From IMG/VR virus record IMGVR_UViG_3300044645_002359, positions 1 through 64,000 of that record: a stretch of 64,000 nucleotides of DNA. One strand, written 5' to 3'. The position numbers and the translations under genes are program-made. The notes under the pieces are model-generated. The model was not told the DNA's origin. It did no database searches and was given only the letters and a program-made list of their open reading frames with translations. How positions within the stretch are numbered: the first letter of the stretch is position 1; each line of letters opens with the position of its first letter. This document shows positions 1 to 64,000 of the stretch, piece after piece.

Positions 1-17
1 AATTAATTCCAAGTTAA

Positions 18-90
18 GGGTCACTAACTCAATTGGTAGAGTAACTCCCTCTTAAGGAGTAGGTTCGGGGTTCAATTCCCCGGTGGCCCA
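18..90 (+). tRNA. tRNA-Lys(CTT)
   Basis: Cloverleaf; AC arm actcc-ctcttaa-ggagt. Confidence 0.9.
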
Positions 91-192
91 TACGTCTTTA
101 GTGAAGTCACTTTAGGCAACCGTGCTGGAGTAACCACTACTAAACTGCTCCTTCTTTCGAGAAATGTTTTCGGTTAAAAGATCGAAGAAAAC

Positions 193-265
193 GGGGGCAA
201 ATGTTCCAAGGTGGCGAGGACGCTTTGCAAGCGACTTGTGATCGGTTCAATTCCGATTGTCTCCA
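193..265 (+). tRNA. tRNA-Ala(TGC)
   Basis: Loop tttgcaa; G3:U70 pair. Confidence 0.8.
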
Positions 266-363
266 TTTCTGCTAACTCAGAATTATCCCTAAGTTCGCAA
301 TTTCTGAGGGATTTGATTTAAAAGTCTAGACTGTGAAATTGCACCCCAACTCTTGGGGTTAAT

Positions 364-432
364 GGGTTGTAGATTCAGTGGAAGAACGCCTCCTACTTGG
401 GGGCAGGCGCAGGTTCGATTCCTGCCAACCCG
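364..432 (+). tRNA. Aberrant tRNA-like gene, anticodon unclear
   Basis: D and T arms intact; cctcc-tactt-ggggg gives a 5-nt loop. Confidence 0.55.
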
Positions 433-669
433 ATTGTTTCCCTTGAGGAAACAGTTCCTTAGCATTAATATAGGTTGCCGGTTTGCGGCTAAGGATTAGT
501 AATAACCGGAAATGGCGCAGGATGCCCGCCCACCAGTTCACCTGGCAGAGTCCTTAAGGCGACGAAGCGTGACTCGTAAGTTCTTCGTGACAGGCTACCC
601 TGCGCTGCCTACACAAGTAGCATAGAGGTGTATCCGGCAACAAGACACCGAAAAACGAGGGATACTAAA

Positions 670-879
670 ATGAAAGGAACAATTTCTCCGGAACTTAGGG
701 CCATCTTAGCAAACCCTTCGACTTCAGAGGCTTTTCAGGAAGGGTTCTTAAATCGGGACCGTTCCAGACCAGCGGTGAATATAGACCTAGGCAACGGTCA
801 AACAGTCACCGTGAGAAACTTCTGGGCAGCGGCTCCTAAAAAGAAGAGAAATCTGTTTCAGATTCTCTTCGGGCGATAA
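670..879 (+). CDS. Hypothetical protein
   Basis: ORF in a tRNA spacer, ATG 670. Confidence 0.55.
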   Translation: MKGTISPELRAILANPSTSEAFQEGFLNRDRSRPAVNIDLGNGQTVTVRNFWAAAPKKKRNLFQILFGR

Positions 880-882
880 ATT

Positions 883-1040
883 TGAAGTGTGCCGGAACTG
901 GTATACGGGGGTGTGGTATCAGCCAATACGGATGGGGTTGTAAATGCTAATAGCAACTTCCTGGCTCATGGTCGGAACCACCTGTTAAGTAGCAGCCAAA
1001 CGCAATCTTAACATTGAGAGTTCGAGTCTCTCCACTTCAA
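883..1040 (+). ncRNA. Leu-like tRNA body with greatly expanded anticodon and variable regions (two CAGCCA motifs)
   Basis: Acceptor tgaagtg/cacttca, Leu-type D arm, T arm gagag-ttcgagt-ctctc; 158 nt. Confidence 0.65.
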
Positions 1041-1058
1041 TGTTTTTCTTCGAAAAAC

Positions 1059-1130
1059 GGGACCATAGCTCAGTGGTAGAGCGTTTCTTTGACACGGAAA
1101 AGGTCACAGGTTCAAGCCCTGTTGGTCCCA
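1059..1130 (+). tRNA. tRNA-Val(GAC)
   Basis: tttct-ttgacac-ggaaa. Confidence 0.9.
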
Positions 1131-1246
1131 CTTTTCGCTAACGCGAAAACGCAGAATCGTCTCCTGCGTTAAGAAACTTCGGTTGGTTGACGATAGGCCA
1201 AGGTCCGAAAACTGTAGGGTTCCTGGGTACCGTAAACCTGGGACGT

Positions 1247-1319
1247 GGGAATGTCGTATAGTGGACTAATACCCTCGGCCGATTACCGAGATACACAGGT
1301 TCGAATCCTGTCATTCCTA
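1247..1319 (+). tRNA. tRNA with GAT anticodon (Ile?), atypical C33
   Basis: ctcgg-ccgatta-ccgag. Confidence 0.65.
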
Positions 1320-1358
1320 CTTTGCTTAGGCAAAACTCTCTGTTTTTCGCAGAAAAAC

Positions 1359-1431
1359 GGCCCTATCGACTAATGGCGTAGGTCGCTACCTTCTCAAGGT
1401 GGAAATACCGGTTCGAATCCGGTTGGGGCAA
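1359..1431 (+). tRNA. tRNA-Glu(CTC)
   Basis: ctacc-ttctcaa-ggtgg. Confidence 0.85.
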
Positions 1432-1580
1432 TTTCCCTAAGGTTCTTAGGGCTTCCTGAACTAAATATAGGAACTGAAACCGAGTTCGATTCTCGGGGTA
1501 CTTGGTAGTTGTGTGGGTTCGATTCCCACCTAGAGTGCACGGTGCACGGGAAGGTTCGAAACCTTCTGGTTTAGGAAAAT

Positions 1581-1665
1581 GGAAGGGCAATCCGATTGGC
1601 GACGGAACCGATCTTGAAAATCGTTGAGTGTAAAAGCCTTGGGAGTTCGACTCTCCCCTCTTCCG
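1581..1665 (+). tRNA. tRNA-Ser(TGA)
   Basis: Loop cttgaaa, long variable arm. Confidence 0.9.
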
Positions 1666-1707
1666 TGCTTTCTGCTTTTGCAGAAAGAAACTGCTCCAAG
1701 GAGCAAT

Positions 1708-1779
1708 GCGAACGTAACTCAGCGGTAGAGTGCCTCGTTGCCAACGAGACTGTCGAGGGTTCAAATCCCTTCGTTCGCT
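1708..1779 (+). tRNA. tRNA-Gly(GCC)
   Basis: Loop ttgccaa. Confidence 0.9.
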
Positions 1780-1956
1780 TGAAACCTTGCGGTTTCAGGT
1801 TGTTGCCCGACATAAAAACACCGCCCTTCTCGGGCTGTTGCAAAGTCGGAATTTGCACTCGCAACATTTGCAATGAGTGGCAAAGGCAAAGGGAAGAGAC
1901 AACAACTTCAACTTCTGCGGGGGATGGCGCCATCCCTCTCAGAGCTTAAAAAGTGA

Positions 1957-2038
1957 GCGCACGTGGCGGAACAGGCAGACGCGTATGGTTTAGGCCCATA
2001 TGGGGTACCCCATGGAGGTTCGAGTCCTCTCGTGCGCA
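1957..2038 (+). tRNA. tRNA-Leu(TAG)
   Basis: tatgg-tttaggc-ccata, variable arm. Confidence 0.9.
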
Positions 2039-2164
2039 CTTACCTCTGGTTAATAATCTAGAGGCAAAGGCAAGTAGCTCAGTTGGTAGTCCAACCTTGT
2101 TGTTTGACGAGACAAAAGTTTACTTATTGTGGGCACAACTATGATAAGTTCACTTCTGGAAAGA

Positions 2165-2237
2165 GCCTTCTTAACTCAGTGAACAGAGTACCGGGTTTCG
2201 AGCCGGTGGGTCGCAGGTTTGAATCCTGCAGAGGGCG
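2165..2237 (+). tRNA. tRNA-Arg(TCG), apparent 8-nt anticodon loop
   Basis: accgg-gtttcgag-ccggt. Confidence 0.7.
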
Positions 2238-2256
2238 TTTTCCTTACGGAAAACAT

Positions 2257-2345
2257 AGAAGAGTGGCCGAGTGGCTTAAGGCGACGGTTTGCTAAACCGT
2301 TGAGTCGCGAAAGCGGCTCCGGGGGTTCGAATCCCCCCTCTTCTG
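2257..2345 (+). tRNA. tRNA-Ser(GCT)
   Basis: Loop ttgctaa, long variable arm. Confidence 0.9.
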
Positions 2346-2347
2346 TT

Positions 2348-2435
2348 GAGAGTGCGTCTGGGCAGGACGGGTGCGACGGCATCGAAAGTTCGATTCTTTC
2401 ATCTGGCAATGGTGGTTCGAATCCACCTACTCTCA
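2348..2435 (+). ncRNA. tRNA-like RNA with two T arms and no anticodon loop
   Basis: Acceptor gagagtg/tactctc; T arms gaaag-ttcgatt-ctttc and ggtgg-ttcgaat-ccacc. Confidence 0.6.
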
Positions 2436-2439
2436 AATT

Positions 2440-2529
2440 GGAGAATTGACCGAGTGGCTTATGGTGCCTGCTTGGAAAGCAGGTGGTGTCCTCATCGGGC
2501 ACCCGTGGGTTCAAATCCCTCATTCTCCG
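2440..2529 (+). tRNA. tRNA-Ser(GGA)
   Basis: cctgc-ttggaaa-gcagg. Confidence 0.9.
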
Positions 2530-2617
2530 TCGCCCCTAAAATGAGGGGGTCAATGTAGAATCGTCTAGCGGCTTCTCTACACGGTAAAGCCCGGTCTTTT
2601 GCTTCAGCAAAAGGGTT

Positions 2618-2680
2618 CGGTTAACCGCCCTGAACCGTTCGGTTCACACCCTTGTTTCTGCTCCGCAGAAACGCTATCAT
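2618..2680 (+). promoter_or_regulatory. Class I repeated promoter
   Basis: cggttaaccg; TTGTTT-17-TATCAT; ATG 2687. Confidence 0.8.
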
Positions 2681-2686
2681 AGAGTT

Positions 2687-2953
2687 ATGGAAAGCACTTC
2701 ACGGATGAGACTGAAAGACTGGTAGAATCTTGGGCGTAACGCTCGAGTAGAGGGTGAGAACCAAGCAAGCTGGATTGCTCTTATTCAAGATGATCTGTCT
2801 CAACTAACTCACTCTGACGAAGCCTTTTTGTCAGGACACACCTCGCTATTGTCTTGGAGGCCCCTCTCAGCCTTCTCTCCCAAGATGATTAGCACGGGTC
2901 CCTCTCCCTTAATTCGTCAAGTTTTCGAGAGACCTTTTCGCTTCTTTCTCTGA
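2687..2953 (+). pseudogene. Leaderless hypothetical ORF with in-frame TAG at 2723
   Basis: MESTSRMRLKDW*NLGRNAR... stays open to TGA 2951. Confidence 0.6.
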
Positions 2954-2969
2954 GAAGCCCCATCTATAA

Positions 2970-3040
2970 TCCGGAGTCGTCTAACGGCAGGACACCTCCC
3001 TTTGAAGGAGTTTACATAGGTTCGAATCCTATCTCCGGAA
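2970..3040 (+). tRNA. tRNA-Gln(TTG)
   Basis: Loop ctttgaa; acceptor tccggag/ctccgga. Confidence 0.9.
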
Positions 3041-3135
3041 TTGTCTGAAAGTAAACTTAATTCAAGTGAGTTTACTTTTCAGCAAGCCCCTATAATAGGG
3101 ATGTAACGCGGGTGAGTGTTTCGCTCCGCGAACTC

Positions 3136-3183
3136 AGATGATTCAGCGATTGACTCCTTCGAACTGGAAAAACAATCATCTAG
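3136..3183 (+). ncRNA. Helix-CAGC(A/G)A module, type 1
   Basis: agatgatt-cagcga...aaaac-aatcatct. Confidence 0.65.
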
Positions 3184-3470
3184 CCTAATTTTGTTAGAAA
3201 TTTTCAAAACACAGTAAAGTCCCAAAGTAATCGGAACAGGCATCAGGGTTCAAATCTATAAGTAAATGCTGATAGGCGTATTGAACCTACGTTGATAAGG
3301 ACGGTATCGAAACCCCGCCTTCTTATTGAAAATAGATTCTTTTGCTTCCAGGTTCGATTCCCTGGTTGGGGCATTGCCCACGGTTGGGTCTGGGTAATAT
3401 GACTTAGGGTATAAATGGGAGACCATCACCTCAAAGTTTCATTACCCTTGGACTCAAACCAAAGCAGCAT

Positions 3471-3543
3471 GGTGGTAGTAGCCAAGCGGTAAGGCATCTG
3501 GTTGTGAGCCAGAGTAGCGCGGGTTCGATTCCCGTCTATCACC
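3471..3543 (+). tRNA. tRNA-His(GTG)
   Basis: tctgg-ttgtgag-ccaga, G-1. Confidence 0.9.
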
Positions 3544-3582
3544 CTTTGCTGACGCAAACATTGCGAAAGCATCACACAAAAT

Positions 3583-3664
3583 GCGGGTATAGCTCAGCGG
3601 TAGAGCACTTGTCTTCCAAACAAGAGGCGAATAGTTCACGCAGGTTCGAATCCTGTTACCCGCT
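3583..3664 (+). tRNA. tRNA-Gly(TCC) with extended variable loop
   Basis: cttgt-cttccaa-acaag; 15-nt variable region. Confidence 0.85.
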
Positions 3665-3693
3665 TTTTTCTCTCACGAGAAAATTTCAAATTT

Positions 3694-3764
3694 ACGTAGA
3701 TGGTGTAGCGGTAACATGACGGTCTCCAAAACCGTTGTCCACAGTTCAATCCTGTGTCTGCGTG
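3694..3764 (+). tRNA. tRNA-Trp(CCA)
   Basis: Loop ctccaaa. Confidence 0.9.
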
Positions 3765-3784
3765 TCTTTCGCTTCGCGAAAGTT

Positions 3785-3847
3785 CGGCTAACCGTCCCCA
3801 ACGGTTCGGTTCTCCCCCTTGTTTCTGCCCCGCAGAAACGCTATGAT
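3785..3847 (+). promoter_or_regulatory. Class I repeated promoter
   Basis: cggctaaccg; TTGTTT-17-TATGAT; GTG 3854. Confidence 0.8.
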
Positions 3848-3932
3848 ATAAGGGTGGTTGAGAGAGGGCTTCGCCCTCACCTCCTCCCTGGTTTTTGCGA
3901 AAGCAAAAAAGCAACTTGACAATTTAAACATT

Positions 3933-4013
3933 GCCCGTCTGGCGGAATGGTAGACGCACCTGACTTAAAATCAGGCGCCGAAAGGCGTGGGAGTTCAAGT
4001 CTCCCGATGGGCA
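3933..4013 (+). tRNA. tRNA-Leu(TAA)
   Basis: Loop cttaaaa, variable arm. Confidence 0.9.
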
Positions 4014-4133
4014 TTGCGTTGGCAAACGCAAAGGCGAATGGCTACTATGCACGGTTGCCGCCAGCCTGAGATTGGCCCCTTGGTTCGATTCCCTGGCCTC
4101 TGGTGAGGTGGGTTCCCAATCTCTCAATTTTTT

Positions 4134-4207
4134 GCCCTGGTAGCTCAGTGGAAGAGCACTACGCTACGAACGTAGGTTTTGCGGGGGTTCGAATCCCTCC
4201 CAGGGTG
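4134..4207 (+). tRNA. tRNA-Arg(ACG)
   Basis: ctacg-ctacgaa-cgtag. Confidence 0.9.
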
Positions 4208-4274
4208 TTGCCTCCAGCAGGTTTGCTAGTGCGGTTCTTAAGAACAAGCAAGTGAGCCATTTCTTGAGGTTAAT

Positions 4275-4348
4275 GACCTTGTAGCTTAGCGGCTTAAAGC
4301 GCCTCCCTGTCACGGAGGAGATCAGGGGTTCGAATCCCCTCAGGGTCG
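4275..4348 (+). tRNA. tRNA-Asp(GTC)
   Basis: Loop ctgtcac. Confidence 0.9.
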
Positions 4349-4478
4349 TTTTTGCTATCGCAAAAACCCAAAGCCATGGGTAACTGATGGCACAAAGGGT
4401 GTGAGTCCCGAGGGGAAAGCAACTGCAATTGTAATACCCGGCCCTTCAAAGTAACTTGCAGGTTTCTTCATAGGGATT

Positions 4479-4548
4479 TGGACGTTAGCTCAACTGGAAG
4501 AGCGCCGCCCACCGGTGGAGGTTGCGGGTTCGAGTCCCGTGCGTTCAA
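4479..4548 (+). tRNA. tRNA-like gene with 4-nt anticodon loop
   Basis: ccgcc-cacc-ggtgg; D and T arms and acceptor intact. Confidence 0.7.
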
Positions 4549-4609
4549 TTTGCCCTCAGGTGAAAGTCTAGGGGTAATAATTACCGGGAGATCAAACCCT
4601 GGTAAAAAA

Positions 4610-4686
4610 CGGGAATTAGCTCAGTCTTGGTGAAGAGCGCTCGTCTGAAAAACGAGAGGTCCGCAGTTCGATTCTGCGATTTCCGG
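4610..4686 (+). tRNA. tRNA-Phe(GAA)
   Basis: ctcgt-ctgaaaa-acgag. Confidence 0.9.
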
Positions 4687-4707
4687 TTGTTTTGCGATAG
4701 CAAAACT

Positions 4708-4761
4708 AAGATGGTTCAGCAATCTAAAAACTTTCTTTTTGGTAGAAAAACAACCATCTTG
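4708..4761 (+). ncRNA. Helix-CAGCAA module presenting a Gln(TTG)-like anticodon stem-loop
   Basis: aagatggtt-cagcaa...tttct-ttttggt-agaaa...aaccatctt. Confidence 0.75.
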
Positions 4762-4879
4762 TGTAACCTCACAGTTACAAGCTTCGGAATTGACTTAGAA
4801 AGTGGTGCCGTCACCACTCACAGTTTTAACTGCAGAGTTTAGTCAATCTCCTTGATCGTAGCGGGTAAACGGTCTTCAA

Positions 4880-4951
4880 CGGAATGTAGCTCAGAGGGAG
4901 AGCACTCGTCTGGGGGGCGAGAAGTCGTCGGTTCAATCCCGGCCATTCCGA
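4880..4951 (+). tRNA. tRNA-Pro(GGG)
   Basis: ctcgt-ctggggg-gcgag. Confidence 0.85.
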
Positions 4952-5142
4952 TACCGACCGCAATAGATCTTGCGCGGTCGGGTTCACCTAGTAAGTGGTG
5001 AGACGAATTACACGATTTCCCATCGGTAATACTATAAAAAGCAAACTTGCAAGAAAGGTGTAAGTCCTAGGTTGAGTCCTCGCCAAGGAAGCAACCCTCT
5101 CCGCGAAGCGATTGGCAGTCGTTAGCATAAGGAGAGCCAAAC

Positions 5143-5210
5143 CGCTCCGTAGTTTAGTGGCAGAACGTCCCCGCGACGGGGTTAATTCGGGTTCGAATCC
5201 CGACAGAGCA
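5143..5210 (+). tRNA. tRNA-like gene with 5-nt anticodon loop
   Basis: cccc-gcgac-gggg; T arm tcggg-ttcgaat-cccga. Confidence 0.6.
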
Positions 5211-5396
5211 ATTTGCCCACAAGTGACAAATCCTATTTCATATGAAAGTAGAAACACCGAAATTGGTGAGAGAGATTCTTCAAGATGCTGAGGCAAGGAA
5301 ACAACTGGCTGCTGCCATAGCTAATCCTTCTCTCACTGTCACACTTAAGGGTAAAACCTATACGCTGGAAAGCATTAAGTTACACACTTAGCACAA

Positions 5397-5470
5397 GGGC
5401 TCGTAGCTCAATTGGAAGAGCACCTGTTTTGCAAGCAGGGGGGTTGTCGGTTCGAGACCGATCTTGTCCA
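5397..5470 (+). tRNA. tRNA-Ala(TGC), second copy, mismatched acceptor
   Basis: cctgt-tttgcaa-gcagg; G3:U70. Confidence 0.8.
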
Positions 5471-5530
5471 CTTGGGGTCGCTCCCCCTCTGAGTAAGTCC
5501 ACCAGGTCTATAATAGACGAAAGGGCTCCA

Positions 5531-5604
5531 CGGGATGTAGCTCAGTTTGGTAGAGCCTTCGCTTTGGGAGCGAGAGGTCGCAGGTTCGAATCCTGTCATC
5601 CCGA
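5531..5604 (+). tRNA. tRNA-Pro(TGG)
   Basis: Loop tttggga. Confidence 0.9.
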
Positions 5605-5632
5605 TTGCCGTAATTAACACACGGTACAATAA

Positions 5633-5704
5633 CGCGGAGTAGAGAAGTAGAATCTCGTCAGGCTCATACCCTGAAGATCGCTGGTGCAAATCCAGCTTCC
5701 GCCA
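5633..5704 (+). tRNA. tRNA-fMet(CAT)
   Basis: tcagg-ctcatac-cctga; 1:72 mismatch. Confidence 0.8.
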
Positions 5705-5874
5705 TGTTTGCTCCAGCAAACCAACTATCTTGCATAACCTACCGGTTAGAGCGCGTAACGCTCGGTACCACCCCCCGAACGGGGTTCTCCCAGGCTTGTG
5801 CCCCAGGCCTGGAGCCTCCTGCCCCCTAAGGACAAGGTGCCCTACAAGGGCTTCCAGGCCCCTCTCAGAGGGGG

Positions 5875-5937
5875 CGGTAAGCCGACCCTTCCGGTTCGGT
5901 TCTCCGGCTTGTTTCTGCCTCGCAGAAACGCTATGAT
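5875..5937 (+). promoter_or_regulatory. Class I repeated promoter
   Basis: cggtaagccg; TTGTTT-17-TATGAT; ATG 5944. Confidence 0.85.
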
Positions 5938-5943
5938 ATTAAC

Positions 5944-6261
5944 ATGGAAATCACCGCTTCGTCATCGCCCCTTTCCCCCGCTGAGATGGTCATGGGTTTC
6001 GTACACCGGGCTCGCTCGTCCAGCTTTGCGGGCGGCTTCTCTGAGCGCGACTTTGCTGCTCATGTGCTTCTCTCCGCAGTTGATCAAGTTGATTTGGATC
6101 AATATTCGCGGGAAGCTTTTCTGGCGATCGCCGATGAATTGAGTCGCTATCGCCCGCTTGATATGGTCGAGGAACTGTCAGCCCGTCTTCGCCGTCGGGA
6201 AGCTAGCTTGCAGGCACGTCGTTTACGTCGTCAGCAGCGTATCGCAGACAGAGTAGAATAA
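5944..6261 (+). CDS. Hypothetical protein (leaderless)
   Basis: ATG 6 nt after -10. Confidence 0.7.
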   Translation: MEITASSSPLSPAEMVMGFVHRARSSSFAGGFSERDFAAHVLLSAVDQVDLDQYSREAFLAIADELSRYRPLDMVEELSARLRRREASLQARRLRRQQRIADRVE

Positions 6262-6492
6262 TACGAGGCTCAACTGGTTTTGAGCCACTTTAACTAGTGC
6301 AACTCTAAACCAACATGACAACCCTGTACGTCTTCAAAAAACCAGATATGTACTTGTACGAACCCTAGGCAAAACACCAGAGGAACCTCTCTTTTCGGTG
6401 ATTGCCAGCGGTCCATGAAAGCCATTAACAAAGAACGGCTCCGTTTATTCTGACCTTAGCGGAGTGAAATACAATCTTAGACTCAAACAACT

Positions 6493-6693
6493 ATGAAAAT
6501 TAAGGCAATCACACCTCTTGGAACTTTTGTCTCTGTAGAGCAACCCTTCACCGAGTCTCAAAGGAAAAGACTCGACGAGATCTTGACAAATAATATAGAA
6601 GACCTTAAGTTCTACACTTGTGTAACTGAGGAGGGTCCGGTATATTTCGGGCTGAATGTAATTCAAAACTCCGTTTTTGTCCTCCTGGACTGA
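6493..6693 (+). CDS. Hypothetical protein
   Basis: ORF track. Confidence 0.6.
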   Translation: MKIKAITPLGTFVSVEQPFTESQRKRLDEILTNNIEDLKFYTCVTEEGPVYFGLNVIQNSVFVLLD

Positions 6694-6724
6694 AATAAGG
6701 GGGCAGTCACCGTGGCCCTTTATC

Positions 6725-6796
6725 GGGAGATTAGCTCAGCGGTAGAGCGCCTGCCCTACAAGCAGGATGTCATCGGTTCAAGCCCGGTATCTCCCA
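6725..6796 (+). tRNA. tRNA-Val(TAC)
   Basis: cctgc-cctacaa-gcagg (C33). Confidence 0.85.
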
Positions 6797-6950
6797 TTTG
6801 CTCTGAATCTAGATGAAGGGCAAAGTTTTCAACCTGTGAAAACCTGGTAATGCGCACCCTGCCAGTGTCTGGCTTTTTCGATAAGAGCCCGTTACTAGCC
6901 TATATCAACGTTAAAATAAGGGTAGAGCGGAGGTCGCGCCTTCGCATCTT

Positions 6951-7022
6951 AGGTATGTAGCCAAGTGGTAAGGCAGCTCACTGTTAATGAGCCCAGCGTA
7001 GGTTCGATCCCTACCATACCTG
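6951..7022 (+). tRNA. tRNA-Asn(GTT)
   Basis: Loop ctgttaa. Confidence 0.9.
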
Positions 7023-7048
7023 TCCCAAGGGCTTAACACCCTCGGCAA

Positions 7049-7119
7049 GCCCCTATAGCTCAGTGGTAGAGTGCCTCTTTGGTAAGGAGGAGACGCGAGT
7101 TCAATTCTCGCTGGGGGCT
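7049..7119 (+). tRNA. tRNA-Thr(GGT)
   Basis: Loop ttggtaa. Confidence 0.85.
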
Positions 7120-7136
7120 TTCGCTTCGCAAAGGTT

Positions 7137-7199
7137 CGGTTAACCGCCCCGAAACGTTCGGTTCTCACCCTTGGCAAGCCCTGGCAAAGACCCTATAGT
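7137..7199 (+). promoter_or_regulatory. Class I repeated promoter
   Basis: cggttaaccg; TTGGCA-17-TATAGT; ATG 7206. Confidence 0.8.
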
Positions 7200-7205
7200 T
7201 AGAGC

Positions 7206-7382
7206 ATGAACGAAGACACCAAGCGGCGGATCCTTGAAACTCTCCAAGATGAGCGGGAGGCTCGGTCCAAGGCCCTTGCCTCGCGAGGTTTCACGAGTGA
7301 GCAAGCCCACGCTTACATCGCGGGATACACGGAATCCGTTCTCAACCGCATCCAAGAGCTTCTCTCTGATTCAATCTTGTGA
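7206..7382 (+). CDS. Hypothetical 58-aa protein (leaderless)
   Basis: MNEDTKRRILETLQ...; read manually. Confidence 0.65.
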   Translation: MNEDTKRRILETLQDEREARSKALASRGFTSEQAHAYIAGYTESVLNRIQELLSDSIL

Positions 7383-7523
7383 CGAAACCCGTGAGCCGAA
7401 ACCAAAGCAGATACCTCAGAGAGGTTAGAGACTTTCCTACGAAAATTGCTAAGCAACTCTGGAAGAAGTTTGCCAGAAGAGCAGTTAGACTCCGCAACAA
7501 GAAAACCTTTGAACGTGAAAACC

Positions 7524-7751
7524 ATGACAAATACCAACGCGACTGACGCCCAAACTGTGATCCAACAAGGTTTGAAGATCAACCAACTTCTGCGAGAAAT
7601 TGATTCCCTTAAGAGTCTGGCAGAGGATATGATCCACGCTCTAAATATGGCCTCGTATGACGTTGAGGATCCTTCCAAGAGCCACCTGCTGGAGGTGAAC
7701 GCCGACCAATTTAGCGATAGGTTCCTGTCGATTATTCGGTCAGAGCCCTGA
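7524..7751 (+). CDS. Hypothetical protein
   Basis: ORF track, internal ATG. Confidence 0.6.
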   Translation: MTNTNATDAQTVIQQGLKINQLLREIDSLKSLAEDMIHALNMASYDVEDPSKSHLLEVNADQFSDRFLSIIRSEP

Positions 7752-7788
7752 GTTTACTTTCCTAAGGCAACCCTATAATAGGTTCAAC

Positions 7789-7861
7789 GTTCCAGTGGCC
7801 AAGTGGTCTAAGGCTGGTGCCTGCAAAGCACCGATCGTCGGTTCGACTCCGACCTGGAACT
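7789..7861 (+). tRNA. tRNA-Cys(GCA)
   Basis: Loop ctgcaaa; U73. Confidence 0.9.
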
Positions 7862-7890
7862 TTGCGTTAGAGTGAAAATTCTAAAGCCAC

Positions 7891-7964
7891 GCTGGCTTAG
7901 CTCAGTTGGATAGAGCAGCTGTTTTGTAAACAGCAGGTCGTCGGTTCGAGTCCGACAGTCAGCT
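7891..7964 (+). tRNA. tRNA-Thr(TGT)
   Basis: gctgt-tttgtaa-acagc. Confidence 0.9.
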
Positions 7965-7981
7965 TTTTAAATCAATCGAAA

Positions 7982-8221
7982 ATGTCAAGGGTAACCCTAA
8001 AGCAGCTGATCAAACAAGGTTTCGAACAAGAACCTCGTGACGGCACCGTGACAATTTTTCGAAACCTGCGGGACGGAAACTTGTATCGCATCTACCTGGC
8101 TTCCCCACGGATGTATACTGGAAGCCGGTTAATTGCTGAGCGCATGTTTTATCCCAACGGAGTCACAAAGCGGATTCCTGAGTCCCATCAGAAAGATTAC
8201 GTTGTTGTTTCCTATCGATAA
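7982..8221 (+). CDS. Hypothetical protein
   Basis: Tiled + strand ORF. Confidence 0.6.
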   Translation: MSRVTLKQLIKQGFEQEPRDGTVTIFRNLRDGNLYRIYLASPRMYTGSRLIAERMFYPNGVTKRIPESHQKDYVVVSYR

Positions 8222-8240
8222 TCATGATTGATATCAACGA

Positions 8241-8474
8241 ATGAAACCCACGAATTCTCCACCTGAACTTTTCCTGCCGCTTGAACGAGCTGTCGTAGCT
8301 GCAGCCTATCAGAACCTTTTGATTGATCGAATCAACGTTCCCCTTGAACAGGGTGAAGAGGAAACCCCTTGGCAAAATTACCTTGAAGAGGCTCGCTACC
8401 TTCTTAAGGAGACTGGGGAAAACTACAAGGGTCAACACGGTCATCCCACTATCAAAGTTTTCACTGAAAATTAA
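8241..8474 (+). CDS. Hypothetical protein
   Basis: Tiled ORF. Confidence 0.6.
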   Translation: MKPTNSPPELFLPLERAVVAAAYQNLLIDRINVPLEQGEEETPWQNYLEEARYLLKETGENYKGQHGHPTIKVFTEN

Positions 8475-8485
8475 GACCCTGAATT

Positions 8486-8776
8486 ATGGAAATTTGGCAA
8501 ACCTACCGAAACGCCGACGACATTGAAGGGCGAGGCCCCATGGTCCCTGACCGGGCATTCCTCCATGAGCACCATGCTGCTGAGTACATTGATGCCCAAC
8601 CGGGCATTATGGGCCGGAGGGGGGAATGGTCCAAGCAAAAGTATGGGGATTGGGAGATGAAGAGGGTGTTTGTGTATGAACACAGCGTCATTGAGCAAGA
8701 ACGCCAATTGGCTGCGCTCAAAGAAACTGCGTTAGCTAAGCTCACTGTGGCGGAAAAAGAGGCTCTGGGACTATGA
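8486..8776 (+). CDS. Hypothetical protein, C-terminal ALAKLT..E.EALGL motif
   Basis: Tiled ORF. Confidence 0.7.
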   Translation: MEIWQTYRNADDIEGRGPMVPDRAFLHEHHAAEYIDAQPGIMGRRGEWSKQKYGDWEMKRVFVYEHSVIEQERQLAALKETALAKLTVAEKEALGL

Positions 8777-8799
8777 CGATCAAGTCAATCTAAAGACAG

Positions 8800-9252
8800 A
8801 TGGGAAAGTATTCTTGCAATGTTGACGGAAAGGTTCTGGACTGGAAGTTCACCAAATCTAAGGCTAGCTCTGGCACCGAAATAACTTGGAACTTCTTTCT
8901 AGGTGAAACGTTTATTGGGCAGATGGTTAAGGCCCGACGCAGCGGGTGGGACCCGTACGTTCACCATACTCGGTGCCCTTTCGGCGGCCTGCAAGGTTTT
9001 GCAACCAGGTACGATGCGGCAGAGTACATGCTGAAAGTTTGCGGTTTCATCAAACACCCGGACCAGCAGTATATCGCAGAGATGATAGACTTGGAGCACA
9101 TGCCTTTCGAGTTTGGGACCTTCAAGGAGTTTATTGACTGCAAACAGAAACTAAAGGTTGCTGAAGAGAAGTTGGCTGCTGCGTATGAAAGGGAAGTTGC
9201 ACTAGAGAGTCAGCTCTCTTGGGCCGAAAACCCTGAACGTATGGGCAACTAA
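8800..9252 (+). CDS. Hypothetical protein
   Basis: Tiled ORF, 150 aa. Confidence 0.7.
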   Translation: MGKYSCNVDGKVLDWKFTKSKASSGTEITWNFFLGETFIGQMVKARRSGWDPYVHHTRCPFGGLQGFATRYDAAEYMLKVCGFIKHPDQQYIAEMIDLEHMPFEFGTFKEFIDCKQKLKVAEEKLAAAYEREVALESQLSWAENPERMGN

Positions 9253-9285
9253 CTCACACCAAATAACACTAACCCTACCAAAAAA

Positions 9286-9576
9286 ATGAACCCTGAAGAA
9301 TTTTGCATTTGGTTAAGAGGCTTCCTAGATGGGGCTGATACTTTATATGGCCTTAGCCTTGATAAATTGAATACACTTGTAGAAAAACTGAACTCGGTCT
9401 CACCCCAGTCAGTTAAAACGGAATTCACCCTCCCTAAGATTACAGAAGACGAAGCTTATCGTATGAAAAAAGCAATTGACGATTACCAATGGCCACCTAA
9501 AAAGAGTGACCCCTGGGCACCTCCGTACAGATTTACCTGTGACAGTCAGGAGCCTGATATTAGATTAAACTGCTGA
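9286..9576 (+). CDS. Hypothetical protein, FCxWLxG family 1
   Basis: MNPEEFCIWLRGF. Confidence 0.7.
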   Translation: MNPEEFCIWLRGFLDGADTLYGLSLDKLNTLVEKLNSVSPQSVKTEFTLPKITEDEAYRMKKAIDDYQWPPKKSDPWAPPYRFTCDSQEPDIRLNC

Positions 9577-9599
9577 TTCCCCCTAAAATTATAACAAAA

Positions 9600-9788
9600 A
9601 TGAGTCAAAACGACTTCCTGTGTTGGCTTCAGGGCTACATCCTAGGTGTAACCGGCACTCAATTATCAGACGAACAAGTTGATCGTATCCATGGTAATCT
9701 GGTAAAAGTCACTTACCCGCCACAACCGGGGCAAACACCTTTTCCTGTTAACGGCCAGAGCCCAACCGGGGAACTTTACCGCTGTTAA
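9600..9788 (+). CDS. Hypothetical protein, FCxWLxG family 2
   Basis: MSQNDFLCWLQGY. Confidence 0.7.
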   Translation: MSQNDFLCWLQGYILGVTGTQLSDEQVDRIHGNLVKVTYPPQPGQTPFPVNGQSPTGELYRC

Positions 9789-9807
9789 TTCCACTTTCAT
9801 AAACACA

Positions 9808-10080
9808 ATGCAATCACGAGACTTTTGCTACTGGCTCCAAGGACTCTTTGAGCTTGGGAACCCTCAGACGCTTACCTCTGAGCAAATCCAAATCATCCGC
9901 AATCACCTCAACATGGTTTTCTACCATGAGATTGACCCTAGTTTCGGGGGACCCGAGGTTCAGGATGCCCTAAACACGCTACACTCGGGGTCTGTCTCAC
10001 TGTCAAACCAAACACAGTCTAGCGAGTTGTTTCACCCCGCCCAAAGACCCCCACGAAATGGTCCCCTCATGAAATGCTGA
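9808..10080 (+). CDS. Hypothetical protein, FCxWLxG family 3
   Basis: MQSRDFCYWLQGL. Confidence 0.7.
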   Translation: MQSRDFCYWLQGLFELGNPQTLTSEQIQIIRNHLNMVFYHEIDPSFGGPEVQDALNTLHSGSVSLSNQTQSSELFHPAQRPPRNGPLMKC

Positions 10081-10314
10081 ATTGCGAGTAACGTGAACTG
10101 ATAAGAAAAATGGACAGCAAGACTCGAGAAGAAATCTCAGCATTGATTGATGGCAAAATTCGTGAGCATGAATTCAAGGTTGGTTGGGTCAGCGGACTCA
10201 TTGGCGTGGCCTTCGTGGTTGGTATAGTCCATGCTATTTGGCTGCTGAAACAGCTTGCCTCGTTTACGGCTGCGAGCTGAAGGTAAAATAACCCTGTAAA
10301 TAAACAGGGAACAA

Positions 10315-10386
10315 GGTTGGATAGTTCAGAGGTAGAACGGCTCTTTCATACGGAGTAAGTCGCAGGTTCGAATCCTGCTCCAGCCA
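10315..10386 (+). tRNA. tRNA-Met/Ile2(CAT)
   Basis: gctct-ttcatac-ggagt. Confidence 0.8.
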
Positions 10387-10393
10387 TTTTACC

Positions 10394-10411
10394 GGGGTAA
10401 GTTTAACTGAG
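10394..10411 (+). promoter_or_regulatory. Putative late promoter GGGTAAGTTTAAYTGAG
   Basis: Also at 11321 and 27022; variants at 45711, 52097 and 22919. Confidence 0.6.
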
Positions 10412-10423
10412 TCCACGAAACAT

Positions 10424-11262
10424 ATGCAGAGTTCTTTTTCAGCTAAAGCTATTGAGACAGTTAACCTTCTCCTGGGTAGTTCAGGCACACTTGACTACAC
10501 ACGTTGTGTAAGACCGGATGGTACCGCCTATGGGACTTCAGGTTCCTGTCGCAAGGGTACGCAGCAAAATAAAGCTGAAATTCGGAAGCTAAAAGCCAAG
10601 ATAAAAGAAGCTGAGGGGGTTATAGAGTACCAGCTGAAAGCAGGCGACCCGGCATACGCAAGTCTCTGGGCCAAGCGATTAGAGGAACACAAAAGAAAAC
10701 TAACCGAACTTGAGGGCAATGAGCCGGTCAAGCCAACTACAAAATCAAACGCTCCAGTCTTAACTGGCGTTGAAAAAAGCGCCTTGGTTAACTATATGAC
10801 CGGGGGCTCCATGGAAACTGGGAATTTGCTGGATATAAACTGGAGGCTCAGGGGATTAGGTGAAGGGCTGATCTCATCTACCGAAAACGAACAAATCAAG
10901 AATCTGGACTCAGCCTTGAAGAAACTACCCGGTAATTCGTCTGGGCAGGAGTTTTATCGGGGTGTATCTTTGGAGCCTGAGCAAGCCAGGAATCTCTTAA
11001 CTTCACTGAAAAGTCAAGGGTCGTGGAAAGACCCAGGTTTTCTTCCTACTCGCGAGACAGAGAACAGGCAGAAGAGTTTGCAGGTCAAGGGGAAGTTTCC
11101 GTCATTTTCATTACGCGGTCCAAAAACTTACGAGATGCCGGTAAATACGCTCCCGAAGAATTTTCGGATCAGCAAGAATCAATCCTCCCCCGGAATACCC
11201 CTTTAAGGGTTACAAACATTAAAAAAGACGGCGAGCTAATTGTGGTCCATCTGGCTGATTGA
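10424..11262 (+). CDS. DFTRC-family protein with C-terminal VIP2/Alt-like ADP-ribosyltransferase; single-base frameshift at 11038-11041
   Basis: YRGV...GFSSYS...DQQESILP once 10424..11206 and 11023..11262 are joined. Confidence 0.75.
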
Positions 11263-11350
11263 GCTTCCCATATCCACAATTAAACTTCCTTGGCTCAGCG
11301 GTTTCAACCTTTGGTGCAAGGGGGTAAGTTTAATTGAGCTCCCTTAACAG

Positions 11351-12127
11351 ATGCAAAGCTCCTTTTCAGTCGATGCCCTAAACAAAGTCGACCGGCTCTT
11401 GGCTGGTGCGGATGCTTTAGACTTCACTCGTTGCGTAAGGCCCAATGGCACAGCCTAGGGGACAGCAGGTCAATGCCGTAAAGGAGTAGAACGTCCAGAA
11501 GAAGAGACGGAGAGGCAAGATCGTGAGAAAAAACAAGTTCTGTATCTGATTGACAAGCGTTACTCCGATGACCCGGAAAGAAAGGCCAAGGTTCTTAACA
11601 GCTTCGAGGCCAACGGAAACTTAGCCGACAAGATTCGAGAGTTGGATGACGGGAACACCGTAATACTTTCAAACCACATGAACATTCATCTGGAGAGAAA
11701 ACTCAATGACATTGACAGTGTATCCCTGACATTAGTAGGCAGAGCAGACCAAAAAGTAAAAGAGATCAGCTTCACTGCCAACGGGGAATTGGATTACGGA
11801 AGCATAGAAGATCCAAAGGATCGCGTCAAAGCTGCTTTAACTGTACGAAAGTTATTTACGATGCTAACAAAGGCTTTGAACCCAGGGGATATGCTCTCTT
11901 GCTACGCCTGGGATGAAGACGGAAGAGAGCAACAAAGAGAAAAAGCCTACAAGAAAATTGGCTTTCAGCCCCAGGCTGACGGTAGTTTGTTAGGAGAAGT
12001 TCAATCGGGTGGCGGTGTTGCCTTCCGAGCTGAACCTGCATTCTCAGAAAGCAAAGGAAGCTGGGTAGACTGGTATGTGGCCCTATTCGGTGAGCTGCCC
12101 CGGAGAAGCTCCTCCAAGGCTCTCTGA
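11351..12127 (+). CDS. DFTRC-family protein with in-frame TAG at 11456
   Basis: MQSSFS...DFTRCVRPNGTA*GTAGQCRKG; open to 12127. Confidence 0.7.
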
Positions 12128-12255
12128 GGCTGCTTAGGCGAAGGGCTACCCTTCCGTGCCCCTCGGCTGAGACCCCGTCCGAGGCTCCTCTAGCCCCCTT
12201 AGAGCGGTGGTGCGTCTTTGCTGAGCAAAGGGTCGGTCTTTACTACGTAAAGGGT

Positions 12256-12318
12256 CGGTAAGCCGCCCTGAACCGTTCGGTTCCCACCCTTGGCCTTCGG
12301 TCACAAAGGTAGTATAGT
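12256..12318 (+). promoter_or_regulatory. Class I repeated promoter
   Basis: cggtaagccg; TTGGCC-17-TATAGT; ATG 12325. Confidence 0.8.
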
Positions 12319-12324
12319 ATTTGT

Positions 12325-12621
12325 ATGAAAAGCGACCTCACTCCCGTCCACTTCGCTGCTATTGAAGAAACGCTAACCCTGATCGGTAGTGGGTTCGAAC
12401 CACGCAGTCTCATGAACAAACTTCTGTTCGATCTTTTTCCGAACGAAGACCAAAAGTTCTTGGATTACTGGGCTGGTTACAGGTTCGTTCACCTAAAAGG
12501 AACTGCTTTTCTGTCGAGTCGAGAATGGATCCTGACAGACATGGTTCGCGAAGTTCTTCAAGGCACTGCCCAAAAGTGGTTTGAAGATTGGCTTCAAGAG
12601 CACGGTCAGGTAGCTGCCTGA
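12325..12621 (+). CDS. Hypothetical protein (leaderless)
   Basis: ATG 6 nt after -10. Confidence 0.7.
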   Translation: MKSDLTPVHFAAIEETLTLIGSGFEPRSLMNKLLFDLFPNEDQKFLDYWAGYRFVHLKGTAFLSSREWILTDMVREVLQGTAQKWFEDWLQEHGQVAA

Positions 12622-12630
12622 TCACAACAA

Positions 12631-12703
12631 ACCGGCATAGTTCAGCGGACAGAACGCGAGCCTTCTAAGCTTGATGTCGGGGGTTCAAATCCCTCTGCCG
12701 GTG
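12631..12703 (+). tRNA. tRNA-Arg(TCT)
   Basis: cgagc-cttctaa-gcttg. Confidence 0.9.
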
Positions 12704-12720
12704 TTTGTCTACTTAATCAA

Positions 12721-13059
12721 ATGTTTCAAGATCGCGAATCCTACCTGCGCGAAGTTGCCGAATGGCAAGCAACCTACGCCCAGCTGAGTGAGCGCCAGCG
12801 CAACCGCAAACTAGAAATCAAGGGCACACAGCGGAACGCCAGTGAAATCCCCGTGTTTTCTTACCTCTGGCCCGTTGAACAGCAAGAGGCGTGGAACCGT
12901 GAATACGGTCGCTCCTACGGCTCCTACACGAGCCGACATTCCGCCTTGCAGCTCACCGTCAACGACGTAGCCCTTCAGGCCCAAGCAATGCTTCGAGCTC
13001 GCTCTGCCATGAAGGCTGAAGCCGGTCGCCAAACAGCCTTGCTTCCCGCTGTTGTCTGA
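12721..13059 (+). CDS. Hypothetical protein
   Basis: ORF track. Confidence 0.7.
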   Translation: MFQDRESYLREVAEWQATYAQLSERQRNRKLEIKGTQRNASEIPVFSYLWPVEQQEAWNREYGRSYGSYTSRHSALQLTVNDVALQAQAMLRARSAMKAEAGRQTALLPAVV

Positions 13060-13073
13060 ACCCTTCGGAGGGG

Positions 13074-13136
13074 CGGTGAACCGAACGAACCGGTTCGGTT
13101 CGCAGCCTTGTTTTCGCCTCGCGAAAACGCTATGAT
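13074..13136 (+). promoter_or_regulatory. Class I repeated promoter
   Basis: cggtgaaccg; TTGTTT-17-TATGAT; ATG 13143. Confidence 0.85.
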
Positions 13137-13142
13137 TATTGT

Positions 13143-13337
13143 ATGAAAACAGCCTACCGAGTCGACGTCATCACTGGAACCAACAAGCGCAACCGGCGTG
13201 AAGTTGTCAATCGAGACGGATTTACCGTTTTCAGTGAAGCCCAGCGTTGGCGAGATTCGGTAGCTCGTGAAAATCCGCAAGCGTTGGTTGTAGTTACCGC
13301 ATACGCTTCTCCAGAGAGCCTACTAATTAGGCTCTGA
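13143..13337 (+). CDS. Hypothetical protein (leaderless)
   Basis: ATG 6 nt after -10. Confidence 0.7.
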   Translation: MKTAYRVDVITGTNKRNRREVVNRDGFTVFSEAQRWRDSVARENPQALVVVTAYASPESLLIRL

Positions 13338-13357
13338 CAGGAACCTCTCAGAAAACA

Positions 13358-13639
13358 ATGAAATCGAAAACCTATTCATTCGCAAAACAACCTGGCCGCA
13401 AGGTTTCTCTTTACGAGGTCGAATGCCTTGAGGATAGGGTGAACACCTTGGAGTCTTGCCTAGAGCACTCAGAACGGCTGAGGAAAGTAGAAAACCTGAG
13501 TGCCGATAACTTTGAGCACTTTCTCATCGAGAATGAGCCCCTGGTTGCGTTCACACCTGAAGGAGAGTCCTTCTTTCCTTGCACCTCCTCGATCTCAAAG
13601 TCAGGAAACGGTGTAGGAAAGTTCGCCCGTCAGTGTTGA
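13358..13639 (+). CDS. Hypothetical protein
   Basis: Tiled ORF. Confidence 0.6.
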   Translation: MKSKTYSFAKQPGRKVSLYEVECLEDRVNTLESCLEHSERLRKVENLSADNFEHFLIENEPLVAFTPEGESFFPCTSSISKSGNGVGKFARQC

Positions 13640-13646
13640 CGGCCAC

Positions 13647-13719
13647 GCTCCTTTAGCTATCTGGTGAAAGCAGCAAACTCATAATTTGCCTCAGACGTGT
13701 TCGATCCACGTAAGGAGCA
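13647..13719 (+). tRNA. tRNA-Ile2/Met(CAT)
   Basis: gcaaa-ctcataa-tttgc. Confidence 0.85.
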
Positions 13720-14102
13720 TTCTAAAACAACGGAGTTACAAATGGATTATAACGATCTCTTAATCGAGATTTTAAACATGACACCGGAACAACGCACCCA
13801 GAAGGTGAAAGTTGCTGATGGCGACCACGGAATGGGTTTCTCTGAATCTGATTGTACAGACATCCGACGGCTTGAAATCTTAAACTGGTGCGGCCCGGCG
13901 CTGTTTCTTAACTAACTTTGATACCAATGCTAACACGAGAGCAAGAAACGTCAGTTATGCGTTTCTACGACGAACTTTCCCTTGATCATAGAGAATCTGT
14001 AAACTTCTTTGTTAACATGGTTTCCAGACTAACTGACTTTGAAGCCATCGAGATTGACACAACCAATAATAAAGTTCACTTAAAGAAACTTTGACTCCAT
14101 AA

Positions 14103-14176
14103 GCCTTGTTAGCTCAGCTGGATAGAGCACATCTTTCCTAAAGATGAGGTCGCAGGTTCAATTCCTGTACAGGGTG
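14103..14176 (+). tRNA. tRNA-Arg(CCT)
   Basis: catct-ttcctaa-agatg. Confidence 0.9.
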
Positions 14177-14237
14177 CTTTTCACAGGTAGGAACACAAAG
14201 GGGGTAGACTCCTCACACAACAAATCACTGAATCAAA

Positions 14238-14600
14238 ATGGAAAAAACAAAGAAACTGGTTAAAGAATACAAGTTGGACCCTGAAGAAACCAGGTACCTT
14301 CGGCCTTTGGAAGAGGACCTTGAAGACCTTCCCACAGACTTAAGTGAACTTGTAAGCCACATTAATTCTCTCATAGATGAAGGTTTTACGACCTTAGACG
14401 TAGACATCTCTGGATGGGAGGGGTCCGGTACAGCTTATCTTTCCTATTTCAAAGAAAGAGAGGAAGCTGACGCAGAATTTCAGGCACGACTGAAAGTTGA
14501 ACAAGAAAGGGAAGAAATAGCAGAAAGACGGAGGGTGACTATTGCGGGACTATCCCAGGAGCAAAGAGAGGCTTTGGGCATTAGTCAATACGCTTCTTAG
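14238..14600 (+). CDS. Hypothetical protein, C-terminal LSQEQREALGI
   Basis: ORF track. Confidence 0.7.
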   Translation: MEKTKKLVKEYKLDPEETRYLRPLEEDLEDLPTDLSELVSHINSLIDEGFTTLDVDISGWEGSGTAYLSYFKEREEADAEFQARLKVEQEREEIAERRRVTIAGLSQEQREALGISQYAS

Positions 14601-14630
14601 AGTTCTATTGAAAACAAAAACAAAGGCAAA

Positions 14631-14998
14631 ATGACGAAACTCAAAAGACTGACTGTGTATGACTACAAAATGCAGTCTAAAAAGAGCAATACACCGATGA
14701 TGCTACTTATGTTTTCAGTGGGGAAATTTCAGCAGTTATTGCGTATCTTCAAGATATCTTAAACGAGGGTTTCACCCACATGGATACAGAAAAGTGGGTT
14801 GAGGAGGAGTACGGCCATGGGTATGCAATGTGTGAAACTAAATATTACAAAGTTAGAGAGGAGACTGACGGAGAATATGAAAAACGGTGTGAAAACCACC
14901 GAAAACAAAAGGAAGCGGAAAAAGTTAAGGCGGAAGCAAGGAGGGTAGCAATGGAAGCATTGACCCTTGAGCAAAGGGGCGCACTTGGGATTCGTTGA
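14631..14998 (+). CDS. Hypothetical paralog of 14238; frameshift in A-run 14689-14693
   Basis: One extra A gives ...ILNEGFTHMDTEKW...LTLEQRGALGIR. Confidence 0.6.
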
Positions 14999-15116
14999 CT
15001 TCGACTTCCGATGGCGTAATAACCGAACCTTTTTGTACGGTAATCCGAACCCACACCCGAAAGTAAACGACCTCTAATAGCACCAACACCCTCCAGCCCC
15101 AAACCCTAAGCAAACC

Positions 15117-15575
15117 ATGCCAAGCCCCAAACAACCACAATCCGGCGAAGAAAAAGCTCTTCGCAAGCAGCAACGTCTGGAAAAAGAAGCTGAATTAAAG
15201 GCCGCCGTTATCCAGACTCAAAAGAAGGAGATGGAGAATTACTTCCAGGGTTTACCTCGTCTTATCCTTAATTTGCTTTCAGAACTTGATAAAGAGGTTA
15301 TTGACTATACCTTAAAACAACCGGAATCCAATAAATTCGAACTTACCACCCATAATTCAAACTTCGGCCTCTCAGATAATAGCCTTAATTTTACGGTATC
15401 TCAAGATGACTACTCTTACTCTGACTACGTTAATCTGAAATACAATATCGATAATGCCTTCTCAGTGATTGAGTCCATTAGACGCTCTCGTCTTGAAGAA
15501 GAAGAAAAACACCGTAAACGGCAAGCTGCCCTTGCAAAACTTGACCCCGAAGACCGTAAACTTCTAGGGCTTTGA
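15117..15575 (+). CDS. Hypothetical protein, C-terminal ALAKLDPEDRKLLGL
   Basis: ORF track. Confidence 0.7.
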   Translation: MPSPKQPQSGEEKALRKQQRLEKEAELKAAVIQTQKKEMENYFQGLPRLILNLLSELDKEVIDYTLKQPESNKFELTTHNSNFGLSDNSLNFTVSQDDYSYSDYVNLKYNIDNAFSVIESIRRSRLEEEEKHRKRQAALAKLDPEDRKLLGL

Positions 15576-16162
15576 TTGCCTTTGAGAAGCAAAGACTACT
15601 ATTCATGGCCAACCAATCAACCCAAATGAAGCCCGAATTTCGCATCCGAGAACGCCACTATGGCAGCGAATCTATACCTTATCGTACAACCTTTTTCTAC
15701 TGTGAGAAAAAATTTCTATGGTTCTGGATACCAGTGTTTAAGATAGATGTCGGTAAAGGCAGAGACGTAATCCGAGGTTTCGGGTCCCTGGAAAAGCCCA
15801 AAAGGCAATAAGTGACTATTGCGAATACACGAAGTTTCACTACCCCTGCTAAAACAATGACCGAACCCCCAATCAAAAACTGCTCTACATGCGGCCACAG
15901 CACCCCCGGTGAGTATAGCTCGCAAGTAGGCAAAGATCGATATCGCTTTTGCAATCTTTGCAGTGAGTCTTGTTCTTTGGTCAATAACCCAGCACTATCG
16001 GGCTCGCATTGGGCTTGCTTTAGACACAGCCAATGGGTACCTCAACCAACCTCGCCACCGAAACCCTCAACTATTTGGCAACAAATCGGTAAGGCAATCC
16101 TTGCCAAACTTACGCCGGGTTACCCAAAGTGAAGGGAGGTTCGGTCTTTGCTACGCAAAGGA

Positions 16163-16225
16163 CGGTTACCCGAACCGACCCGTTCGGTTCCCCCCCTTGT
16201 TTCTGCACTGCAGAAACGGTATAGT
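16163..16225 (+). promoter_or_regulatory. Class I repeated promoter
   Basis: cggttacccg; TTGTTT-17-TATAGT; ATG 16232. Confidence 0.85.
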
Positions 16226-16231
16226 ATATGT

Positions 16232-16624
16232 ATGGAAAGCACTACCTCTCGCCGTGGAATCCTCTGGTTGTCTGACCCAGACCAAGAGTTTCGGGTGTGC
16301 ACAACCTTTGCCAACGCTGCACGCCACTTGCATGTGACTTTGCAGTTTGGGATTTATGAGAACGAGATTCCTGCCGGGATTTTGGGTCACACTTTCTCTG
16401 TTCGGGCTACAAGCATCTGTTACAATACCCGAATTCAAGCTTTGCGCGTAGAACTGCCTACCGAACTCCAAGACGTTTGTCAAAACGAAAACCCTCATAT
16501 GACAATCTCGATGATTCCTGGAGTTCGCCCCGTTGAGTCAAACGAGATGTTGCAGGGTTCCTATCATTCCGAGTCAGTAGACTTTGAAATGTCTCTCATC
16601 TGCGAATTTTCACCCTTCAACTAA
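16232..16624 (+). CDS. 2H phosphoesterase (tRNA ligase CPD-like)
   Basis: Two HxT motifs: LHVTLQFG and PHMTIS. Confidence 0.7.
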   Translation: MESTTSRRGILWLSDPDQEFRVCTTFANAARHLHVTLQFGIYENEIPAGILGHTFSVRATSICYNTRIQALRVELPTELQDVCQNENPHMTISMIPGVRPVESNEMLQGSYHSESVDFEMSLICEFSPFN

Positions 16625-16835
16625 TCATGTTTCCTAACAGTCCAGAAAAAATCGTGTCCTTCCAGGTTGTACCTGCAAGCTGCCTTGAATACCCAAGCGA
16701 GCTAGGAGAGAGTGTGGTATATTTGACCAAAGAGCACGTGGTTGCCCTCGACTCAGAAGGGATGTTATGGGCAAGAAACGTTGACGAAACAGGTTGGACC
16801 TGCTTAAACCCTTCCTAAATTAAATCCGGAGACCA

Positions 16836-17105
16836 ATGACAGCAACTTCTTTTGATGACATCCTCGACGAATACTATGAGGAAATGAACCAATACATGAA
16901 AAATCTGGCAGTTGAACTAGGTGTGTCCATCTGGTGCGCGGAAGACGTTTGGTACTTGCGTACTCGTTCACGCCACACCCCGGAACTGGAAGCCGAACTG
17001 ATTGCACTCCATGCTGCAGGCACTCCTCCGAACATGTGTGATTTCGGTGTGACCGAAAACACTCAGGCTTACATCCGAGAATCTTGCGCTGACACCCGAG
17101 GGTGA
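16836..17105 (+). CDS. Hypothetical protein
   Basis: Tiled ORF. Confidence 0.65.
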   Translation: MTATSFDDILDEYYEEMNQYMKNLAVELGVSIWCAEDVWYLRTRSRHTPELEAELIALHAAGTPPNMCDFGVTENTQAYIRESCADTRG

Positions 17106-17480
17106 CTGTGTCAAGTAACGAAGATGAAAAAGACGCCGAACTGTTTCGATTCCGGGCGCAAGAACTATGTGCCCGCCGCAAAGAAGTTTCTAATGCACTA
17201 GAGTGGTGCAGAACTCCAACCGAAGCCCGAAACACCCTTTCCGCCATCATGACGTTGAAAAAAGCTTGTCCAAAGTCAAATCCCTAACTTCCGTAAAAAA
17301 AATGATCCCCAACATTAAATCCAAGGACATCGAAGTGCGCCTGCTCAGCGAACTTTCTCCGCAACTTCCGGCAGTCAAAGAACCTGACAATCGCCGTTGT
17401 GTATACAAGCAGATTCAAGCAGAATTTCGCCATGAGGGGTTGTACTGAACTGAATTAGTTCCCCCCAATTAAGGGGACAC

Positions 17481-17552
17481 ACCCACGTAGCACAGCGGTA
17501 GTGCAGCCGTTTCGTAAGCGGCAGGTCGCTGGTTCGAGTCCAGTCGTGGTTT
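17481..17552 (+). tRNA. tRNA-Thr(CGT)
   Basis: gccgt-ttcgtaa-gcggc. Confidence 0.85.
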
Positions 17553-17781
17553 TTCCTTTACTCTTACAAAGTGCCTTCCTTTATTTACAGACCAGAAACT
17601 CGAATTGCTGTTGGAACCTTATTAAGCGTCATTGGCTTGGCAATTCCGGGTCGTTCTCCGGGTATAATTTTTTGTGCTGTCGGTGGCGCGTTACTTGGGT
17701 CGGGAGTTTCTGGTTTTCTTCGGTGATTGCCCCCGGACAGCTTAACCGACTATCTATAACTCTGGATCCCTTGAAATCAAA

Positions 17782-18042
17782 ATGGTAAAATCAGCCCGAA
17801 GACGCCACCATGCCATGCGCCTGAGGAATAAATGGCTGAGGCTGCTACACAACCTGAGCCCTGAGCGCGGTCTTGACTGCATCACCTTTGGCAAGGTCTA
17901 TAGCAAAGACCCAATTGATTGCGGAAACCCACGGTGCAAACTTTGCTCTTATGCGAAGGTCTTACACAGCAAAGAGAAAAGGTTGCTTGAGAAGAGAGTT
18001 GCCAAGAATGAAACTTTAGAATTTAATAAGGAGGGCGGTTAA
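17782..18042 (+). CDS. Hypothetical basic protein with CxxxxCxxC
   Basis: DCGNPRCKLC. Confidence 0.65.
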   Translation: MVKSARRRHHAMRLRNKWLRLLHNLSPERGLDCITFGKVYSKDPIDCGNPRCKLCSYAKVLHSKEKRLLEKRVAKNETLEFNKEGG

Positions 18043-18098
18043 CCGTCCCGAACCGTTCGGTTCCCACCCTTGTTTCTGCGTTTCAGAAACGCTATAAT
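18036..18098 (+). promoter_or_regulatory. Class I repeated promoter
   Basis: cggttaaccg; TTGTTT-17-TATAAT; ATG 18105. Confidence 0.85.
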
Positions 18099-18104
18099 AT
18101 GATT

Positions 18105-18629
18105 ATGAAGAAACCAACCTACACCATTTCAGCGGTAAACACCGACGGCTCATCCGAGTTTCCTCGTCCCGAATGTCTACCTCAAGCTGGCGATGTCCTT
18201 GTGGTTGAAAAGCCTTTCAGGACTCTGGCTGGTTATGACTATCAAGTTGGTTCTAGGCTGCGTCTTATTGAGCGAACGCTAGATGCCCCTTTTAGACTTC
18301 TCAGTTCTCTTGGTAATTGGGTGGTAGAATGCCCATTTCAAAAGTCCGTATGGACCAATATTGAGCTGATGATTGCTGAGGGGACGTTGAGTTGTGACAG
18401 GGGACCCGAAGCTGGGGAATGGCTACCGATTAGTACCGCTCCAAAAGAATACAAACCTTACTCAATGTTTGTCGTGATTGCTATGGATGTCACCGTTGGC
18501 GCCGCGATCCGCTATACGACAGACCCCTATTGTGTTTACCGCACGGGCGGAACATACGTGAGGTGGCCACACTTTTTTCCTCCAACACATTGGAGGCCAC
18601 TCCCTGATTATAACCCAAAAACCAAATGA
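18105..18629 (+). CDS. Hypothetical protein, DUF551-like C-terminus
   Basis: W..IST.PK...PTHWRPLP. Confidence 0.6.
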   Translation: MKKPTYTISAVNTDGSSEFPRPECLPQAGDVLVVEKPFRTLAGYDYQVGSRLRLIERTLDAPFRLLSSLGNWVVECPFQKSVWTNIELMIAEGTLSCDRGPEAGEWLPISTAPKEYKPYSMFVVIAMDVTVGAAIRYTTDPYCVYRTGGTYVRWPHFFPPTHWRPLPDYNPKTK

Positions 18630-18756
18630 CTAACTTCCTCAGTAGACTCAATGCCCTTCTTCCCCCAAAGAAGAAATTCATCGTGCTCACAGATTTAAAG
18701 TCGGGCGACCCGTTAACTCCCCAGACCAACCTGCCAACTTAAACGTACAAACCAAC

Positions 18757-18987
18757 ATGACACTTACACCCGAACAAATTAGTCTCTTCAATTCTCTCGT
18801 AGAGAGACTCCAGGCTAAAGCTTCCCGGCCACATGCAATTGATTACCGAGGCGATGACTTTTGTGCGATAGATGCAGGAAGCTATGACGATGCTTTCGAT
18901 TGGGGCTGCCAAGTAGGCGAGATTGACTATGCCCGAGAACTATGCAACTTTCTGAAAGTTCCCTACACCGTAGACAAAGAATGGTGA
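18757..18987 (+). CDS. Hypothetical protein
   Basis: Tiled ORF. Confidence 0.65.
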   Translation: MTLTPEQISLFNSLVERLQAKASRPHAIDYRGDDFCAIDAGSYDDAFDWGCQVGEIDYARELCNFLKVPYTVDKEW

Positions 18988-19355
18988 CGCCTCCACTCAT
19001 TTACGTGGCTGCACCTTACAATGACCCTGACCCGGTAATCGTCCAAAGGCGCATGGAAACCGTTACTTACGAGCTTGCTGTATTGGCATCAAAAGGCTCC
19101 GTTGCTTTCTCTCCACTGCTCATGCACTTTTGCTTAAACACGGGCATCGAACTCCCGTCTGACTACAATTTTTGGGAGAATTTCTGCCTGACAATGCTGA
19201 GCAAATCAGACGCACTCGTGGTCTTGACACTTCCAGGATGGGTTGGGTCTTCCGGAGTTCAATCCGAAATTTCCTTTGCCAAGGATATAGACATTCCAAT
19301 TTCTTATCAAACACCAAAGCAAAATGACTACACAAATTCGACAAGCAGTATTTGA
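18981..19355 (+). CDS. DUF1937 / nucleoside deoxyribosyltransferase-like protein
   Basis: IYVAAPY...FSPL...SDALVVL..GW..SSGV..EI..A. Confidence 0.7.
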   Translation: MVTPPLIYVAAPYNDPDPVIVQRRMETVTYELAVLASKGSVAFSPLLMHFCLNTGIELPSDYNFWENFCLTMLSKSDALVVLTLPGWVGSSGVQSEISFAKDIDIPISYQTPKQNDYTNSTSSI

Positions 19356-19785
19356 GACCAATAGCTCAAGCACTCACTCACTCAGTATATCCTCGGGTGA
19401 CTCTACTGATCTACTAAGCACCCTGCCATTGGACGAAGAGGGAAACGTTGTACTCATCGGAGGTGAATTTGGTTGGGAAATTGAAGACTACACTGACGCC
19501 GACATTAAGGCTAATTACGCGGCTATCTATGTTGAATCTTGGGCAGGAGAGAAAAGTGAGGAATACAGGGAAGTTCTAAATTCGGTGATCAAACAGCAAA
19601 CCGGTTGCTTCAGTGTTGTATATGACCTTAACACGTCGTGGGAGGAAGGTAAAGATCCTTCCTACATTGACCACCAGTCTGTAGAAGGAGGTCAGTTAGA
19701 CTACTTGTTTGAAGACCCCGAACTCTTGCGACAGTTTATCTTTAACCCCCGCAGCGTCCTTCACACCGACAATGACAACTACTGA
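19324..19785 (+). CDS. Conserved FETNSSSTHS-motif protein
   Basis: QIRQAVFETNSSSTHSLSI. Confidence 0.75.
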   Translation: MTTQIRQAVFETNSSSTHSLSISSGDSTDLLSTLPLDEEGNVVLIGGEFGWEIEDYTDADIKANYAAIYVESWAGEKSEEYREVLNSVIKQQTGCFSVVYDLNTSWEEGKDPSYIDHQSVEGGQLDYLFEDPELLRQFIFNPRSVLHTDNDNY

Positions 19786-20674
19786 GTCAATTCTTCACAG
19801 TTACAAAAACGGCAACTGCAAAGTTACCTTATGCTCGAATGGGACTAAGATCCGAGAAACCCTTGACAACAACCCCCCGTGGGCGAGACACCCGGAGAGT
19901 ATTGACGTGAAAATTACAAACTTTTGTGATCTAGCGTGCCCCTACTGTCACGAAAATTCCACCCTTGGGGGGAAGCCTGGGGATCTGAACCGTTTGCTTT
20001 CCATACTGAAGCCCTTGCCAGCAGGAGTGGAGCTGGCCATAGGCGGTGGTAACCCGCTTTCCCATCCTGAACTCATTCCGTTTTTAACCGAAGTACGCGA
20101 CAGGGGGTTAGTATCAAATCTAACTGTGAACGAAAGACACTTGAAACCCTACGAGTTTCTTTTGAGTACCCTAAGTAGGAAAGGCTTGGTCAAAGGAATC
20201 GGAGTTTCTGTCACAGGTACAAACTTACCTCTTCTCAAGCAATTTCTAGAAAACAATCCGCACACTGTGTTCCACGTGATCGCAGGGGTTCATTCCCCGG
20301 AAGTCTTGTCGGACCTTAGCGCTCTGGAAAACAGCAAAACTTTGGTCCTAGGGTACAAAACGTTCGGACGAGGGATTCAGTACTATAGCGACAAAACCAA
20401 ACAGTTGCTAACCGAATGGTATCGAACTATACCATCTTTCCTTGGAAAGATCCACTTGTCGTTCGACAATCTAGCCGTTGAACAGCTTAACATTAGGAGA
20501 TTGTTGACAAACGCAGGGTGGTCCAAGTTTTACATGGGTAATGACGGTACATTCACCATGTACATCGACGCTGTCGAAGGCACCTACGCAAAGACTAGCC
20601 GGAGTATTAAACGAACCCTGTTCAAGGAAATGGACTTAATCACCTACTTCCGGAACCTACCGAAGTTTGCCTAG
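19772..20674 (+). CDS. Radical SAM protein
   Basis: CDLACPYCHE; GGGNP. Confidence 0.9.
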   Translation: MTTTESILHSYKNGNCKVTLCSNGTKIRETLDNNPPWARHPESIDVKITNFCDLACPYCHENSTLGGKPGDLNRLLSILKPLPAGVELAIGGGNPLSHPELIPFLTEVRDRGLVSNLTVNERHLKPYEFLLSTLSRKGLVKGIGVSVTGTNLPLLKQFLENNPHTVFHVIAGVHSPEVLSDLSALENSKTLVLGYKTFGRGIQYYSDKTKQLLTEWYRTIPSFLGKIHLSFDNLAVEQLNIRRLLTNAGWSKFYMGNDGTFTMYIDAVEGTYAKTSRSIKRTLFKEMDLITYFRNLPKFA

Positions 20675-20693
20675 TCCGACTTTTATAAAACGA

Positions 20694-20756
20694 CGGTTAA
20701 CCCTCCCGCCCGGTTCGGTTCTCCGGCTTGTTACTGCAACTTAGAAACGCTAAACT
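20694..20756 (+). promoter_or_regulatory. Class I repeated promoter
   Basis: cggttaaccc; TTGTTA-17-TAAACT; ATG 20763. Confidence 0.75.
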
Positions 20757-20762
20757 TATTCC

Positions 20763-21050
20763 ATGAAAGACGAACAACACGCCACTTTAAGCCACGAAAC
20801 AACATCGGAGGAGCGTCCTATTTGCTTCCTTAAAATTGAACTGGCCCCGAAAGATGGCCGCCCTATTTGGGCTAAGGGGTATATTTGGGGTGATACTTCT
20901 GGTTCCTTGGGCACTTTTTGTGTATGGGCCTATTGGGACGGAAATGTTTGGAAAGAAGCTGGAGTAGAGAACTCAAGCCTTAATTCCCGTCACCTGTATG
21001 AATACATGCCCCTTACACTGAACTCTGCTGTCAGAGATATACCAATCTAG
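20763..21050 (+). CDS. Hypothetical protein (leaderless)
   Basis: ATG 6 nt after -10. Confidence 0.65.
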   Translation: MKDEQHATLSHETTSEERPICFLKIELAPKDGRPIWAKGYIWGDTSGSLGTFCVWAYWDGNVWKEAGVENSSLNSRHLYEYMPLTLNSAVRDIPI

Positions 21051-21089
21051 TTTAATTCCGATAACTCTAAACATACCGGATCACAACAA

Positions 21090-21413
21090 ATGAAAAAAGC
21101 CATCTACAAGTTCTACCAAGACCACGGCCGGATGGGTAGCCTCGAAGGAATCTTCGTAGCTGACCCCGAAGAAGTAAAGCGACTGATTAACAGCCAAGAA
21201 GAAATCTACTTTGGCGAAGTCCTTGGAAAGCACAGTGAAATTTTCGGCCCCATTAGCGAAGGCGAAATCACAATGGTATCCGACGATCCCGCGTTTGTAA
21301 AGCTTTTTGAATTCCACGATTTATCTTCTGGGTATTGTCCCTTTGATTATCTCGAAGATGATGACTACGGTGATGATGACTATGAGGGACCCGAAGGCCC
21401 CTGCCCAGCTTGA
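21090..21413 (+). CDS. Conserved phage hypothetical protein
   Basis: GRMGSLEGIFVA...YFGEVLGKHSEI. Confidence 0.7.
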   Translation: MKKAIYKFYQDHGRMGSLEGIFVADPEEVKRLINSQEEIYFGEVLGKHSEIFGPISEGEITMVSDDPAFVKLFEFHDLSSGYCPFDYLEDDDYGDDDYEGPEGPCPA

Positions 21414-21474
21414 ATTAACGGGCACCAAAGTGAATCCCAATGCTCCACCCCTCAAATAAGTACCTAAAATCAAA

Positions 21475-22083
21475 ATGACCAACTTCCCACCCACAATCCC
21501 ACAAATTAAAGCACTTCGTGAAAAAACTGGGGCAGGTATGATCCTTTGTAAGGAAGCACTTATTAACTCCAAAGGCGATGAAGCAGGGGCAATCACTTGG
21601 CTGCGCCAAAAGGGTATTGTCTTAGCTGATGGTAAAATTGGTAGGGCTGCCAAAGAAGGGATCATCTCCAGCTATATCCATACAGGTGGCAAGATCGGTG
21701 TACTCATCGAAGTGAATTGCGAAACTGATTTTGTGGCAAGATCTGGGCCATTCCAAGAGTTCGTTCGCACTTTGGCAATGCAAATCGCAGCTTGCCCCTC
21801 CGTTAATTACATCTCAATTACCGAAATTCCAGAGTCTATTCTTTTGGACGAGACACGGATCGAAATGAGCAAGGAAGATCTTGCAAAGAAACCCGAAGCA
21901 ATGCGTGGCAAAATTGTTGAAGGTAGGGTAGCCAAACGTTTCAAGGAAATGTCTTTGATGGACCAACCATATATCAAAGATGGCACAATGACTATCGAGA
22001 CTTATGTCAAAAACTTCGCTGCTACGGTTGGCGAAAACATCGTTGTGAAGCGATTCGCTCGCTTCGTTCTCGGCAACTCCTGA
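21475..22083 (+). CDS. tsf: Translation elongation factor Ts, short cyanobacterial type
   Basis: IKALREKTGAGM..CKEAL...EVNCETDFVAR...GENIVVKRFARF. Confidence 0.95.
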   Translation: MTNFPPTIPQIKALREKTGAGMILCKEALINSKGDEAGAITWLRQKGIVLADGKIGRAAKEGIISSYIHTGGKIGVLIEVNCETDFVARSGPFQEFVRTLAMQIAACPSVNYISITEIPESILLDETRIEMSKEDLAKKPEAMRGKIVEGRVAKRFKEMSLMDQPYIKDGTMTIETYVKNFAATVGENIVVKRFARFVLGNS

Positions 22084-22183
22084 ACCTGTCACCTGCGAAC
22101 AAATGTGGAGCCCAGCATATCTACCATTGTGGATGAGGCAACCATTGCCCCCCATTAATAAACGCACACAAGCGTCTCAGGTC

Positions 22184-22281
22184 GAAGAAATGGCTCTCAA
22201 GGCCGAAGAGATGGCTAACAAAGCCGAACGCATGGCTCTCAGGGCCGAAGAAATGGCTCTCAGGGCCGAAGAAATGGCTCT
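22184..22281 (+). repeat. About five 21-nt tandem repeats (AEEMALR heptads) in ORF 22103-22330
   Basis: gaagaaatggctctcagggcc units. Confidence 0.85.
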
Positions 22282-22326
22282 AATACTCCTATCATTAGAA
22301 ATTGAATTTGATCAGCGGCGAAAACA

Positions 22327-22539
22327 ATGAATATCAAACTTGCAACTCCCGGGGTCCGGGTAGCTTATATTCCGGGACACGCTTTTGGAGACATGGCCCA
22401 TCCAGACGTTGAACATGGTATTGTATCATCTAGCAATGGCAAATACGTGTTTGTAAGGTTTGACAGAACAGTTTCACGATTCGGGTGGGACGGAGCTACA
22501 TCACAATCTTGCTGCCCTGAGGATTTGGTAATCCTATGA
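22327..22539 (+). CDS. Hypothetical protein
   Basis: Tiled, ATGA overlaps. Confidence 0.65.
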   Translation: MNIKLATPGVRVAYIPGHAFGDMAHPDVEHGIVSSSNGKYVFVRFDRTVSRFGWDGATSQSCCPEDLVIL

Positions 22540-22793
22540 ATAAGCCCTACTTGTTAATTGCCGGAGACTGCTATTACCCCCATGACACTTTAGATTGGGT
22601 AGGTTGTTTCTCAACCTACGAAGAAGCTCGAGAGCAAGTAGAACCCATTACTACACATGATTACTACACTCAAGGGAAAAACAAGGGTGAAATTAAGTCT
22701 ACTCGCACTACTTATGTTGTGAAAGGCGAAGAGTATGGAGCCCGGACTTGTGATTGGTACGAAATTGTTGACTTGAAGCGATGGACACAGTAA
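22536..22793 (+). CDS. Hypothetical protein
   Basis: Tiled ORF. Confidence 0.65.
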   Translation: MNKPYLLIAGDCYYPHDTLDWVGCFSTYEEAREQVEPITTHDYYTQGKNKGEIKSTRTTYVVKGEEYGARTCDWYEIVDLKRWTQ

Positions 22794-22811
22794 ACACCTC
22801 CCTACAAGGAC

Positions 22812-22874
22812 CGGTCACCCGAACCGAACCGGTCGGTTTGCACCCTTGTTTCTGCAGCGCAGAAACGGTTTAAT
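22812..22874 (+). promoter_or_regulatory. Class I repeated promoter
   Basis: cggtcacccg; TTGTTT-17-TTTAAT; GTG 22881. Confidence 0.75.
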
Positions 22875-22937
22875 ATTAGAGTGAAAGACTCCGAAGCCCT
22901 GTTGACACGACTCGTCGAGGGTAAATACTAAGTTCCT

Positions 22938-23417
22938 ATGTACTCAGCAATGACTATTGAAACTGAAGCCATCGATAAAATCGAACTGGTATTCAATCAC
23001 ATTCAAAATGTTCAAAGAAGTTGTTATAAGCTAGGGCTGAAACTTATGAAGCGTGGAGATATTGAACTTGGTCGCAACCTAATTGCCAACGGACAAATCC
23101 ACGACAACTCCAAATTTAAAGGCATTGAGTTTGCCCACCTTTTTCATTCAGACCCTTTGCTTTCTGAAGTCGTCAAGCACCATCAATCTGTGAACCCTCA
23201 TCACCCCGAATACTGGGGTAGCATCCACGATATGCCAAAAGTTTACGTTGCTGAAATGGTGTGCGATTGGTATGCTCGGTCAACTGAGTTCGGTACCGGT
23301 ATTCGAGAGTGGATTGATAGCAAAGCAACACAAAAATTCTCCTTCACTACTGAAGACCAGGTGTACAAAACCATTCAGGAAATGTTGTTCTTACTACTTG
23401 AGCCGAGCTTCAGCTAG
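22938..23417 (+). CDS. DUF5662 / HD-like metal-binding protein
   Basis: IHDNSKF...HHQSVNPHHPEYW...EMVCDWYAR. Confidence 0.75.
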   Translation: MYSAMTIETEAIDKIELVFNHIQNVQRSCYKLGLKLMKRGDIELGRNLIANGQIHDNSKFKGIEFAHLFHSDPLLSEVVKHHQSVNPHHPEYWGSIHDMPKVYVAEMVCDWYARSTEFGTGIREWIDSKATQKFSFTTEDQVYKTIQEMLFLLLEPSFS

Positions 23418-23450
23418 CCTGGGTTATCTCTCTTTCGCACAGCGAAGGCT

Positions 23451-23513
23451 CGGGTAATCGACCGAAGACTTTCGGCTTGCACCCTTGTCTTTGCAACTCA
23501 AAACTACTATACT
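23451..23513 (+). promoter_or_regulatory. Class I repeated promoter (divergent)
   Basis: TTGTCT-17-TATACT; ATG 23520. Confidence 0.7.
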
Positions 23514-23519
23514 ATAAGT

Positions 23520-23759
23520 ATGAATTACAACGAGTTCCTCAAGCGTTTTTGGGATAGTGCCGGAGAGGCGCGGCATAGTTTAAGGGTAGGGCAGCACCTT
23601 ATGAATGAACTTGGCAAGGTGAGCCCCATTGCTTACAGCCGAATTCCCTCAGAGTTAGACCCGTTCTACAACGATCTTCTTCTCCCCAACTTCCTCAAAT
23701 ACCTGAAAGCAAACTGGAACGACCTGACCGATCCACTCAATTCTCCCGAACGCAAATGA
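23520..23759 (+). CDS. Hypothetical protein (leaderless)
   Basis: LRVGQHLMN motif. Confidence 0.7.
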   Translation: MNYNEFLKRFWDSAGEARHSLRVGQHLMNELGKVSPIAYSRIPSELDPFYNDLLLPNFLKYLKANWNDLTDPLNSPERK

Positions 23760-23938
23760 CTCGTGTAGTGCCACTGTCTAACAAAGCTAAGAATCGTTTG
23801 GTCAACACCATGGAAAGTAACCCGGATATCCGCATTGAACAGCGGAAGGGTAATAAGGTGTTTTTCATTTCAGCAAACGGAAAGTACTGTGCCTGGGTCG
23901 ATCTTTCCGGCGACCCTAACTGGGTCATTGTTCTTTAA
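23756..23938 (+). CDS. Hypothetical protein
   Basis: ATGA overlap. Confidence 0.65.
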   Translation: MTRVVPLSNKAKNRLVNTMESNPDIRIEQRKGNKVFFISANGKYCAWVDLSGDPNWVIVL

Positions 23939-24107
23939 CACACCTGTCTTTAACCTTAACGTGACTCAACTAAAGACCGAAGTACCTTCCCAAACCATTA
24001 GCGATCCGATAGCCCTTAGCAACCCTGTTGTTGATAGTGTCCTTATTATAATACTTTTCACCGCTCTCGTTTTCATGTTGAAACTCGCTGTGAAAGTCTC
24101 GAAAGTT

Positions 24108-24170
24108 CGGTAAACCGAACCGATCCGTTCGGTTCTCACCCTTGTTTCTGCAAGGCAGAAACGCTATGAT
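24108..24170 (+). promoter_or_regulatory. Class I repeated promoter
   Basis: cggtaaaccg; TTGTTT-17-TATGAT; ATG 24177. Confidence 0.85.
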
Positions 24171-24176
24171 TATTGT

Positions 24177-24419
24177 ATGAAACACTACCGGCTGTCCGTA
24201 TCGGGTGAAGTGGTTACCAAGATCGTTGGTTTCGACTCACCCGACTCAGAACTTTACATTATCGCCCACGCTCACAATCTTTTGAAGTCGGGTGATTTTT
24301 TCTTCTTGGAGAAGGCAATTCTTGAGGAATGCCGTCCTAAAGATGAATCTGACGTCACTGTCGCAGAGTTTACTTTTAGCCGAGAAGGTTGGACTGCTTT
24401 CTACCCTGCGAGGGTCTAG
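24177..24419 (+). CDS. Hypothetical protein (leaderless)
   Basis: ATG 6 nt after -10. Confidence 0.65.
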   Translation: MKHYRLSVSGEVVTKIVGFDSPDSELYIIAHAHNLLKSGDFFFLEKAILEECRPKDESDVTVAEFTFSREGWTAFYPARV

Positions 24420-24660
24420 GGTCTAAGGGCAAAGCCCTACCATACGGCTCAAAACTGGGTGTAGCTCGGGCAGACGTTGCGGTGGACAAGGGGGCAGTAC
24501 CCTTTAGCTCCACTTTCCCTTTACGGGGCTAATCTAGTTTCGACACCGTGAAAGTGTCACTTGAGTGAAAGCCGCTTGCATAAGCACAAAATAGACGCTA
24601 ACAAAATCGTCAAATTCGAGAGGACTGCCGTAGCCGTTTGAGCTATAGCATTCTGACTCA
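24420..24660 (+). ncRNA. ssrA: Circularly permuted (two-piece) tmRNA, tag (A)NKIVKFERTAVAV
   Basis: T arm and acceptor tagctcca end at 24512, upstream of 5' ggggctaatctagtttcgac at 24525; tag frame 24597-24641. Confidence 0.85.
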
Positions 24661-24664
24661 TTGC

Positions 24665-24683
24665 GGGGGCTTCGGCCCCCCTT
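24665..24683 (+). terminator. GC hairpin with TTCG loop after tmRNA
   Basis: gggggc-ttcg-gccccc-tt. Confidence 0.7.
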
Positions 24684-24701
24684 AAACCAATTAGAAACAA
24701 A

Positions 24702-25094
24702 ATGTTGCAAATTACCTACGAGTCAGAACTAGACTCTGACTACAGGAAAGAACTTGATTCTTGCACAAGCGTTCAAGATTTGAAAGCCTTGATTGACAAG
24801 TACAAGGCAGTCTCCCCCGACTTAAAGGATGTTGTAATTGAGAGCGATGCCGATTACAATGAGTTCAAGAAAGGCTTAGCCGTGGAACGAACTGGGCAAT
24901 ATGCTGGTGACGAATGGTGTGAAAGATTTGGCTCTTTGGCCCTTCCTGTCTACATGCTTTACGCTTCACTTTTAGCCGGAGAGTATGGGGCACCTTGGGG
25001 AGTTGCTTACTTTAGAATGTGCGCGGAAGGGGCTGTCCCAGGTGTAGACCCTGAGCTTGCGAAACAAGAAATTTTCTCATTTCTGCCCAGTTAA
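24702..25094 (+). CDS. Hypothetical protein
   Basis: ORF track. Confidence 0.7.
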   Translation: MLQITYESELDSDYRKELDSCTSVQDLKALIDKYKAVSPDLKDVVIESDADYNEFKKGLAVERTGQYAGDEWCERFGSLALPVYMLYASLLAGEYGAPWGVAYFRMCAEGAVPGVDPELAKQEIFSFLPS

Positions 25095-25099
25095 ACAAA

Positions 25100-25450
25100 A
25101 TGGAAATCAACCCTAAATTATTGACCTCTTCCGGAAAGAAGAAAGTTAAGAAAATCCTAGCAGAGTACAGTCCCCCAAACTATAACAGTCTAAATTGGAG
25201 TGACTTCCAAAGGGGGGAAGATTATTACAAGTTCCAATCTGAGTGGAATACCCACAAGGTCCTCAGGGAAATTTTTGATGGGTCTGGAATTGAAGAGAAT
25301 GATGAATACGAAAGCGGTTTTGAAGACCTTAGTTATAATGAAGGAATAATTTACACGAACATTGCCAACATTATAATCAGTTTAAGAAACCAAATTCAAA
25401 ACACTGAAGAAACCGCCGATGAAGCTATCAGGCGATTGAATAATATCTGA
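25100..25450 (+). CDS. Hypothetical protein
   Basis: Tiled ORF. Confidence 0.65.
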   Translation: MEINPKLLTSSGKKKVKKILAEYSPPNYNSLNWSDFQRGEDYYKFQSEWNTHKVLREIFDGSGIEENDEYESGFEDLSYNEGIIYTNIANIIISLRNQIQNTEETADEAIRRLNNI

Positions 25451-25931
25451 TTGGAAAAATGACGCACTTACTTCTTGAAGGGCCAGACGGACGGTCTTAT
25501 ATTGCTAGGAAAGCAGAGCTTTCAAATGTTCCATGGGCATATGATAGGGAAAGCTGGTTGGTCACAGAATTTAACCACGGTACTAACCCGCCCACAGATT
25601 GGTGGATTGAAGAATCGGTGAACCAATGGGGTAGAAGCCAGACCTATGATAACCTGGACAAGTTTACCATCTTAGCAGCTCACTCAGACTAACCCTTGCA
25701 CCTTTAAAACAAAATGAACATTTACAATCAAGTTGCCTTAGTTGAAGGGCCTGACGGAAGACATTATATCGCAGAATGGCACCCTAACTCTTACTGTATT
25801 ATAGAAAACGAGGGAATTGGGTGGTGGTTGGGACCATTCGAGAAATTTGGATTATTTGATGACAGGGAATGTCCGAAAGGTCCCCTACCTTCTTTGAAGG
25901 GTTACAAGATACTTGCACTTCCCCCGAAGCA

Positions 25932-26639
25932 ATGAAAATCCTATCAAAATTCAAAGATTACTACGACTATGTAGAATACCTGTATAGCCAAGAAGGTGGA
26001 GACCCGGCTAACACTTATGTTCGTAGGGACGTGGAAGGTAGGGACGAGTATAGTTGTGGTTATTTTTCCATTGGTGCGAAAGGGGGAATTCCACCCAAAC
26101 CGTTGCCAAAAGATGGCATATACTGGAAAAGAAACCCAGATGTATTCCCCTGGTCATATAAATGGTGCTCGGTATGTGGTAAGTTGTATCTATTGGTGGC
26201 TGAGGAACCTGGAGTGTGTCTCCCCAAATATAAACTAATTACCGAGGCTCACCCATCCCTGGACTTAGTCTACAGCAGATCCCCTGGAGTTTGGTTCAAA
26301 GAACCGGACATTAAAAAGCTAATTGGAGTACCTAACCCAGCCTGCGTTGAAATATCCAGAAAGCTACAAATTCCTGTCTTCATTTTGGAAGATTCCTACT
26401 ACAAGAACCTTGGGGAACCATTTCATGTGACACTGAATCGAACGGTGCCAAACTTGGGGGAACTGGGGTTTGCGTCTATAATTTCTGCTGAGCAAATGTA
26501 CCAGGAGATTGCAATGTTTTTGACTTCCCTTAGGGATAACCCCGACAGTTTGCCACCAGTTAATATTTCGGACAAGGACCGATTGACACAAAAGGGGTTT
26601 GATTCTAAGATTTCTTTCCGCGGAAAACCACCTAAATAA
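25932..26639 (+). CDS. Conserved phage hypothetical protein
   Basis: MKILSKFKDYYDY...QEIAMFL...DKDRLTQKGFD. Confidence 0.75.
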   Translation: MKILSKFKDYYDYVEYLYSQEGGDPANTYVRRDVEGRDEYSCGYFSIGAKGGIPPKPLPKDGIYWKRNPDVFPWSYKWCSVCGKLYLLVAEEPGVCLPKYKLITEAHPSLDLVYSRSPGVWFKEPDIKKLIGVPNPACVEISRKLQIPVFILEDSYYKNLGEPFHVTLNRTVPNLGELGFASIISAEQMYQEIAMFLTSLRDNPDSLPPVNISDKDRLTQKGFDSKISFRGKPPK

Positions 26640-26667
26640 CCCACCGTAAATTCAACAACAACAACAA

Positions 26668-27042
26668 ATGTATTTCTACGCTATCTCCCGCCGGGACCTT
26701 CCAACGCACCAACAAGCTATTCAGTCGGCCCATGCTCAGCTGGAGTATTGCCGTTTACGGGGAGTTCCTGAGGGCGAGCATCCCTCTTTCGTTTGGTTAA
26801 CGGTGGAGGAGAGGTGGCACCTGATAGATTTACTCTTATCATTAGAGTATCACTCTATACCGGTAGTTAAGTTCCACGACCCAGACTACAAGGGCTATGA
26901 CCCTAGCGCAATCGCTTGTTTGGTTAATGAGGAAAAACGATACTTGTTGTCTCATCTTCCCCTCTGGAAGTGTGAAGCTCCTCGAAAGAAAAGTGGGCTG
27001 TTGAGCTGGTTTATCAGAAGAGGGGTAAGTTTAACTGAGTGA
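26668..27042 (+). CDS. Peptidyl-tRNA hydrolase PTH2-like protein
   Basis: RRDL...QAIQSAHA...F.DPD...SAIA...LPLW. Confidence 0.6.
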   Translation: MYFYAISRRDLPTHQQAIQSAHAQLEYCRLRGVPEGEHPSFVWLTVEERWHLIDLLLSLEYHSIPVVKFHDPDYKGYDPSAIACLVNEEKRYLLSHLPLWKCEAPRKKSGLLSWFIRRGVSLTE

Positions 27043-27052
27043 ATGAGATACA

Positions 27053-28645
27053 ATGCAAGGTTCCTTTTCTGAACAGTCACTGAAGCAGTACGAAGAGTTA
27101 ATCGGAGAAATAGCTTCTGTAAACTTTTCCGAATTAAATTCAGATGTGTACGATTTCACACGTTGCGTTCGCGCGGACGGTACTGTCTACGGTTCACGAG
27201 GAAAGTGCCGCAAGGGACGTGAGGCTGCCGCAGGCGCTGGCCCTTCTCAAGCCCCGAGGAAGAGTACGGCAGCTCGAATGGCTGCTGCCGCTGAAAAGTT
27301 AGAAAGTCCTAAGCAAACTCCGGCCAAAGTTAAGGCACCGGTTCCCGCTCCCGTAGCAACTCCAGCAGTTAGAACCGTTAAAAAGCCCAGGGCAGCCCCA
27401 CTCACCGCTGAGGGAAAGGCAGAGAAGAAGTGGCTCGCACAGAAAGATAAATTAGACGCGATAAAGGCAGAACACGCCAAGATGATTGCTGAGGTTGAAG
27501 CGCAGGGGCACAAAGTATACGCCACCGGTACGGGGGCCAGTATGCTTCATAGGCTGGCTAAAGAGAGGGGAATTGCTACACCGGCTCAGCTATCCAGTAT
27601 GCGAATAAAACTCTTCCAACAAGAGCCTGAGCGCATCAAAAAAGAAAGGTTGGCGGAAGAAGAGAAGAAAAGACTGTCGGAAATTGCTGGAACCACTAGA
27701 GAACAGCGCAAGGGGATGGTCCGTGAGCGAATTGAGGAGCTGAAGAAGAGCAAATATCTAGACACGTTGAAGGACGTTAATAACAACGTCGAAATGATGA
27801 AGAAGTGGATAGAAACAGACCCTTCCATGGATACCCTGAAAAACCGTGTTGCTTTGACGGCAATGCGGTCTTTCCGTGCGCAAATGGTGAGAGAAGCAAG
27901 GCTTAAGCGAGAAGAAAAGTACAGGAGCCTTGACGAATTCCTCAAAGAGTCGCCCAAGTATAACAGAACCCCTGGTTCCAGGGAGCCTATGAAAGCTAAG
28001 TATGATGACAGCGAAAGGGAGCAAAAAAGACTTGAAAAGATTTATGAAGCACAAGGGTTTAACGCTAGACCAGAACTTGTAAGGTCAAGATCTGACCTTG
28101 AGAAAAGGAAGGACATCCTAAGAGAGCCTGACGGAAGGCCACTAATTCTCTATCGAGGGGTATCGGAAGAAAGCTTAGCAAGACAGTTCCAAGGCTCTGG
28201 TCCAGACGGAGACAGACACTACCCTGGTCGGGGGGTGTATGGAAACGGGAGTTACGCTGCTTCTGCGGGGGGAAATCCGGGTTCTTGGAACACGGACGGA
28301 AACTTTGACAAGACTGCACAAAGAACAGCTTCTTCGTATACGAGTAGTGGTGGAAACCCTAAGGATAAAGTTACAGCCTTCGCTCTTCGTTCGGACGCAA
28401 ATGTGGTTCAGTTCGAAGGGACAAATCCTGCGCTAAGGGACTTAGAATACAGAAAATGGTCAAGAGAAATTAGGAAACAGGCGTCAGAGAAATTCGGGGC
28501 TGAGTTTAACGATCAGGGCGAAGCTGCCGCTGCTATGGGAATCCACGCCTATAGAGTTCCAATGAGTTCTGACGAAGACTACTGGATTATTCTAAATCGC
28601 GGTGCTGTCATCGCTGCACAAGATTCTCAACTACCAGACTTATGA
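27053..28645 (+). CDS. DFTRC-family protein with coiled coil and C-terminal ART-like domain
   Basis: YDFTRCVRADGTVYGSRGKCRKG; LYRGV...GVYGNGSYAA. Confidence 0.75.
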   Translation: MQGSFSEQSLKQYEELIGEIASVNFSELNSDVYDFTRCVRADGTVYGSRGKCRKGREAAAGAGPSQAPRKSTAARMAAAAEKLESPKQTPAKVKAPVPAPVATPAVRTVKKPRAAPLTAEGKAEKKWLAQKDKLDAIKAEHAKMIAEVEAQGHKVYATGTGASMLHRLAKERGIATPAQLSSMRIKLFQQEPERIKKERLAEEEKKRLSEIAGTTREQRKGMVRERIEELKKSKYLDTLKDVNNNVEMMKKWIETDPSMDTLKNRVALTAMRSFRAQMVREARLKREEKYRSLDEFLKESPKYNRTPGSREPMKAKYDDSEREQKRLEKIYEAQGFNARPELVRSRSDLEKRKDILREPDGRPLILYRGVSEESLARQFQGSGPDGDRHYPGRGVYGNGSYAASAGGNPGSWNTDGNFDKTAQRTASSYTSSGGNPKDKVTAFALRSDANVVQFEGTNPALRDLEYRKWSREIRKQASEKFGAEFNDQGEAAAAMGIHAYRVPMSSDEDYWIILNRGAVIAAQDSQLPDL

Positions 28646-29185
28646 ACATTAACGAACCAAGCACCAGCCGTCAACTTGCTGCCCTGATTCAGGGTGTCAA
28701 AGGCGAGCACAGAGACCAATTTATTGAAGACGCTAAGAAAGCGAAAGACATGGGATCTTTCATCAAGCACTTTCTGAAATCTTACGAATGACCGAAGAAG
28801 AGGAAACCTTCGAGGCCACAATGCAGAAACTATTCACTGCAAAGTGGAATATCCCTCAAGCAACCGCAGCTTTGGGCAAATCGGCGAATAAAGAAAACTG
28901 GGAAGAAACGAAAGATCTATTTCGGGAGTTTTGTGCTTTACACCCGCCTGCAACCTTTTGAGGTTGGCGGAAGGGGAGAAGTTTACCGGACCTTCGGCGA
29001 AGCTAAAATATGGGTGCCCTGAGACGTAAATACGTCGCCCATTATGAGAGGGTTCCCTGCCGAACTAGCAGGGTAGGACTCGGAGCCTAACATTGCGCTC
29101 TTAAACTTCTTGTGCCGTGGGAAAACGCACCTTGAAACAGGTGAGTGACCGTTTCCTATACGGATGTTGAATTCTATTTTACTGA

Positions 29186-29863
29186 ATGCTTGACCTCACT
29201 ACACTTGTGGCCGTTTCCATCGTTGGAACTGCTGCAACCCCTCTGAGCGGATTCACTGAGTTAAACAGACTGGAATACCCTGTCCCTCAGCAAGTCGCTA
29301 TCAGAGTGATTGCCCCAGAAACGACCCTGGAATCGGGCCTCATTTGCACAGGCTGCGATCCCACAAAGTTTCTATCGGCTCCCGCTTACAAACTCACACC
29401 AGAGCGCAGAGCCCTTTTAAATACCATTCGCTTCGCTGAAGGAACCTGGAAAGATGGCCACGAGGATGGCTACCGGGTTTTGTTCGGAGGTCGAATGGTT
29501 TCGTCTTTAGATAGACACCCGAACCAAATCCAATACTCCTCGCGCTACACCAGCGCAGCAGCCGGAGCTTACCAATTCCTTCCGGGAACTTGGGGAGAAG
29601 CCTCAAGAAAACTCAACCTTCTAAACTTCGGGCCTAAGAGCCAAGACCAAGCTGCTCTCTTTTTGATCGAACGGCGTAATGCCTTGAGCCTCGCAGATTC
29701 CGGGAAGATCACCCCAACGCTAATCGCAAAGCTAGCTCCTGAATGGGCCTCTCTTCCGACTTATGGCGGCAACAGCTACTATGGTCAGCCGGTCAAAAGG
29801 TATGAGGACCTGCGGCGCTTCTATGAGAGTAACTTGGCGATGCTCCGCCAGGAGGCAAGCTGA
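29186..29863 (+). CDS. Lambda-R-like muramidase / lysozyme (GH104)
   Basis: ALLNTIRFAEGT...SAAAGAYQF..TW...QDQAAL...EWASLP. Confidence 0.9.
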   Translation: MLDLTTLVAVSIVGTAATPLSGFTELNRLEYPVPQQVAIRVIAPETTLESGLICTGCDPTKFLSAPAYKLTPERRALLNTIRFAEGTWKDGHEDGYRVLFGGRMVSSLDRHPNQIQYSSRYTSAAAGAYQFLPGTWGEASRKLNLLNFGPKSQDQAALFLIERRNALSLADSGKITPTLIAKLAPEWASLPTYGGNSYYGQPVKRYEDLRRFYESNLAMLRQEAS

Positions 29864-30336
29864 TGAACGGTTTCCCGAACTTTACTTGCTCGTCGCAACA
29901 AGCTACAATGGTAGCGAGCCTGAGTAATCAGGCACTGAGCCGTGGTTGCCAACCGCAACAAACACGGATGTCGAACTCTAATGTTTTCATGCGTTTTTCC
30001 AAATTAGCCTCATTCTTCCTCGTCGCAGGAATTCTTTCCGGAGTACCTGCACAAGCAAGGCAGTGTGGCCAAGCCAGTTGGTATGGCCCTGGCTTCTACG
30101 GGAACAAAACTGCCAACGGTGAAATTTACCGTCGTGGTACCATGACTGCAGCGCACCCTTCACTCCCCCTTGGTAGCTGGGTAAGGGTTGTAAACCGAGA
30201 TAATGGACTCATTGCCGATGTTCGTATTAACGACCGTGGTCCTTACTATGGTGGTCGAATTCTCGATCTCGGTCACGGTGCTGCAAGGAGCCTTGGAGTT
30301 AGTGGCGTGGCCAACGTTTGCATTTCTCGTCTCTGA
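29863..30336 (+). CDS. rlpA: RlpA-like lytic transglycosylase (true start probably downstream)
   Basis: ASWYG...TANGE...TAAHPSLPLGS...INDRGPY..GRILDL. Confidence 0.9.
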   Translation: MNGFPNFTCSSQQATMVASLSNQALSRGCQPQQTRMSNSNVFMRFSKLASFFLVAGILSGVPAQARQCGQASWYGPGFYGNKTANGEIYRRGTMTAAHPSLPLGSWVRVVNRDNGLIADVRINDRGPYYGGRILDLGHGAARSLGVSGVANVCISRL

Positions 30337-30391
30337 TCGCCATGGGTGATGCCTTGCTGGTACTCACCCTTCTTTCCTATACTTCTTAAAA

Positions 30392-30610
30392 GTGACACGA
30401 TTCAAATTTCGGACCCCTAACGGCTTGACCCGGATTGAGCTTTTAATCTGTGTGGCTATTTTTGGGATCCTTGCATCAATTGTTGCCGGGGAACTCTCTG
30501 GTAAAAGTCCGTACAGAATGAGTGACTGTGTTCGGTCCGGGGGAAATTGGACTGAAGGTTATGAACTCGGGCATGACACCGCACTTTGCATCTACGGCCC
30601 GAGAAAGTAA
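30392..30610 (+). CDS. Type IV prepilin-like small protein
   Basis: NG|LTRIELLICVAIFGILASIV. Confidence 0.6.
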   Translation: MTRFKFRTPNGLTRIELLICVAIFGILASIVAGELSGKSPYRMSDCVRSGGNWTEGYELGHDTALCIYGPRK

Positions 30611-30630
30611 GTTCAACAACCTAAACTACA

Positions 30631-31602
30631 ATGTCCCAACTCAAAATAGAAACTCTTTTCAAGTACTTGAAAGTTACAGATTGGGGGGGAGAAGAGGTTT
30701 ATTTCCCCTTTTACCATCAGAGGCCGTGCCCTCCGCCTGGGACTAGATGGCAAAAATTTGACCCAGTTGATCTAGGATTCAACACTGGAAATCACTTCCC
30801 CCACACCCAGATGTTTGTAGTAGGGAATCCGGATAGGGAAAGTACAAATATGTATGTAGCTTTCCGTGAAAAGAGTTTACTAGAAAAGTTCATTTTCACG
30901 GTGAAGACACATTTCCACCCCTCAAGAGATGACTTTGTGTTGGTAGATGCAATTTTGTCTTTTATTAGAAAGTTTCCAGAATGTTGTTCCTCAGAAGCTT
31001 TCGAATTACAAAAAGAGATCCTACGGAAAAAAGGAAATTCCGAATTCAGCCGTTTCGATTTTTACGATAGAAGCCACATATACATTAACATAGTGAGTAA
31101 GTCCGAAGCTTCATACAAGGTCCATAACCTGAGGGATAGCTCCCGTTGTGTTACAACACTTTCTCCTACAAGCCATTTCATGATTGAGCGGTCGGAGTCT
31201 AAAGCCAGGAAACAAAACCCTTTCTTCACGTCAGTGAATCGTAAAATCCTAGAGATTACTAAAAAAGATGGGCAGACTTTGTTTTTTCCGATATTGCGAA
31301 ATTATTTCATGGGAGTCGCAATGAACACTTTTCAAGACGCATTAGATTTTCTAGACCTTGTCTCTCCCAATGTATATCCAGACTCGGACGTGCGTACAGT
31401 CGGGAAAGCTAAAAAAATCCTAGAAGATGTAACTAGAAGACTTTTTCAACTGAAAAACAGTTTAAATGCCCTCTCAGCCAACGAAGAGACAAGTAAATGG
31501 GTCGTCCAGGAAGTCCAAAAAGTCTATCCGAAGGGGAAAGTTTTTCATGGCTCACGGACAACGGCCTATGAGTTCGGCCCTATAGGAGAAACTATGGTAT
31601 AA
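30631..31602 (+). CDS. Hypothetical protein
   Basis: 323-aa AT-rich ORF. Confidence 0.75.
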   Translation: MSQLKIETLFKYLKVTDWGGEEVYFPFYHQRPCPPPGTRWQKFDPVDLGFNTGNHFPHTQMFVVGNPDRESTNMYVAFREKSLLEKFIFTVKTHFHPSRDDFVLVDAILSFIRKFPECCSSEAFELQKEILRKKGNSEFSRFDFYDRSHIYINIVSKSEASYKVHNLRDSSRCVTTLSPTSHFMIERSESKARKQNPFFTSVNRKILEITKKDGQTLFFPILRNYFMGVAMNTFQDALDFLDLVSPNVYPDSDVRTVGKAKKILEDVTRRLFQLKNSLNALSANEETSKWVVQEVQKVYPKGKVFHGSRTTAYEFGPIGETMV

Positions 31603-31758
31603 TCCCCCATGGTAAATCTCCCAATAATCGACCCAATAGCAAGGTGATTGTAACCCTGAGAGGGCAAAGTGCTATTTGCACCGGGGTTCATAACCCCACA
31701 ATCACATTCCGGGATTTGTAACCCGGATCTGTACAGACAAAACATAAACAAAAAAAAA

Positions 31759-32607
31759 ATGAAAATTCGCATTATTGCTACCTCAGCAGCTATCGCTTCA
31801 CTCGCCACTCCCGCGCTCGCCGCACCTCAATTTTCTGACGCTGCTCGGACAAATTGGGCCTATGGCGCTCTTCAAAACCTCGCTGAAAAGTATGGTTGTG
31901 TTGCTGGTTATCCCGATGGTACTTTCCGTGGTAGCAATTCCACCACCCGTTACGAAAGCGTTGCTCTCGTGAGTGCCTGCATTGATCGGGTTTATGACAC
32001 CCTGAGCCAAGCTGATCGTCGCATTGCAGACGAGGCTCGCATTGCAATCGTAGCGACTGATGCTCGTGTTTCTGCCCTTGAGAACACAGCAACTCGGAAA
32101 GCGGTTGGAGTCGGCAGTTACGTTGGTGCAGGCGTTAACCTGAATCGTCAAGGCGTTAGCAGCGATGCCTATGGAAACAATCGCACTGTTGTTGGAGCTA
32201 CCCTTCAGGGACGTTTCCCCCTGGGTAACCTCTACGGAGTTTCCACTTCTGCCCGCCCCTATGTAAACTTTGCGGCTGGACCAGATAGCCAAATTGGTTC
32301 TGCCCTCGGTGTTCTGGGTACCGTTGACGTTTCCTTGGCTGGGCGTACCATTGGCGGTATCCTCGTTAGCAGCACTAACCTCTACTTCGGTGCCGGTGGC
32401 CAATGGGCTTTGACGAATAATGGTCAGGCCAACTATCAAACTAGCGTTGGTCAAGGTTCTCAGTTTGTATTTGTTGCCGGTGTTGAGCGTTCCTTCACTC
32501 CGTCCCTGGTTGGTTTCGCTGATCTGAAGTTCCCGACCCAGGAAAATGGTGTTGCTGGAACGGCTTACGCCCCAGTTGGCACTATCGGCCTCGGATTTAA
32601 GTTCTGA
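31759..32607 (+). CDS. Cyanobacterial SLH-domain outer-membrane porin-like protein
   Basis: Signal peptide; FSDA..NWAYGALQNL.EKYGCVAGYPDGTFRG...TRYE; C-terminal GFKF. Confidence 0.85.
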   Translation: MKIRIIATSAAIASLATPALAAPQFSDAARTNWAYGALQNLAEKYGCVAGYPDGTFRGSNSTTRYESVALVSACIDRVYDTLSQADRRIADEARIAIVATDARVSALENTATRKAVGVGSYVGAGVNLNRQGVSSDAYGNNRTVVGATLQGRFPLGNLYGVSTSARPYVNFAAGPDSQIGSALGVLGTVDVSLAGRTIGGILVSSTNLYFGAGGQWALTNNGQANYQTSVGQGSQFVFVAGVERSFTPSLVGFADLKFPTQENGVAGTAYAPVGTIGLGFKF

Positions 32608-32614
32608 TTGCTGT

Positions 32615-32640
32615 GGGGGGTTTAACCCCCTCTTTCTTTT
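32615..32640 (+). terminator. Intrinsic terminator
   Basis: gggggg-tttaa-ccccc-tctttctttt. Confidence 0.75.
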
Positions 32641-33029
32641 CATCCATTATTCCAAGCAAAATGACACCCGAAGATCAAACCAACGCAGTTATCAACCAAG
32701 TTAAAACTTCTTCGTTTTTCGTGGTTGCCGCACTGTCCCCCAGCTTCCTTATTTCTCTGCTTTGCGTTTTTGCTTACTTGGTTACGCAATTCCCCGAAAT
32801 TAAGGAGCCAGTTTCTAACGTAATCAGCAACCTCCTGGCCCGTGCCGGAGTTAGGCCCAACCAACAAGACACTCACACCGATAGCAAATGAGTTCGATCC
32901 TTTCCCTTGAATTGATTTTCGCTCTGGTTATGTACGGGGCTGGTGTCATTACGGGGGCTTGGATTGTCGGAAAGCTTCGGCGCCAAAACCCTGTGACAAC
33001 CAACAGGAATTAAAGTTGAGAGTATGGGG

Positions 33030-33092
33030 CGGAAAACCGAACGAAAACCTTCGGTTTTCACCCTTGTTTTCGCTCACCGAAAACGGTATGAT
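33030..33092 (+). promoter_or_regulatory. Class I repeated promoter (ATA at +1)
   Basis: cggaaaaccg; TTGTTT-17-TATGAT. Confidence 0.75.
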
Positions 33093-33120
33093 TACTACAT
33101 AAGCGAAACGAAACTCCCAG

Positions 33121-33372
33121 ATGACCATCAGCCAAATAGTTCACGAGCTATCCCTCGACAAGCTCAAAGAGCTCACTTCAGACTACGAACAGTTCGAGTG
33201 CGATGGTTCGATTCCCAACTGTTACCTTCGAAGGATGGCGGAACGGGCTCAACGAGAGCTGGGCCTGAACTCAGGCTTTCCTGTAATTCTTTGGGTGGAG
33301 AAGGTTGCGTTTGAAGCTTACCGTGAACTTTATAAGCGGTTGCAACACTTGCTTAGCGAAGAGGTCGGTTAA
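33121..33372 (+). CDS. Hypothetical protein
   Basis: ORF track. Confidence 0.65.
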   Translation: MTISQIVHELSLDKLKELTSDYEQFECDGSIPNCYLRRMAERAQRELGLNSGFPVILWVEKVAFEAYRELYKRLQHLLSEEVG

Positions 33373-33407
33373 CCGACCTTTACCTCCATCCTAAACAAGG
33401 CTATACT
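33363..33407 (+). promoter_or_regulatory. Promoter with perfect palindrome ggtcggttaaccgacc upstream of the prs-nampt pair
   Basis: TTTACC-17-TATACT. Confidence 0.7.
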
Positions 33408-33439
33408 TAATTTAACAAGAAACTACGACGGAGCTGAAA

Positions 33440-34429
33440 ATGATCGCCCTACCCAACGTCAAGGAAGAAACGGTTATCGAGCCGTTAGTCAAAGAACTGA
33501 TTCAGGTTACCGTTGAAACAGAAGGCGGTTTGGGTTACGTTCATAGGAAAACTTTTCAATTCAGTGCAGGAGAGACTCAAGTTCGCCTCAGTCCTTTGCC
33601 TACAGGAGTCAGGAAGATTCGAGTTAGGGCGGATATTGAGAGCAGCCAAACTTTGGTAGAACTTCTTCTGACTTTGGATGCTATTAACAATCTAGAGTAC
33701 CAAGGTCCTGTCGGATTAACCCTCCCATACCTTCCTTACAGCCGTCAAGACCGCGCCTGCGCACCTGGCGAGGCTTTTGCCCTTTCTGTTCTTGTAAACT
33801 GCCTCGTCCCGTATCTCGGTGCCGACGACACTATCACAACTTGGGATGTTCACAGCAGTGTGGCACGAACCCTTTTCGATAGTAAATTCCAGGGAGTATT
33901 CTATAATGTCTCCGCAGCGAGTCTCTTGCAGAATTTTGAGCTTGAAAAAGATGTGGTATTCAATCCCTCAACCATTGTCATTGCCCCAGATAAGGGTGCT
34001 GTAGACCGGGCCACAGAAGTTCAAAATGTCCTGGGACTAGAACGGACCGTGTACGCAACCAAAGTTCGCAATCCGGACGACGGCCAGATCCTAAGAACAG
34101 AAGTTCCCGAAGACGTGAATTACCGAGGCAAAAACCTTTTGATTGTAGACGACATTTGTGATGGTGGCCGCACTTTCATCGAACTTGCCAAGGTTTTGCG
34201 AGAATACGAGCCGTCACGTATTGACCTTTATGTGACACATGGGATCTTCTCAAAAGGTTTCAAAGTTTTTGAGGGCTTTATTGACAACATCTACGTAGCC
34301 AACCTGTTGATGGAACTCATTGAGCACCGCGATGGACGAAAGTCGTTCCCATCAGGTTCTGACCTCTGTGAAAATGTGGGATGTTATAGAGAATTTCCGA
34401 GCAACGTGACTTATCTCCGAAACATTTAA
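33440..34429 (+). CDS. prs: PRPP synthetase-like protein (NARP1 Adps-like)
   Basis: FSAGE...PYLPYSRQDR...DVHS...APDKGA...IVDDICDGGRTF. Confidence 0.9.
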   Translation: MIALPNVKEETVIEPLVKELIQVTVETEGGLGYVHRKTFQFSAGETQVRLSPLPTGVRKIRVRADIESSQTLVELLLTLDAINNLEYQGPVGLTLPYLPYSRQDRACAPGEAFALSVLVNCLVPYLGADDTITTWDVHSSVARTLFDSKFQGVFYNVSAASLLQNFELEKDVVFNPSTIVIAPDKGAVDRATEVQNVLGLERTVYATKVRNPDDGQILRTEVPEDVNYRGKNLLIVDDICDGGRTFIELAKVLREYEPSRIDLYVTHGIFSKGFKVFEGFIDNIYVANLLMELIEHRDGRKSFPSGSDLCENVGCYREFPSNVTYLRNI

Positions 34430-34467
34430 CCCTGCTCGACAACCCAAGTCAAACCTCTTAACAAACA

Positions 34468-35970
34468 ATGAAACTCTTCGCCCCTAACCTTACAGACTTC
34501 TACAAGACGGGTCACTACCGCCAGTACCCTGAAAACACGGAGTTCATCTACTCGAACATGACCGCACGGTCGGACCGTCTCGCCAAGATGCTCCCCGACT
34601 ACGACCACAAAGTAGTGGTAGCAGGTATTCTGGGCACAGCAGCTTGGTACCTTCGCGACCTTTGGAACGATACTTTCTTCAGTCAACCTAAAGACCGAGT
34701 ACTTGAAAAGTACCGCAGGCGAATGGACTCGGCTCTCGGACCTGGCGCCGTGAGCACAGCCCACCTGGCCGAACTTCACGACCTCGGTTACCTTCCAATC
34801 CGAGTAAAGGCTCTCCCAGAAGGCACCCGTGTCAATCTGCGCGTCCCCTTCCTCACGGTGGAGAACACACACCCCGACTTCTATTGGGTGACTAACTACA
34901 TTGAAACTGCCCTGTCGGCTGAAGTTTGGAAGCATGTCAACAATGCAACCATCGCCTACGAGTTTCGCCGCCTACTTGACCGATACGCAGATCTAACAGG
35001 GACTGACCGGTCTTTTGTTGACTTCCAGGCGCACGACTTTTCCTTCCGAGGAGTTAGTGGTATTCACGATGCTGCTGCCCACGGGATTGGACACCTGTTC
35101 TCCTTCAAGGGTACGGACAACATCCCGGCAATTGACTTCTTGGAAGATTACTACAACGTTGAAGGCGAATTTATCGCCGGTGGCGTCCCTGCTACCGAAC
35201 ACAGTGTTATGTGCACCGGGGGCCAAGATACTGAGATTGACACCTACAGGCGTCTGATTTCTGAAACTTACCCGACTGGTATTGTTAGCATTGTTAGCGA
35301 CACTTGGGACTACTGGAACGTTCTCACGAACATTGCTGCCCAACTGGAGGAGACGATCCTGAATCGCCAACCGGATGCCCTTGGCCTTGCCAAAGTTGTA
35401 TTCCGCCCTGATAGTGGAGACCCCGAGAGAATCCTTTGCGGCGACCCGGACGCTGAACCCGGCAGTCCAGCCTTCAAAGGCTCTCTGCAGCTCCTCTGGG
35501 ACCTCTTCGGAGGCACCGTAAACGAGCAGGGCTTCCGCGTCCTTAACCCTCGCGTGGGCCTCATCTACGGTGACTCGATCACCCTTCCTAGAGCTCTTTC
35601 CATTCTGGAGAACATGCACAGCAACGGATGGGCCAGCGGTAACGTTGTTTTCGGTGTGGGTTCGTACACTTACCAGTTCCACACTCGCGATACATTCGGC
35701 ATCGCTTTCAAGACGACTTGGACTCAAATCAACGGTCAACCTGTCGAAGTTATGAAAGATCCGATTACCGACCGTGGAACTAAGAAGTCGGCCAAAGGGT
35801 TGCTTCGTGTTGAAGAAGAGAATGGCGAGTACGTTCTCTACGAGCAACAAAGTCGAGATGAAGAGAGTCGAGGAGAACTGCGAACCGTATTTATGAATAG
35901 CCAGGTCTTCGAAAGACCCGACGAGAGTTTGACGAACATTCGCAGTCGTCTTGTCTCGCCAAATTCCTAA
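34468..35970 (+). CDS. nadV: Nicotinamide phosphoribosyltransferase-like protein (NARP1 Namat-like)
   Basis: TDFYKTGH...HDFSFRG...PATEHSVM...VSDTWD...RPDSGDP...KKSAKG. Confidence 0.92.
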   Translation: MKLFAPNLTDFYKTGHYRQYPENTEFIYSNMTARSDRLAKMLPDYDHKVVVAGILGTAAWYLRDLWNDTFFSQPKDRVLEKYRRRMDSALGPGAVSTAHLAELHDLGYLPIRVKALPEGTRVNLRVPFLTVENTHPDFYWVTNYIETALSAEVWKHVNNATIAYEFRRLLDRYADLTGTDRSFVDFQAHDFSFRGVSGIHDAAAHGIGHLFSFKGTDNIPAIDFLEDYYNVEGEFIAGGVPATEHSVMCTGGQDTEIDTYRRLISETYPTGIVSIVSDTWDYWNVLTNIAAQLEETILNRQPDALGLAKVVFRPDSGDPERILCGDPDAEPGSPAFKGSLQLLWDLFGGTVNEQGFRVLNPRVGLIYGDSITLPRALSILENMHSNGWASGNVVFGVGSYTYQFHTRDTFGIAFKTTWTQINGQPVEVMKDPITDRGTKKSAKGLLRVEEENGEYVLYEQQSRDEESRGELRTVFMNSQVFERPDESLTNIRSRLVSPNS

Positions 35971-36070
35971 ACTCAGGGCAAGGGAGAGTTTACTCTCCCT
36001 CTCCGGGGGGTATAATGATGAAAGAACTAACGTCCCCGTGCGATGGGGGAACACCTAAATCACTAAGGTT

Positions 36071-36661
36071 ATGGACTACAAGACAATCGCATACAAAAAG
36101 ACCATTCTGGTCCTCAATTCCACGTATGAACCACTCAATAGTACCTCATGGCGCAGGGCTAGAGTTCTAGTCTTGAAGGAAAAAGCTCATGTAGTTTCTA
36201 GTCGCACAATTCGCCTGAAAAACTACGTGAAGGTCCCCCAAGCCAAAATGGCTGCTGGAAAGCCTTCTCGCGCTCTCATTTTGAAGAGAGACGGACACAC
36301 CTGCCAGTACTGTGAGTATTCCGGTCCCAACCTTACAATCGACCACGTAGTTCCGAAGTCTCGAGGCGGCCAAGACACTTGGCAGAACCTTGTTACTAGC
36401 TGCCTAGAATGTAACAACTGCAAGGACAATCGTACCCCAGAAGAATGGGCTATGGCCCTGAAGAAGGTGTTTGCCAAAGAAACTACGAATGTTTCCCCCT
36501 TGCCATTCACCTGGGATAGCTTCCAGGTCGGAATGATGGAGACCAGAGTAAACAGCCGGGGCACAACCTTAATTGGAAAGCCGAAGGCACCTTACAGCAA
36601 GATGTCTGTTACGATTAGCACTGCCGAAGTTGACGAGTGGCGCGAATACGTTTACGTGTAA
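36071..36661 (+). CDS. HNH endonuclease (McrA-like, cyanobacterial type)
   Basis: RDGHTCQYC...TIDHVVPKSRGG..TWQNLVTSC.ECNN.K. Confidence 0.9.
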   Translation: MDYKTIAYKKTILVLNSTYEPLNSTSWRRARVLVLKEKAHVVSSRTIRLKNYVKVPQAKMAAGKPSRALILKRDGHTCQYCEYSGPNLTIDHVVPKSRGGQDTWQNLVTSCLECNNCKDNRTPEEWAMALKKVFAKETTNVSPLPFTWDSFQVGMMETRVNSRGTTLIGKPKAPYSKMSVTISTAEVDEWREYVYV

Positions 36662-36904
36662 CATCAACAGCCCTGTTTATCGGGGCTTTGCTTTTACAAA
36701 CTTCCCCACTGAAACCTTACTGAAGTTTACAGAGAAAGTGAAAAAATCTAAGTTTAAGAAACTCATTCAGAAGCCACTAAGATTTCATCACCAGGACATT
36801 CACGAAGAGATTGAGGGTTTAACAGACCTTCTGCTTAACGTTTCCAACCGGCTGATTCGAGTAGAGTCCTTGCTAGATAATCTAACTTCAAATAGCCCGA
36901 AGGG

Positions 36905-36967
36905 AGGGTAACCGAACGAAAGCCTTCGGTTCACACCCTTGTTTCTACGAGGCAGAAACGCTATACT
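36905..36967 (+). promoter_or_regulatory. Class I repeated promoter
   Basis: TTGTTT-17-TATACT; ATG 36974. Confidence 0.8.
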
Positions 36968-36973
36968 TAGTTC

Positions 36974-37585
36974 ATGGAAAAGACCCCAACTACAACAAAA
37001 GAGCGGCCGATCTTTTTCAAAGGAGAAATGGTCCGAGCCATTTTGGACGGCAGCAAAACGCAGGAGCGGCGAATCGCTAAAGAGTTTGATGGCTTTCAAA
37101 ATATGGATAAACTTTTGGCTCGGTTCCCTAATCAGGAAGGCTGCCCCTACGGCAAACCTGGCGATCGGTTGTGGATTCGCGAAACGTGGGCCGTTAGCAA
37201 CATGTATGACAAACTCGCGCCATCGGCTATTTGCAAAGACTTGCCAAAGGGTCCTGGCCACGCACCAACCAAAGTCTTGTACCCATCAACCGACAGAATA
37301 TCCGAAGGGATTAAACTTCGCCAATCTATCTTTATGCCCCGCTGGGCCAGCCGCATCACTCTGGAGATCACTGCCATCAGGGTGGAGCAGCTGAATACAA
37401 TCAGTGAGCCTGACGCAATGGCAGAAGGCGTAATTGAAGATTTCAGGCCACCTTTAGACAGGATGGGCATATGCAGCAACTACAGAGTTGCTTACCGAGA
37501 TCTGTGGCAATCCATCCACGGCCCCGGATCATGGGCCGCCAACCCGTGGGTGTGGGTTGTGGAGTTTCGAAGGGTGCAGCTATGA
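36974..37585 (+). CDS. ASCH-like phage protein
   Basis: ERPIFF..EMVRAILDG.KTQ.RR...SIFMPRWASRITLEI...NPWVWVVEF. Confidence 0.8.
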   Translation: MEKTPTTTKERPIFFKGEMVRAILDGSKTQERRIAKEFDGFQNMDKLLARFPNQEGCPYGKPGDRLWIRETWAVSNMYDKLAPSAICKDLPKGPGHAPTKVLYPSTDRISEGIKLRQSIFMPRWASRITLEITAIRVEQLNTISEPDAMAEGVIEDFRPPLDRMGICSNYRVAYRDLWQSIHGPGSWAANPWVWVVEFRRVQL

Positions 37586-38178
37586 GCTACCCAATCCTGG
37601 GAAAAGGCGTGTCAAAACGACTAGGCCCAGCGGTAAACATCATTACTAGGTTTAACACCTTTCGGCCAAGCGCACATTATCCATTGCGCGATGAGTTGGG
37701 TAGGGGTCGCTGGTATTATTCGAAAGAACTATTATCCATAGGCTATCGCCACACCGGCAAAAACATTGTATGGGGTCAAACCATCAGCAGGGGGGAAGGT
37801 CTTCAGTTGCTTTTTGATGATCTTCTAGAACTAGAGTCCAATCTAAATCGCGAGTTGCCTTGGTTTCATCAGTGGCATTATTTGGTGCGTGCTGCTGTAA
37901 TTTCAAGAGCCTTCCATGAAGGGTCCTATTTTTTCAGTAGCATGATGGGTATTGCAATGGGGAACGGCCCTTGGGGCACGCTTAACGGCTCGCATCGCCC
38001 TAGCTTATGCCTTGAAGAATGTCTTTCCTCGCAATGGGAGCACCTTGACGAACAACAAAGAGAACTACGCATTGCTGAGCTTGATTTAGTGGACTTAAAA
38101 GACAAGCTTATGGAGCTGAAAGAAAAAGAAAAACCCCACGTAGGGCACTCGGGGAACGCTCGGAGGATACAACCATGA
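37582..38178 (+). CDS. Hypothetical protein
   Basis: ATGA overlap. Confidence 0.65.
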   Translation: MSYPILGKGVSKRLGPAVNIITRFNTFRPSAHYPLRDELGRGRWYYSKELLSIGYRHTGKNIVWGQTISRGEGLQLLFDDLLELESNLNRELPWFHQWHYLVRAAVISRAFHEGSYFFSSMMGIAMGNGPWGTLNGSHRPSLCLEECLSSQWEHLDEQQRELRIAELDLVDLKDKLMELKEKEKPHVGHSGNARRIQP

Positions 38179-39657
38179 CTCGCCATATGGGCGGAAACTT
38201 TGATGATTTCCTTAGTGATGACGGTCTGTTGGAAGATTGCGAATTGATGGCCCTAGGACGGGTTTCAGGCCATGAAACTAGCCAGGGGTTGGATAGTAAA
38301 GTGATTGAGGAACTAAGGAATATCCACCACGAGCTGCTTGAAAAATCAAAGAACCTCGACCCTGATTCCGAACGCATCCTTAGGGAAAATCTCTGGGACT
38401 TGTATGACTCTTGAGATCAATATGGATGATTTCTGGTTGCATGAAGAAACCAAGCATGAACTCCTACTTATGAGAGCCCGTAAAAAGGTTTGCTCTTATA
38501 ATCAGATTATACCGTCCGAGGATTTCACCACAGATAGCTACCTAGTTTTTCTAGAGTACGCTTCACCGAAGGAGCTGTCTGAGGATATTATAACAGAAGC
38601 TACATTTCAGAAAATTAACCCGATAGGGTGAGGACCATGAAAATTAAACACAAGGACATACTATCACGCGGGCGGTGGAGTGTAGGTGATTTACATCTCA
38701 ATGAAGAACTAGATGAAGAATACAATGTAGACAAAACTTTTGACACCTCGAAACGAGCCCGTTCTTATGCCAAGAGCCTCTTTCTCAGGAACCCTAGCCA
38801 CACCATCTTCCTGACTGCCATCAAGCGAATAAAATTCGATGGTAAATACCTAACTTGTACAAAGAAAGAGTGGGTTGTGACCTTGAAAAGTGGCAAAGTG
38901 AAGTTTAAAAGCAATGGTTTCTATTTTAGCTGATTACCAAAACTAAACGGGCGGTTAACCGCCATAGCCCCCAGGTGACAGTCAGTGTAGGATGACCTTG
39001 GATTTGATCCCCCTTTTTTACAAACCCGTACCCCGGCAGCAATGACATTTAAAGTTTTTACAGTCGAATACCGAGTTGGTGTAGTTTGTTATGATGCACT
39101 ACCCCAAGTAGTATGCACAAGTATGGGCGATTTAAAATCTTTTTGCAGTCTTTTGGAGAGAGATAAAGACGTAATTGAGTATAAAATTACCTCTTGTGGT
39201 GTTACTTTCAGTAAAAAAACTTTAGATGCTGAGTATTTGATGACCAAACTTGTAGAAAAGTTCAATTGGAATTATGAAATTCCAGTGGTTCCATTTGTTT
39301 TTGAGGGTGATTAAATGTTGTAGACAAACTTCCAGATTTGGCATATTCTTGAAATCAACTGGCTCGTCGTGAGCATCTGCCCCGTAATTGACCCATTCGC
39401 ATTACTACCCCACAGCAAAATGGCACGAATCACAGAAGAACAAATCCTGAGCACAATCGGCGAACTTTGGCTTGTCGAGGTAAGAGAGTCTGAACGCGGG
39501 TGGGGAGGTGAGACCTGGAACGAACTTTTCACCACCTTCGGGGAAGCCCAGACTAGATTCATGGAAATTAACAAGGGTAATCCAACCGATCACGTTCCTG
39601 ATTATTACATTGTTGCGTCCAAACCAAGGGTGGCCAAGATACACTTTAACTGAGGGG

Positions 39658-39720
39658 CGGTAAACCGCCCTACCCGGCTCGGTTTCCCGGCTTGTTTCTG
39701 CCACGCAGACACGGTATCAT
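39658..39720 (+). promoter_or_regulatory. Class I repeated promoter
   Basis: cggtaaaccg; TTGTTT-17-TATCAT; ATG 39727. Confidence 0.8.
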
Positions 39721-39726
39721 TAGTTC

Positions 39727-40392
39727 ATGAACGAAGCTCCCTCGAAAACCATGAAACCGCTTCCTGAAGCTGTGACACAAGCTATCCTGTTGAAACCAGG
39801 GGACAGCGTCCAAGTCCCGGCTGTCGGCGTAAAAACAAAGGACGGTTGGAAGTACGAGACCCAAGTCCCTTACCTCCACTTTCGGCAACAACCTGTAGAA
39901 CCCGGTCTGTATCTAGTCACAGACATTTGGATGCACCCGAACGCGACAAATCCGGCTGACCCCTCTTCTTATTGTTACACTCTAAGGAGAATCCGTAGTA
40001 AGCGACGTCTTACTAGCTTAGAGTCAACCTGGAGGGAAAAGTACAAAAAGTCTGGATTTCAAGAGAAGTACTTTTCTTCCCAAAAAGTGAACTACAATTG
40101 CCTCGATTGGGATCAACTTATTAAGGAAGGTAAAGTTAAAACCGATGTGTACAAACCGGGTGAGAAATTCAACCTAGACGAGTTCAAGAAGGATCTTGGT
40201 CAAGTGCTTTACAAGCACAAAGCAACTTTCCGACTTCGTCGCAGTTATGACGGGCCTTGGGATGCTGAGGGTTTTAATGTACTGATGGTATCTGTTCAAG
40301 GGGAAGATAAGGCCACACTTGCGACCGAGTGGCTGGACTTCCCTATCAGACGGTCGGAACCCACCTGGAAGGACGGTAAGCCGAACCGCTGA
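39727..40392 (+). CDS. Hypothetical protein (leaderless)
   Basis: 221-aa ORF. Confidence 0.75.
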   Translation: MNEAPSKTMKPLPEAVTQAILLKPGDSVQVPAVGVKTKDGWKYETQVPYLHFRQQPVEPGLYLVTDIWMHPNATNPADPSSYCYTLRRIRSKRRLTSLESTWREKYKKSGFQEKYFSSQKVNYNCLDWDQLIKEGKVKTDVYKPGEKFNLDEFKKDLGQVLYKHKATFRLRRSYDGPWDAEGFNVLMVSVQGEDKATLATEWLDFPIRRSEPTWKDGKPNR

Positions 40393-40436
40393 GGGCGGTT
40401 AACCGCTCTTGTCCACACCCGAAAAACCTCTATAAT
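40374..40436 (+). promoter_or_regulatory. Class I repeated promoter variant
   Basis: cggtaagccg and cggttaaccg; TTGTCC-16-TATAAT; ATG 40443. Confidence 0.75.
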
Positions 40437-40442
40437 GGAACC

Positions 40443-41082
40443 ATGGAACAAAATCTGCGCCACTACCTGATCGACTGGCTTAACGAGTGGGGCTACAATG
40501 CCCTGGAAGAGTTGGCCGAATTTGACATCCGCGTTGCTCGCGATGAGCGTTACCCGAACCTCTTCAACCTGAAGTACGGCAGCGTGATGGCGGACAAGTC
40601 GCTGCCGATCGTTCGCGCTTGTCGTGGTGCTGTGGTTGAGCGTGTTGATAACGATGGCGACCACTCGCCGTACTACCGCCTGGTAGCGTATGCTTTCGAT
40701 CGTTTCTTCAACGTCGGCGAAGGTTATTGTCACGAACTAGATTGGTCGCATACCAAGGTTTATGAGAAGTACGATGGTTGCTTACATGCTGAGACTAAGG
40801 TAGAAACCTCAAAAGGTACAAACTATCAAAGAGATTTGCGAGAAGCCTGATGAAGTCAAAGTTTACGGCTTCGACCACAAATCTGAAGAGAAAGTAGAAG
40901 TTCCCATTGAGGCTGTCTCTGTCAAACAATGCAAGCCTGACACCCAGTGGTACAAAATCACATTGGAGAACGGAAACACCATCGTTCTAACAGGGAACCA
41001 TAAAGTCTGGGATGAAGTGTCCCATTCCTACATCAGAGTAGATCAACTTTCTGGAGAAGAGGAACTAAAGGAGTTTACTTGA
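40443..41082 (+). CDS. RNA ligase 1 N-extein plus N-half of split intein (frameshift at ~40810-40824)
   Basis: CRG...YAFDRFFN..E...YEKYDG|CLHAETKVET...LTGNHKVW...EELKEFT*. Confidence 0.85.
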
Positions 41083-42131
41083 TACTTGACACTTTCACTA
41101 AGCTCATCTAGACTCATGTCCCGAATGTCTCTCTCCCAGATGTATATTACCGTAAACCCGTATTTCTCCGCAACTCCCTTCTTCTCTATATCCCTCTCCC
41201 AAATTTCTTCCACAAGGGTACTACCCCCTCCCGGAAGGTGAATACTGTCCCCAAACGAATAGATTTCGGGGTTAGCGTGCCAATAGTCCCCCTGGACCTC
41301 TATTAGCACTTTGGTCCCCGTAATCAAAAAGTCAAATTGCCTTCTGGCAACAAATCGAGAGAACTGAAATTTCAGACCCGCAAGTTCTAAAGCTTGAGAC
41401 ACCTTTTCTTCAACCTTGTTCATTTTCGTAAAAAACTTACCACTCAAGAAGTCATCATTGACTTGCTTCCAGAATTTCCTTGTAAGCTCTCCTCTTCTTT
41501 CGGAGTACTCCTGCTTTCTTTCCTCGCCCCACCCCCTTCTCGTTTCCCTGAGTTTTTCTGCTATTGAACTCATCTTTTCCAAGGAAAAAGAAGCTCTAGT
41601 CAGAGAAATTGCCTCCGGGTTGGTAACCCTAAGCTTACCATAGCGCTCAAGATGAGTTTCGTTTATCTTTTCTTTGACATCTGAAAGTTGGAAAACATTG
41701 TCCACCCCGTACTTTGATCTAACTGTTTCATTTCTCTTGTGGTAAAATTCAGTTCCCTTACAGAGAACATTATTCACTCCGTACTTTTCTTGAGAAACTT
41801 TCACCATTTTACTTTTCTTTTGATTTGAACCATTAGCTTCTTTAATTTTTCTTACAGGTATCTCAAAGTAGTCCATTAGAAAAGATAGTCTCCTGCCCGG
41901 TAATCCAAAAAGCTCTTTGAAGTCCGGGAAGCTGAACCCCTTAATCAGGTACAAGTGCTTTAGTTTTCTGCCACTCTCTAGTTTCAGCGCCGGGTAGCTA
42001 AGCTTCAAGGTGTTAAACCTGTACTCCTTTTCCGATAAACCAGGCCCCTTAAGACAGGTTTTCAAATGAATCTTCCTTCCACACTCCTTAAGACAAACAA
42101 AGCAAACCAAACTCTTAACTAGAACCCCCAT
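41043..42131 (-). mobile_element. Free-standing Vsr/DUF559-like homing endonuclease, antisense, between the intein halves
   Basis: KYGVNNV/KYGVDNVFQ repeats; FDF...LIEVQGDYWHA...IYIWERDI. Confidence 0.85.
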
Positions 42132-43008
42132 GAAAATCTCCAAAATAGAAAAGATAGAAAGTGACTCCCACCTATATGATATACAAACTTTTACCCGTAA
42201 CTTCTACGCTGAGGGGGTATTGGTACACAATAGCTTAATCAAGCTCTTCAACTACAACGGGGACTGGATTGTTTCGACGTCCGGATCGGTGGCAGCAGCT
42301 TCGGAAGTTGGTTCCACTGGGCGTTCTTTTGAGGAACTGTTCTGGCTTGTCTTTGACGAAGTTGGTTATTCTCGGGAATGGCTCGATGAGGGTCTGTGCT
42401 ATATCTTCGAACTGTGCCACCGCGATAACCGCATCGTTGTGGATTATGCAGAGCCTCAGTTACCGCTGCTGGCTGTGCGCGACCGTTCCAACGATTTCGA
42501 AGAGCTTGAACTTGTTTCGTTCTGCAACCTGTTCGGGTTCAAAGCTGCCAAGTCGTATGACCTGGGGAGCATGGAAGGCTTGATGGCAGTCGTGAACGAT
42601 CGTGGCGCCGACCACGAAGGGTTTATCCTGTTTGACGGTGTTGGTCGTGCGAAAGCAAAGTCCGATGTGTACTGCCAAATGCACCGTGTTCGCGGAAACG
42701 GCGATCCGGACTTCTCCGAGCTTTTTCTGAACGACGATTTGGAAGAATTCCTACTGCACTTCCCTGAGTACCGTGAGGGCTTCGACGTTCACCTGCGTTC
42801 CATCGACATAATGGAAGTTGCTGTGGAAGAGATCATGGGGGTTTACAACCACTTGAATCAGAAGGACTTTGCTCAAGTTGTAATTGCTAAGGAGAGGGAA
42901 CTGTCGGGGGCTTGTTTTGCGATTCGCTCCGGTAAAGTTGGCTCCTTCGGTCAGTGGCTGGAAGGCTTGTCTCCGAAGAAGCTGGATGCCCTGCTGGGTA
43001 TCAACTGA
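42130..43008 (+). CDS. C-half of split intein (34 aa) plus RNA ligase 1 C-extein
   Basis: MKISKIEK...LYDIQ...NFYAEGVLVHN|SLIKLF..GDW.VSTSG...YIFEL...HEGFILFD...AKAKS. Confidence 0.9.
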   Translation: MKISKIEKIESDSHLYDIQTFTRNFYAEGVLVHNSLIKLFNYNGDWIVSTSGSVAAASEVGSTGRSFEELFWLVFDEVGYSREWLDEGLCYIFELCHRDNRIVVDYAEPQLPLLAVRDRSNDFEELELVSFCNLFGFKAAKSYDLGSMEGLMAVVNDRGADHEGFILFDGVGRAKAKSDVYCQMHRVRGNGDPDFSELFLNDDLEEFLLHFPEYREGFDVHLRSIDIMEVAVEEIMGVYNHLNQKDFAQVVIAKERELSGACFAIRSGKVGSFGQWLEGLSPKKLDALLGIN

Positions 43009-43365
43009 CCTTAATTCCCTTTAGTAAAATCCAAACAAAATGTCAATGTCAACCTACGTCTACGGTTATCGTTCCCCTGACGATGACGAACATCAAAAAC
43101 ATCTCAAAGTTCTAAGAGTTTGCCGCGAAGTTGGGGTTTCCCTTCCAGATGAAACTTCGGACTATTTCGACGGTGTCAAACCAGAGTATATCGACCCAGA
43201 TTGTACTCTGAAAGTGAGGATCCCGTTCATGAAGTCGTCCCCTGTCCTGGTTCCGCAGGCTATGAGATCATCCTTTCGGAGATTCCCCAAGGTGTCCATA
43301 AAATTCGATTTGAACATAGTTGGTAATCCCTAGTTTTCTTTCTTACACATGCACTCAACGAAACT

Positions 43366-43671
43366 ATGAACCCGAACAACGACGATCTGAACTATCTGCT
43401 TAGCCTACCCACCCCCAGACTGCTCAAGGTATTTCAAAGAGTGCGCGGCCAGTTGAGCGTGATAAATGAGTGTGACTGGGACAATTATAAACTTCAAGAC
43501 GAGGAACTTAACTGGCTTCCTGAAAATGCGGATGTTTCGAGGTGAGTTACAGACGAACACGGTCACCCTAAGTTTAACCCAATATATGGGGCTTTGCAGA
43601 TCAGAAATCTAGTGAATCTAAAAGAGAATCTTAAGGCAGAACTTGGCAAAAGGGAACATGTCACCCGTTGA
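43366..43671 (+). pseudogene. Hypothetical ORF with in-frame TGA at 43543
   Basis: ...DVSR*VTDEHGHP...LKAELGKREHV. Confidence 0.55.
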
Positions 43672-43925
43672 ATTCATTACAATTTCATCCTTTATATAAA
43701 ATGATTTCAGTTCAATTTACAAACGCTGATTATGGCAATTCACCCATCGACCATTACCCAGTGACACTTCCTTCAATTCCTGAGAGAGATAGTTTGGTGG
43801 AACTAGATGGAAAGTTACACCGTTTCAATGGCTCAACCTGGGAAGTCTGGTCCCATAGCAATACACACGAGGTTAAGGTTGGCTTGTGTCCCATTTATTC
43901 CGAAAGTAATTAACACGTCAGCAAA

Positions 43926-44399
43926 ATGGCAAAGTCTCAACATTATATCAATGCCCATGGTGAAGAAATTGACTTCACAGTTCAAGTGGCTACTCGTCCG
44001 AACCTTCGAGACAGTATTTCATACATGTTTCAATACCGTGGAATGAACATCCTTGAGCAGATGTTTGACAAGTGCGAAGTGGATCTCACCGTAGAAAAAT
44101 TTGACCTTGAGTACCCCGAGCGATGGGCAAACTTGCTAGAGCTAAGAGCCATCCCTGAGAGAATGATGGTATGTTTTCCCAATCTAAAGACGGTATTCAT
44201 TCAAACCCACTCTGTTTACCTTATTCAGAGCGTACATAATGGTCACGTATTTATTGAGAAATTAATGGATGAAGAAGGTAACGAGGTGATCTACGATGAG
44301 GGAGACCCCAAAGATTTGACAAAACGCTATTGCCCACTTAATCGTGAGTTCAAGGGAATGTTCGTAGCCACTCCCAGTTCGATTCAACATATCCTTTAA
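43926..44399 (+). CDS. Hypothetical protein
   Basis: PERWANLLE...IQTHSVYLIQ. Confidence 0.7.
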   Translation: MAKSQHYINAHGEEIDFTVQVATRPNLRDSISYMFQYRGMNILEQMFDKCEVDLTVEKFDLEYPERWANLLELRAIPERMMVCFPNLKTVFIQTHSVYLIQSVHNGHVFIEKLMDEEGNEVIYDEGDPKDLTKRYCPLNREFKGMFVATPSSIQHIL

Positions 44400-44759
44400 A
44401 TGGCCGAAATCAAAGTAGTCAACAAGTACCACATCGGCGGGAGGCCGATGAAGCCCCCGGAAGGAGTCATTCGTGCAGCAGTTTACCGCAGCACACCTTT
44501 AGGCAACCCTTTCAAAATGGTTAACTCTTCTATTGAGGAGAGGAACAGGGTGTGCGACGCTTACGAACAATGGTTACCAGCTAAGCTCCTGCAAGATGGA
44601 GCTGAGTTAGCCCAGTTCAACGAACTACTGAAACTAGCTCAAACACCGGGGTGCGAGGCACTAGAACTAATCTGCCATTGCGCCCCAAAACGTTGCCACG
44701 GAGACACCATTAAACGCTTACTCGAAACAGAACTTCAAAATGAAATTACCTTTGACTAA
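44400..44759 (+). CDS. DUF4326-like protein
   Basis: VYRSTPLGNPF...LICHCAPKRCHGDTIK. Confidence 0.85.
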   Translation: MAEIKVVNKYHIGGRPMKPPEGVIRAAVYRSTPLGNPFKMVNSSIEERNRVCDAYEQWLPAKLLQDGAELAQFNELLKLAQTPGCEALELICHCAPKRCHGDTIKRLLETELQNEITFD

Positions 44760-44975
44760 CGTCCTGTCAGAACTCTCTACTGAAGACAAGAATCTTTACA
44801 CGGCACTTTTGAGTGTCGTCACAGTTGTAATTCTGCTCCTGCTGGGAATGACCTCTTGTGCTATCACGGAAAGTCGAGAGCGGATTAATAGAACAATCCT
44901 AGATTGCAGAAGTACAGCTGTTAATAGAGTCGAGTCAACAGATACACTCGACTTGATTTGTGGGAAACTGCCTCA

Positions 44976-45716
44976 GTGACACACTCCCGATATGCCATTA
45001 TCGGAGACGTTCACTCTCAAGCATTCCCCTTGAAGAATGCCCTAGACTACTGTTACGATAACAACTTAACTCCAATTATTCTTGGCGACCTTTTTGATTC
45101 GCAGTGTCAGGTTTCAGAGTCAGTTTCTGTTTACAACCTTGTAAGAAAGTCTCAGGGCGATCTTGGAGCGATTGTACTTCGCTCGAACCACCAGCACCTC
45201 CTTGAGAAACTTATCAAAAAAGAAGAGGTTTCCCTTAAAAAAGACTTGTGTAAAACAGTCAGAGAGTTTCAAGAGGCAGGAATTTGTCTAACTGAGGTAG
45301 GGCAGTGGCTTGAAACTTTCCCTTACGTTTTCGCCTTCCGAGACTCTCGAGGACAAGAGTACAGAGTCGCTCACGCGGAAATTCCTGCTTCAGTAAAGGT
45401 ACCGAACTTCGATCAAACCTGGATGTATCTTCACCCCACGGAACAAGAGCTGCGATGCCTGCTTTGGGGCGCCGATTACTCCCTGCCCAACCGTGACCGG
45501 TTCTGGTGGCTCGGGAAGCCCGAGAGGGACTGGGTAGCCGTCGCGGGCCATTACCACAAGGTTGTCAACGATGGCCGCTCTCTCGTCCTCGACGCTGGGT
45601 GTGGAGGGAAGACCCGCGCCTGGTACGACAAGCGTCCCCCTGCGTTACTTCTCTACGACGTTGAGGTCCAAAGCCTGATTGAATTCCCGGCTTTTGATAA
45701 CTCGGTCGTAGGGTAA
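44976..45716 (+). CDS. Calcineurin-like metallophosphoesterase (paralog A)
   Basis: GDVHSQ...LGDLFD...SNHQ...AH...GHYH. Confidence 0.85.
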   Translation: MTHSRYAIIGDVHSQAFPLKNALDYCYDNNLTPIILGDLFDSQCQVSESVSVYNLVRKSQGDLGAIVLRSNHQHLLEKLIKKEEVSLKKDLCKTVREFQEAGICLTEVGQWLETFPYVFAFRDSRGQEYRVAHAEIPASVKVPNFDQTWMYLHPTEQELRCLLWGADYSLPNRDRFWWLGKPERDWVAVAGHYHKVVNDGRSLVLDAGCGGKTRAWYDKRPPALLLYDVEVQSLIEFPAFDNSVVG

Positions 45717-45741
45717 GTTTCATCAGCGCAACTTCTTGATA

Positions 45742-46386
45742 ATGAATCCTGGGTCAATCTCCGAAAGCACTCGCGAACTTGTATTTGACTTTACTCGGTG
45801 CGTCAAAGCCGACGGGAGCTTTTATGGTACGTCAGGTAAGTGCCGAAAAGGCTCCGAAGTTGATGCCAAGGAAAAACCCTATAAAGTAGGAGTAACTTGG
45901 GGCAAGTACAATATTCCAACCCCAGGCCACGCTCGCGTTGTCAAGAACCTGCTCAAGAAATCTCAGGTTGTGAACGTGATTATGAGCGGAGCGAAGACCA
46001 ACGTCGACTGGAACTTGCGAAATCTAATGTTTCGCCGAGTGCTCAAGCAACAAGGGGTGGACGTTTCTCGTGTGAAATTCGTTCACGCCTCAAATACCTT
46101 TGAAGCTCTGACAAAGATCATTGATTCTCAAGGTTCGAAAAATGTTCTCCTTGCACTTGGCGAAGATCGTAAGAACTACCTAGATGGACTGACCAAAAAG
46201 TTAGGGATCGGAGGGCAGTTAATCCCTCGTGCCGCTGGGTCGGAAAGTTCAACTATGATGCGTGGGTTGATTGACTCCAAGGACTTCAAAAAGTTAGGAG
46301 AAATATACGGCAATGATCCTTATTTGGTGAAACTGGCTAGAATTATCCGGAACGAAGAGACGAAGAGGGACGGTAAACCGAACTGA
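45742..46386 (+). CDS. DFTRC-family protein with HIGH-type nucleotidyltransferase domain
   Basis: FDFTRCVKADGSFYGTSGKCRKG; GKYNIPTPGHARV...GEDR...SST.MR. Confidence 0.75.
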   Translation: MNPGSISESTRELVFDFTRCVKADGSFYGTSGKCRKGSEVDAKEKPYKVGVTWGKYNIPTPGHARVVKNLLKKSQVVNVIMSGAKTNVDWNLRNLMFRRVLKQQGVDVSRVKFVHASNTFEALTKIIDSQGSKNVLLALGEDRKNYLDGLTKKLGIGGQLIPRAAGSESSTMMRGLIDSKDFKKLGEIYGNDPYLVKLARIIRNEETKRDGKPN

Positions 46387-46433
46387 AGCCTTCGGCTTCC
46401 ACCCTTGTTTTCGCTGAGCGAAAGCGGTATGAT
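46371..46433 (+). promoter_or_regulatory. Class I repeated promoter
   Basis: cggtaaaccg; TTGTTT-17-TATGAT; ATG 46440. Confidence 0.85.
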
Positions 46434-46439
46434 TAATGT

Positions 46440-46763
46440 ATGAAAAGGAAAGTTAAAAAGAGAATCCAAAAACGGCTTCAGAAAAAAGTCTTTGATTTCG
46501 TACACCCGGTAGATCTGAACAAGGTTGTACCTCAAATTGAGAAAAACAAAAGGGCTATTCAGGCTCTTAGGGCTTTACACCTTGCTTACGATTCCGATCG
46601 ACGGAGCGGTAGTGAGACCTACGGGTACTCTAGTTTAGAGAGTATCGAATCTAGCTTAGAGTACATCTGCGATCGCTGGGGCTGTGCATTCCGCTTAACT
46701 TGGCTTCTCGGAGTACCTGAAGCAGTGAGCAACCTGAAACAATTCAACTCATCTTCAAAATGA
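46440..46763 (+). CDS. Hypothetical protein (leaderless)
   Basis: ATG 6 nt after -10. Confidence 0.65.
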   Translation: MKRKVKKRIQKRLQKKVFDFVHPVDLNKVVPQIEKNKRAIQALRALHLAYDSDRRSGSETYGYSSLESIESSLEYICDRWGCAFRLTWLLGVPEAVSNLKQFNSSSK

Positions 46764-47065
46764 CCCTCAAGAATCTGAAAACTTTCCAGTCTGAAATCGA
46801 AAATCTTCTGAAGTTCGTGAAAAGAACTATTCAGTCTGATGACCGAGCTTGTGAAGATGACACCCTTCCTGGAATTCTGGTGACGGTTGGCGCCGGTGAG
46901 AACGATGACGGTTCTTTCTCTTGGAGTTACCAGACCGGTGACAACAGCTATACTGGAGGGGCATACGGCTTTCCCCACTGGGCCGTAATCAGCCTGCATC
47001 GCCGGAGCAACTGCCGCGCTCTTGCTCAGGATGCTGTGAACGAAATTCTCTACAGCCTAGTTTGA
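46760..47065 (+). CDS. Conserved phage hypothetical protein
   Basis: WSYQTGDNSYTGGAYG.PHWAV. Confidence 0.75.
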   Translation: MTLKNLKTFQSEIENLLKFVKRTIQSDDRACEDDTLPGILVTVGAGENDDGSFSWSYQTGDNSYTGGAYGFPHWAVISLHRRSNCRALAQDAVNEILYSLV

Positions 47066-47100
47066 TACAGCGAATTCAACCCACTTAAACAACCGAAACC

Positions 47101-47481
47101 ATGCCTTGCAGTGACCCTTTCCCCTATGATCTCCCGGAGCCCCCTCCAAGGGAGCACACTCAACAAAAACTAAAATCAAACTCCTCTTACCAGAGAGCGA
47201 AGAATCTGGGACTTTACGGAGTCGAAACCACCGACGAAGAACTCCCTGGCAGATTGATGGAAATTGCGTGCCAGGCGTTTCAAGAGTTGGATAATGCCCT
47301 CTCTGTGCTTATGTTTCCTGGGTTCGTGTACGAGTGTAAATTTCCAGAAAACCACGAATGGTGGATCAACCATCAAGCGCGTGATGCAAAACGACTCGAA
47401 AGAGTTCTAGAGAATGCCCTAGCTAAACTAAGTGCTGAAGAGCAAGAGGTTCTCAAGGCTTTCTTCGGAGAGCAAAAATGA
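47101..47481 (+). CDS. Hypothetical protein, C-terminal ALAKLSAEE
   Basis: MPCSD...WW..HQ..DAKR. Confidence 0.7.
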   Translation: MPCSDPFPYDLPEPPPREHTQQKLKSNSSYQRAKNLGLYGVETTDEELPGRLMEIACQAFQELDNALSVLMFPGFVYECKFPENHEWWINHQARDAKRLERVLENALAKLSAEEQEVLKAFFGEQK

Positions 47482-48011
47482 ATACCATTGAACGAATTGC
47501 GGAGAACCTGGCTATATCTCTCTTAGAGTTTACGGGGAATTACTCAGGGTCTCCTTACAAAGAGAAGGCGGAGAAGGCTCTGGCAGAGTACAATATATGG
47601 GTGAGTAAAGGTTTGCAGTACGCTGCGGCGACCGGGTCTTTGAAGGACTTGGAGAAAGACATTTACTGGTTTCTCTGTGAGAACGAAGACAGCAGAACCG
47701 TTCAGTCTGCCGAGGTTGCAAGGATGGTTGAAGCCTTCCTAATCAGGCAGTCTGCTAAAGTAGACGCTGGCTCTCAAACACATGGAAAAACTTCCAGTGT
47801 AAGGGTGGATCCAGACAAAGTCATGCGATCTTTTCAAGAGGCCCTAGAGTCAGGACTCTCGCAGGAAAGTGCGGTAGGGCAAGCAATCCTGTCGGCAACT
47901 CAGCAAATGTGGAGCCAATCTGATCTAGATGCCAATAGCGCTTCGATTCTATGCAGCTTTTCGGACCTGTGGAAAGAACTTTCCCTAAGCAAACCCTCTG
48001 AACAAACCTGA
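47478..48011 (+). CDS. Hypothetical protein
   Basis: Tiled ORF. Confidence 0.65.
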   Translation: MNTIERIAENLAISLLEFTGNYSGSPYKEKAEKALAEYNIWVSKGLQYAAATGSLKDLEKDIYWFLCENEDSRTVQSAEVARMVEAFLIRQSAKVDAGSQTHGKTSSVRVDPDKVMRSFQEALESGLSQESAVGQAILSATQQMWSQSDLDANSASILCSFSDLWKELSLSKPSEQT

Positions 48012-48014
48012 ACA

Positions 48015-48236
48015 ATGTCTTACCGCTCCCGTCGAAATTCAACCACCATGTCATCTTCCTCATCTTCTGGATGAGGATTTTCCGGATTGCTTACCGTCCT
48101 CTTCATCGGATTGAAACTCACCGGCCACATCACCTGGCCTTGGATTTGGGTTCTTTCCCCGTTGTGGATTTCCGCCCTGATCGCCATTGCTTTTATCGTC
48201 CTGTTCCTAGTTTTGGCTGTCCTCCTTAATAAGTGA
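48015..48236 (+). pseudogene. Small phage membrane protein with in-frame TGA at 48072
   Basis: SSSSG*GFSGLLTVLFIGLKLTGHITWPWIWVLSPLWI. Confidence 0.65.
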
Positions 48237-48706
48237 CCCTTAGCACAACCAACATCCGGAGAATCACCCCCGAGATCGCAGCCAAACTTGACATGCGACC
48301 GGGAGAGTGGTTTCGCAACTTGTTGCTGTGGGATTGCTATAAGGCAAGGCCCTTGGCTTTTAATCGTTGCACAGACCATCAGGAAGTTGTGGCCAAAGGG
48401 CTGTTGCCTGACGAGTTGTTGATTGGCGATTGCATTGACTTGGACTCTTCCTAGTTACCAACATGTTTGAAAATTTAAAACAAAAATTCAGCGAGTGGCT
48501 CGAAGACACTACCCACTGGTTTAAAATCGGTGAGTCAACTATGTGGAGAGCTCGGAACAAACATTAAATTTAACAACCTGACACAAATGACAATACTACT
48601 CTCTTTTCTCCTAGTGGCAGCTACACTGGCTGTGAATCTTTCTATCTGGAGAGCTGCTGAGACTAAAGACGATCTCAAAAAGAATAAAACTAGTTTTTAG
48701 GGGGGA

Positions 48707-48780
48707 CGGTTAACCGACTTTCTGCGGGGCGGAAAGGTTCGGTTCCCCCCCTTGTTTCTACTGTGCAGAAACGCTATGAT
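48707..48780 (+). promoter_or_regulatory. Class I repeated promoter
   Basis: TTGTTT-17-TATGAT; ATG 48787 opens uORF MNMTRA*. Confidence 0.8.
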
Positions 48781-48815
48781 TATTGCATGAACATGACACG
48801 AGCCTAATCTACAAA

Positions 48816-49940
48816 ATGGCAAACATCGAACGCAAACTTGCATCTGTCCGCAAAGTAACGGACATTCGCCCCATCCCCGACGCTGACGCCATCGAATGCG
48901 CCATTGTAGGTGGTGGTTGGCCCGTGGTAGTGAAAAAGGGAGAATTTCAGGTTGGCGACCTCGCCATCTACTTCGAGATTGATTCCTGGATTCCTCACGA
49001 ACTTGCCCCATTCCTCTCCAAGGGGAAGAAACCAAGGGAGTATAATGGAGTGAAGGGGGAGAGGCTGAAAACTGTCAGGCTCCGTGGTCAAGTCTCCCAG
49101 GGTCTCCTGCTCCGCTTCTCGGACATCTCTCCAAGCTTCTACGTTGTCTCGCTAGCCGAACCTTACGGGGGGAGGGAATTTCTCCGAGTTGATCAGTGCG
49201 TGTGGGAGGAAGGTGAGGACTTCACTCTAGAGTTCGGAATTCAGAAATGGGAAGCTCCTGTCCCAGCTTGCTTGGCTGGTCAAGTTCGCGGGAACTTTCC
49301 TAGCTTCCTCGTGAAGACGGACCAGGAACGTTGTCAGAATGTTGTGGAGGAAATCTTTGAGCGCCATAAGGGTGAAACCTACGAAGTTACTATCAAACTT
49401 GATGGGTCTTCCTGCACGGTCTACGTCAAGGACGGGGAAGTTGGGGTGTGCAGCCGTAACCTTGACCTCAAGGAAACCGAAGGCAATAGTTTCTGGAAGG
49501 CTGCTAGGGATCAGGGCATTATCGATGCTATGCTTGCATACAATGGGAAGACTGGTCACAGTATTGCCTTGCAGTCGGAAACCCTTGGAGAAGGCATCCA
49601 GGGCAACCAGGAAGGAATCAAGGGACAACGCCTATTCCTGTTTGACATCTTCGATATCGACAGCCAAACTTACATGAAGCCAGGGGCCAGAATGAACCTC
49701 TTGGACAAGTACCTAGTTCCATTAGGCGCTGATTTAACCCATACCCCTGTCCTACACCCCGCAATGTGTGTAACTGATAGTTCCGCCAACCTTGATGAGC
49801 TACTAGCGTACGCCGATGGCCCGTCCATGAACCCCAAAGTCAAACGCGAAGGCTTAGTATTCAAGTCCAATGACTCTGAGTTTTCCTTCAAGGCCATTAG
49901 TAATGAATGGCTCTTATCCAAGGGAAAGAAGGGTGGCTGA
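48816..49940 (+). CDS. RNA ligase, Rnl2/DRB0094 family
   Basis: RKLASVRKV...YFEIDS...SQGL...KTDQER...KLDGSS...EGLVFK...FKAISNEWL. Confidence 0.92.
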   Translation: MANIERKLASVRKVTDIRPIPDADAIECAIVGGGWPVVVKKGEFQVGDLAIYFEIDSWIPHELAPFLSKGKKPREYNGVKGERLKTVRLRGQVSQGLLLRFSDISPSFYVVSLAEPYGGREFLRVDQCVWEEGEDFTLEFGIQKWEAPVPACLAGQVRGNFPSFLVKTDQERCQNVVEEIFERHKGETYEVTIKLDGSSCTVYVKDGEVGVCSRNLDLKETEGNSFWKAARDQGIIDAMLAYNGKTGHSIALQSETLGEGIQGNQEGIKGQRLFLFDIFDIDSQTYMKPGARMNLLDKYLVPLGADLTHTPVLHPAMCVTDSSANLDELLAYADGPSMNPKVKREGLVFKSNDSEFSFKAISNEWLLSKGKKGG

Positions 49941-50912
49941 TGCCAGTGCCCAAAGGACCCGTTGGCTGAATATTTAAAGTTTATCCACTCCGAAAAATGC
50001 CCCCCCTAATCCGCTACGCAAACTGGCACATTCGCCGTTATAGGCAAAGAAATTCTACTCTGGAGCTAGCAATTATCTTTGCTTTTCATTGTTTGATTGC
50101 TTGTATTTCCTTGGCCGTAGGGGTCATGTCAACCCCTGTGAATCCCCTATTGGTGTCATGGGGCATCTCACTCCTTGCCGTTACCTGCTACATTCATCGC
50201 CCCATTCGCTACTACTGACCGTCCCGCAACCCTTCACCGAAACATCCGACCCTCAACTACAAAAAGGGTATACCACCCGTACTCACACACCGCAATGACT
50301 AAGCCCTTAGCCTACAACTACCCGCCCGGAACCACGCCGGAAGCAATCGAAGCCTTCCGCACCATGTGGGGACAAACCCCCGAAGATGACATTCGTTTGG
50401 GTTCAACCTTTGAGATTTTCCTGAAGGGTTATGTGTGCGGAAGAAATTTATCTAGGAATTTAGACCCTCAAGTAAGAGATAATGATAGTATACGAGATGA
50501 AATCAACGACTTGACTCAAAGGATTGAAGACTTGGAAAGATTCAAAGAAGCTACAGTGAGTTATGATTCCCATGGCAATTATGCCAGACATGTTGGTTGA
50601 TACTGTAATTAATTACCATGCAAACAAATAAACCACAACAACCATGATCGACACCATCCCGCCAACAACATTCGATACTCGAACAGATACCATTAGGTAT
50701 CCGGACGGCGTTGAAGAAACCTTAGTCCAATACCAAAAACGCAACCGCCAATTTGAATATATCCGGGGCCTGCAAAATGCTTTAGAAAGAATGAAGGTCC
50801 TATATCAGAACCCCGGCTGCCTTACCGAAGGGGAGTATAACGCAGCGAAGGACGCCATCCAAGGGCAATTTGACTATTGGGAAATGAATCTGTTTATCGA
50901 ATTCGGAGACAA

Positions 50913-51380
50913 ATGACCATTACCAAATTCTCAGGCCAATTCAGTTTCCTGTCAAACTTTTATGAGAGCGTTCTAGAATACGAGGGGATCAAATACCCCA
51001 CAGTCGAACACGCCTTTCAAGCAGCTAAGACTCAGGATCCCGAAGCTCGCCAGCAAATTGCAAATATGCAAAAGCCGAGCGAGGCCAAAGCTGCGGGAAA
51101 CCGTAACGGCATTATCAGGGACTTTGACCCCGTAGAGTGGGAACTTAGAAAAAACGGAGTCATGGAAGAGTTACTACGCATTAAATTTCAGAACCCAGAT
51201 CTAAAAAACCTCCTAGCACAAACAGGAAACGCAAAACTAATCGAAGGCAACACTTGGGGAGACACTTATTGGGGAGTTGATGTTGTGACCGGCGAGGGCG
51301 CTAACAAACTTGGTGTCATCCTTGAGGGGATTCGCAACGAGATTGCTGAGGCAATGGCAAAGAATAAGCGTCAATCTTGA
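50913..51380 (+). CDS. NADAR family protein
   Basis: FLSNFY...TVEHAFQAAK...KF.NP.L...LIEGNTWGDTYWG...G.NKLG. Confidence 0.9.
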   Translation: MTITKFSGQFSFLSNFYESVLEYEGIKYPTVEHAFQAAKTQDPEARQQIANMQKPSEAKAAGNRNGIIRDFDPVEWELRKNGVMEELLRIKFQNPDLKNLLAQTGNAKLIEGNTWGDTYWGVDVVTGEGANKLGVILEGIRNEIAEAMAKNKRQS

Positions 51381-51395
51381 ACATCCGCACAAACA

Positions 51396-51917
51396 ATGAC
51401 TGCACTCAACAAAACCGAAGGCGACCTATTAGCAATGGCTCGCGAGGGCCAGTTTGACATAATCGTTCACGGGGCAAACTGCTTCAACAAAATGGCTTCT
51501 GGAATTGCCGGGCAAATCAGCCGTGAACACCCTGAGGCTGCTGAAGCCGACCGCGCCACAGAGTCTGGTGACAGGGGCAAGCTTGGCAACTATACTATGG
51601 CTCACGTGCGAGAGATATGGTTGATACAACGTGCCTTCACGATCGTTAACGCTTACACTCAGTACACCTATGGGCGAGAAGGAGACTTGTTTGAGTACAA
51701 CGCCTTTGAAAAGTTTCTGGCAAATTTTGAGACTTTTCTGAGAAAAGTGTACGTGTTGGCGGGTGCCGACAAGAAAACCAGGGTTGGCTTCCCTTACATC
51801 GGTTGTGGCCTTGCAGGTGGAGACGAGCAAAGAATAGTAGAGATGATCGAAAACTTCTCTGTGTCTTGCCAAGACATTGCGGATGTCACTCTTGTTAGAT
51901 TTGTCCGAGATACATGA
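51396..51917 (+). CDS. Macrodomain ADP-ribosylhydrolase
   Basis: GDLL...IVHGANCFNKMASGIA...PYIGCGLAGGD. Confidence 0.9.
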   Translation: MTALNKTEGDLLAMAREGQFDIIVHGANCFNKMASGIAGQISREHPEAAEADRATESGDRGKLGNYTMAHVREIWLIQRAFTIVNAYTQYTYGREGDLFEYNAFEKFLANFETFLRKVYVLAGADKKTRVGFPYIGCGLAGGDEQRIVEMIENFSVSCQDIADVTLVRFVRDT

Positions 51918-52126
51918 ACTCACTACAATGGCTTAACGTTGCCAGTTGCTCTGCCCGCCGCTTATCAAGCCTTCGCTTCAGAGGTAGTTCCACATCGGAA
52001 ACTAAGAAGGGAGAGAAAGAAACTCTCGATATGGCGCTCGCCAAGGTTAATACCACTATCCTAAACCGTCTGAGGAAGCAACTCCCGAACCCTCAAGGGT
52101 AAAAGTAGTATAACTGCGGCTTCAAC

Positions 52127-52459
52127 ATGCAAGGTTCATTCTCTGAAGATTCTCTTAAAATCTTTCACAATTTGGCTTCACAGTCCCAAGGTTTAAGCTA
52201 TAGTGAGTCTAGGGAAGATTCGTATGACTTTACACGCTGTGTAAGACCAAATGGGACCAGCTTTGGAACCTCAGGGAAATGCACACCACCGAATCGCCAA
52301 GCGGCGCCAAGTAATCTTGTAGCGGAAGTTAACCGCGAGGAAGTAGAGGCTCGGCAGTTAATGTCCGGTGGCCGCAGAAACAGCAGGGCTATGCAGCGCC
52401 GCGCAAAAGAACTACTTGAGAGTGCTCGAAGAAAGAGGAGCGGCAAGCCGACGGCATGA
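52127..52459 (+). CDS. Short DFTRC-family protein
   Basis: MQGSFSE...YDFTRCVRPNGTSFGTSGKC. Confidence 0.8.
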   Translation: MQGSFSEDSLKIFHNLASQSQGLSYSESREDSYDFTRCVRPNGTSFGTSGKCTPPNRQAAPSNLVAEVNREEVEARQLMSGGRRNSRAMQRRAKELLESARRKRSGKPTA

Positions 52460-52667
52460 GTTCGGTTCTCACGCTTCACTCCTACAGGTGAGGCACTATA
52501 CTTGTAATACCCTTGTGGAAGCCCTTAGAGCGCACCAGGCGCTCCTAGAGGAGCCCGTTTCTCCTAACCCGGAGACCCCTGCCCCAATAGCGGCGGATGC
52601 TCTACAGGCGGTGTCCGTGCCCTCTGAGTTCATACACAAAGGCACCTCCACCCTGTGACGCAAAGGG

Positions 52668-52730
52668 CGGTAAACCGACCAAAAACTTTCGGTTCTCCCC
52701 CTTGTGCCTGCAGCGCAGAGACGCTATAGT
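52668..52730 (+). promoter_or_regulatory. Class I repeated promoter
   Basis: cggtaaaccg; TTGTGC-17-TATAGT; ATG 52737. Confidence 0.85.
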
Positions 52731-52736
52731 AATAAT

Positions 52737-53468
52737 ATGAAGAACGTCAATTACGCCTTTATTGGCGACCTCCACTCTCAAATTTCGCCTTTGCGAAAAG
52801 CACTGAACTATTGCAACGAAAACGGATGCGTCCCTGTGCTTTTGGGCGACCTGTTTGACTCGCGCATGGAAACCAGCGATAGCGTAGCTGTCTACAACAC
52901 TGTGCGTCAAGCTGTTGAAAACGGTGCGATTGCTCTGAGAAGCAATCACCAGAACAAGCTGGAGCGTCACGCTCGCGGTAACAACGTTCTGTTGAAAGAA
53001 GGTTTTGATCGCACTGTCCGAGACTTTCAAGAAGCTGGTATCTGCTTGACTGAAGTAGGGCAATGGCTGGAAACTTTCCCGTATGGTATCGCCCTGAGGG
53101 ACTCTCGAGGAGTCGAATACCGCTGCGCCCACGCAATGTTCCCCCGATGGGTTCTCGTTCCTGAAAACTACGATGGGGTTTACCGTGTGAACGAAGTGAC
53201 TCGTAAAGCGAAAGATTACATGCTGTATGGGCCACGCCGTGCTGGTGCGGTCTGGCCTCAAGACCAAACTCGAGTGTTCTGGTGGGAAGAAGAATCGAAT
53301 CGCGATTGGGTTCGTGTCGCGGGCCACTACCACCACATTCACGTGAGCGATAAGAGCCTTGTTCTCGACGGACAGATGGGTGGCAGCACCCAAGAAGGCT
53401 TCGACCCGGCGCAAGCTCGCCTCTGCGTCTGGAACCTCGAAGAGCAAACGCTTACTCAATTCACCTGA
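52737..53468 (+). CDS. Calcineurin-like metallophosphoesterase (paralog B)
   Basis: GDLHSQ...LGDLFD...SNHQ...GHYH. Confidence 0.85.
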   Translation: MKNVNYAFIGDLHSQISPLRKALNYCNENGCVPVLLGDLFDSRMETSDSVAVYNTVRQAVENGAIALRSNHQNKLERHARGNNVLLKEGFDRTVRDFQEAGICLTEVGQWLETFPYGIALRDSRGVEYRCAHAMFPRWVLVPENYDGVYRVNEVTRKAKDYMLYGPRRAGAVWPQDQTRVFWWEEESNRDWVRVAGHYHHIHVSDKSLVLDGQMGGSTQEGFDPAQARLCVWNLEEQTLTQFT

Positions 53469-53973
53469 TTGCCTTATGAACTATACTCCTGACCCCGGAC
53501 CCACAGACAATGTCCTCCCGGAAGAAGTCGCTTTTCGAAGTACTGGTTTCTCCCTTGAGGACGCAGTCCAAATTCACTTGTGGGATTTGGTCGTTCAGTG
53601 CGAGAAACTTCGCAAACAGCGAAAGTTTAACCTTGTGAAGTTGCTTCAAACCGAGGGTGAGGATCTCGCCCTAGCTTACGAAAACAAAGAACTTTTCATC
53701 ATTTCATACTTTCACCAAAACAAACAAGTTTGATCTATGCTTAGTCGTTTCTTAGGAGTTCTCTCTGGCCTTACCCTTATTTTGTTCGTCCTTCACTGGC
53801 GCGGTCTCCCCGTTCTCATCCTACTGAAGGCTATCCCCCTTCTACTTATTGTGGGTGCAGGGATTCTACTCATAGTAGCAGGTTTGTCCAAGGACTAACC
53901 CTTTACCCTCCTCTTCTGACTTAAGATAAAAGTCACAACCACGAAAACCAAACTTTCTCAAAAACAAAACCAA

Positions 53974-54792
53974 ATGTCTGTCACTAAAGTTGCAATCGGC
54001 TCTGGCGCCATTCTCCTTTCTCTGGTTCTAGCCGCAGGCCAATTTACCACAATTAGCACGGGTGAAAATGGTCTTTACATTGGCTTCGATGGCCAAGTCA
54101 AAAACGAAGTGCTGACCCCAGGCATCAAGTACGACGGGTTGGGCTCCATCAAGGTGTTTAACACTCGTAAGATCACTGTCACAGCGAACGACCTTCGTCC
54201 CAAGACTAAAGATAACACCATCATGAAAGAGATGGACGTCACGGTTACTTACAGCATTAATCCTAACTCCCTTTACGAGTTTTTCACCAACTACGACCTT
54301 ACCAACCACGGTATTGCCGAAAACGGTCAGCTTCAACTGATGTCAAGTTACATCTCTCGTCTTATTACATCCGCTGTTAACCAGTCGGTAGACGAATTCC
54401 CTGCTTTGGCTGTTAACAGTAGTCTTGAGCAAATTCAAGACACAATTAAGGCCAACCTTTCGGAAGCTTTACAGAAAAATGGTCTTGAAGGTAAGATCAC
54501 CGTGGATTCAATCATAGTTGGCAAGGCAGACCTTCCTGACGACCTGGTTGCCTCGGTTAACCGTGTGGTTGCCGCTCAGTCGGGTTTGAAAGAACAACAA
54601 GTTAGGACAGAAACTGCCCAATTGAAGGCGGAAGAGAACAAAGCTCTGGCTTCTACCGTTACCGCACAATCGTTGGAATACCAGCGAAATGAAATCCTGA
54701 AGGCTGCCTTTGCCAACGGATCCATTCAGAAGATGGTTATCATCAACGGTGCCAAGATGGACTTTCTGCCCGGTGGCTTGACCGATAAGTAA
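53974..54792 (+). CDS. SPFH/band 7 (prohibitin-like) membrane protein
   Basis: N-terminal TM segment, SPFH fold, C-terminal coiled coil. Confidence 0.8.
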   Translation: MSVTKVAIGSGAILLSLVLAAGQFTTISTGENGLYIGFDGQVKNEVLTPGIKYDGLGSIKVFNTRKITVTANDLRPKTKDNTIMKEMDVTVTYSINPNSLYEFFTNYDLTNHGIAENGQLQLMSSYISRLITSAVNQSVDEFPALAVNSSLEQIQDTIKANLSEALQKNGLEGKITVDSIIVGKADLPDDLVASVNRVVAAQSGLKEQQVRTETAQLKAEENKALASTVTAQSLEYQRNEILKAAFANGSIQKMVIINGAKMDFLPGGLTDK

Positions 54793-54815
54793 ACATAAGC
54801 TGAAGCAACGGGGGA

Positions 54816-54877
54816 CGGCTAACCGAACCGAAAGGGGCGGTTCCCTCCCTTGTTTCACTGAGAGAAAACGCTATAGT
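54816..54877 (+). promoter_or_regulatory. Class I repeated promoter
   Basis: cggctaaccg; TTGTTT-16-TATAGT; ATG 54884. Confidence 0.8.
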
Positions 54878-54883
54878 AAGTTC

Positions 54884-55237
54884 ATGAAAACACAATCACT
54901 GGCACCAAAAACCAAAGAAATTCGCGGCGGCAAAGTTGCCGTCTTGTACAGCCCAGGCTTTGGCGCAGGTTGGAGCACCTGGAACTCAGACCCCGATAAA
55001 GGTCTCGAGCATTTCCTATTGTTTGACCCAACCTTGGTCCACATGGTGGAAAACGACCAAAGGGAACGTATCCTCGCTTACGTTGAGTCCGTTTACCCTG
55101 ATTCTGGCTTTTACGCAGGAGGGGCAGATAATCTCTCCATTCAGTGGATTCCAGAAGGTTGTCTGTTCAAAGTTACGGAGTACGATGGGGCAGAGTCCAT
55201 TGAGTACCGTGATTACGATAACTGGAAAATTGCATGA
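54884..55237 (+). CDS. Conserved phage hypothetical protein
   Basis: KVAVLYSPGFGAGWSTWN...F.VTEYDG.ESI. Confidence 0.8.
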   Translation: MKTQSLAPKTKEIRGGKVAVLYSPGFGAGWSTWNSDPDKGLEHFLLFDPTLVHMVENDQRERILAYVESVYPDSGFYAGGADNLSIQWIPEGCLFKVTEYDGAESIEYRDYDNWKIA

Positions 55238-55264
55238 ATCATAAATTTACAAAGAAGAATAAAT

Positions 55265-55638
55265 ATGGGTATGTACACTGAGATTTACGTGAATGTTGAG
55301 CTCAAGCGGGACACACCCGAGGAGGTACTCCATGTTCTCAAGGCAATGTGCGGCAAACTTGACCCCGAGGTGGAGAAAGAAGCACTGGAAGGTTACCCTG
55401 ACAGGTGGTGCATGCTCTTCAGTGACTGCAGCTACTACACTCCAAAACTTACTGCAAGTATTTAGAGTGGGACACAATTTCAAAACAGTGGTCCCTCCTT
55501 GGCAAGGGAGACATTAAGAACTACGAAGGAGAGATTGAGAAGTTCTTTGAATGGATCTCCCCACACGTGGATGCTTGGGATAGAGATTTTATGGGTTACA
55601 AACGATACGAGGAAAGTCAAATACCTCTTTTGTTCTAG
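55265..55638 (+). CDS. Conserved hypothetical protein; frameshift in A-run ~55444-55447
   Basis: MGMYTEI...DIKNYEGEIEKFFEWI...GYKRYEE after one-base repair. Confidence 0.65.
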
Positions 55639-55952
55639 AAGAAGGGCGACTCCTACACGACTGAGCAACCCTCACCACAACTATACTAACACACCCTGAC
55701 TTCAACCGAGAAGCAACAATGAACTTCGAACAAATCTGGAATGAATCCCGTGGCCGTTTCACGAAAACCGGACGAGAGGCCATCCATAATGCTGATACCA
55801 CCGATTGGGTGCAGAAAGGCATTGACCTAGCGTTCAACCACTCTTTCTGGGAAGACATGGCTCGTGAAGCTGTTGAACGCCTTCAAGAAGAAATTGCAGG
55901 GGTAGACAACCTCCGCTGATTACTTCAACGAAACAACTATTCAAAACAAACA

Positions 55953-56477
55953 ATGGGACTCGACTCTCACCTCTACGCCGAAAAGTACGTCAGCAACTAC
56001 GATCATTCCTCTCCTCAAGAGAGGGAAACTTACCACAAAATTGTGGAGGCCACGGGACTCTCATCCCTTGAATACCCTTTGCCTCGGAGCAACAGTGCAA
56101 CGATCCGTGTGAAGGTTGCCTACTGGCGCTAAGCCAATCAGATTCATCAGTTCTTCGTGGAAGTTTCCAAAGAAGAGGACAACTGCCAAGACATTGAGGT
56201 TTCACGTGAAGATCTAGAGAATTTGCTGAACCTTGCAAAGCAAGCTCTAAAAACTCGAGACAAGACTTTGGAGAACTTGAAAGAAGGAGAAGTTGTGGTA
56301 GGGCCGGAAGACATTCTTCCTACTCGATCAGGCTTTTTCTTCGGCTCCACAGACTACGACGAGTATTACTACTCCGACCTTGAACACACGGTTAAAGTCC
56401 TGGAGAAAATACTCAACCATCCGGGTATCCCAAAAGAGGACTACAGCTGGAGCTTCATCTACCGAGCGTCCTGGTAA
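55953..56477 (+). pseudogene. Conserved phage protein with in-frame TAA at 56130
   Basis: MGLD...VAYWR*ANQIH..F...LPT.SGFFFGST.YDEYY...Y.ASW. Confidence 0.7.
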
Positions 56478-56567
56478 TTGCCGAGAGTTTACCGTCTACC
56501 CCTGGCCCTATGTTAGGGCTGTCGGTGTCCACGCCGCCATTTCCCTAGGGTAACCCCGGGAACAAAG

Positions 56568-56593
56568 TTGATACAGCCATCACTTGTATCCAA
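56568..56593 (+). promoter_or_regulatory. CAGCCA hairpin in the leader of the TROVE-like gene
   Basis: ttgataca-gccatcact-tgtatc(c)aa. Confidence 0.55.
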
Positions 56594-56624
56594 AACACAA
56601 AAACAATCAACTTGAGAGAAGAAA

Positions 56625-58118
56625 ATGACAACCTTTTTGAACGCACTCGAAAACGAATTCAATACTACGACCACAGCCAACGGCGCAAAAGCCTATAAGT
56701 CCACAGGTTCCAAGAACCTGGACCTTTTCGGGAAGATTGCAGCCTGCCGCAACGACGTTAGCGAAGCAACTCGCCTATTCAACCTTGCTTATGCTGAAGA
56801 CCCTGAGACCGCAACCAGAATCCTGTTCTGGGCACGTGACATTCGCGGTGGCCAGGGTGAGCGTAAGATCTTCCGAGAAGTTTTCAAGGAGCTGGTTCGC
56901 AATGATGCTACAATCGGCGCGAAACTCATTAGTTTGATCCCGCAGTATGGACGCTGGGATGATGTGGTAGCCCTTGAAGGCACCCTAGTTTGGAATGTTG
57001 CACTCGAGGCAATCAAGGCACAGCTGAACGCTGACTTGAACACCGAAGTTGGAAACTCCGTGTCATTGCTTGCGAAATGGCTCCCTTCCATTAACGCCTC
57101 TAGCAAGGAGTCTAAGAGGATTGGCCGCAAGATTGCCGAGGCAATGGGTTGGAATGAGCGTCAATATCGCAAGGCTTTGACTGCTCTTAGGACACAAATC
57201 AAAATTGTCGAACAGGCAATGTGTGCCCGTGAGTGGGATGCCATTGATTATAGCAAGTTGCCTTCTCGTGCAGGCTTCATGTATCGGAAAGCTTTCGCAA
57301 ATCGTGATGGCGACCGTTACCAGTCCTACCTGGATGCAGTTAAAAAAGGTGAAGCAAAGATCAATGCCGGTACTTTGTATCCGTATGACATCGTTGAGAA
57401 GTGTCTCTACAACCAAGAATCCAATGATACTCTAGAAGTAATGTGGAAAGCCCTGCCGAACTTCATGGAGGGCAAGGAATTGAATGGGCTTGTTGTTGCC
57501 GATGTTAGCCGTTCTATGTCAGGCCGTCCAATGGCAGTATCCATCTCTCTGGCGATGTATATCGCAGAGCGTAATACCGGCATCTGGAAGGACAAGTTCC
57601 TAACATTCTCAGGGAATCCTTCTCTACAGACTGTGACTGGCAGTAGCCTTTCAAACAAGGTTCGCAACCTTAGCCGAGCAGATTGGGGCGGTAACACTGA
57701 TATTCAGAAGACGTTTGACCTTATTCTGGATACTGCAGTTCGGAACAACATTCCAGAGTCAGACATGCCCCGCAAACTGATTATTGTCTCAGACATGCAG
57801 TTTGATAACTGTGTTATCATGGGAGGTAATTACTCCGGTCGTATGAGTTATGGCGGAGCCCGAGTCACCAACTACGAAGCAATCCGCATCAAGTACGCTC
57901 AAGCTGGCTACAGCTTGCCCGAAGTTATCTTCTGGAATGTCGATTCCTCAGATAACGTCCCGATGAAGGCACATGATTCCGGTACCGCTCTCGTTAGCGG
58001 TTGCTCTCCGTCAATCCTGACCGCAGTTCTTACCAGAAACGCAATCACCCCATTGTCCCTAATGAGAGATGCTGTTTATACTGAAAGGTATGACGCTGTG
58101 GGTGCGGTCTTTAACTGA
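56625..58118 (+). CDS. TROVE/Ro60-related DUF2828 + vWA protein
   Basis: T.NGA.AY.STG...LDLF...RDIRGG.GER...YGRWDD...AKWLPS...ADVSRSM...SDMQFD...FWNV...SG.SP. Confidence 0.85.
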   Translation: MTTFLNALENEFNTTTTANGAKAYKSTGSKNLDLFGKIAACRNDVSEATRLFNLAYAEDPETATRILFWARDIRGGQGERKIFREVFKELVRNDATIGAKLISLIPQYGRWDDVVALEGTLVWNVALEAIKAQLNADLNTEVGNSVSLLAKWLPSINASSKESKRIGRKIAEAMGWNERQYRKALTALRTQIKIVEQAMCAREWDAIDYSKLPSRAGFMYRKAFANRDGDRYQSYLDAVKKGEAKINAGTLYPYDIVEKCLYNQESNDTLEVMWKALPNFMEGKELNGLVVADVSRSMSGRPMAVSISLAMYIAERNTGIWKDKFLTFSGNPSLQTVTGSSLSNKVRNLSRADWGGNTDIQKTFDLILDTAVRNNIPESDMPRKLIIVSDMQFDNCVIMGGNYSGRMSYGGARVTNYEAIRIKYAQAGYSLPEVIFWNVDSSDNVPMKAHDSGTALVSGCSPSILTAVLTRNAITPLSLMRDAVYTERYDAVGAVFN

Positions 58119-58305
58119 TGGAAAGGACCCTAGTAACTACGTTAATGTCAGCCCAGGGTCTTCTCCTTGGGTTGAAGTTAACAGGGCAAATAGCCTGGTC
58201 GTGGCTGTGGGTGTTTAGTCCTATTTTAGTTGTAAGCTGTGGGTTAGGGTTACTTATCCTCCTATTGATCCTAGGGTTGATGGGCGGTAAGTAAGGCAGA
58301 CCCGT

Positions 58306-58359
58306 AAGATGGTTCAGCAATCAAACCTTTCTTTGTAACAGAAAAAACCAACCATCTTG
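58306..58359 (+). ncRNA. Helix-CAGCAA module presenting a Tyr(GTA)-like anticodon stem-loop
   Basis: aagatggtt-cagcaa...tttct-ttgtaac-agaaa...aaccatctt. Confidence 0.75.
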
Positions 58360-58403
58360 TTTAAATAAAGTCAACTTCCCTGGTAGTTCACCGGGGCAAC
58401 AAT

Positions 58404-58520
58404 GGGGAATGGTGCAATGGCAGCACACGTAATTAACGGTTACCTTGGATAAGGTACAGACAGCAATTACAAAAATTCCATTCCACGGACGTGACGGAGG
58501 TTCGATTCCTTCTTCCCCAT
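58404..58520 (+). ncRNA. tRNA body (Gly TCC-like) with CAGCAA hairpin inserted in the anticodon stem
   Basis: D and T arms; gtacctt-ggat-aaggtac-aga-cagcaa; cc-attccac-gg. Confidence 0.7.
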
Positions 58521-58719
58521 TTTCGAAAATCAACTCAAGCAATCAACAATGAAGTCATCTCATCTTTACACTTTGATCGGTGTTGTAGCACTGTGGTTTG
58601 TATTGACCTTGACACTAATTCTCAAGGAAAACTATCAAGGTGCTATCGGAACCGGATTGGCCCTTTTCTTTTCCTCGGTTGGTACGATAGGTGTTGTTGC
58701 CCATTTTGAAGGGAACAGG

Positions 58720-58782
58720 CGGTAAACCGCCCCATGTGGTTCGGTTTGCACCCTTGTTTTCGCACCGCGAAAACGCTATGAT
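58720..58782 (+). promoter_or_regulatory. Class I repeated promoter
   Basis: cggtaaaccg; TTGTTT-17-TATGAT; ATG 58789. Confidence 0.85.
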
Positions 58783-58788
58783 TATAAC

Positions 58789-59232
58789 ATGAACCAAGAG
58801 ACCTACTTCCCTTGCTCTCGCCAGATCGAGATCCTCGATCAGCACGAGAACGCCAACGAGATTCCTCCGTACGTTAATTATCTGGTGCGGTTTGAGAACC
58901 CCTACGGTGGAGAAAGTGTCGGAGTGGTAATTGAGCCCAACTCCGAAGGCGTCGAAGAAGTTTACACTAACCAGAAATTTCCGGTAGCTTCCATGCTTCC
59001 TGGCCAATCGGAAAATGACGAGCTTCTGCTCAACCTTTTCCGCACCTGGGTGTTGACTCCGCCGATGTTTACACAAGTCACTGTTCGTCAACAGACGGAC
59101 AAGTTCTACACCTTGAGTTTTCACAATCAGCACTGGAATTTCCATGCCCGCTCTCGGAACCTCTCGTACATCAAAGGGAAGATTCGGAACCTAGCAAAGT
59201 CCCGTGATGTGAAGGTCACCTGGGAGGTTTGA
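58789..59232 (+). CDS. Hypothetical protein (leaderless)
   Basis: ATG 6 nt after -10. Confidence 0.7.
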   Translation: MNQETYFPCSRQIEILDQHENANEIPPYVNYLVRFENPYGGESVGVVIEPNSEGVEEVYTNQKFPVASMLPGQSENDELLLNLFRTWVLTPPMFTQVTVRQQTDKFYTLSFHNQHWNFHARSRNLSYIKGKIRNLAKSRDVKVTWEV

Positions 59233-59272
59233 CTCCAAGTTTACCTCCCTCCTTGAGGCCTATGCTGTTTTT

Positions 59273-59363
59273 GAGACGAGTCAGCGTTAACTAAAGGATA
59301 ATGCGAGACAGTTAAAAACTTTTTCAGCTAGGTGGTTCAAATCCACTGTCAACACTCATCTTG
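59273..59363 (+). ncRNA. Y-RNA-like module: terminal helix, CAGCG and internal T arm
   Basis: gagacgagt-cagcg...gtgg-ttcaaat-ccac...actcatctt; starts at predicted +1 of the TATGCT promoter. Confidence 0.65.
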
Positions 59364-59377
59364 TTCACAAATAAAAC

Positions 59378-59501
59378 CGAAGAGTAGACAAGTGGTTAGG
59401 CAGCGGTAATGCAAAAAAGATTATCTAGTTTAGGTGATTCAGCAATACCCTAATACGCTAAAAGGAACCGCCATACGCAAGTTCGAATCTTGCCTCTTCG
59501 A
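59378..59501 (+). ncRNA. tRNA body with CAGCAA hairpin inside the anticodon loop
   Basis: cgaagag/ctcttcg; gcggt..accgc encloses gattatcta-gtt-taggtgatt-cagcaa. Confidence 0.7.
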
Positions 59502-59521
59502 TTGTTTTTCTTTGAAAACGT

Positions 59522-59570
59522 AGATAGTTCAGCAATTCACCCTAACTCAATAAGGAAAACAACTATCTTG
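59522..59570 (+). ncRNA. Helix-CAGCAA module, type 1
   Basis: agatagtt-cagcaa...cct-aactcaata-agg...aactatct. Confidence 0.7.
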
Positions 59571-59609
59571 CTGAATCTAGTTTCAACAAACTATTTGCGA
59601 AGCAAATAA

Positions 59610-59727
59610 GGGACCGTAGCTCAACTGGTAGAGCGCTAAATAAAAGTTATCTTGTACAAGATACGTCAGCAATTAAAAAATACCTCGTTTAAAGGAGTGG
59701 TTGCAGGTTCGAGTCCTGCCGGTCCCA
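59610..59727 (+). ncRNA. tRNA body (Lys TTT-like) with CAGCAA hairpin between the D and anticodon arms
   Basis: gggaccg/cggtccc; tatcttg-tac-aagata-cgt-cagcaa; cct-cgtttaa-agg. Confidence 0.7.
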
Positions 59728-59970
59728 TTTACCCCAAGTCTAGCCATGAAAATTTCACGGTTGTTACCCTGCTGGCCTGCACAGTGCTAACTCTCTCGCC
59801 AACGTGGGCAAAATACCAGAGTCTAATCACTGGCGCAAACCCGGAGGAAGTTCAAGAAAATGCCTTCAAGAAAAGTATGAGCTATCCGGTGGGCTCTCTC
59901 AAGTGTAGCCAGCGTTGTTCTCAGTGGTGGCATCACGACTGACTTAGCATCAAGAGTAAAAAAGTTTAAC

Positions 59971-60339
59971 ATGACAAATAGTACAACCCCGTTTCACTTG
60001 ACCCAAAGTCACCTGAAACTGCTGAGGAGAATGCACGTAGGTTGGAGCGTCTGTGAGTTTGGTGCTCCCGAGATAGACCCAAAGAGACCATACGGCAACA
60101 GTTGGGTGCTTGGCGACATACACGAGATTTTGACAGGGGAAGACATAGACGAACTAACTGAATCTCAGAAGGAGGAATACAGGCAGTTACACGAAGAAAC
60201 TCAAACAGCCCTCCAGATTATCCTTTCCATGGGCAAGTTTGAGGAAGGCTTGTACATACGGACTAACCCGTACTCTTCCACCTGGGTACCGTACCCACTC
60301 GCGGGCAGAATCGCGGAAAAATCACAAAACGCTACTTAG
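59971..60339 (+). CDS. Conserved phage hypothetical protein
   Basis: GAPEIDPKRPYGNS....DIHEIL. Confidence 0.75.
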   Translation: MTNSTTPFHLTQSHLKLLRRMHVGWSVCEFGAPEIDPKRPYGNSWVLGDIHEILTGEDIDELTESQKEEYRQLHEETQTALQIILSMGKFEEGLYIRTNPYSSTWVPYPLAGRIAEKSQNAT

Positions 60340-60491
60340 TGGGCCAAATCGTAAGACCTCTTTCAGATTTACACCAGACTCTACCAACGAAGCGGGGACA
60401 AGGGCTGCCTTGAACTGCCAGAAACACCGACTTTTTCGGTTTTTGGGGCGAGAACCGGGGGTCAACCGGCTGAGACAGTTTCCAAGAGGTT

Positions 60492-60554
60492 CGGTTACCC
60501 GAACCGGGTGGTTCGGTTCCCCTCCTTGTTTTTGCAGCGCAAAAACGCTATAGT
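60492..60554 (+). promoter_or_regulatory. Class I repeated promoter
   Basis: cggttacccg; TTGTTT-17-TATAGT; ATG 60561. Confidence 0.85.
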
Positions 60555-60560
60555 AAGAGT

Positions 60561-60764
60561 ATGAAAGTTGATCCCTCCACTCAAGTCTCCATCCGCTTTG
60601 ACCCTGTGTCGGTCGAATGGTTTTTGCAAGAAACCGTGAAGGCAGGTGCCTTCAGTTTTCAAGCCACTAAGGTATCCCCGAATTTCTCGAGGCTCTCCGA
60701 GGCTGAAGCTGCTCTGGCTGCTCTGCTTGAAGTGTACGACGCTGCGATGAAAGCCTGCGCCTGA
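60561..60764 (+). CDS. Hypothetical protein (leaderless)
   Basis: ATG 6 nt after -10. Confidence 0.65.
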   Translation: MKVDPSTQVSIRFDPVSVEWFLQETVKAGAFSFQATKVSPNFSRLSEAEAALAALLEVYDAAMKACA

Positions 60765-61020
60765 GCTCAGTGAGTTCGGTAACCCAACCTTTTATTCTTT
60801 CTGAGAAACCGTCCCAGTATGATTATGAAAACTACTAACGCCTCTGAGGAGGCTCTGCTCCTCGCTGGGTTAATGGCGGATTGCGCCATTCGTCTTGTCG
60901 GAGGACAAGACTTAAACGGCACGGTCCCCGCAGCGCACCCGGACGATTTTTCTTACTTTGTCAAACACTTGCGTATTTCAGTAGAGCGGTACAACCGACA
61001 CATCATGTCAATGAACAGCA

Positions 61021-61266
61021 ATGACTAAGCTCCTCTCCCTCGCCGCTCAAGCTACGCTTGATGCTTTCACCGCCGGATGGCTAGACGAGCCCTTGGATCA
61101 GGATCGTTGTCAGTTGGCATCCTCTATTCGCGCCTTAGCAAATCAGCCCCAGGAAGTTCCTGTTCATATTCAGGGCGAGAGCTATTGGCCGTATGTGAAC
61201 GGCATTGAGGCCATGCAAGTGTTCCTCGAGCGCATCGCCGACGAACTAGAGGGCCCCAATGGCTGA
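61021..61266 (+). CDS. Hypothetical protein, paralog of 61259
   Basis: LS.AAQA...IRA.A....IA.ELEG. Confidence 0.7.
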   Translation: MTKLLSLAAQATLDAFTAGWLDEPLDQDRCQLASSIRALANQPQEVPVHIQGESYWPYVNGIEAMQVFLERIADELEGPNG

Positions 61267-61510
61267 CTTATCCCCTGCCGCGCAAGCAGTGGTCAACAAA
61301 ATTGCTGCCAGTGACTGCATTGATCGCGGGGATGTCTACTACCGCCAAGTCGCCACCGTCACCATTCGCGCCGTGGCAGATCTGGTAGTTCCCCTTGAGC
61401 TAGGCCCCCCAGAGCAAGCGCCGATAGACAGCTTCCAGAGGCAAGACCAGCGCAGCAAGACCCGCCGCGAACTCCTTGCCCTAGCCACCGAGTTGGAGGG
61501 CTCCATTTAA
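61259..61510 (+). CDS. Hypothetical protein, paralog of 61021
   Basis: LSPAAQAV...IRAVAD...LATELEG. Confidence 0.7.
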   Translation: MADLSPAAQAVVNKIAASDCIDRGDVYYRQVATVTIRAVADLVVPLELGPPEQAPIDSFQRQDQRSKTRRELLALATELEGSI

Positions 61511-61932
61511 TGTCACCTTGTTCATCCTGCATCCACTATCGAGTGGCCATAGGCAGTCTTCACCCTATCGAAAGGTGGTGCGCTATTTCGGGAGAATGGT
61601 TAAGTGCCAGCGACGTATGGCACAATAATCCTGAGGCACATACCCGAGTTTGGGGAGTCAAAACAAACGACATCCCCGAGTGTAAGTTTACCATGTCTGC
61701 CCGAGAAGTTTGGGAGTTTGACGAATGGCGTGCTTCAAAAATGACTCTATACTATCGGGAGAATCGCGGAGGGTACAAAGGCTTCCACAACGATTTGCGT
61801 AATAGCCACTGGATAGACGCTCTCAACGAAGAAAAAGAGGTGGAATTAAACAACAGTAAGAGGTTCTGGCCCGGTGGTGATCTTCACCACTTTGTACAAC
61901 GACAACCCCGCGCCATCGCCAACGAGCTATAG
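61510..61932 (+). CDS. Hypothetical protein
   Basis: Tiled ORF, N-terminal CxxC. Confidence 0.6.
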   Translation: MSPCSSCIHYRVAIGSLHPIERWCAISGEWLSASDVWHNNPEAHTRVWGVKTNDIPECKFTMSAREVWEFDEWRASKMTLYYRENRGGYKGFHNDLRNSHWIDALNEEKEVELNNSKRFWPGGDLHHFVQRQPRAIANEL

Positions 61933-61935
61933 GGT

Positions 61936-61999
61936 CGGTAAGCCGCCCGTAAACGTTCGGTTCTCCCCCCTTGTTTTCGCACCGCTAAAACGCTAAAAT
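61936..61999 (+). promoter_or_regulatory. Class I repeated promoter (leadered transcript)
   Basis: cggtaagccg; TTGTTT-17-TAAAAT; ATG 62031. Confidence 0.8.
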
Positions 62000-62030
62000 A
62001 CTTACAGTTCAAACAACCCTAACAAACAAA

Positions 62031-62858
62031 ATGCCCGCATTTGCAGTCACAGACAACCTCAACTGGGAAGTTGAGCAGCGTCCCGTTTTCTTCCCTGATT
62101 CCCAGGGTAATCCCGTCCGCTTCGAGGACCGGGTTGCTATTGTTCGCAGCGACAATGAGTTCCCCCTGGGTATCGTGTCCGAGGATTACGAAACGGTCCA
62201 GAACAAAGACCTGCTTGGTCTCATCAACCCTATGGTTGAAGAAGGTCTGCTTACCATTGAAAACATGGGTTATCTGGCCCACGGCGCCAAAGTGTTCGCC
62301 CAGGCTGAGATTAACCAAGAGTTCCGCGTGATCGGCGAAGATTACAAAGCTTTCATCACCCTGCTGAACGGTCACGTGGGTAATGCCTCTGTGGCTATCG
62401 GTCCGGTGGCCACCCGCGTTATTTGCGGTAACACTTTCTCCATGGCATACTCTAACATTGGAGAGAAGTTCCGCCACTCTCTGGGTGTGAATGAGCGCAT
62501 TCTTGAGAGCACCGCAGTGCTTGACTTTGTGAATAGCGCCATGGAAAAGTATTCCAAAAACGTTGAAACCATCGCCTCGGCAACTTGCACTTCCGCTCAA
62601 TTCCGCACCTTCCTGGAAGCAACCTATAAGAAGGAAGCGGATAAGATGCGCAATGTGAACGTTCTCAACGATCTGTTCTACAACGGCGCTGGCAACGAAG
62701 GTCGTACCTTCTACGACGCCATGAATGCGGTCACGGACTTCAGCTCCAATCGCAGCCGGAAGACTTCCTCTGGCCGCTTCGGCTACGCCAACTTCGGTCA
62801 AGGTGCCTCCATCAACCAACGGGCGATGCGAGTGGCCCTGGAGATGGCGGCGGTCTGA
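62031..62858 (+). CDS. DUF932 family protein
   Basis: LGIVS.DY..VQN...LLNGH.G...RVIC.NT. Confidence 0.85.
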   Translation: MPAFAVTDNLNWEVEQRPVFFPDSQGNPVRFEDRVAIVRSDNEFPLGIVSEDYETVQNKDLLGLINPMVEEGLLTIENMGYLAHGAKVFAQAEINQEFRVIGEDYKAFITLLNGHVGNASVAIGPVATRVICGNTFSMAYSNIGEKFRHSLGVNERILESTAVLDFVNSAMEKYSKNVETIASATCTSAQFRTFLEATYKKEADKMRNVNVLNDLFYNGAGNEGRTFYDAMNAVTDFSSNRSRKTSSGRFGYANFGQGASINQRAMRVALEMAAV

Positions 62859-62872
62859 CCTGAGCTTACAAG

Positions 62873-62900
62873 GGTCACAGGGTTGTCCCTGTGGCCTTTT
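62873..62900 (+). terminator. Intrinsic terminator
   Basis: ggtcacaggg-ttgt-ccctgtggcc-tttt. Confidence 0.8.
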
Positions 62901-62925
62901 CACACTGGTACACACCCTGTAAACT

Positions 62926-63525
62926 ATGAATATCGAAACGCTAGAAAAGTTCTGTTCGTCTTGGAGAACAAACTTTGAGAAGCCCTTCGTCTACGATAAA
63001 AAAACTTATTCTACTGATGGGCACATTCTCCTCCGTATCGACAGGATGCTAGAAGGTGTTGAAGAGAATCCTGACTTTCCTTATGACAGGATTAAGGAAA
63101 ACTTCGACGGATCTTTTTTGAACCCTGCTCCCTTGGCCGACTATCGCACTGAGGAGAAGACAGAGATCTGTCCCGAGTGTAATGGAAAAGGAATTGTGTC
63201 GACTTGCCCTGAATGTGCAGGAAGTAGGGAGGTAGAATGGGACTCCGGATGGAACTACTACACTGCTGAATGCCAATCTTGTGAAGGTACAGGGACCCTA
63301 GCTGACGGAGATTCGGGGGATGAATGCGATAACTGCGATGGAAAGGGAGTAATTGCGGTGAGAGAGACAGTACAGATTGGAAACTCAACTTTCACTAATC
63401 TCCTAATCAACAAACTTCTAAACAATTTGCCCGAAGACCTTGAGATCTTCCCGAGCACCGAGAAGCGAAAGCCAGCACTCCTGCGTTGGAATGGTGGTGA
63501 CGGTCTTCTTATGCCCCTCCTCTGA
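62926..63525 (+). CDS. Protein with DnaJ-type CxxCxGxG zinc-finger repeats
   Basis: CPECNGKG, CPECAGS, CQSCEGTG, CDNCDGKG. Confidence 0.8.
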   Translation: MNIETLEKFCSSWRTNFEKPFVYDKKTYSTDGHILLRIDRMLEGVEENPDFPYDRIKENFDGSFLNPAPLADYRTEEKTEICPECNGKGIVSTCPECAGSREVEWDSGWNYYTAECQSCEGTGTLADGDSGDECDNCDGKGVIAVRETVQIGNSTFTNLLINKLLNNLPEDLEIFPSTEKRKPALLRWNGGDGLLMPLL

Positions 63526-64000
63526 TTCACCTCGTAAACAACAAAACTCACAAAAAAATGACAATCACCAACCTTGCACAATCCGCTCGCCTAAGCATTC
63601 AACTGGACACTTCCCCAGGTCTTCCAAAGCTGCCCCACATTCCCCGCAACATCCTCGCCGACAAACTGACTCCGGAACAGCAGGAGGCAAACCTCCTTCA
63701 CGTGTCTCTCTGGATCGTTGAGCGCGACCAGGGAAACTTGAAGATGAACTCGTGGCATGATTCTTGGGCGAACAATTTTGGCTGTGATTTGGATGGCAAG
63801 TACTGGAAGTGGTGCGGTGAACCCTCCTATAAGGAAGGTTTCTACAGCTGCGGTACCGTTCACTGCATTGCCGGTTTCGCCCAGGCAATGGCCGGAGAGG
63901 TGGCGTTTGCTACGTACCCGGCTGCTGCCGGTGAGCACCTGCTCGGAATAGAAGCTGCCTGCCACTTTAACGACAAAGAACACACAGCACTGCAATACCT

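What the first reader, a model, noticed from the sequence alone, without database searches (positions are those of the whole stretch)
58404..59727. Full tRNA bodies with a CAGCAA hairpin grafted into the anticodon region
Three genes (58404, 59378, 59610) keep acceptor, D and T arms but carry 45-55 extra nt. The insert is a circularly permuted form of the helix-CAGCAA module (3' strand, short loop, 5' strand, CAGCAA). In two genes it is followed by an anticodon-like hairpin (Gly TCC, Lys TTT). Lys(UUU) is the established target of PrrC and AriB. The inserts are too short for group I/II introns and show no obvious bulge-helix-bulge. They could be protein-shielded tRNAs, decoys, or precursors spliced using the phage RNA ligases.
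Basis: partly seen in the sequence, partly recalled or inferred. Interest (0 to 1): 0.8.

Follow-up and report, generated by a model that had tools for sequence, protein, structure and literature searches.

The report
tRNA-shaped partner RNAs of phage Ro60-like protein
Three phage tRNA genes carry, inside the anticodon stem, the binding module of a Y-RNA-like family that sits next to a Ro60-like protein gene in phages of at least four bacterial phyla, which makes them normally oriented counterparts of the known tRNA-mimicking Y RNA (YrlA).

Summary
Three tRNA-shaped genes (58403-58520, 59378-59501, 59610-59727) keep acceptor, D and T arms and carry a 45-59 nt insert: hairpin, short spacer, then CAGCAAU.

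The ORF directly upstream (56625-58118) is a DUF2828 protein whose model matches Ro60/TROVE structures over its full length. The same module occurs free-standing, with 5' and 3' ends forming the helix, at five places in the window. It also lies beside DUF2828 genes in cyanophage B3, a mycobacteriophage, an E. coli Felixounavirus, and Listeria, Campylobacter and Bacillus phages. In three of those phages the module encloses a permuted, YrlA-like tRNA mimic.

In about 28 further viral tRNA genes the insert sits at nt 28/29 or 29/30. The anticodon stem still pairs across it, with compensatory changes.

Best reading: these are tRNA-format Y-like RNAs that bind the Ro60-like protein unspliced, probably as tRNA mimics or baits in the conflict over tRNAs.

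Splicing is not excluded. Removing the insert gives perfect anticodon arms, and the genome encodes RNA ligases. But there is no bulge-helix-bulge motif, no splicing endonuclease gene, and no spliced form in the metatranscriptome contigs.

This is a new variant of a known kind.

The parts
56565..56613 (+). Free-standing module just upstream of the protein gene: AAGUUGAU-A-CAGCCAU ... AAUCAACUU
   Evidence: The CAGCCAU variant also occurs in phage B3.
56625..58118 (+). Ro60-like protein gene (DUF2828 + DUF7788, vWA domain with MIDAS motif DxSxS), 497 aa
   Evidence: Pfam. phrog_850 'RNA-binding protein'. Conserved D293/S295/S297. The structure model's top 8 PDB matches are all Ro60/TROVE, aligned over full length, best E 6.6e-7.
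58304..58360 (+). Free-standing module: UAAGAUGGUU-CAGCAAU, inner hairpin UUUCU-UUGUAAC-AGAAA, then AACCAUCUUG
   Evidence: Near-identical paralog at 4707-4761. Ortholog at L002:6696-6749.
58403..58520 (+). Gene 1: tRNA body, with nt 27-29 (CGU) before the insert
   Evidence: Rfam tRNA 41.5 bits. Deletion scan gives Gly(UCC), junction at 28/29 or 29/30. Orthologs read CAU (six), UAC (one), UCC (window).
58431..58477 (+). Gene 1 insert (47 nt): linker AAUUAACGGU, hairpin 58441-58456, spacer CAGA, CAGCAAU 58461-58467, linker UACAAAAAUU
58478..58491 (+). Gene 1 remainder of the anticodon arm: CC-AUUCCAC-GGACG
59378..59501 (+). Gene 2: tRNA-like. Intact 5-bp anticodon stem GCGGU (59403-59407) / ACCGC (59467-59471) closes a 59-nt insert holding hairpin 59420-59438 and CAGCAAU 59440-59446. 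No anticodon loop; one D-stem mismatch.
   Evidence: Ortholog scores Rfam tRNA 41.9 bits. Helix covaries among orthologs.
59520..59570 (+). Free-standing module: UAGAUAGUU-CAGCAAU ... AACUAUCUUG
   Evidence: Orthologs in L002-L014.
59610..59727 (+). Gene 3: tRNA body, with nt 27-28 (CU) before the insert
   Evidence: Rfam tRNA 50.1 bits. Lys(UUU)-like loop with G33. Ortholog L003:6774-6885 has the canonical loop CUUUUAA and a compensatory change at pair 28:42.
59638..59682 (+). Gene 3 insert (45 nt): AAAUAAAAGU, hairpin 59648-59663, spacer CGU, CAGCAAU 59667-59673, UAAAAAAUA
59683..59697 (+). Gene 3 remainder of the anticodon arm: CCU-CGUUUAA-AGGAG
3136..3181 (+). Free-standing module in the tRNA cluster (CAGCGAU variant)
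4707..4761 (+). Free-standing module in the tRNA cluster, paralog of 58304-58360; inner hairpin UUUCU-UUUUGGU-AGAAA

Best explanation
The three genes are tRNA-format members of a family of Y-RNA-like partner RNAs of the adjacent Ro60-like (DUF2828) protein.

The insert is not junk and most likely not an intron. It is the protein-binding module: a 6-9 bp helix with a conserved C-G pair, a 2-4 nt spacer, single-stranded C[A/U]GCAA[U/C], and A/U-rich linkers. It is grafted as a third arm into the anticodon stem between nt 28/29 or 29/30, or in gene 2 in place of the anticodon loop.

The RNA would fold as a normal L-shaped tRNA whose anticodon stem is a three-way junction. The ring-shaped protein would sit on the extra arm next to the anticodon loop.

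This is the same circular order of elements as in YrlA-like RNAs. The chain is open at the acceptor end and closed at the module helix, instead of the reverse.

Shown here: the anatomy, the linkage to the protein gene, the conservation and covariation, and the permutation relationship.

Inferred: that the protein binds the module; that the RNA works unspliced; and that the complex acts as a tRNA mimic or bait (for anticodon nucleases or other tRNA-directed host factors), or as a tether in RNA repair, during infection.
For: 1. Adjacency. The Ro60-like gene ends 185 nt before the first module. Modules and insert-tRNAs follow on the same strand.

2. The same layout in Synechococcus phage B3: protein gene, module, module, insert-tRNA (annotated tRNA-Pseudo), module, tRNAs.

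3. It is the RNA genes and the Ro60-like protein gene that recur: both are found in the close relatives L002-L014. Of the four small ORFs that lie between and after the RNA genes, two (58118-58294 and 58789-59232) matched only L012 among the loci held, and the other two matched only close relatives.

4. A protein-blind DNA pattern search returned about 28 unique insert-tRNAs. 10 of 15 clean loci hold a DUF2828 gene inside the locus, against 12 of 103 other loci (Fisher p = 1e-5). Four of the five remaining contigs have PF11443 elsewhere on the contig.

5. The helix-spacer-CAGCAAW module lies beside DUF2828 genes in Mycobacterium phage Douge, E. coli phage skuden, Listeria LP-125, Campylobacter F357 and Bacillus KoopaTroopa. 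In Douge, skuden and KoopaTroopa it encloses a permuted tRNA mimic (T arm, closed acceptor stem, D arm). Rfam YrlA weakly hits the Douge one, at 32 bits.

6. The tRNA arms covary: 15 of 16 pairs show double changes across 28 genes. The hairpin is present in 29/29 inserts with several pair types at each position. Pairs 27:43 and 28:42 form across the insert in 60/60 cells, against a permuted mean of 28.

7. Anticodon identity is not conserved among close orthologs, while U33/A37 and the stem are. Some Ser anticodons sit on class-I bodies. Gene 3 lacks U33 and gene 2 has no anticodon.

8. Only unspliced forms appear in contigs of four metatranscriptome runs.

9. Literature. Homologs in a P100-like Listeria phage and in Felixounavirus Bas63 were judged Ro60/Rsr-like. 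The Listeria phage has three very abundant unannotated early transcripts just upstream of its gene. Bas63 gp130 counters the Ppl defence system (PMC12282133, PMC11482910). YrlA has been suggested as a competitive inhibitor of an anticodon nuclease (PMC7790460).
Against: No binding data exist for any DUF2828 protein and these RNAs.

The likeness to Ro60 is at fold level only. Sequence and profile searches of PDB sequences find nothing, and the model is of moderate quality (pLDDT 73).

Most inserts leave a perfectly canonical anticodon arm, and a few genes encode CCA. That is also what a spliceable pre-tRNA would look like.

In gene 1 the anticodon and the discriminator base changed together in the window's lineage (CAU with A73 to UCC with U73). 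This hints at charging by a synthetase.

The genome, estimated 71% complete, shows no other tRNA-Lys(UUU).

The metatranscriptome evidence consists of contigs, which drop rare forms and may include DNA.

The set used for the 27:43 and 28:42 test was selected for 5-bp stems.
Confidence: 0.6

Rival explanations
1. The inserts are a new kind of protein-dependent tRNA intron. The Ro60-like protein holds the pre-tRNA, an unknown endonuclease cuts in the A/U-rich linkers on both sides of the module, and a phage RNA ligase (Rnl1- or Rnl2-like) joins nt 28 to 29. This releases functional tRNAs only in infected cells.
For: Deleting 38-54 nt at one fixed place restores a perfect 5-bp stem, U33 and R37 in about 28 genes with many anticodons. 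Some genes encode CCA. The window holds an Rnl1-like gene (42367-42636) and an RNA_ligase-family gene (49377-49895). Listeria LP-125 has RtcB-like and RNA-ligase genes a few kb from its DUF2828 gene. No other tRNA-Lys(UUU) is seen in the genome. Anticodon and discriminator changed together in gene 1.
Against: There is no bulge-helix-bulge motif, and linker lengths and sequences vary at both junctions. No splicing-endonuclease family and no RtcB are found in the genome. No ribozyme or intron family is hit at E <= 10. The same module in the same junction occurs in permuted RNAs that cannot yield a tRNA. Gene 2 would give no anticodon loop, and gene 3 has G33. No joint that removes an insert appears in RNA-run contigs. 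The intact stem is equally expected if the whole RNA is the functional form.
Confidence: 0.22
2. The module is a cis-acting signal of the tRNA cluster transcripts: a processing site, a stabiliser, or a transcription signal. Its nearness to the DUF2828 gene would then only reflect that both lie in tRNA clusters.
For: Free modules lie between tRNA genes (3136-3181, 4707-4761, and in skuden and KoopaTroopa). DUF2828 genes generally flank tRNA clusters.
Against: Modules hug the protein gene even where few or no tRNA genes are nearby: Douge has no annotated tRNA in the locus, and Campylobacter F357 has one. A processing site inside the anticodon stem would destroy the tRNA. The sequence motif is conserved across four host phyla whose RNases and polymerases differ. 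In Listeria phage CKA15, abundant unannotated early transcripts, at least two of which have strong promoters of their own, lie near the tRNA genes upstream of its Ro60-like gene (PMC12282133); that they are the modules seen in LP-125 is inferred.
Confidence: 0.08
3. The genes are decaying pseudo-tRNAs, disrupted by a small mobile or repeated element that prefers tRNA genes.
For: GenBank annotates the B3 copy as tRNA-Pseudo. Window gene 2 has a D-stem mismatch, and gene 3 lacks U33. The module occurs in many copies.
Against: Every arm is kept by compensatory changes across 28 genes. The anticodon stem is kept across the insert, including a U-A to G-C change at 28:42 between the window and L003. 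Orthologs are retained in all close relatives. The insert itself is the most conserved part. No target-site duplication or transposase is seen.
Confidence: 0.04

Closest known systems
YrlA (Y RNA-like A; Rfam RF02553; Chen et al. 2014, PMC4201824)
   Same: A non-coding RNA encoded next to, and on the same strand as, a Ro60-type protein gene. It is modular, with a protein-binding helix that has a short conserved single-stranded motif at its inner end, plus a tRNA-like domain with T and D arms. Several such RNAs occur per locus, one with and others without the tRNA-like part (as with YrlA and YrlB). It is found in phages as well as bacteria.
   Different: YrlA is permuted: its ends lie at the protein-binding stem and its acceptor stem is closed by a loop. 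The three window genes have normal tRNA ends and a capped binding helix. Two of them keep a full anticodon stem-loop. The motif is C[A/U]GCAA[U/C], not GNCGAA(N)G. The protein belongs to DUF2828, not the TROVE Pfam family. The Rfam model does not detect these RNAs.
Y RNAs of Ro60, including Yrl1 and Yrl2 of Thermus phage phiLo (PMC12135203)
   Same: The free-standing modules have the Y RNA plan: a 5'/3' terminal stem, a conserved motif beside it, a variable inner loop or hairpin, and a location near the protein gene.
   Different: They are shorter (about 45-80 nt), carry a different motif, and pair with a different protein family. No binding or PNPase recruitment has been shown.
Non-canonical protein-spliced tRNA introns of Archaea (from my own knowledge: introns outside 37/38, including in the anticodon stem, cut at bulge-helix-bulge motifs)
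   Same: A short insert (tens of nt) at a non-canonical place in the anticodon arm, whose removal restores a normal tRNA.
   Different: There is no bulge-helix-bulge motif and no splicing endonuclease gene. The insert has a conserved internal motif tied to a neighbouring protein gene, and it also exists free-standing and in permuted mimics.
Circularly permuted structured RNAs: two-piece tmRNA (one lies in this window at 24423-24732) and, from my own knowledge, the permuted tRNA genes of Cyanidioschyzon
   Same: The same RNA architecture is encoded in two circular permutations in different genomes.
   Different: Here the permutation relates a tRNA with a protein-binding arm to a Y-like RNA. It does not relate two forms of one translational RNA.

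Membership tests
YrlA / bacterial Y RNA | Encoded close to, and on the same strand as, a Ro60-type (HEAT-ring + vWA) protein gene | tested here: met
   The protein gene 56625-58118 lies directly upstream. Its fold matches Ro60 structures over full length. The linkage recurs across loci.
YrlA / bacterial Y RNA | Stem formed by the RNA's own 5' and 3' ends, carrying the GNCGAA(N)G / CGAA motif | tested here: not met
   In the three genes the helix is capped by a 3-4 nt loop and the motif is CAGCAAU. The free modules do have a terminal stem, but with the same different motif.
YrlA / bacterial Y RNA | tRNA-like domain with T and D arms | tested here: met
   Rfam tRNA hits. Arms covary.
YrlA / bacterial Y RNA | Acceptor-like stem closed by a loop (permuted relative to tRNA) | tested here: not met
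   The window genes have open acceptor ends. The closed form is seen in homologous loci of the phages Douge, skuden and KoopaTroopa.
YrlA / bacterial Y RNA | Reaches the gathering score of Rfam RF02553 | tested here: not met
   No hit at E <= 10 in 57500-60500. Douge scores 32.4 bits against a threshold of 69.
YrlA / bacterial Y RNA | Bound by the Ro60-type protein in cells | not testable with these tools
   Needs immunoprecipitation or gel-shift assays.
Canonical tRNA | Cloverleaf with contiguous 5-bp anticodon stem and 7-nt loop (U33, purine 37) | tested here: not met
   The stem is interrupted after nt 28/29 by 45-47 nt in genes 1 and 3. Gene 3 has G33. Gene 2 has 59 nt instead of a loop. 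Default ARAGORN finds none of the three.
Protein-spliced tRNA intron (archaeal/eukaryal type) | Bulge-helix-bulge motif at the exon-intron junctions | tested here: not met
   By inspection of 29 inserts, the junction is a three-way junction with linkers of variable length.
Protein-spliced tRNA intron (archaeal/eukaryal type) | Splicing endonuclease available | tested here: not met
   PF01974 is absent from the 201-kb genome, which is estimated 71% complete. Host enzymes are unknown.
Protein-spliced tRNA intron (archaeal/eukaryal type) | Spliced product exists | tested here: inconclusive
   Only unspliced forms appear in contigs of four RNA runs. No raw reads or small-RNA libraries were available.
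Group I intron in tRNA | More than 200 nt with a P1-P9 core and a match to the Rfam intron model | tested here: not met
   The inserts are 45-59 nt, and no intron or ribozyme family is hit at E <= 10.

The most novel reading that the evidence does not exclude
Phages run their own tRNA splicing pathway. A Ro60-like ring protein recognises a about 45-nt structured intron placed in the anticodon stem. The intron is cut out and the halves are sealed by phage RNA ligase. A set of phage tRNAs therefore matures only inside infected cells and stays invisible to host anticodon nucleases until then.
Probability: 0.18. Interest if true: 0.95.

Novelty: new variant of a known kind. Interest (0 to 1): 0.75.

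Why it matters
Ro60 and Y RNAs are conserved from bacteria to humans, yet the job of the tRNA-like Y RNA (YrlA) is still open.

This locus adds three things:
- It defines the partner RNAs, and a simple searchable signature, for a large Ro60-like protein family. tblastn finds DUF2828 homologs in 702 records of a GenBank phage collection, among them Felixounavirus, Listeria, Mycobacterium, Vibrio and Campylobacter phages. For this family only guesses existed ('some tRNA genes may be Y RNAs').
- It shows an unpermuted form, in which a real tRNA with a real anticodon loop carries the protein-binding arm. That gives a plausible origin for YrlA-type mimics.
- It gives a testable function. The anticodon triplet changes fast between close relatives while the loop frame and the stem stay fixed. 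That is what a bait in an arms race with tRNA-cutting defences would do.

It also explains a class of phage 'pseudo-tRNA' annotations.

Tried and rejected
- Rfam at E <= 10 over 57500-60500 found only tRNA hits: no intron, ribozyme or YrlA.
- Group I/II introns were rejected on size. Bulge-helix-bulge was rejected by inspection of the junctions.
- The splicing endonuclease family and RtcB were searched in the genome and are absent.
- Reads: only Logan contigs of four metatranscriptomes could be laid. They show unspliced forms and joints that stem from relatives' different intergenic content, not from insert removal.
- Sequence-level searches of the protein and its profile against PDB sequences, and NCBIfam, gave nothing. 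Only the fold search found Ro60.
- The small ORFs between the RNA genes have no informative Pfam or PHROG family. Two of them matched only one other locus, and none was found outside close relatives, so no candidate nuclease partner emerged.
- MAFFT + RNAalifold recovered the tRNA arms but not the insert hairpin or the anticodon stem, because insert lengths shift the columns. Those were therefore measured with anchored scripts.
- A relaxed script for free modules was noisy: 555 hits against 278 in shuffles. Only the longer helices next to DUF2828 genes and tRNA clusters are used.
- ARAGORN's intron-mode anticodon calls for the three genes (Trp, Gly, Gly) were discarded as artefacts of its 37/38 intron model.
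- An anticodon for gene 2 was sought at every junction position, and none is canonical.
Full report
**The observation**

The stretch 58404-59727 holds three tRNA-shaped genes on the + strand.
- Rfam's tRNA model matches 58403-58520 (41.5 bits) and 59610-59727 (50.1 bits). Each has all four arms and 58 nt where the model expects the inner anticodon arm.
- Default ARAGORN sees none of them. With introns allowed it reports all three, but with unreliable anticodon calls.
- The middle gene (59378-59501, 124 nt) has a 7-bp acceptor stem, a T arm and a 5-bp anticodon stem. It fails Rfam in the window because of a single D-stem mismatch. Its ortholog L003:5853-5974 scores 41.9 bits.

Each insert is built the same way: an A-rich linker, a hairpin, a 1-4 nt spacer, CAGCAAU, and an A/U-rich linker.

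**Where the insert sits**

In genes 1 and 3 the insert is not in the anticodon loop. It lies in the 5' strand of the anticodon stem.
- Gene 1 reads ...A26 CGU | 47 nt | CC AUUCCAC GGACG.
- Gene 3 reads ...G26 CU | 45 nt | CCU CGUUUAA AGGAG.

The nucleotides before and after the insert together make a perfect 5-bp stem.

A scan that deleted every possible segment and asked ARAGORN for an ordinary tRNA gave the same answer for about 28 unique genes from many viral contigs. Removing 38-54 nt after nt 28 or 29 gives a 5-bp stem, U33 and a purine at 37, with many different anticodons.

Pairs 27:43 and 28:42, which span the insert, form in 60 of 60 cases, with A-U, C-G, G-C, U-A and U-G types. The permuted mean is 28 of 60 and the permuted maximum is 44. 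One caveat applies: the set was chosen for 5-bp stems. Between the window and L003, pair 28:42 changes from U-A to G-C.

In gene 2 the anticodon stem is complete, and the module replaces the loop.

**The neighbour**

The ORF that ends 185 nt upstream of the first module (56625-58118, 497 aa) carries DUF2828 and DUF7788 and a vWA-type MIDAS motif. It belongs to phrog_850, 'RNA-binding protein'.

Sequence searches of solved structures find nothing. An AlphaFold model (pLDDT 73) has as its eight best PDB matches only Ro60/TROVE proteins, aligned over their full length. These are Thermus phage phiLo Ro60 (E 6.6e-7), Deinococcus Rsr, and Xenopus and human Ro60.

Independent papers reached the same view for homologs: CKA15_055 in a P100-like Listeria phage (PMC12282133) and Bas63 gp130 (PMC11482910). 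GenBank records of mycobacteriophages call the homolog 'Ro-like RNA binding protein'.

**The module is the partner element of that protein**

The window holds five free-standing copies in which the helix is formed by the two ends: 3136-3181, 4707-4761, 56565-56613, 58304-58360 and 59520-70.

Synechococcus phage B3 has the same order downstream of its homolog: module, module, insert-tRNA (annotated tRNA-Pseudo), module, then tRNAs. Close relatives L002-L014 keep the RNA genes. Of the small ORFs around them, two matched only L012 among the loci held, and none was found outside close relatives.

A DNA pattern search that ignored the protein gave 15 loci with clean insert-tRNAs. Ten of them hold a DUF2828 gene inside the fetched locus, against 12 of 103 other loci (p = 1e-5). 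Four of the other five have the gene elsewhere on the contig.

tblastn finds homologs of the protein in 702 records of a GenBank phage collection. In every one of the five loci of that collection that I scanned for it, the helix-spacer-CAGCAAW module lies beside the gene:
- Mycobacterium phage Douge: three copies
- E. coli Felixounavirus skuden: three copies
- Listeria LP-125: three copies, just upstream of the gene
- Campylobacter F357: two copies
- Bacillus KoopaTroopa: five copies

**The link to YrlA**

In Douge, skuden and KoopaTroopa, one module encloses a T arm, an acceptor stem closed by a loop, and a D arm. That is a circularly permuted tRNA mimic. RNAfold recovers it, and Rfam's YrlA model touches it weakly in Douge (32 bits against a threshold of 69).

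Reading round the circle, the order is: module strand A, CAGCAA, linker, small hairpin, anticodon-stem 3' strand, variable region, T arm, acceptor, D arm, anticodon-stem 5' strand, A-rich linker, module strand B. The order is the same in Douge's RNA and in window genes 1 and 3. Only the position of the chain break differs. Gene 2 corresponds to the skuden type, where the module caps a full anticodon stem.

Even the ends match. Free modules start (U)UAAG/UUAG and end CUUG/CUAG. In the capped form, CUUG or CUAG is joined to UAAG or UUAG by one or two nucleotides.

The motif differs from the GNCGAA(N)G of YrlA (PMC4201824) and from the CGAA of phiLo Yrl1/2 (PMC12135203).

**Are they decoding tRNAs?**

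The tRNA arms are under selection: 15 of 16 pairs show compensatory changes across 28 genes.

The anticodon is not stable. Eight orthologs of gene 1 share a nearly identical body and insert, but six read CAU, L002 reads UAC, and the window reads UCC. A32, U33, A37 and C38 stay fixed. Gene-3 orthologs have loops CUUUUAA, CGUUUAA (the window) or ACGUUAA. Some Ser anticodons sit on bodies without the long variable arm.

This pattern fits an RNA that must look like an anticodon arm rather than read a fixed codon. On the other side, the window's gene 1 also changed its discriminator base (A to U) along with the anticodon, and some genes encode CCA. Contact with synthetases therefore cannot be dismissed.

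**Spliced or not**

For splicing:
- Deleting the insert gives perfect anticodon arms.
- Ligase genes lie in the window: Rnl1-like at 42367-42636 and RNA_ligase family at 49377-49895.
- No other tRNA-Lys(UUU) is seen in a genome estimated 71% complete.

Against splicing:
- There is no bulge-helix-bulge motif, and the junction linkers vary.
- There is no splicing endonuclease and no RtcB.
- No ribozyme family is hit.
- The same junction occurs in permuted RNAs that cannot become tRNAs.
- Gene 2 has no anticodon.
- Contigs from four metatranscriptome runs carry the inserts, and no joint removes one. These are contigs and may contain DNA, so this evidence is weak.

An intact stem across the insert is expected equally if the three-way junction itself is the functional fold.

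**Most likely working**

The RNAs fold as tRNAs with an extra arm, and the Ro60-like ring binds that arm next to the anticodon loop. The complex then acts as a tRNA mimic. It could be a bait or inhibitor for host factors that attack tRNAs, or a tether that brings the protein to tRNA-handling enzymes such as the repair ligases.

Four outside observations support this:
- YrlA's tRNA-like domain has been proposed as a competitive inhibitor of an anticodon nuclease (PMC7790460).
- The Bas63 homolog counters a defence system (PMC11482910).
- The Listeria phage makes very abundant early transcripts just upstream of its homolog (PMC12282133).
- Cellular rsr-yrl genes sit in RNA-repair operons, and LP-125 likewise has RtcB-like and ligase genes nearby.

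Binding, stoichiometry and target are all inferred.

**Novelty and verdict**

Y RNAs, YrlA, and phage Ro60 proteins with a tRNA-like partner are known (PMC4201824, PMC7824862). That DUF2828 proteins resemble Ro60, and that 'some tRNA genes may be Y RNAs', has been suggested.

I found no description of the CAGCAA module, of its presence across these phage groups, or of tRNA genes that carry it in the anticodon stem.

I rate it a new variant of a known kind, with high interest for RNA and phage-defence specialists.

Noticed in passing
2612-2690, 3781-3850, 5876-5945, 58722-58790: A about 70-nt intergenic cassette is repeated at least four times. It has a GC hairpin (GGCGGUAAACCGCC-like), then CGGTTCGGTT, then CCCTTGTTTCTGC-N-CGCAGAAACGCTATGAT. 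It looks like a terminator plus promoter unit. One RNA run shows a depth peak at 58718-58769.
   Followed up: no
241-257, 1016-1032, 1480-1496, 1513-1529, 1550-1566, 2384-2400, 2411-2427, 59331-59347: Orphan T-arm-like hairpins (5-bp stem, loop TTCRANN) lie outside any called tRNA gene. Several sit in tandem, and one lies just upstream of gene 2. Some free modules in other phages enclose such a T arm alone (L016:563-644, L024:3207-3282).
   Followed up: partly
882-1041: A 160-nt tRNA-like element with an 8-bp acceptor-type stem (TTGAAGTG/CACTTCAA) and a T arm, but about 125 nt in between. Only ARAGORN's intron mode reports it.
   Followed up: no
24423-24732: A circularly permuted (two-piece type) tmRNA gene with tag ANKIVKFERTAVAV. 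It is a second permuted tRNA-related RNA in the same phage.
   Followed up: no
363-433, 2165-2237, 3583-3664, 4478-4549, 5143-5211: Unusual tRNAs in the main cluster: Ser anticodons (ACU, CGA) on short class-I bodies, calls with 4-nt and 2-nt 'anticodons', and an 82-nt tRNA-Gly(UCC).
   Followed up: no
5707-5735: Directly after a tRNA-Met lies CCAGCAA-ACC-AACTATCTTGC. This is the same 3' strand as in the module at 59561-59571, but with no matching 5' strand nearby. It may be a half module.
   Followed up: no
59520-59579: This free module can also pair UUCAGCAA (59528-59535) with UUGCUGAA (59568-59575), which would hide the motif. The minus strand reads a module-like TAGATTCAGCAAGATAGTT.
   Followed up: no
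L146 (Listeria phage LP-125) 4664-4927 and 7855-11521: Three modules lie just upstream of the DUF2828 gene, and RtcB-like and RNA-ligase genes lie downstream. In the related phage CKA15 the protein was detected in purified virions (PMC12282133).
   Followed up: partly
L143 (E. coli phage skuden) 7362-7486: A YrlA-like permuted tRNA mimic lies where the record annotates a minus-strand hypothetical CDS (7355-7585). That CDS is probably a mis-call.
   Followed up: partly

Follow-up and report, generated by a model that had tools for sequence, protein, structure and literature searches.

A 91-nt phage element beside a Ro60-like gene: probably Y-RNA-like, not a YrlA

Sequence comparisons across very different phages reveal a conserved, strand-specific and putative RNA structural module that is physically linked to a gene for a protein with a predicted Ro60 fold. 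A 91-nt element located at one of these loci is probably a Y-RNA-like partner of the Ro60-like protein and not a YrlA, the family to which the earlier note had likened it. The element itself is a real, non-coding, tRNA-flavoured fold within a cluster of small RNAs, and it rises above chance because it is conserved in three copies and sits in a cluster of related RNAs. What has been observed directly are sequence features, conservation, strand bias, genomic linkage and, as a prediction, the fold of the protein.

The DNA analysed (hereafter the window) comprises the first 64 kb of an IMG/VR virus record of 201,260 bp with an estimated completeness of 71%, and it includes 35 tRNA genes between positions 18 and 17552. 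According to the Ro60-like protein, the closest named relatives are the Synechococcus phages B3 and B23 (58% identity), and 13 relatives at 77-91% identity are found in IMG/VR, two of which are complete genomes of 277-279 kb. Among the sequences referred to below by a handle, L003 is a viral contig with a copy of the 91-nt element, L060 and L089 are metagenome contigs, and L012 is the complete relative of 279 kb.

The Ro60-like protein and the RNAs around its gene

The features on which the argument is built are the following, R1 being a covariance model made from 13 hairpin-type units:

3133-3184, + strand: hairpin-type unit within the tRNA array (R1, 56.3 bits)
4706-4762, + strand: hairpin-type unit within the tRNA array (R1, 57.6 bits)
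56563-56615, + strand: hairpin-type unit with the variant CAGCCAT, ending 10 nt before the ATG of the Ro60-like gene (R1, 52.7 bits)
56625-58118, + strand: gene of the Ro60-like protein, 497 aa (Pfam DUF2828 and DUF7788; predicted fold of Ro60/Rsr)
58304-58360, + strand: hairpin-type unit with an 11-bp end-to-end helix, CAGCAAT and an A-rich loop (R1, 62.2 bits, E 1e-10)
58403-58520, + strand: tRNA-like RNA tlA, in which the module (a closed hairpin, then CAGCAAT) replaces the anticodon arm (Rfam tRNA, 41.5 bits, 58-nt insertion)
59272-59363, + strand: the 91-nt element, a cloverleaf-like candidate RNA (sequence, MFE fold, homologs in L003, L089 and L060)
59378-59501, + strand: tRNA-like RNA tlB, with an embedded module, a perfect 7-bp acceptor stem, a T arm and a weak D arm (conservation, RNAalifold)
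59519-59571, + strand: hairpin-type unit (R1, 57.8 bits)
59610-59727, + strand: tRNA-like RNA tlC, with an embedded module (Rfam tRNA, 50.1 bits, 58-nt insertion)

The protein encoded at 56625-58118 matches the Pfam families DUF7788 (3.6e-47) and DUF2828 (2.2e-36), with a weak vWA signal, as well as PHROG 850, described as 'RNA-binding protein'. No match to Pfam TROVE was found anywhere in the 201-kb record, and a sequence search against PDB chains returned nothing, so that the link of this protein to Ro60 comes from fold comparison only. An AlphaFold2 model was obtained from a 10-sequence alignment with moderate confidence (pLDDT 74.5), and its 13 best Foldseek matches are all Ro60, Rsr or TROVE chains, aligned over more than 500 columns with E values of 1e-6 to 5e-3 and TM scores of 0.31-0.43; bare vWA domains rank below them. 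The modelled fold thereby matches Ro60/Rsr over its full length, with a helical-repeat N-terminal part of the ring domain type followed by a vWA domain that holds DxSxS at residues 293-297. D293, S295 and S297 are invariant and would fit the DxSxS motif of a MIDAS. The TROVE protein to which the earlier note had referred is therefore a real neighbour as far as the predicted fold goes, yet it belongs to a separate sequence family, of the DUF2828 type and without Pfam TROVE.

Homologs of this protein are present in at least 702 phage records, with hosts that include Escherichia, Salmonella, Mycobacterium, Vibrio, Listeria, Staphylococcus, Campylobacter, Enterococcus, Bacillus and others, and those of mycobacteriophages are annotated as 'Ro-like RNA binding protein'. 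The groups that hold DUF2828-type proteins are Felixounavirus, myoviruses of Listeria, Staphylococcus and Enterococcus, vibriophages, cluster-type mycobacteriophages and jumbo cyanophages. In Listeria phage LP-125, an annotated RtcB-like tRNA-splicing ligase (L144 6855-8066) is encoded 1.3 kb downstream of the DUF2828 gene, so that in a second phage, too, the Ro-like gene is associated with RNA repair.

The module shared by the RNAs around the gene is a helix with an AGA/UCU core, one strand of which is flanked by CAGCAAY and the other by an A-rich tract. The window contains 19 copies of CAGCAAT versus 6.8 expected, and none of 100 shuffles has as many; wherever the case is clear, the word comes directly after one strand of an AGA/UCU-core helix. 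Eight clear module RNAs have been found around the Ro60-like gene and the tRNA array, five of them plain hairpins and three with tRNA-like bodies. In the plain hairpins the two ends pair, and the loop starts with a CAGCAAY-type motif and ends A-rich. Searching the 201-kb record with R1 returns exactly these five units, all on the + strand and either beside the Ro60-like gene or in the tRNA array. The same model finds 5-6 copies in each of the two complete relatives and phage B3, on the strand of the Ro-like gene, which form two clusters in the complete relatives and, in B3, are all five located at the Ro-like gene. The unit at 56563-56615 recurs at this position in all close relatives, and that at 58304-58360 is conserved in L003, L012 and L013.

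In tlA, tlB and tlC the connectivity is reversed with respect to the hairpin units: a short loop caps the helix, and the chain re-enters the tRNA body through CAGCAAU. tlB, for which the Rfam tRNA model gives no match, is conserved at 87-93% in 13 relatives. An alignment of 16 units of this embedded form, drawn from the phage analysed, its relatives, B3 and a phage at 39% identity, yields an RNAalifold consensus with acceptor stem, D stem, module hairpin and T arm, in which 13 of the 19 pairs, module hairpin included, show compensatory changes. In phage B3 this form is annotated as 'tRNA-Pseudo-GCA'.

Two readings of tlA-C were discarded. Removing the insert restores no anticodon stem-loop, and the module corresponds to the hairpin units in circularly permuted form, which speaks against both intron-bearing tRNAs and tRNA genes into which a mobile hairpin has been inserted. 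A motif acting at the DNA level, such as an operator or a promoter, was rejected because of the strict strand bias, the G.U pairs in the helix and the compensatory changes; the G.U pairs and the permuted connectivity argue for a structural module at the RNA level. None of the families of Rfam 15 matches the module units.

The module in other phages

The helix and CAGCAAY are also encoded beside the DUF2828 gene, among tRNA genes and on the gene strand, in phages PK-3 (Bacillus), Douge (a mycobacteriophage), skuden (a Felixounavirus of E. coli), LP-125 (Listeria) and R11Z (Vibrio), as well as in the IMG/VR phages L016 and L018. The typical signature across phages is a UAGAC-type helix followed by three bases and then CAGCAAY. 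Since MAFFT misaligns the 3' strands when loop lengths are unequal, a descriptor scan with strand and shuffle controls was used instead of a general covariance model. With this permissive descriptor, 51 stem and CAGCAAY units were counted on the gene strand at 12 diverse DUF2828 loci, versus 11 on the opposite strand and about 10 in shuffles.

In skuden and Douge, the loop of one unit holds a V hairpin, a T arm, an acceptor-like stem-loop (AS) and a D arm, in this order, and V, T, AS and D parts can also be recognized by inspection in a unit of PK-3. The Douge unit gives a sub-threshold match to the Rfam YrlA model on exactly the T-AS-D domain (32.4 bits, with a cut-off of 69; E 0.002). On account of this YrlA layout in the units of the three phages, the family is Y-RNA-like in architecture, with a motif and a protein of its own. 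The skuden candidates are unannotated stem and CAGCAAY units located in the gaps between annotated tRNAs. For Felixounavirus there are three such units, at L143 5708-5790, 5875-5955 and 6357-6500.

In many phages the start codon of the Ro-like gene is directly preceded by one or more module units (window 56563-56615; L001 3871-3991; L016 3843-3980; L144 3660-3900; L145 3960-4000), a position which suggests that the Ro-like protein could bind its own leader. A full-text search of the literature returned no description of RNAs linked to DUF2828 proteins.

The 91-nt element and its possible explanations

The 91-nt element lies 1,155 nt downstream of the Ro60-like gene and on the same strand, between the unit at 58304-58360 and tlA on one side and tlB, the unit at 59519-59571 and tlC on the other, all of them on the + strand, and is clustered in this way with the module RNAs. 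The earlier note had placed it at the head of a possible polycistronic transcript, and it is indeed the first of four small RNAs that follow one another on this strand (59273-59727). No ORF of at least 50 aa overlaps it on either strand.

The layout described in that note, with an end-to-end helix, a short conserved motif after it and a T arm within, is indeed present. The terminal helix gagacgagt (59273-59281)/actcatctt (59354-59362) forms 8 of its 9 pairs, with one C.A mismatch; in the register conserved among relatives (59272-59280/59355-59363) it has nine positions, with one C.A and two G.U. CAGCG follows the helix, within CAGCGTT at 59282-59288. The T arm gtgg-ttcaaat-ccac is likewise found, and comprises five pairs (GGTGG, 59331-59335; CCACT, 59343-59347) around TTCAAAT, a canonical 7-nt T loop. 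The stem gacag (59307-59311)/ctgtc (59346-59350), also proposed previously, exists in the letters of the window, but it shares base 59346 with the T stem and cannot be formed in L003, L089 or L060. Other hairpins are located at 59284-59289/59299-59304 and 59305-59313/59317-59325, and the MFE fold is a four-arm cloverleaf consisting of the terminal helix, these two hairpins, a 5-nt variable region and the T arm, with a 3-nt loop on the arm at the anticodon position. The T stem is separated from the 3' strand by a spacer of only 7 nt (3 nt in L003), so that the element has neither an AS nor a D arm. Its fold energy is ordinary (MFE -19.2 kcal/mol, z -1.5), with 15 of 200 shuffles as stable.

The element had also been thought to begin at a predicted transcription start. 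TATGCT (59261-59266) does precede it by 7 nt, but the predicted start did not stand: this site has no usable -35, and the hexamer is CCAAAC in relatives. A sigma-70 scan called nothing near 59261 (4 sites in 3.8 kb, with 4.0 expected), and no promoter or terminator was called at the ends of the element.

Only four records hold the 91-nt element, which is absent from 10 of the 13 close relatives. Its three copies, in L003 (7238-7327, 77%), L089 (1062-1155) and L060 (88% for the latter two), are 77-88% identical to it. No alignment could be made of the flanking spacer or of the upstream ORF. When viral contigs were scanned with exact patterns for further homologs, only the contig of L003 was returned, and a loose metagenome scan gave at least 120 mostly chance matches, among which only L060 and L089 are real. 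When the fold was checked on the four copies, 88.8% of the cells were paired, versus 36-44% in slid controls. A compensatory signal is seen as a double change in the T stem and as a series of A-U, G-C and G.U at one pair of the terminal helix in three lineages; with only two double changes in four sequences, a number matched by 81 of 500 shuffles, this covariation is not significant. The copies in L089 and L060 show a C.C mismatch in the T stem and are chimeras of the window and L003 forms. As the upstream ORF is unrelated in L003 and L089 but the downstream RNAs are shared with the window, the element belongs with the RNA cluster.

Two further observations concern related sequences. In L012 (5600-5690), everything between the 5' portion of the tlA homolog and the T loop in the homolog of the 91-nt element has been deleted and the two are fused, which is evidence for recombination between the T loops of these RNAs. 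In the window, a second anticodon-less tRNA-like element is located at 2345-2438, between two tRNA-Ser genes; its terminal helix of 9 bp encloses two hairpins, a variable arm that resembles a T arm, and a true T arm. The true T arm is nearly identical to that of the 91-nt element, and the 5' ends are similar. The fold of this second element has an MFE of -34.5 kcal/mol (z -2.9), and the tRNA model does not match it at E<=5.

The relationship of the 91-nt element to the module family is based on its helix, which has the AGA/UCU core (UGAGACGAG / CUCAUCUUG) and is followed by U and then CAGC, in keeping with the definition of the family helix (an AGA/UCU core, with the 5' strand ending 0-4 nt before the motif). 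R1 aligns the helix and CAGC to the consensus; owing to the heavy penalty on the 67-nt loop insertion, the score is no more than 9.2 bits (E 0.27, 3.2 kb searched with filters off). With a PWM that is free of loop length, the element ranks 7th among 127,926 window positions, behind the five training units and tlB, and is the best non-training two-sided match in the window besides tlB, by a small margin (21.0 bits vs 18.9 for the next background position). It departs from CAGC-N-A-Y, with CAGCGTT here and in L089 and L060 and CAGCATT in L003, that is, with U instead of the A that is invariant at motif position 6 in 19 of 19 aligned module units. Since the predicted fold pairs GCGUU with UAAUGC further downstream, the motif may simply be stem. 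The element can be regarded, with uncertainty, as a marginal, lineage-restricted and divergent member of the family that has kept the helix and CAGC and carries a T arm only.

A true ortholog of YrlA (Rfam RF02553), as the earlier note had suggested, seems extremely improbable. YrlA RNAs follow the order motif-V-T-AS-D, and they were recognized by their position within 4 kb of the Ro60 gene and on the same strand (PMC4201824). The 91-nt element shares with them the end-to-end helix and the resemblance of its T arm, and it lies within 4 kb of the Ro-like gene and on its strand, as in the positional criterion of Chen et al. (PMC4201824), although the neighbouring protein has no Pfam TROVE match. 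The Infernal search that had been proposed as a check gave no RF02553 match to 59273-59363 at E<=10 in 57800-60300, and nothing above the cut-off in the 201-kb record, where six sub-threshold matches of at most 26.9 bits (gathering score, 69 bits) all span tandem tRNAs and none falls at 59273-59363. The motif GNCGAAN0-1G is absent, the element having GACGAG in its 5' strand (five of six positions), not conserved in L003 or L089, and then CAGCGTT; the AS and D arms are missing too. At the level of the family model, these comparisons argue that the ortholog reading is refuted.

The element was also discarded as a tRNA, as it shows no RF00005 match at E<=10, is absent from the ARAGORN list and lacks an anticodon stem-loop. 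A different explanation is that it represents an anticodon-less tRNA-like RNA or a decaying relic with no relation to binding by the Ro-like protein, which we consider possible but unlikely. On the same doubtful footing, its cloverleaf could have originated by recombination among tRNA or tRNA-like genes of the phage, and would now serve as a tRNA mimic or decoy or be drifting to loss. The four-arm MFE fold with its 5-nt variable region and canonical T loop agrees with such an origin, as do the almost identical T arm and similar 5' end of the element at 2345-2438, the recombination seen in relatives (the tlA/T-loop fusion of L012 and the chimera of L089, with its broken T-stem pair), the patchy occurrence among relatives and the loss of the invariant A of the module. 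However, neither the tRNA model nor ARAGORN matches the element, the 7 nt (3 in L003) before the 3' strand break the stacking of acceptor and T stems, the terminal helix and CAGC are closer to those of the hairpin units than chance gives, and the element always travels with the module-bearing cluster.

It is quite improbable that the element acts in cis, as a structured 5' leader or processing signal of the downstream tRNA-like transcript or as the 3' end of the upstream mRNA, or that its fold is due to chance. The unremarkable fold energy (z -1.5), the spacing of only 14 nt to tlB and the lack of a called promoter or terminator at either end are in favour of such a reading; nevertheless, the element is conserved in L003 and L089 next to a non-homologous upstream ORF, it keeps its T loop and helices, and it remains 77-88% identical between spacers that cannot be aligned. 

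The explanation that we favour is that of a Y-RNA-like partner, in which the element would be a small non-coding RNA of a phage family whose members act as functional Y RNAs of the DUF2828-type Ro60-like protein; in this full form we consider it about as probable as not.

A mechanism can be outlined for the Y-RNA-like reading. The ring-shaped Ro60-like protein would bind the module through its helix and the flanking single strands, as in the case of Ro60 and Y RNA, and the variable part, which may be absent or consist of a T arm, a T-AS-D domain or an entire tRNA-like body, would recruit or mimic substrates of tRNA-handling enzymes or nucleases. In the 91-nt element it would be the T arm that engages tRNA-recognising enzymes or nucleases. 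The module RNAs could in this manner tie the Ro60-like protein to the tRNA and RNA-repair programme of the phage or to counter-defence, and the copy in the leader of the Ro60-like gene could provide feedback control. For the 91-nt element, transcription, RNA ends, protein binding and function are what we infer from this analogy.

Known Ro60 systems and the genomic setting

Ro60/Y-RNA particles are present in animals, in about 5% of bacteria and in a few phages. To our knowledge, the RNA partners of Ro60 have been found so far only beside TROVE-annotated proteins. The module RNAs resemble YrlA and YrlB (RF02553, PMC4201824) in that they adjoin, on the same strand, the gene of a Ro60-type ring protein, in their modular construction, which combines an end helix and its short conserved motif with a second, variable module imitating parts of tRNA, and in the presence of several different RNAs per locus. 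The DUF2828-linked RNAs of skuden, Douge and PK-3 share with YrlA even the order motif-V-T-AS-D. In contrast, the motif is CAGCAAY here and GNCGAAN0-1G in YrlA, and the partner is a DUF2828/DUF7788 protein here and a Pfam TROVE protein there. Contrary to YrlA, the 91-nt element carries a T arm only, and the tRNA-like versions of this lineage are unpermuted, with both RNA ends at the acceptor stem and the helix of protein-binding type closed by a loop at the anticodon position. The Rfam YrlA model detects none of the units of the window.

Thermus phage phiLo (PMC12135203) offers another comparison, since it encodes a Ro60-type protein with at least two adjacent small RNAs (Yrl1 and Yrl2), and its Ro60 chains (PDB 9KOP and 9L5Y) are the best Foldseek matches of the 56625-58118 protein, with about 14-18% identity in the structural alignment. 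The phiLo protein, however, is a recognisable Ro60 homolog, its RNAs carry a CGAA motif in a bulge (PMC12135203), and tRNA-embedded forms are absent from that phage.

In the Felixounavirus Bas63, the Ro60-like protein gp130 is encoded directly upstream of a tRNA array and counters the Ppl defence; its authors guessed that some 'tRNA genes' were Y RNAs, naming no RNA (bioRxiv 10.1101/2024.10.10.617714). In skuden, the gene in the equivalent position encodes a 38%-identical homolog of the 56625-58118 protein, and genus and synteny point to skuden_69 as the putative ortholog of gp130.

The 91-nt element resembles what is called as tRNA or 'pseudo-tRNA' in its canonical T loop, its cloverleaf-like fold and its location among tRNA genes, and it differs from a tRNA (RF00005) in the lack of an anticodon stem-loop and in the extra nucleotides between the T stem and the 3' strand.

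As Chen et al. searched only genomes with TROVE-annotated proteins (PMC4201824), no Rfam 15 family matches the module and no description of DUF2828-linked RNAs was found in the literature searched, the module family is rated as new within the Ro/Y-RNA kind, the 91-nt element being an uncertain member of it. As far as found in the same literature, the unpermuted chimera, a tRNA-like body with the module at the place of the anticodon arm, has not been reported earlier. We tentatively propose, while judging it slightly less probable than its opposite, that the DUF2828/DUF7788 proteins (at least 702 phage records) constitute a second Ro60-like lineage with its own class of Y-type RNAs, defined by the helix and CAGCAAY, with interchangeable topologies and autoregulation through the leader, and that these RNAs are the missing partners of the anti-Ppl factor of Felixounavirus. 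The topologies would be the bare hairpin, the YrlA-like permuted T-AS-D form, the unpermuted tRNA chimera and, in the 91-nt element, the T-arm-only form.

The DUF2828-type Ro-like protein is far commoner in phages than the TROVE-linked type, and the signature of a stem and CAGCAAY on the same strand, beside the gene or in the tRNA array, provides candidates that can be searched for in tractable phages. If true, the proposal would account for many 'pseudo-tRNA' calls, as well as for many gaps that have no annotation in the tRNA arrays of phages. The two topologies, circular permutations of each other, amount to a natural experiment on the part of a Y RNA that is recognised.

The window also encodes PRPP synthetase and NAMPT (NAD salvage), an Rnl1-like RNA ligase, a metallophosphoesterase and a second RNA ligase with an OB-fold domain (33440-35970, 42130-43008, 44958-45716 and 48783-49940). 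RNA-repair and NAD-replenishment genes of this sort are typical of counter-defence, and the five together are in keeping with RNA repair or counter-defence as the setting. Genes located amid the tRNAs at 10424-11206 and 19709-20674 include a weak match to an ADP-ribosyltransferase domain (20.3 bits, below the cut-off of 23.4) and a radical SAM protein.

In the tRNA array, ARAGORN predicts tRNAs with anticodons of four bases (ttcg) and of two bases, as well as a tRNA-Ser (act), at 2165-2237, 4478-4549 and 363-433, respectively; these odd anticodons may correspond to frameshift-type tRNAs, to aberrant ones or to mispredictions. Orphan T-arm hairpins, with a 5-bp stem and a TTCRANY loop, occur outside the called tRNAs at 241-257, 1016-1032, 1480-1496, 1513-1529 and 12389-12405, the first of which is covered by a weak match to the tRNA model over 195-265 (22.5 bits). 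A permuted, two-piece tmRNA gene is located at 24423-24732 (Rfam tmRNA_permuted, 73 bits), for which ARAGORN predicts the tag peptide ANKIVKFERTAVAV. The RNA cluster itself is flanked by genes for an SPFH/Band 7 protein (53974-54792), a DUF932 protein (62031-62858) and a protein with a DnaJ-type CXXCXGXG zinc finger (62926-63525).
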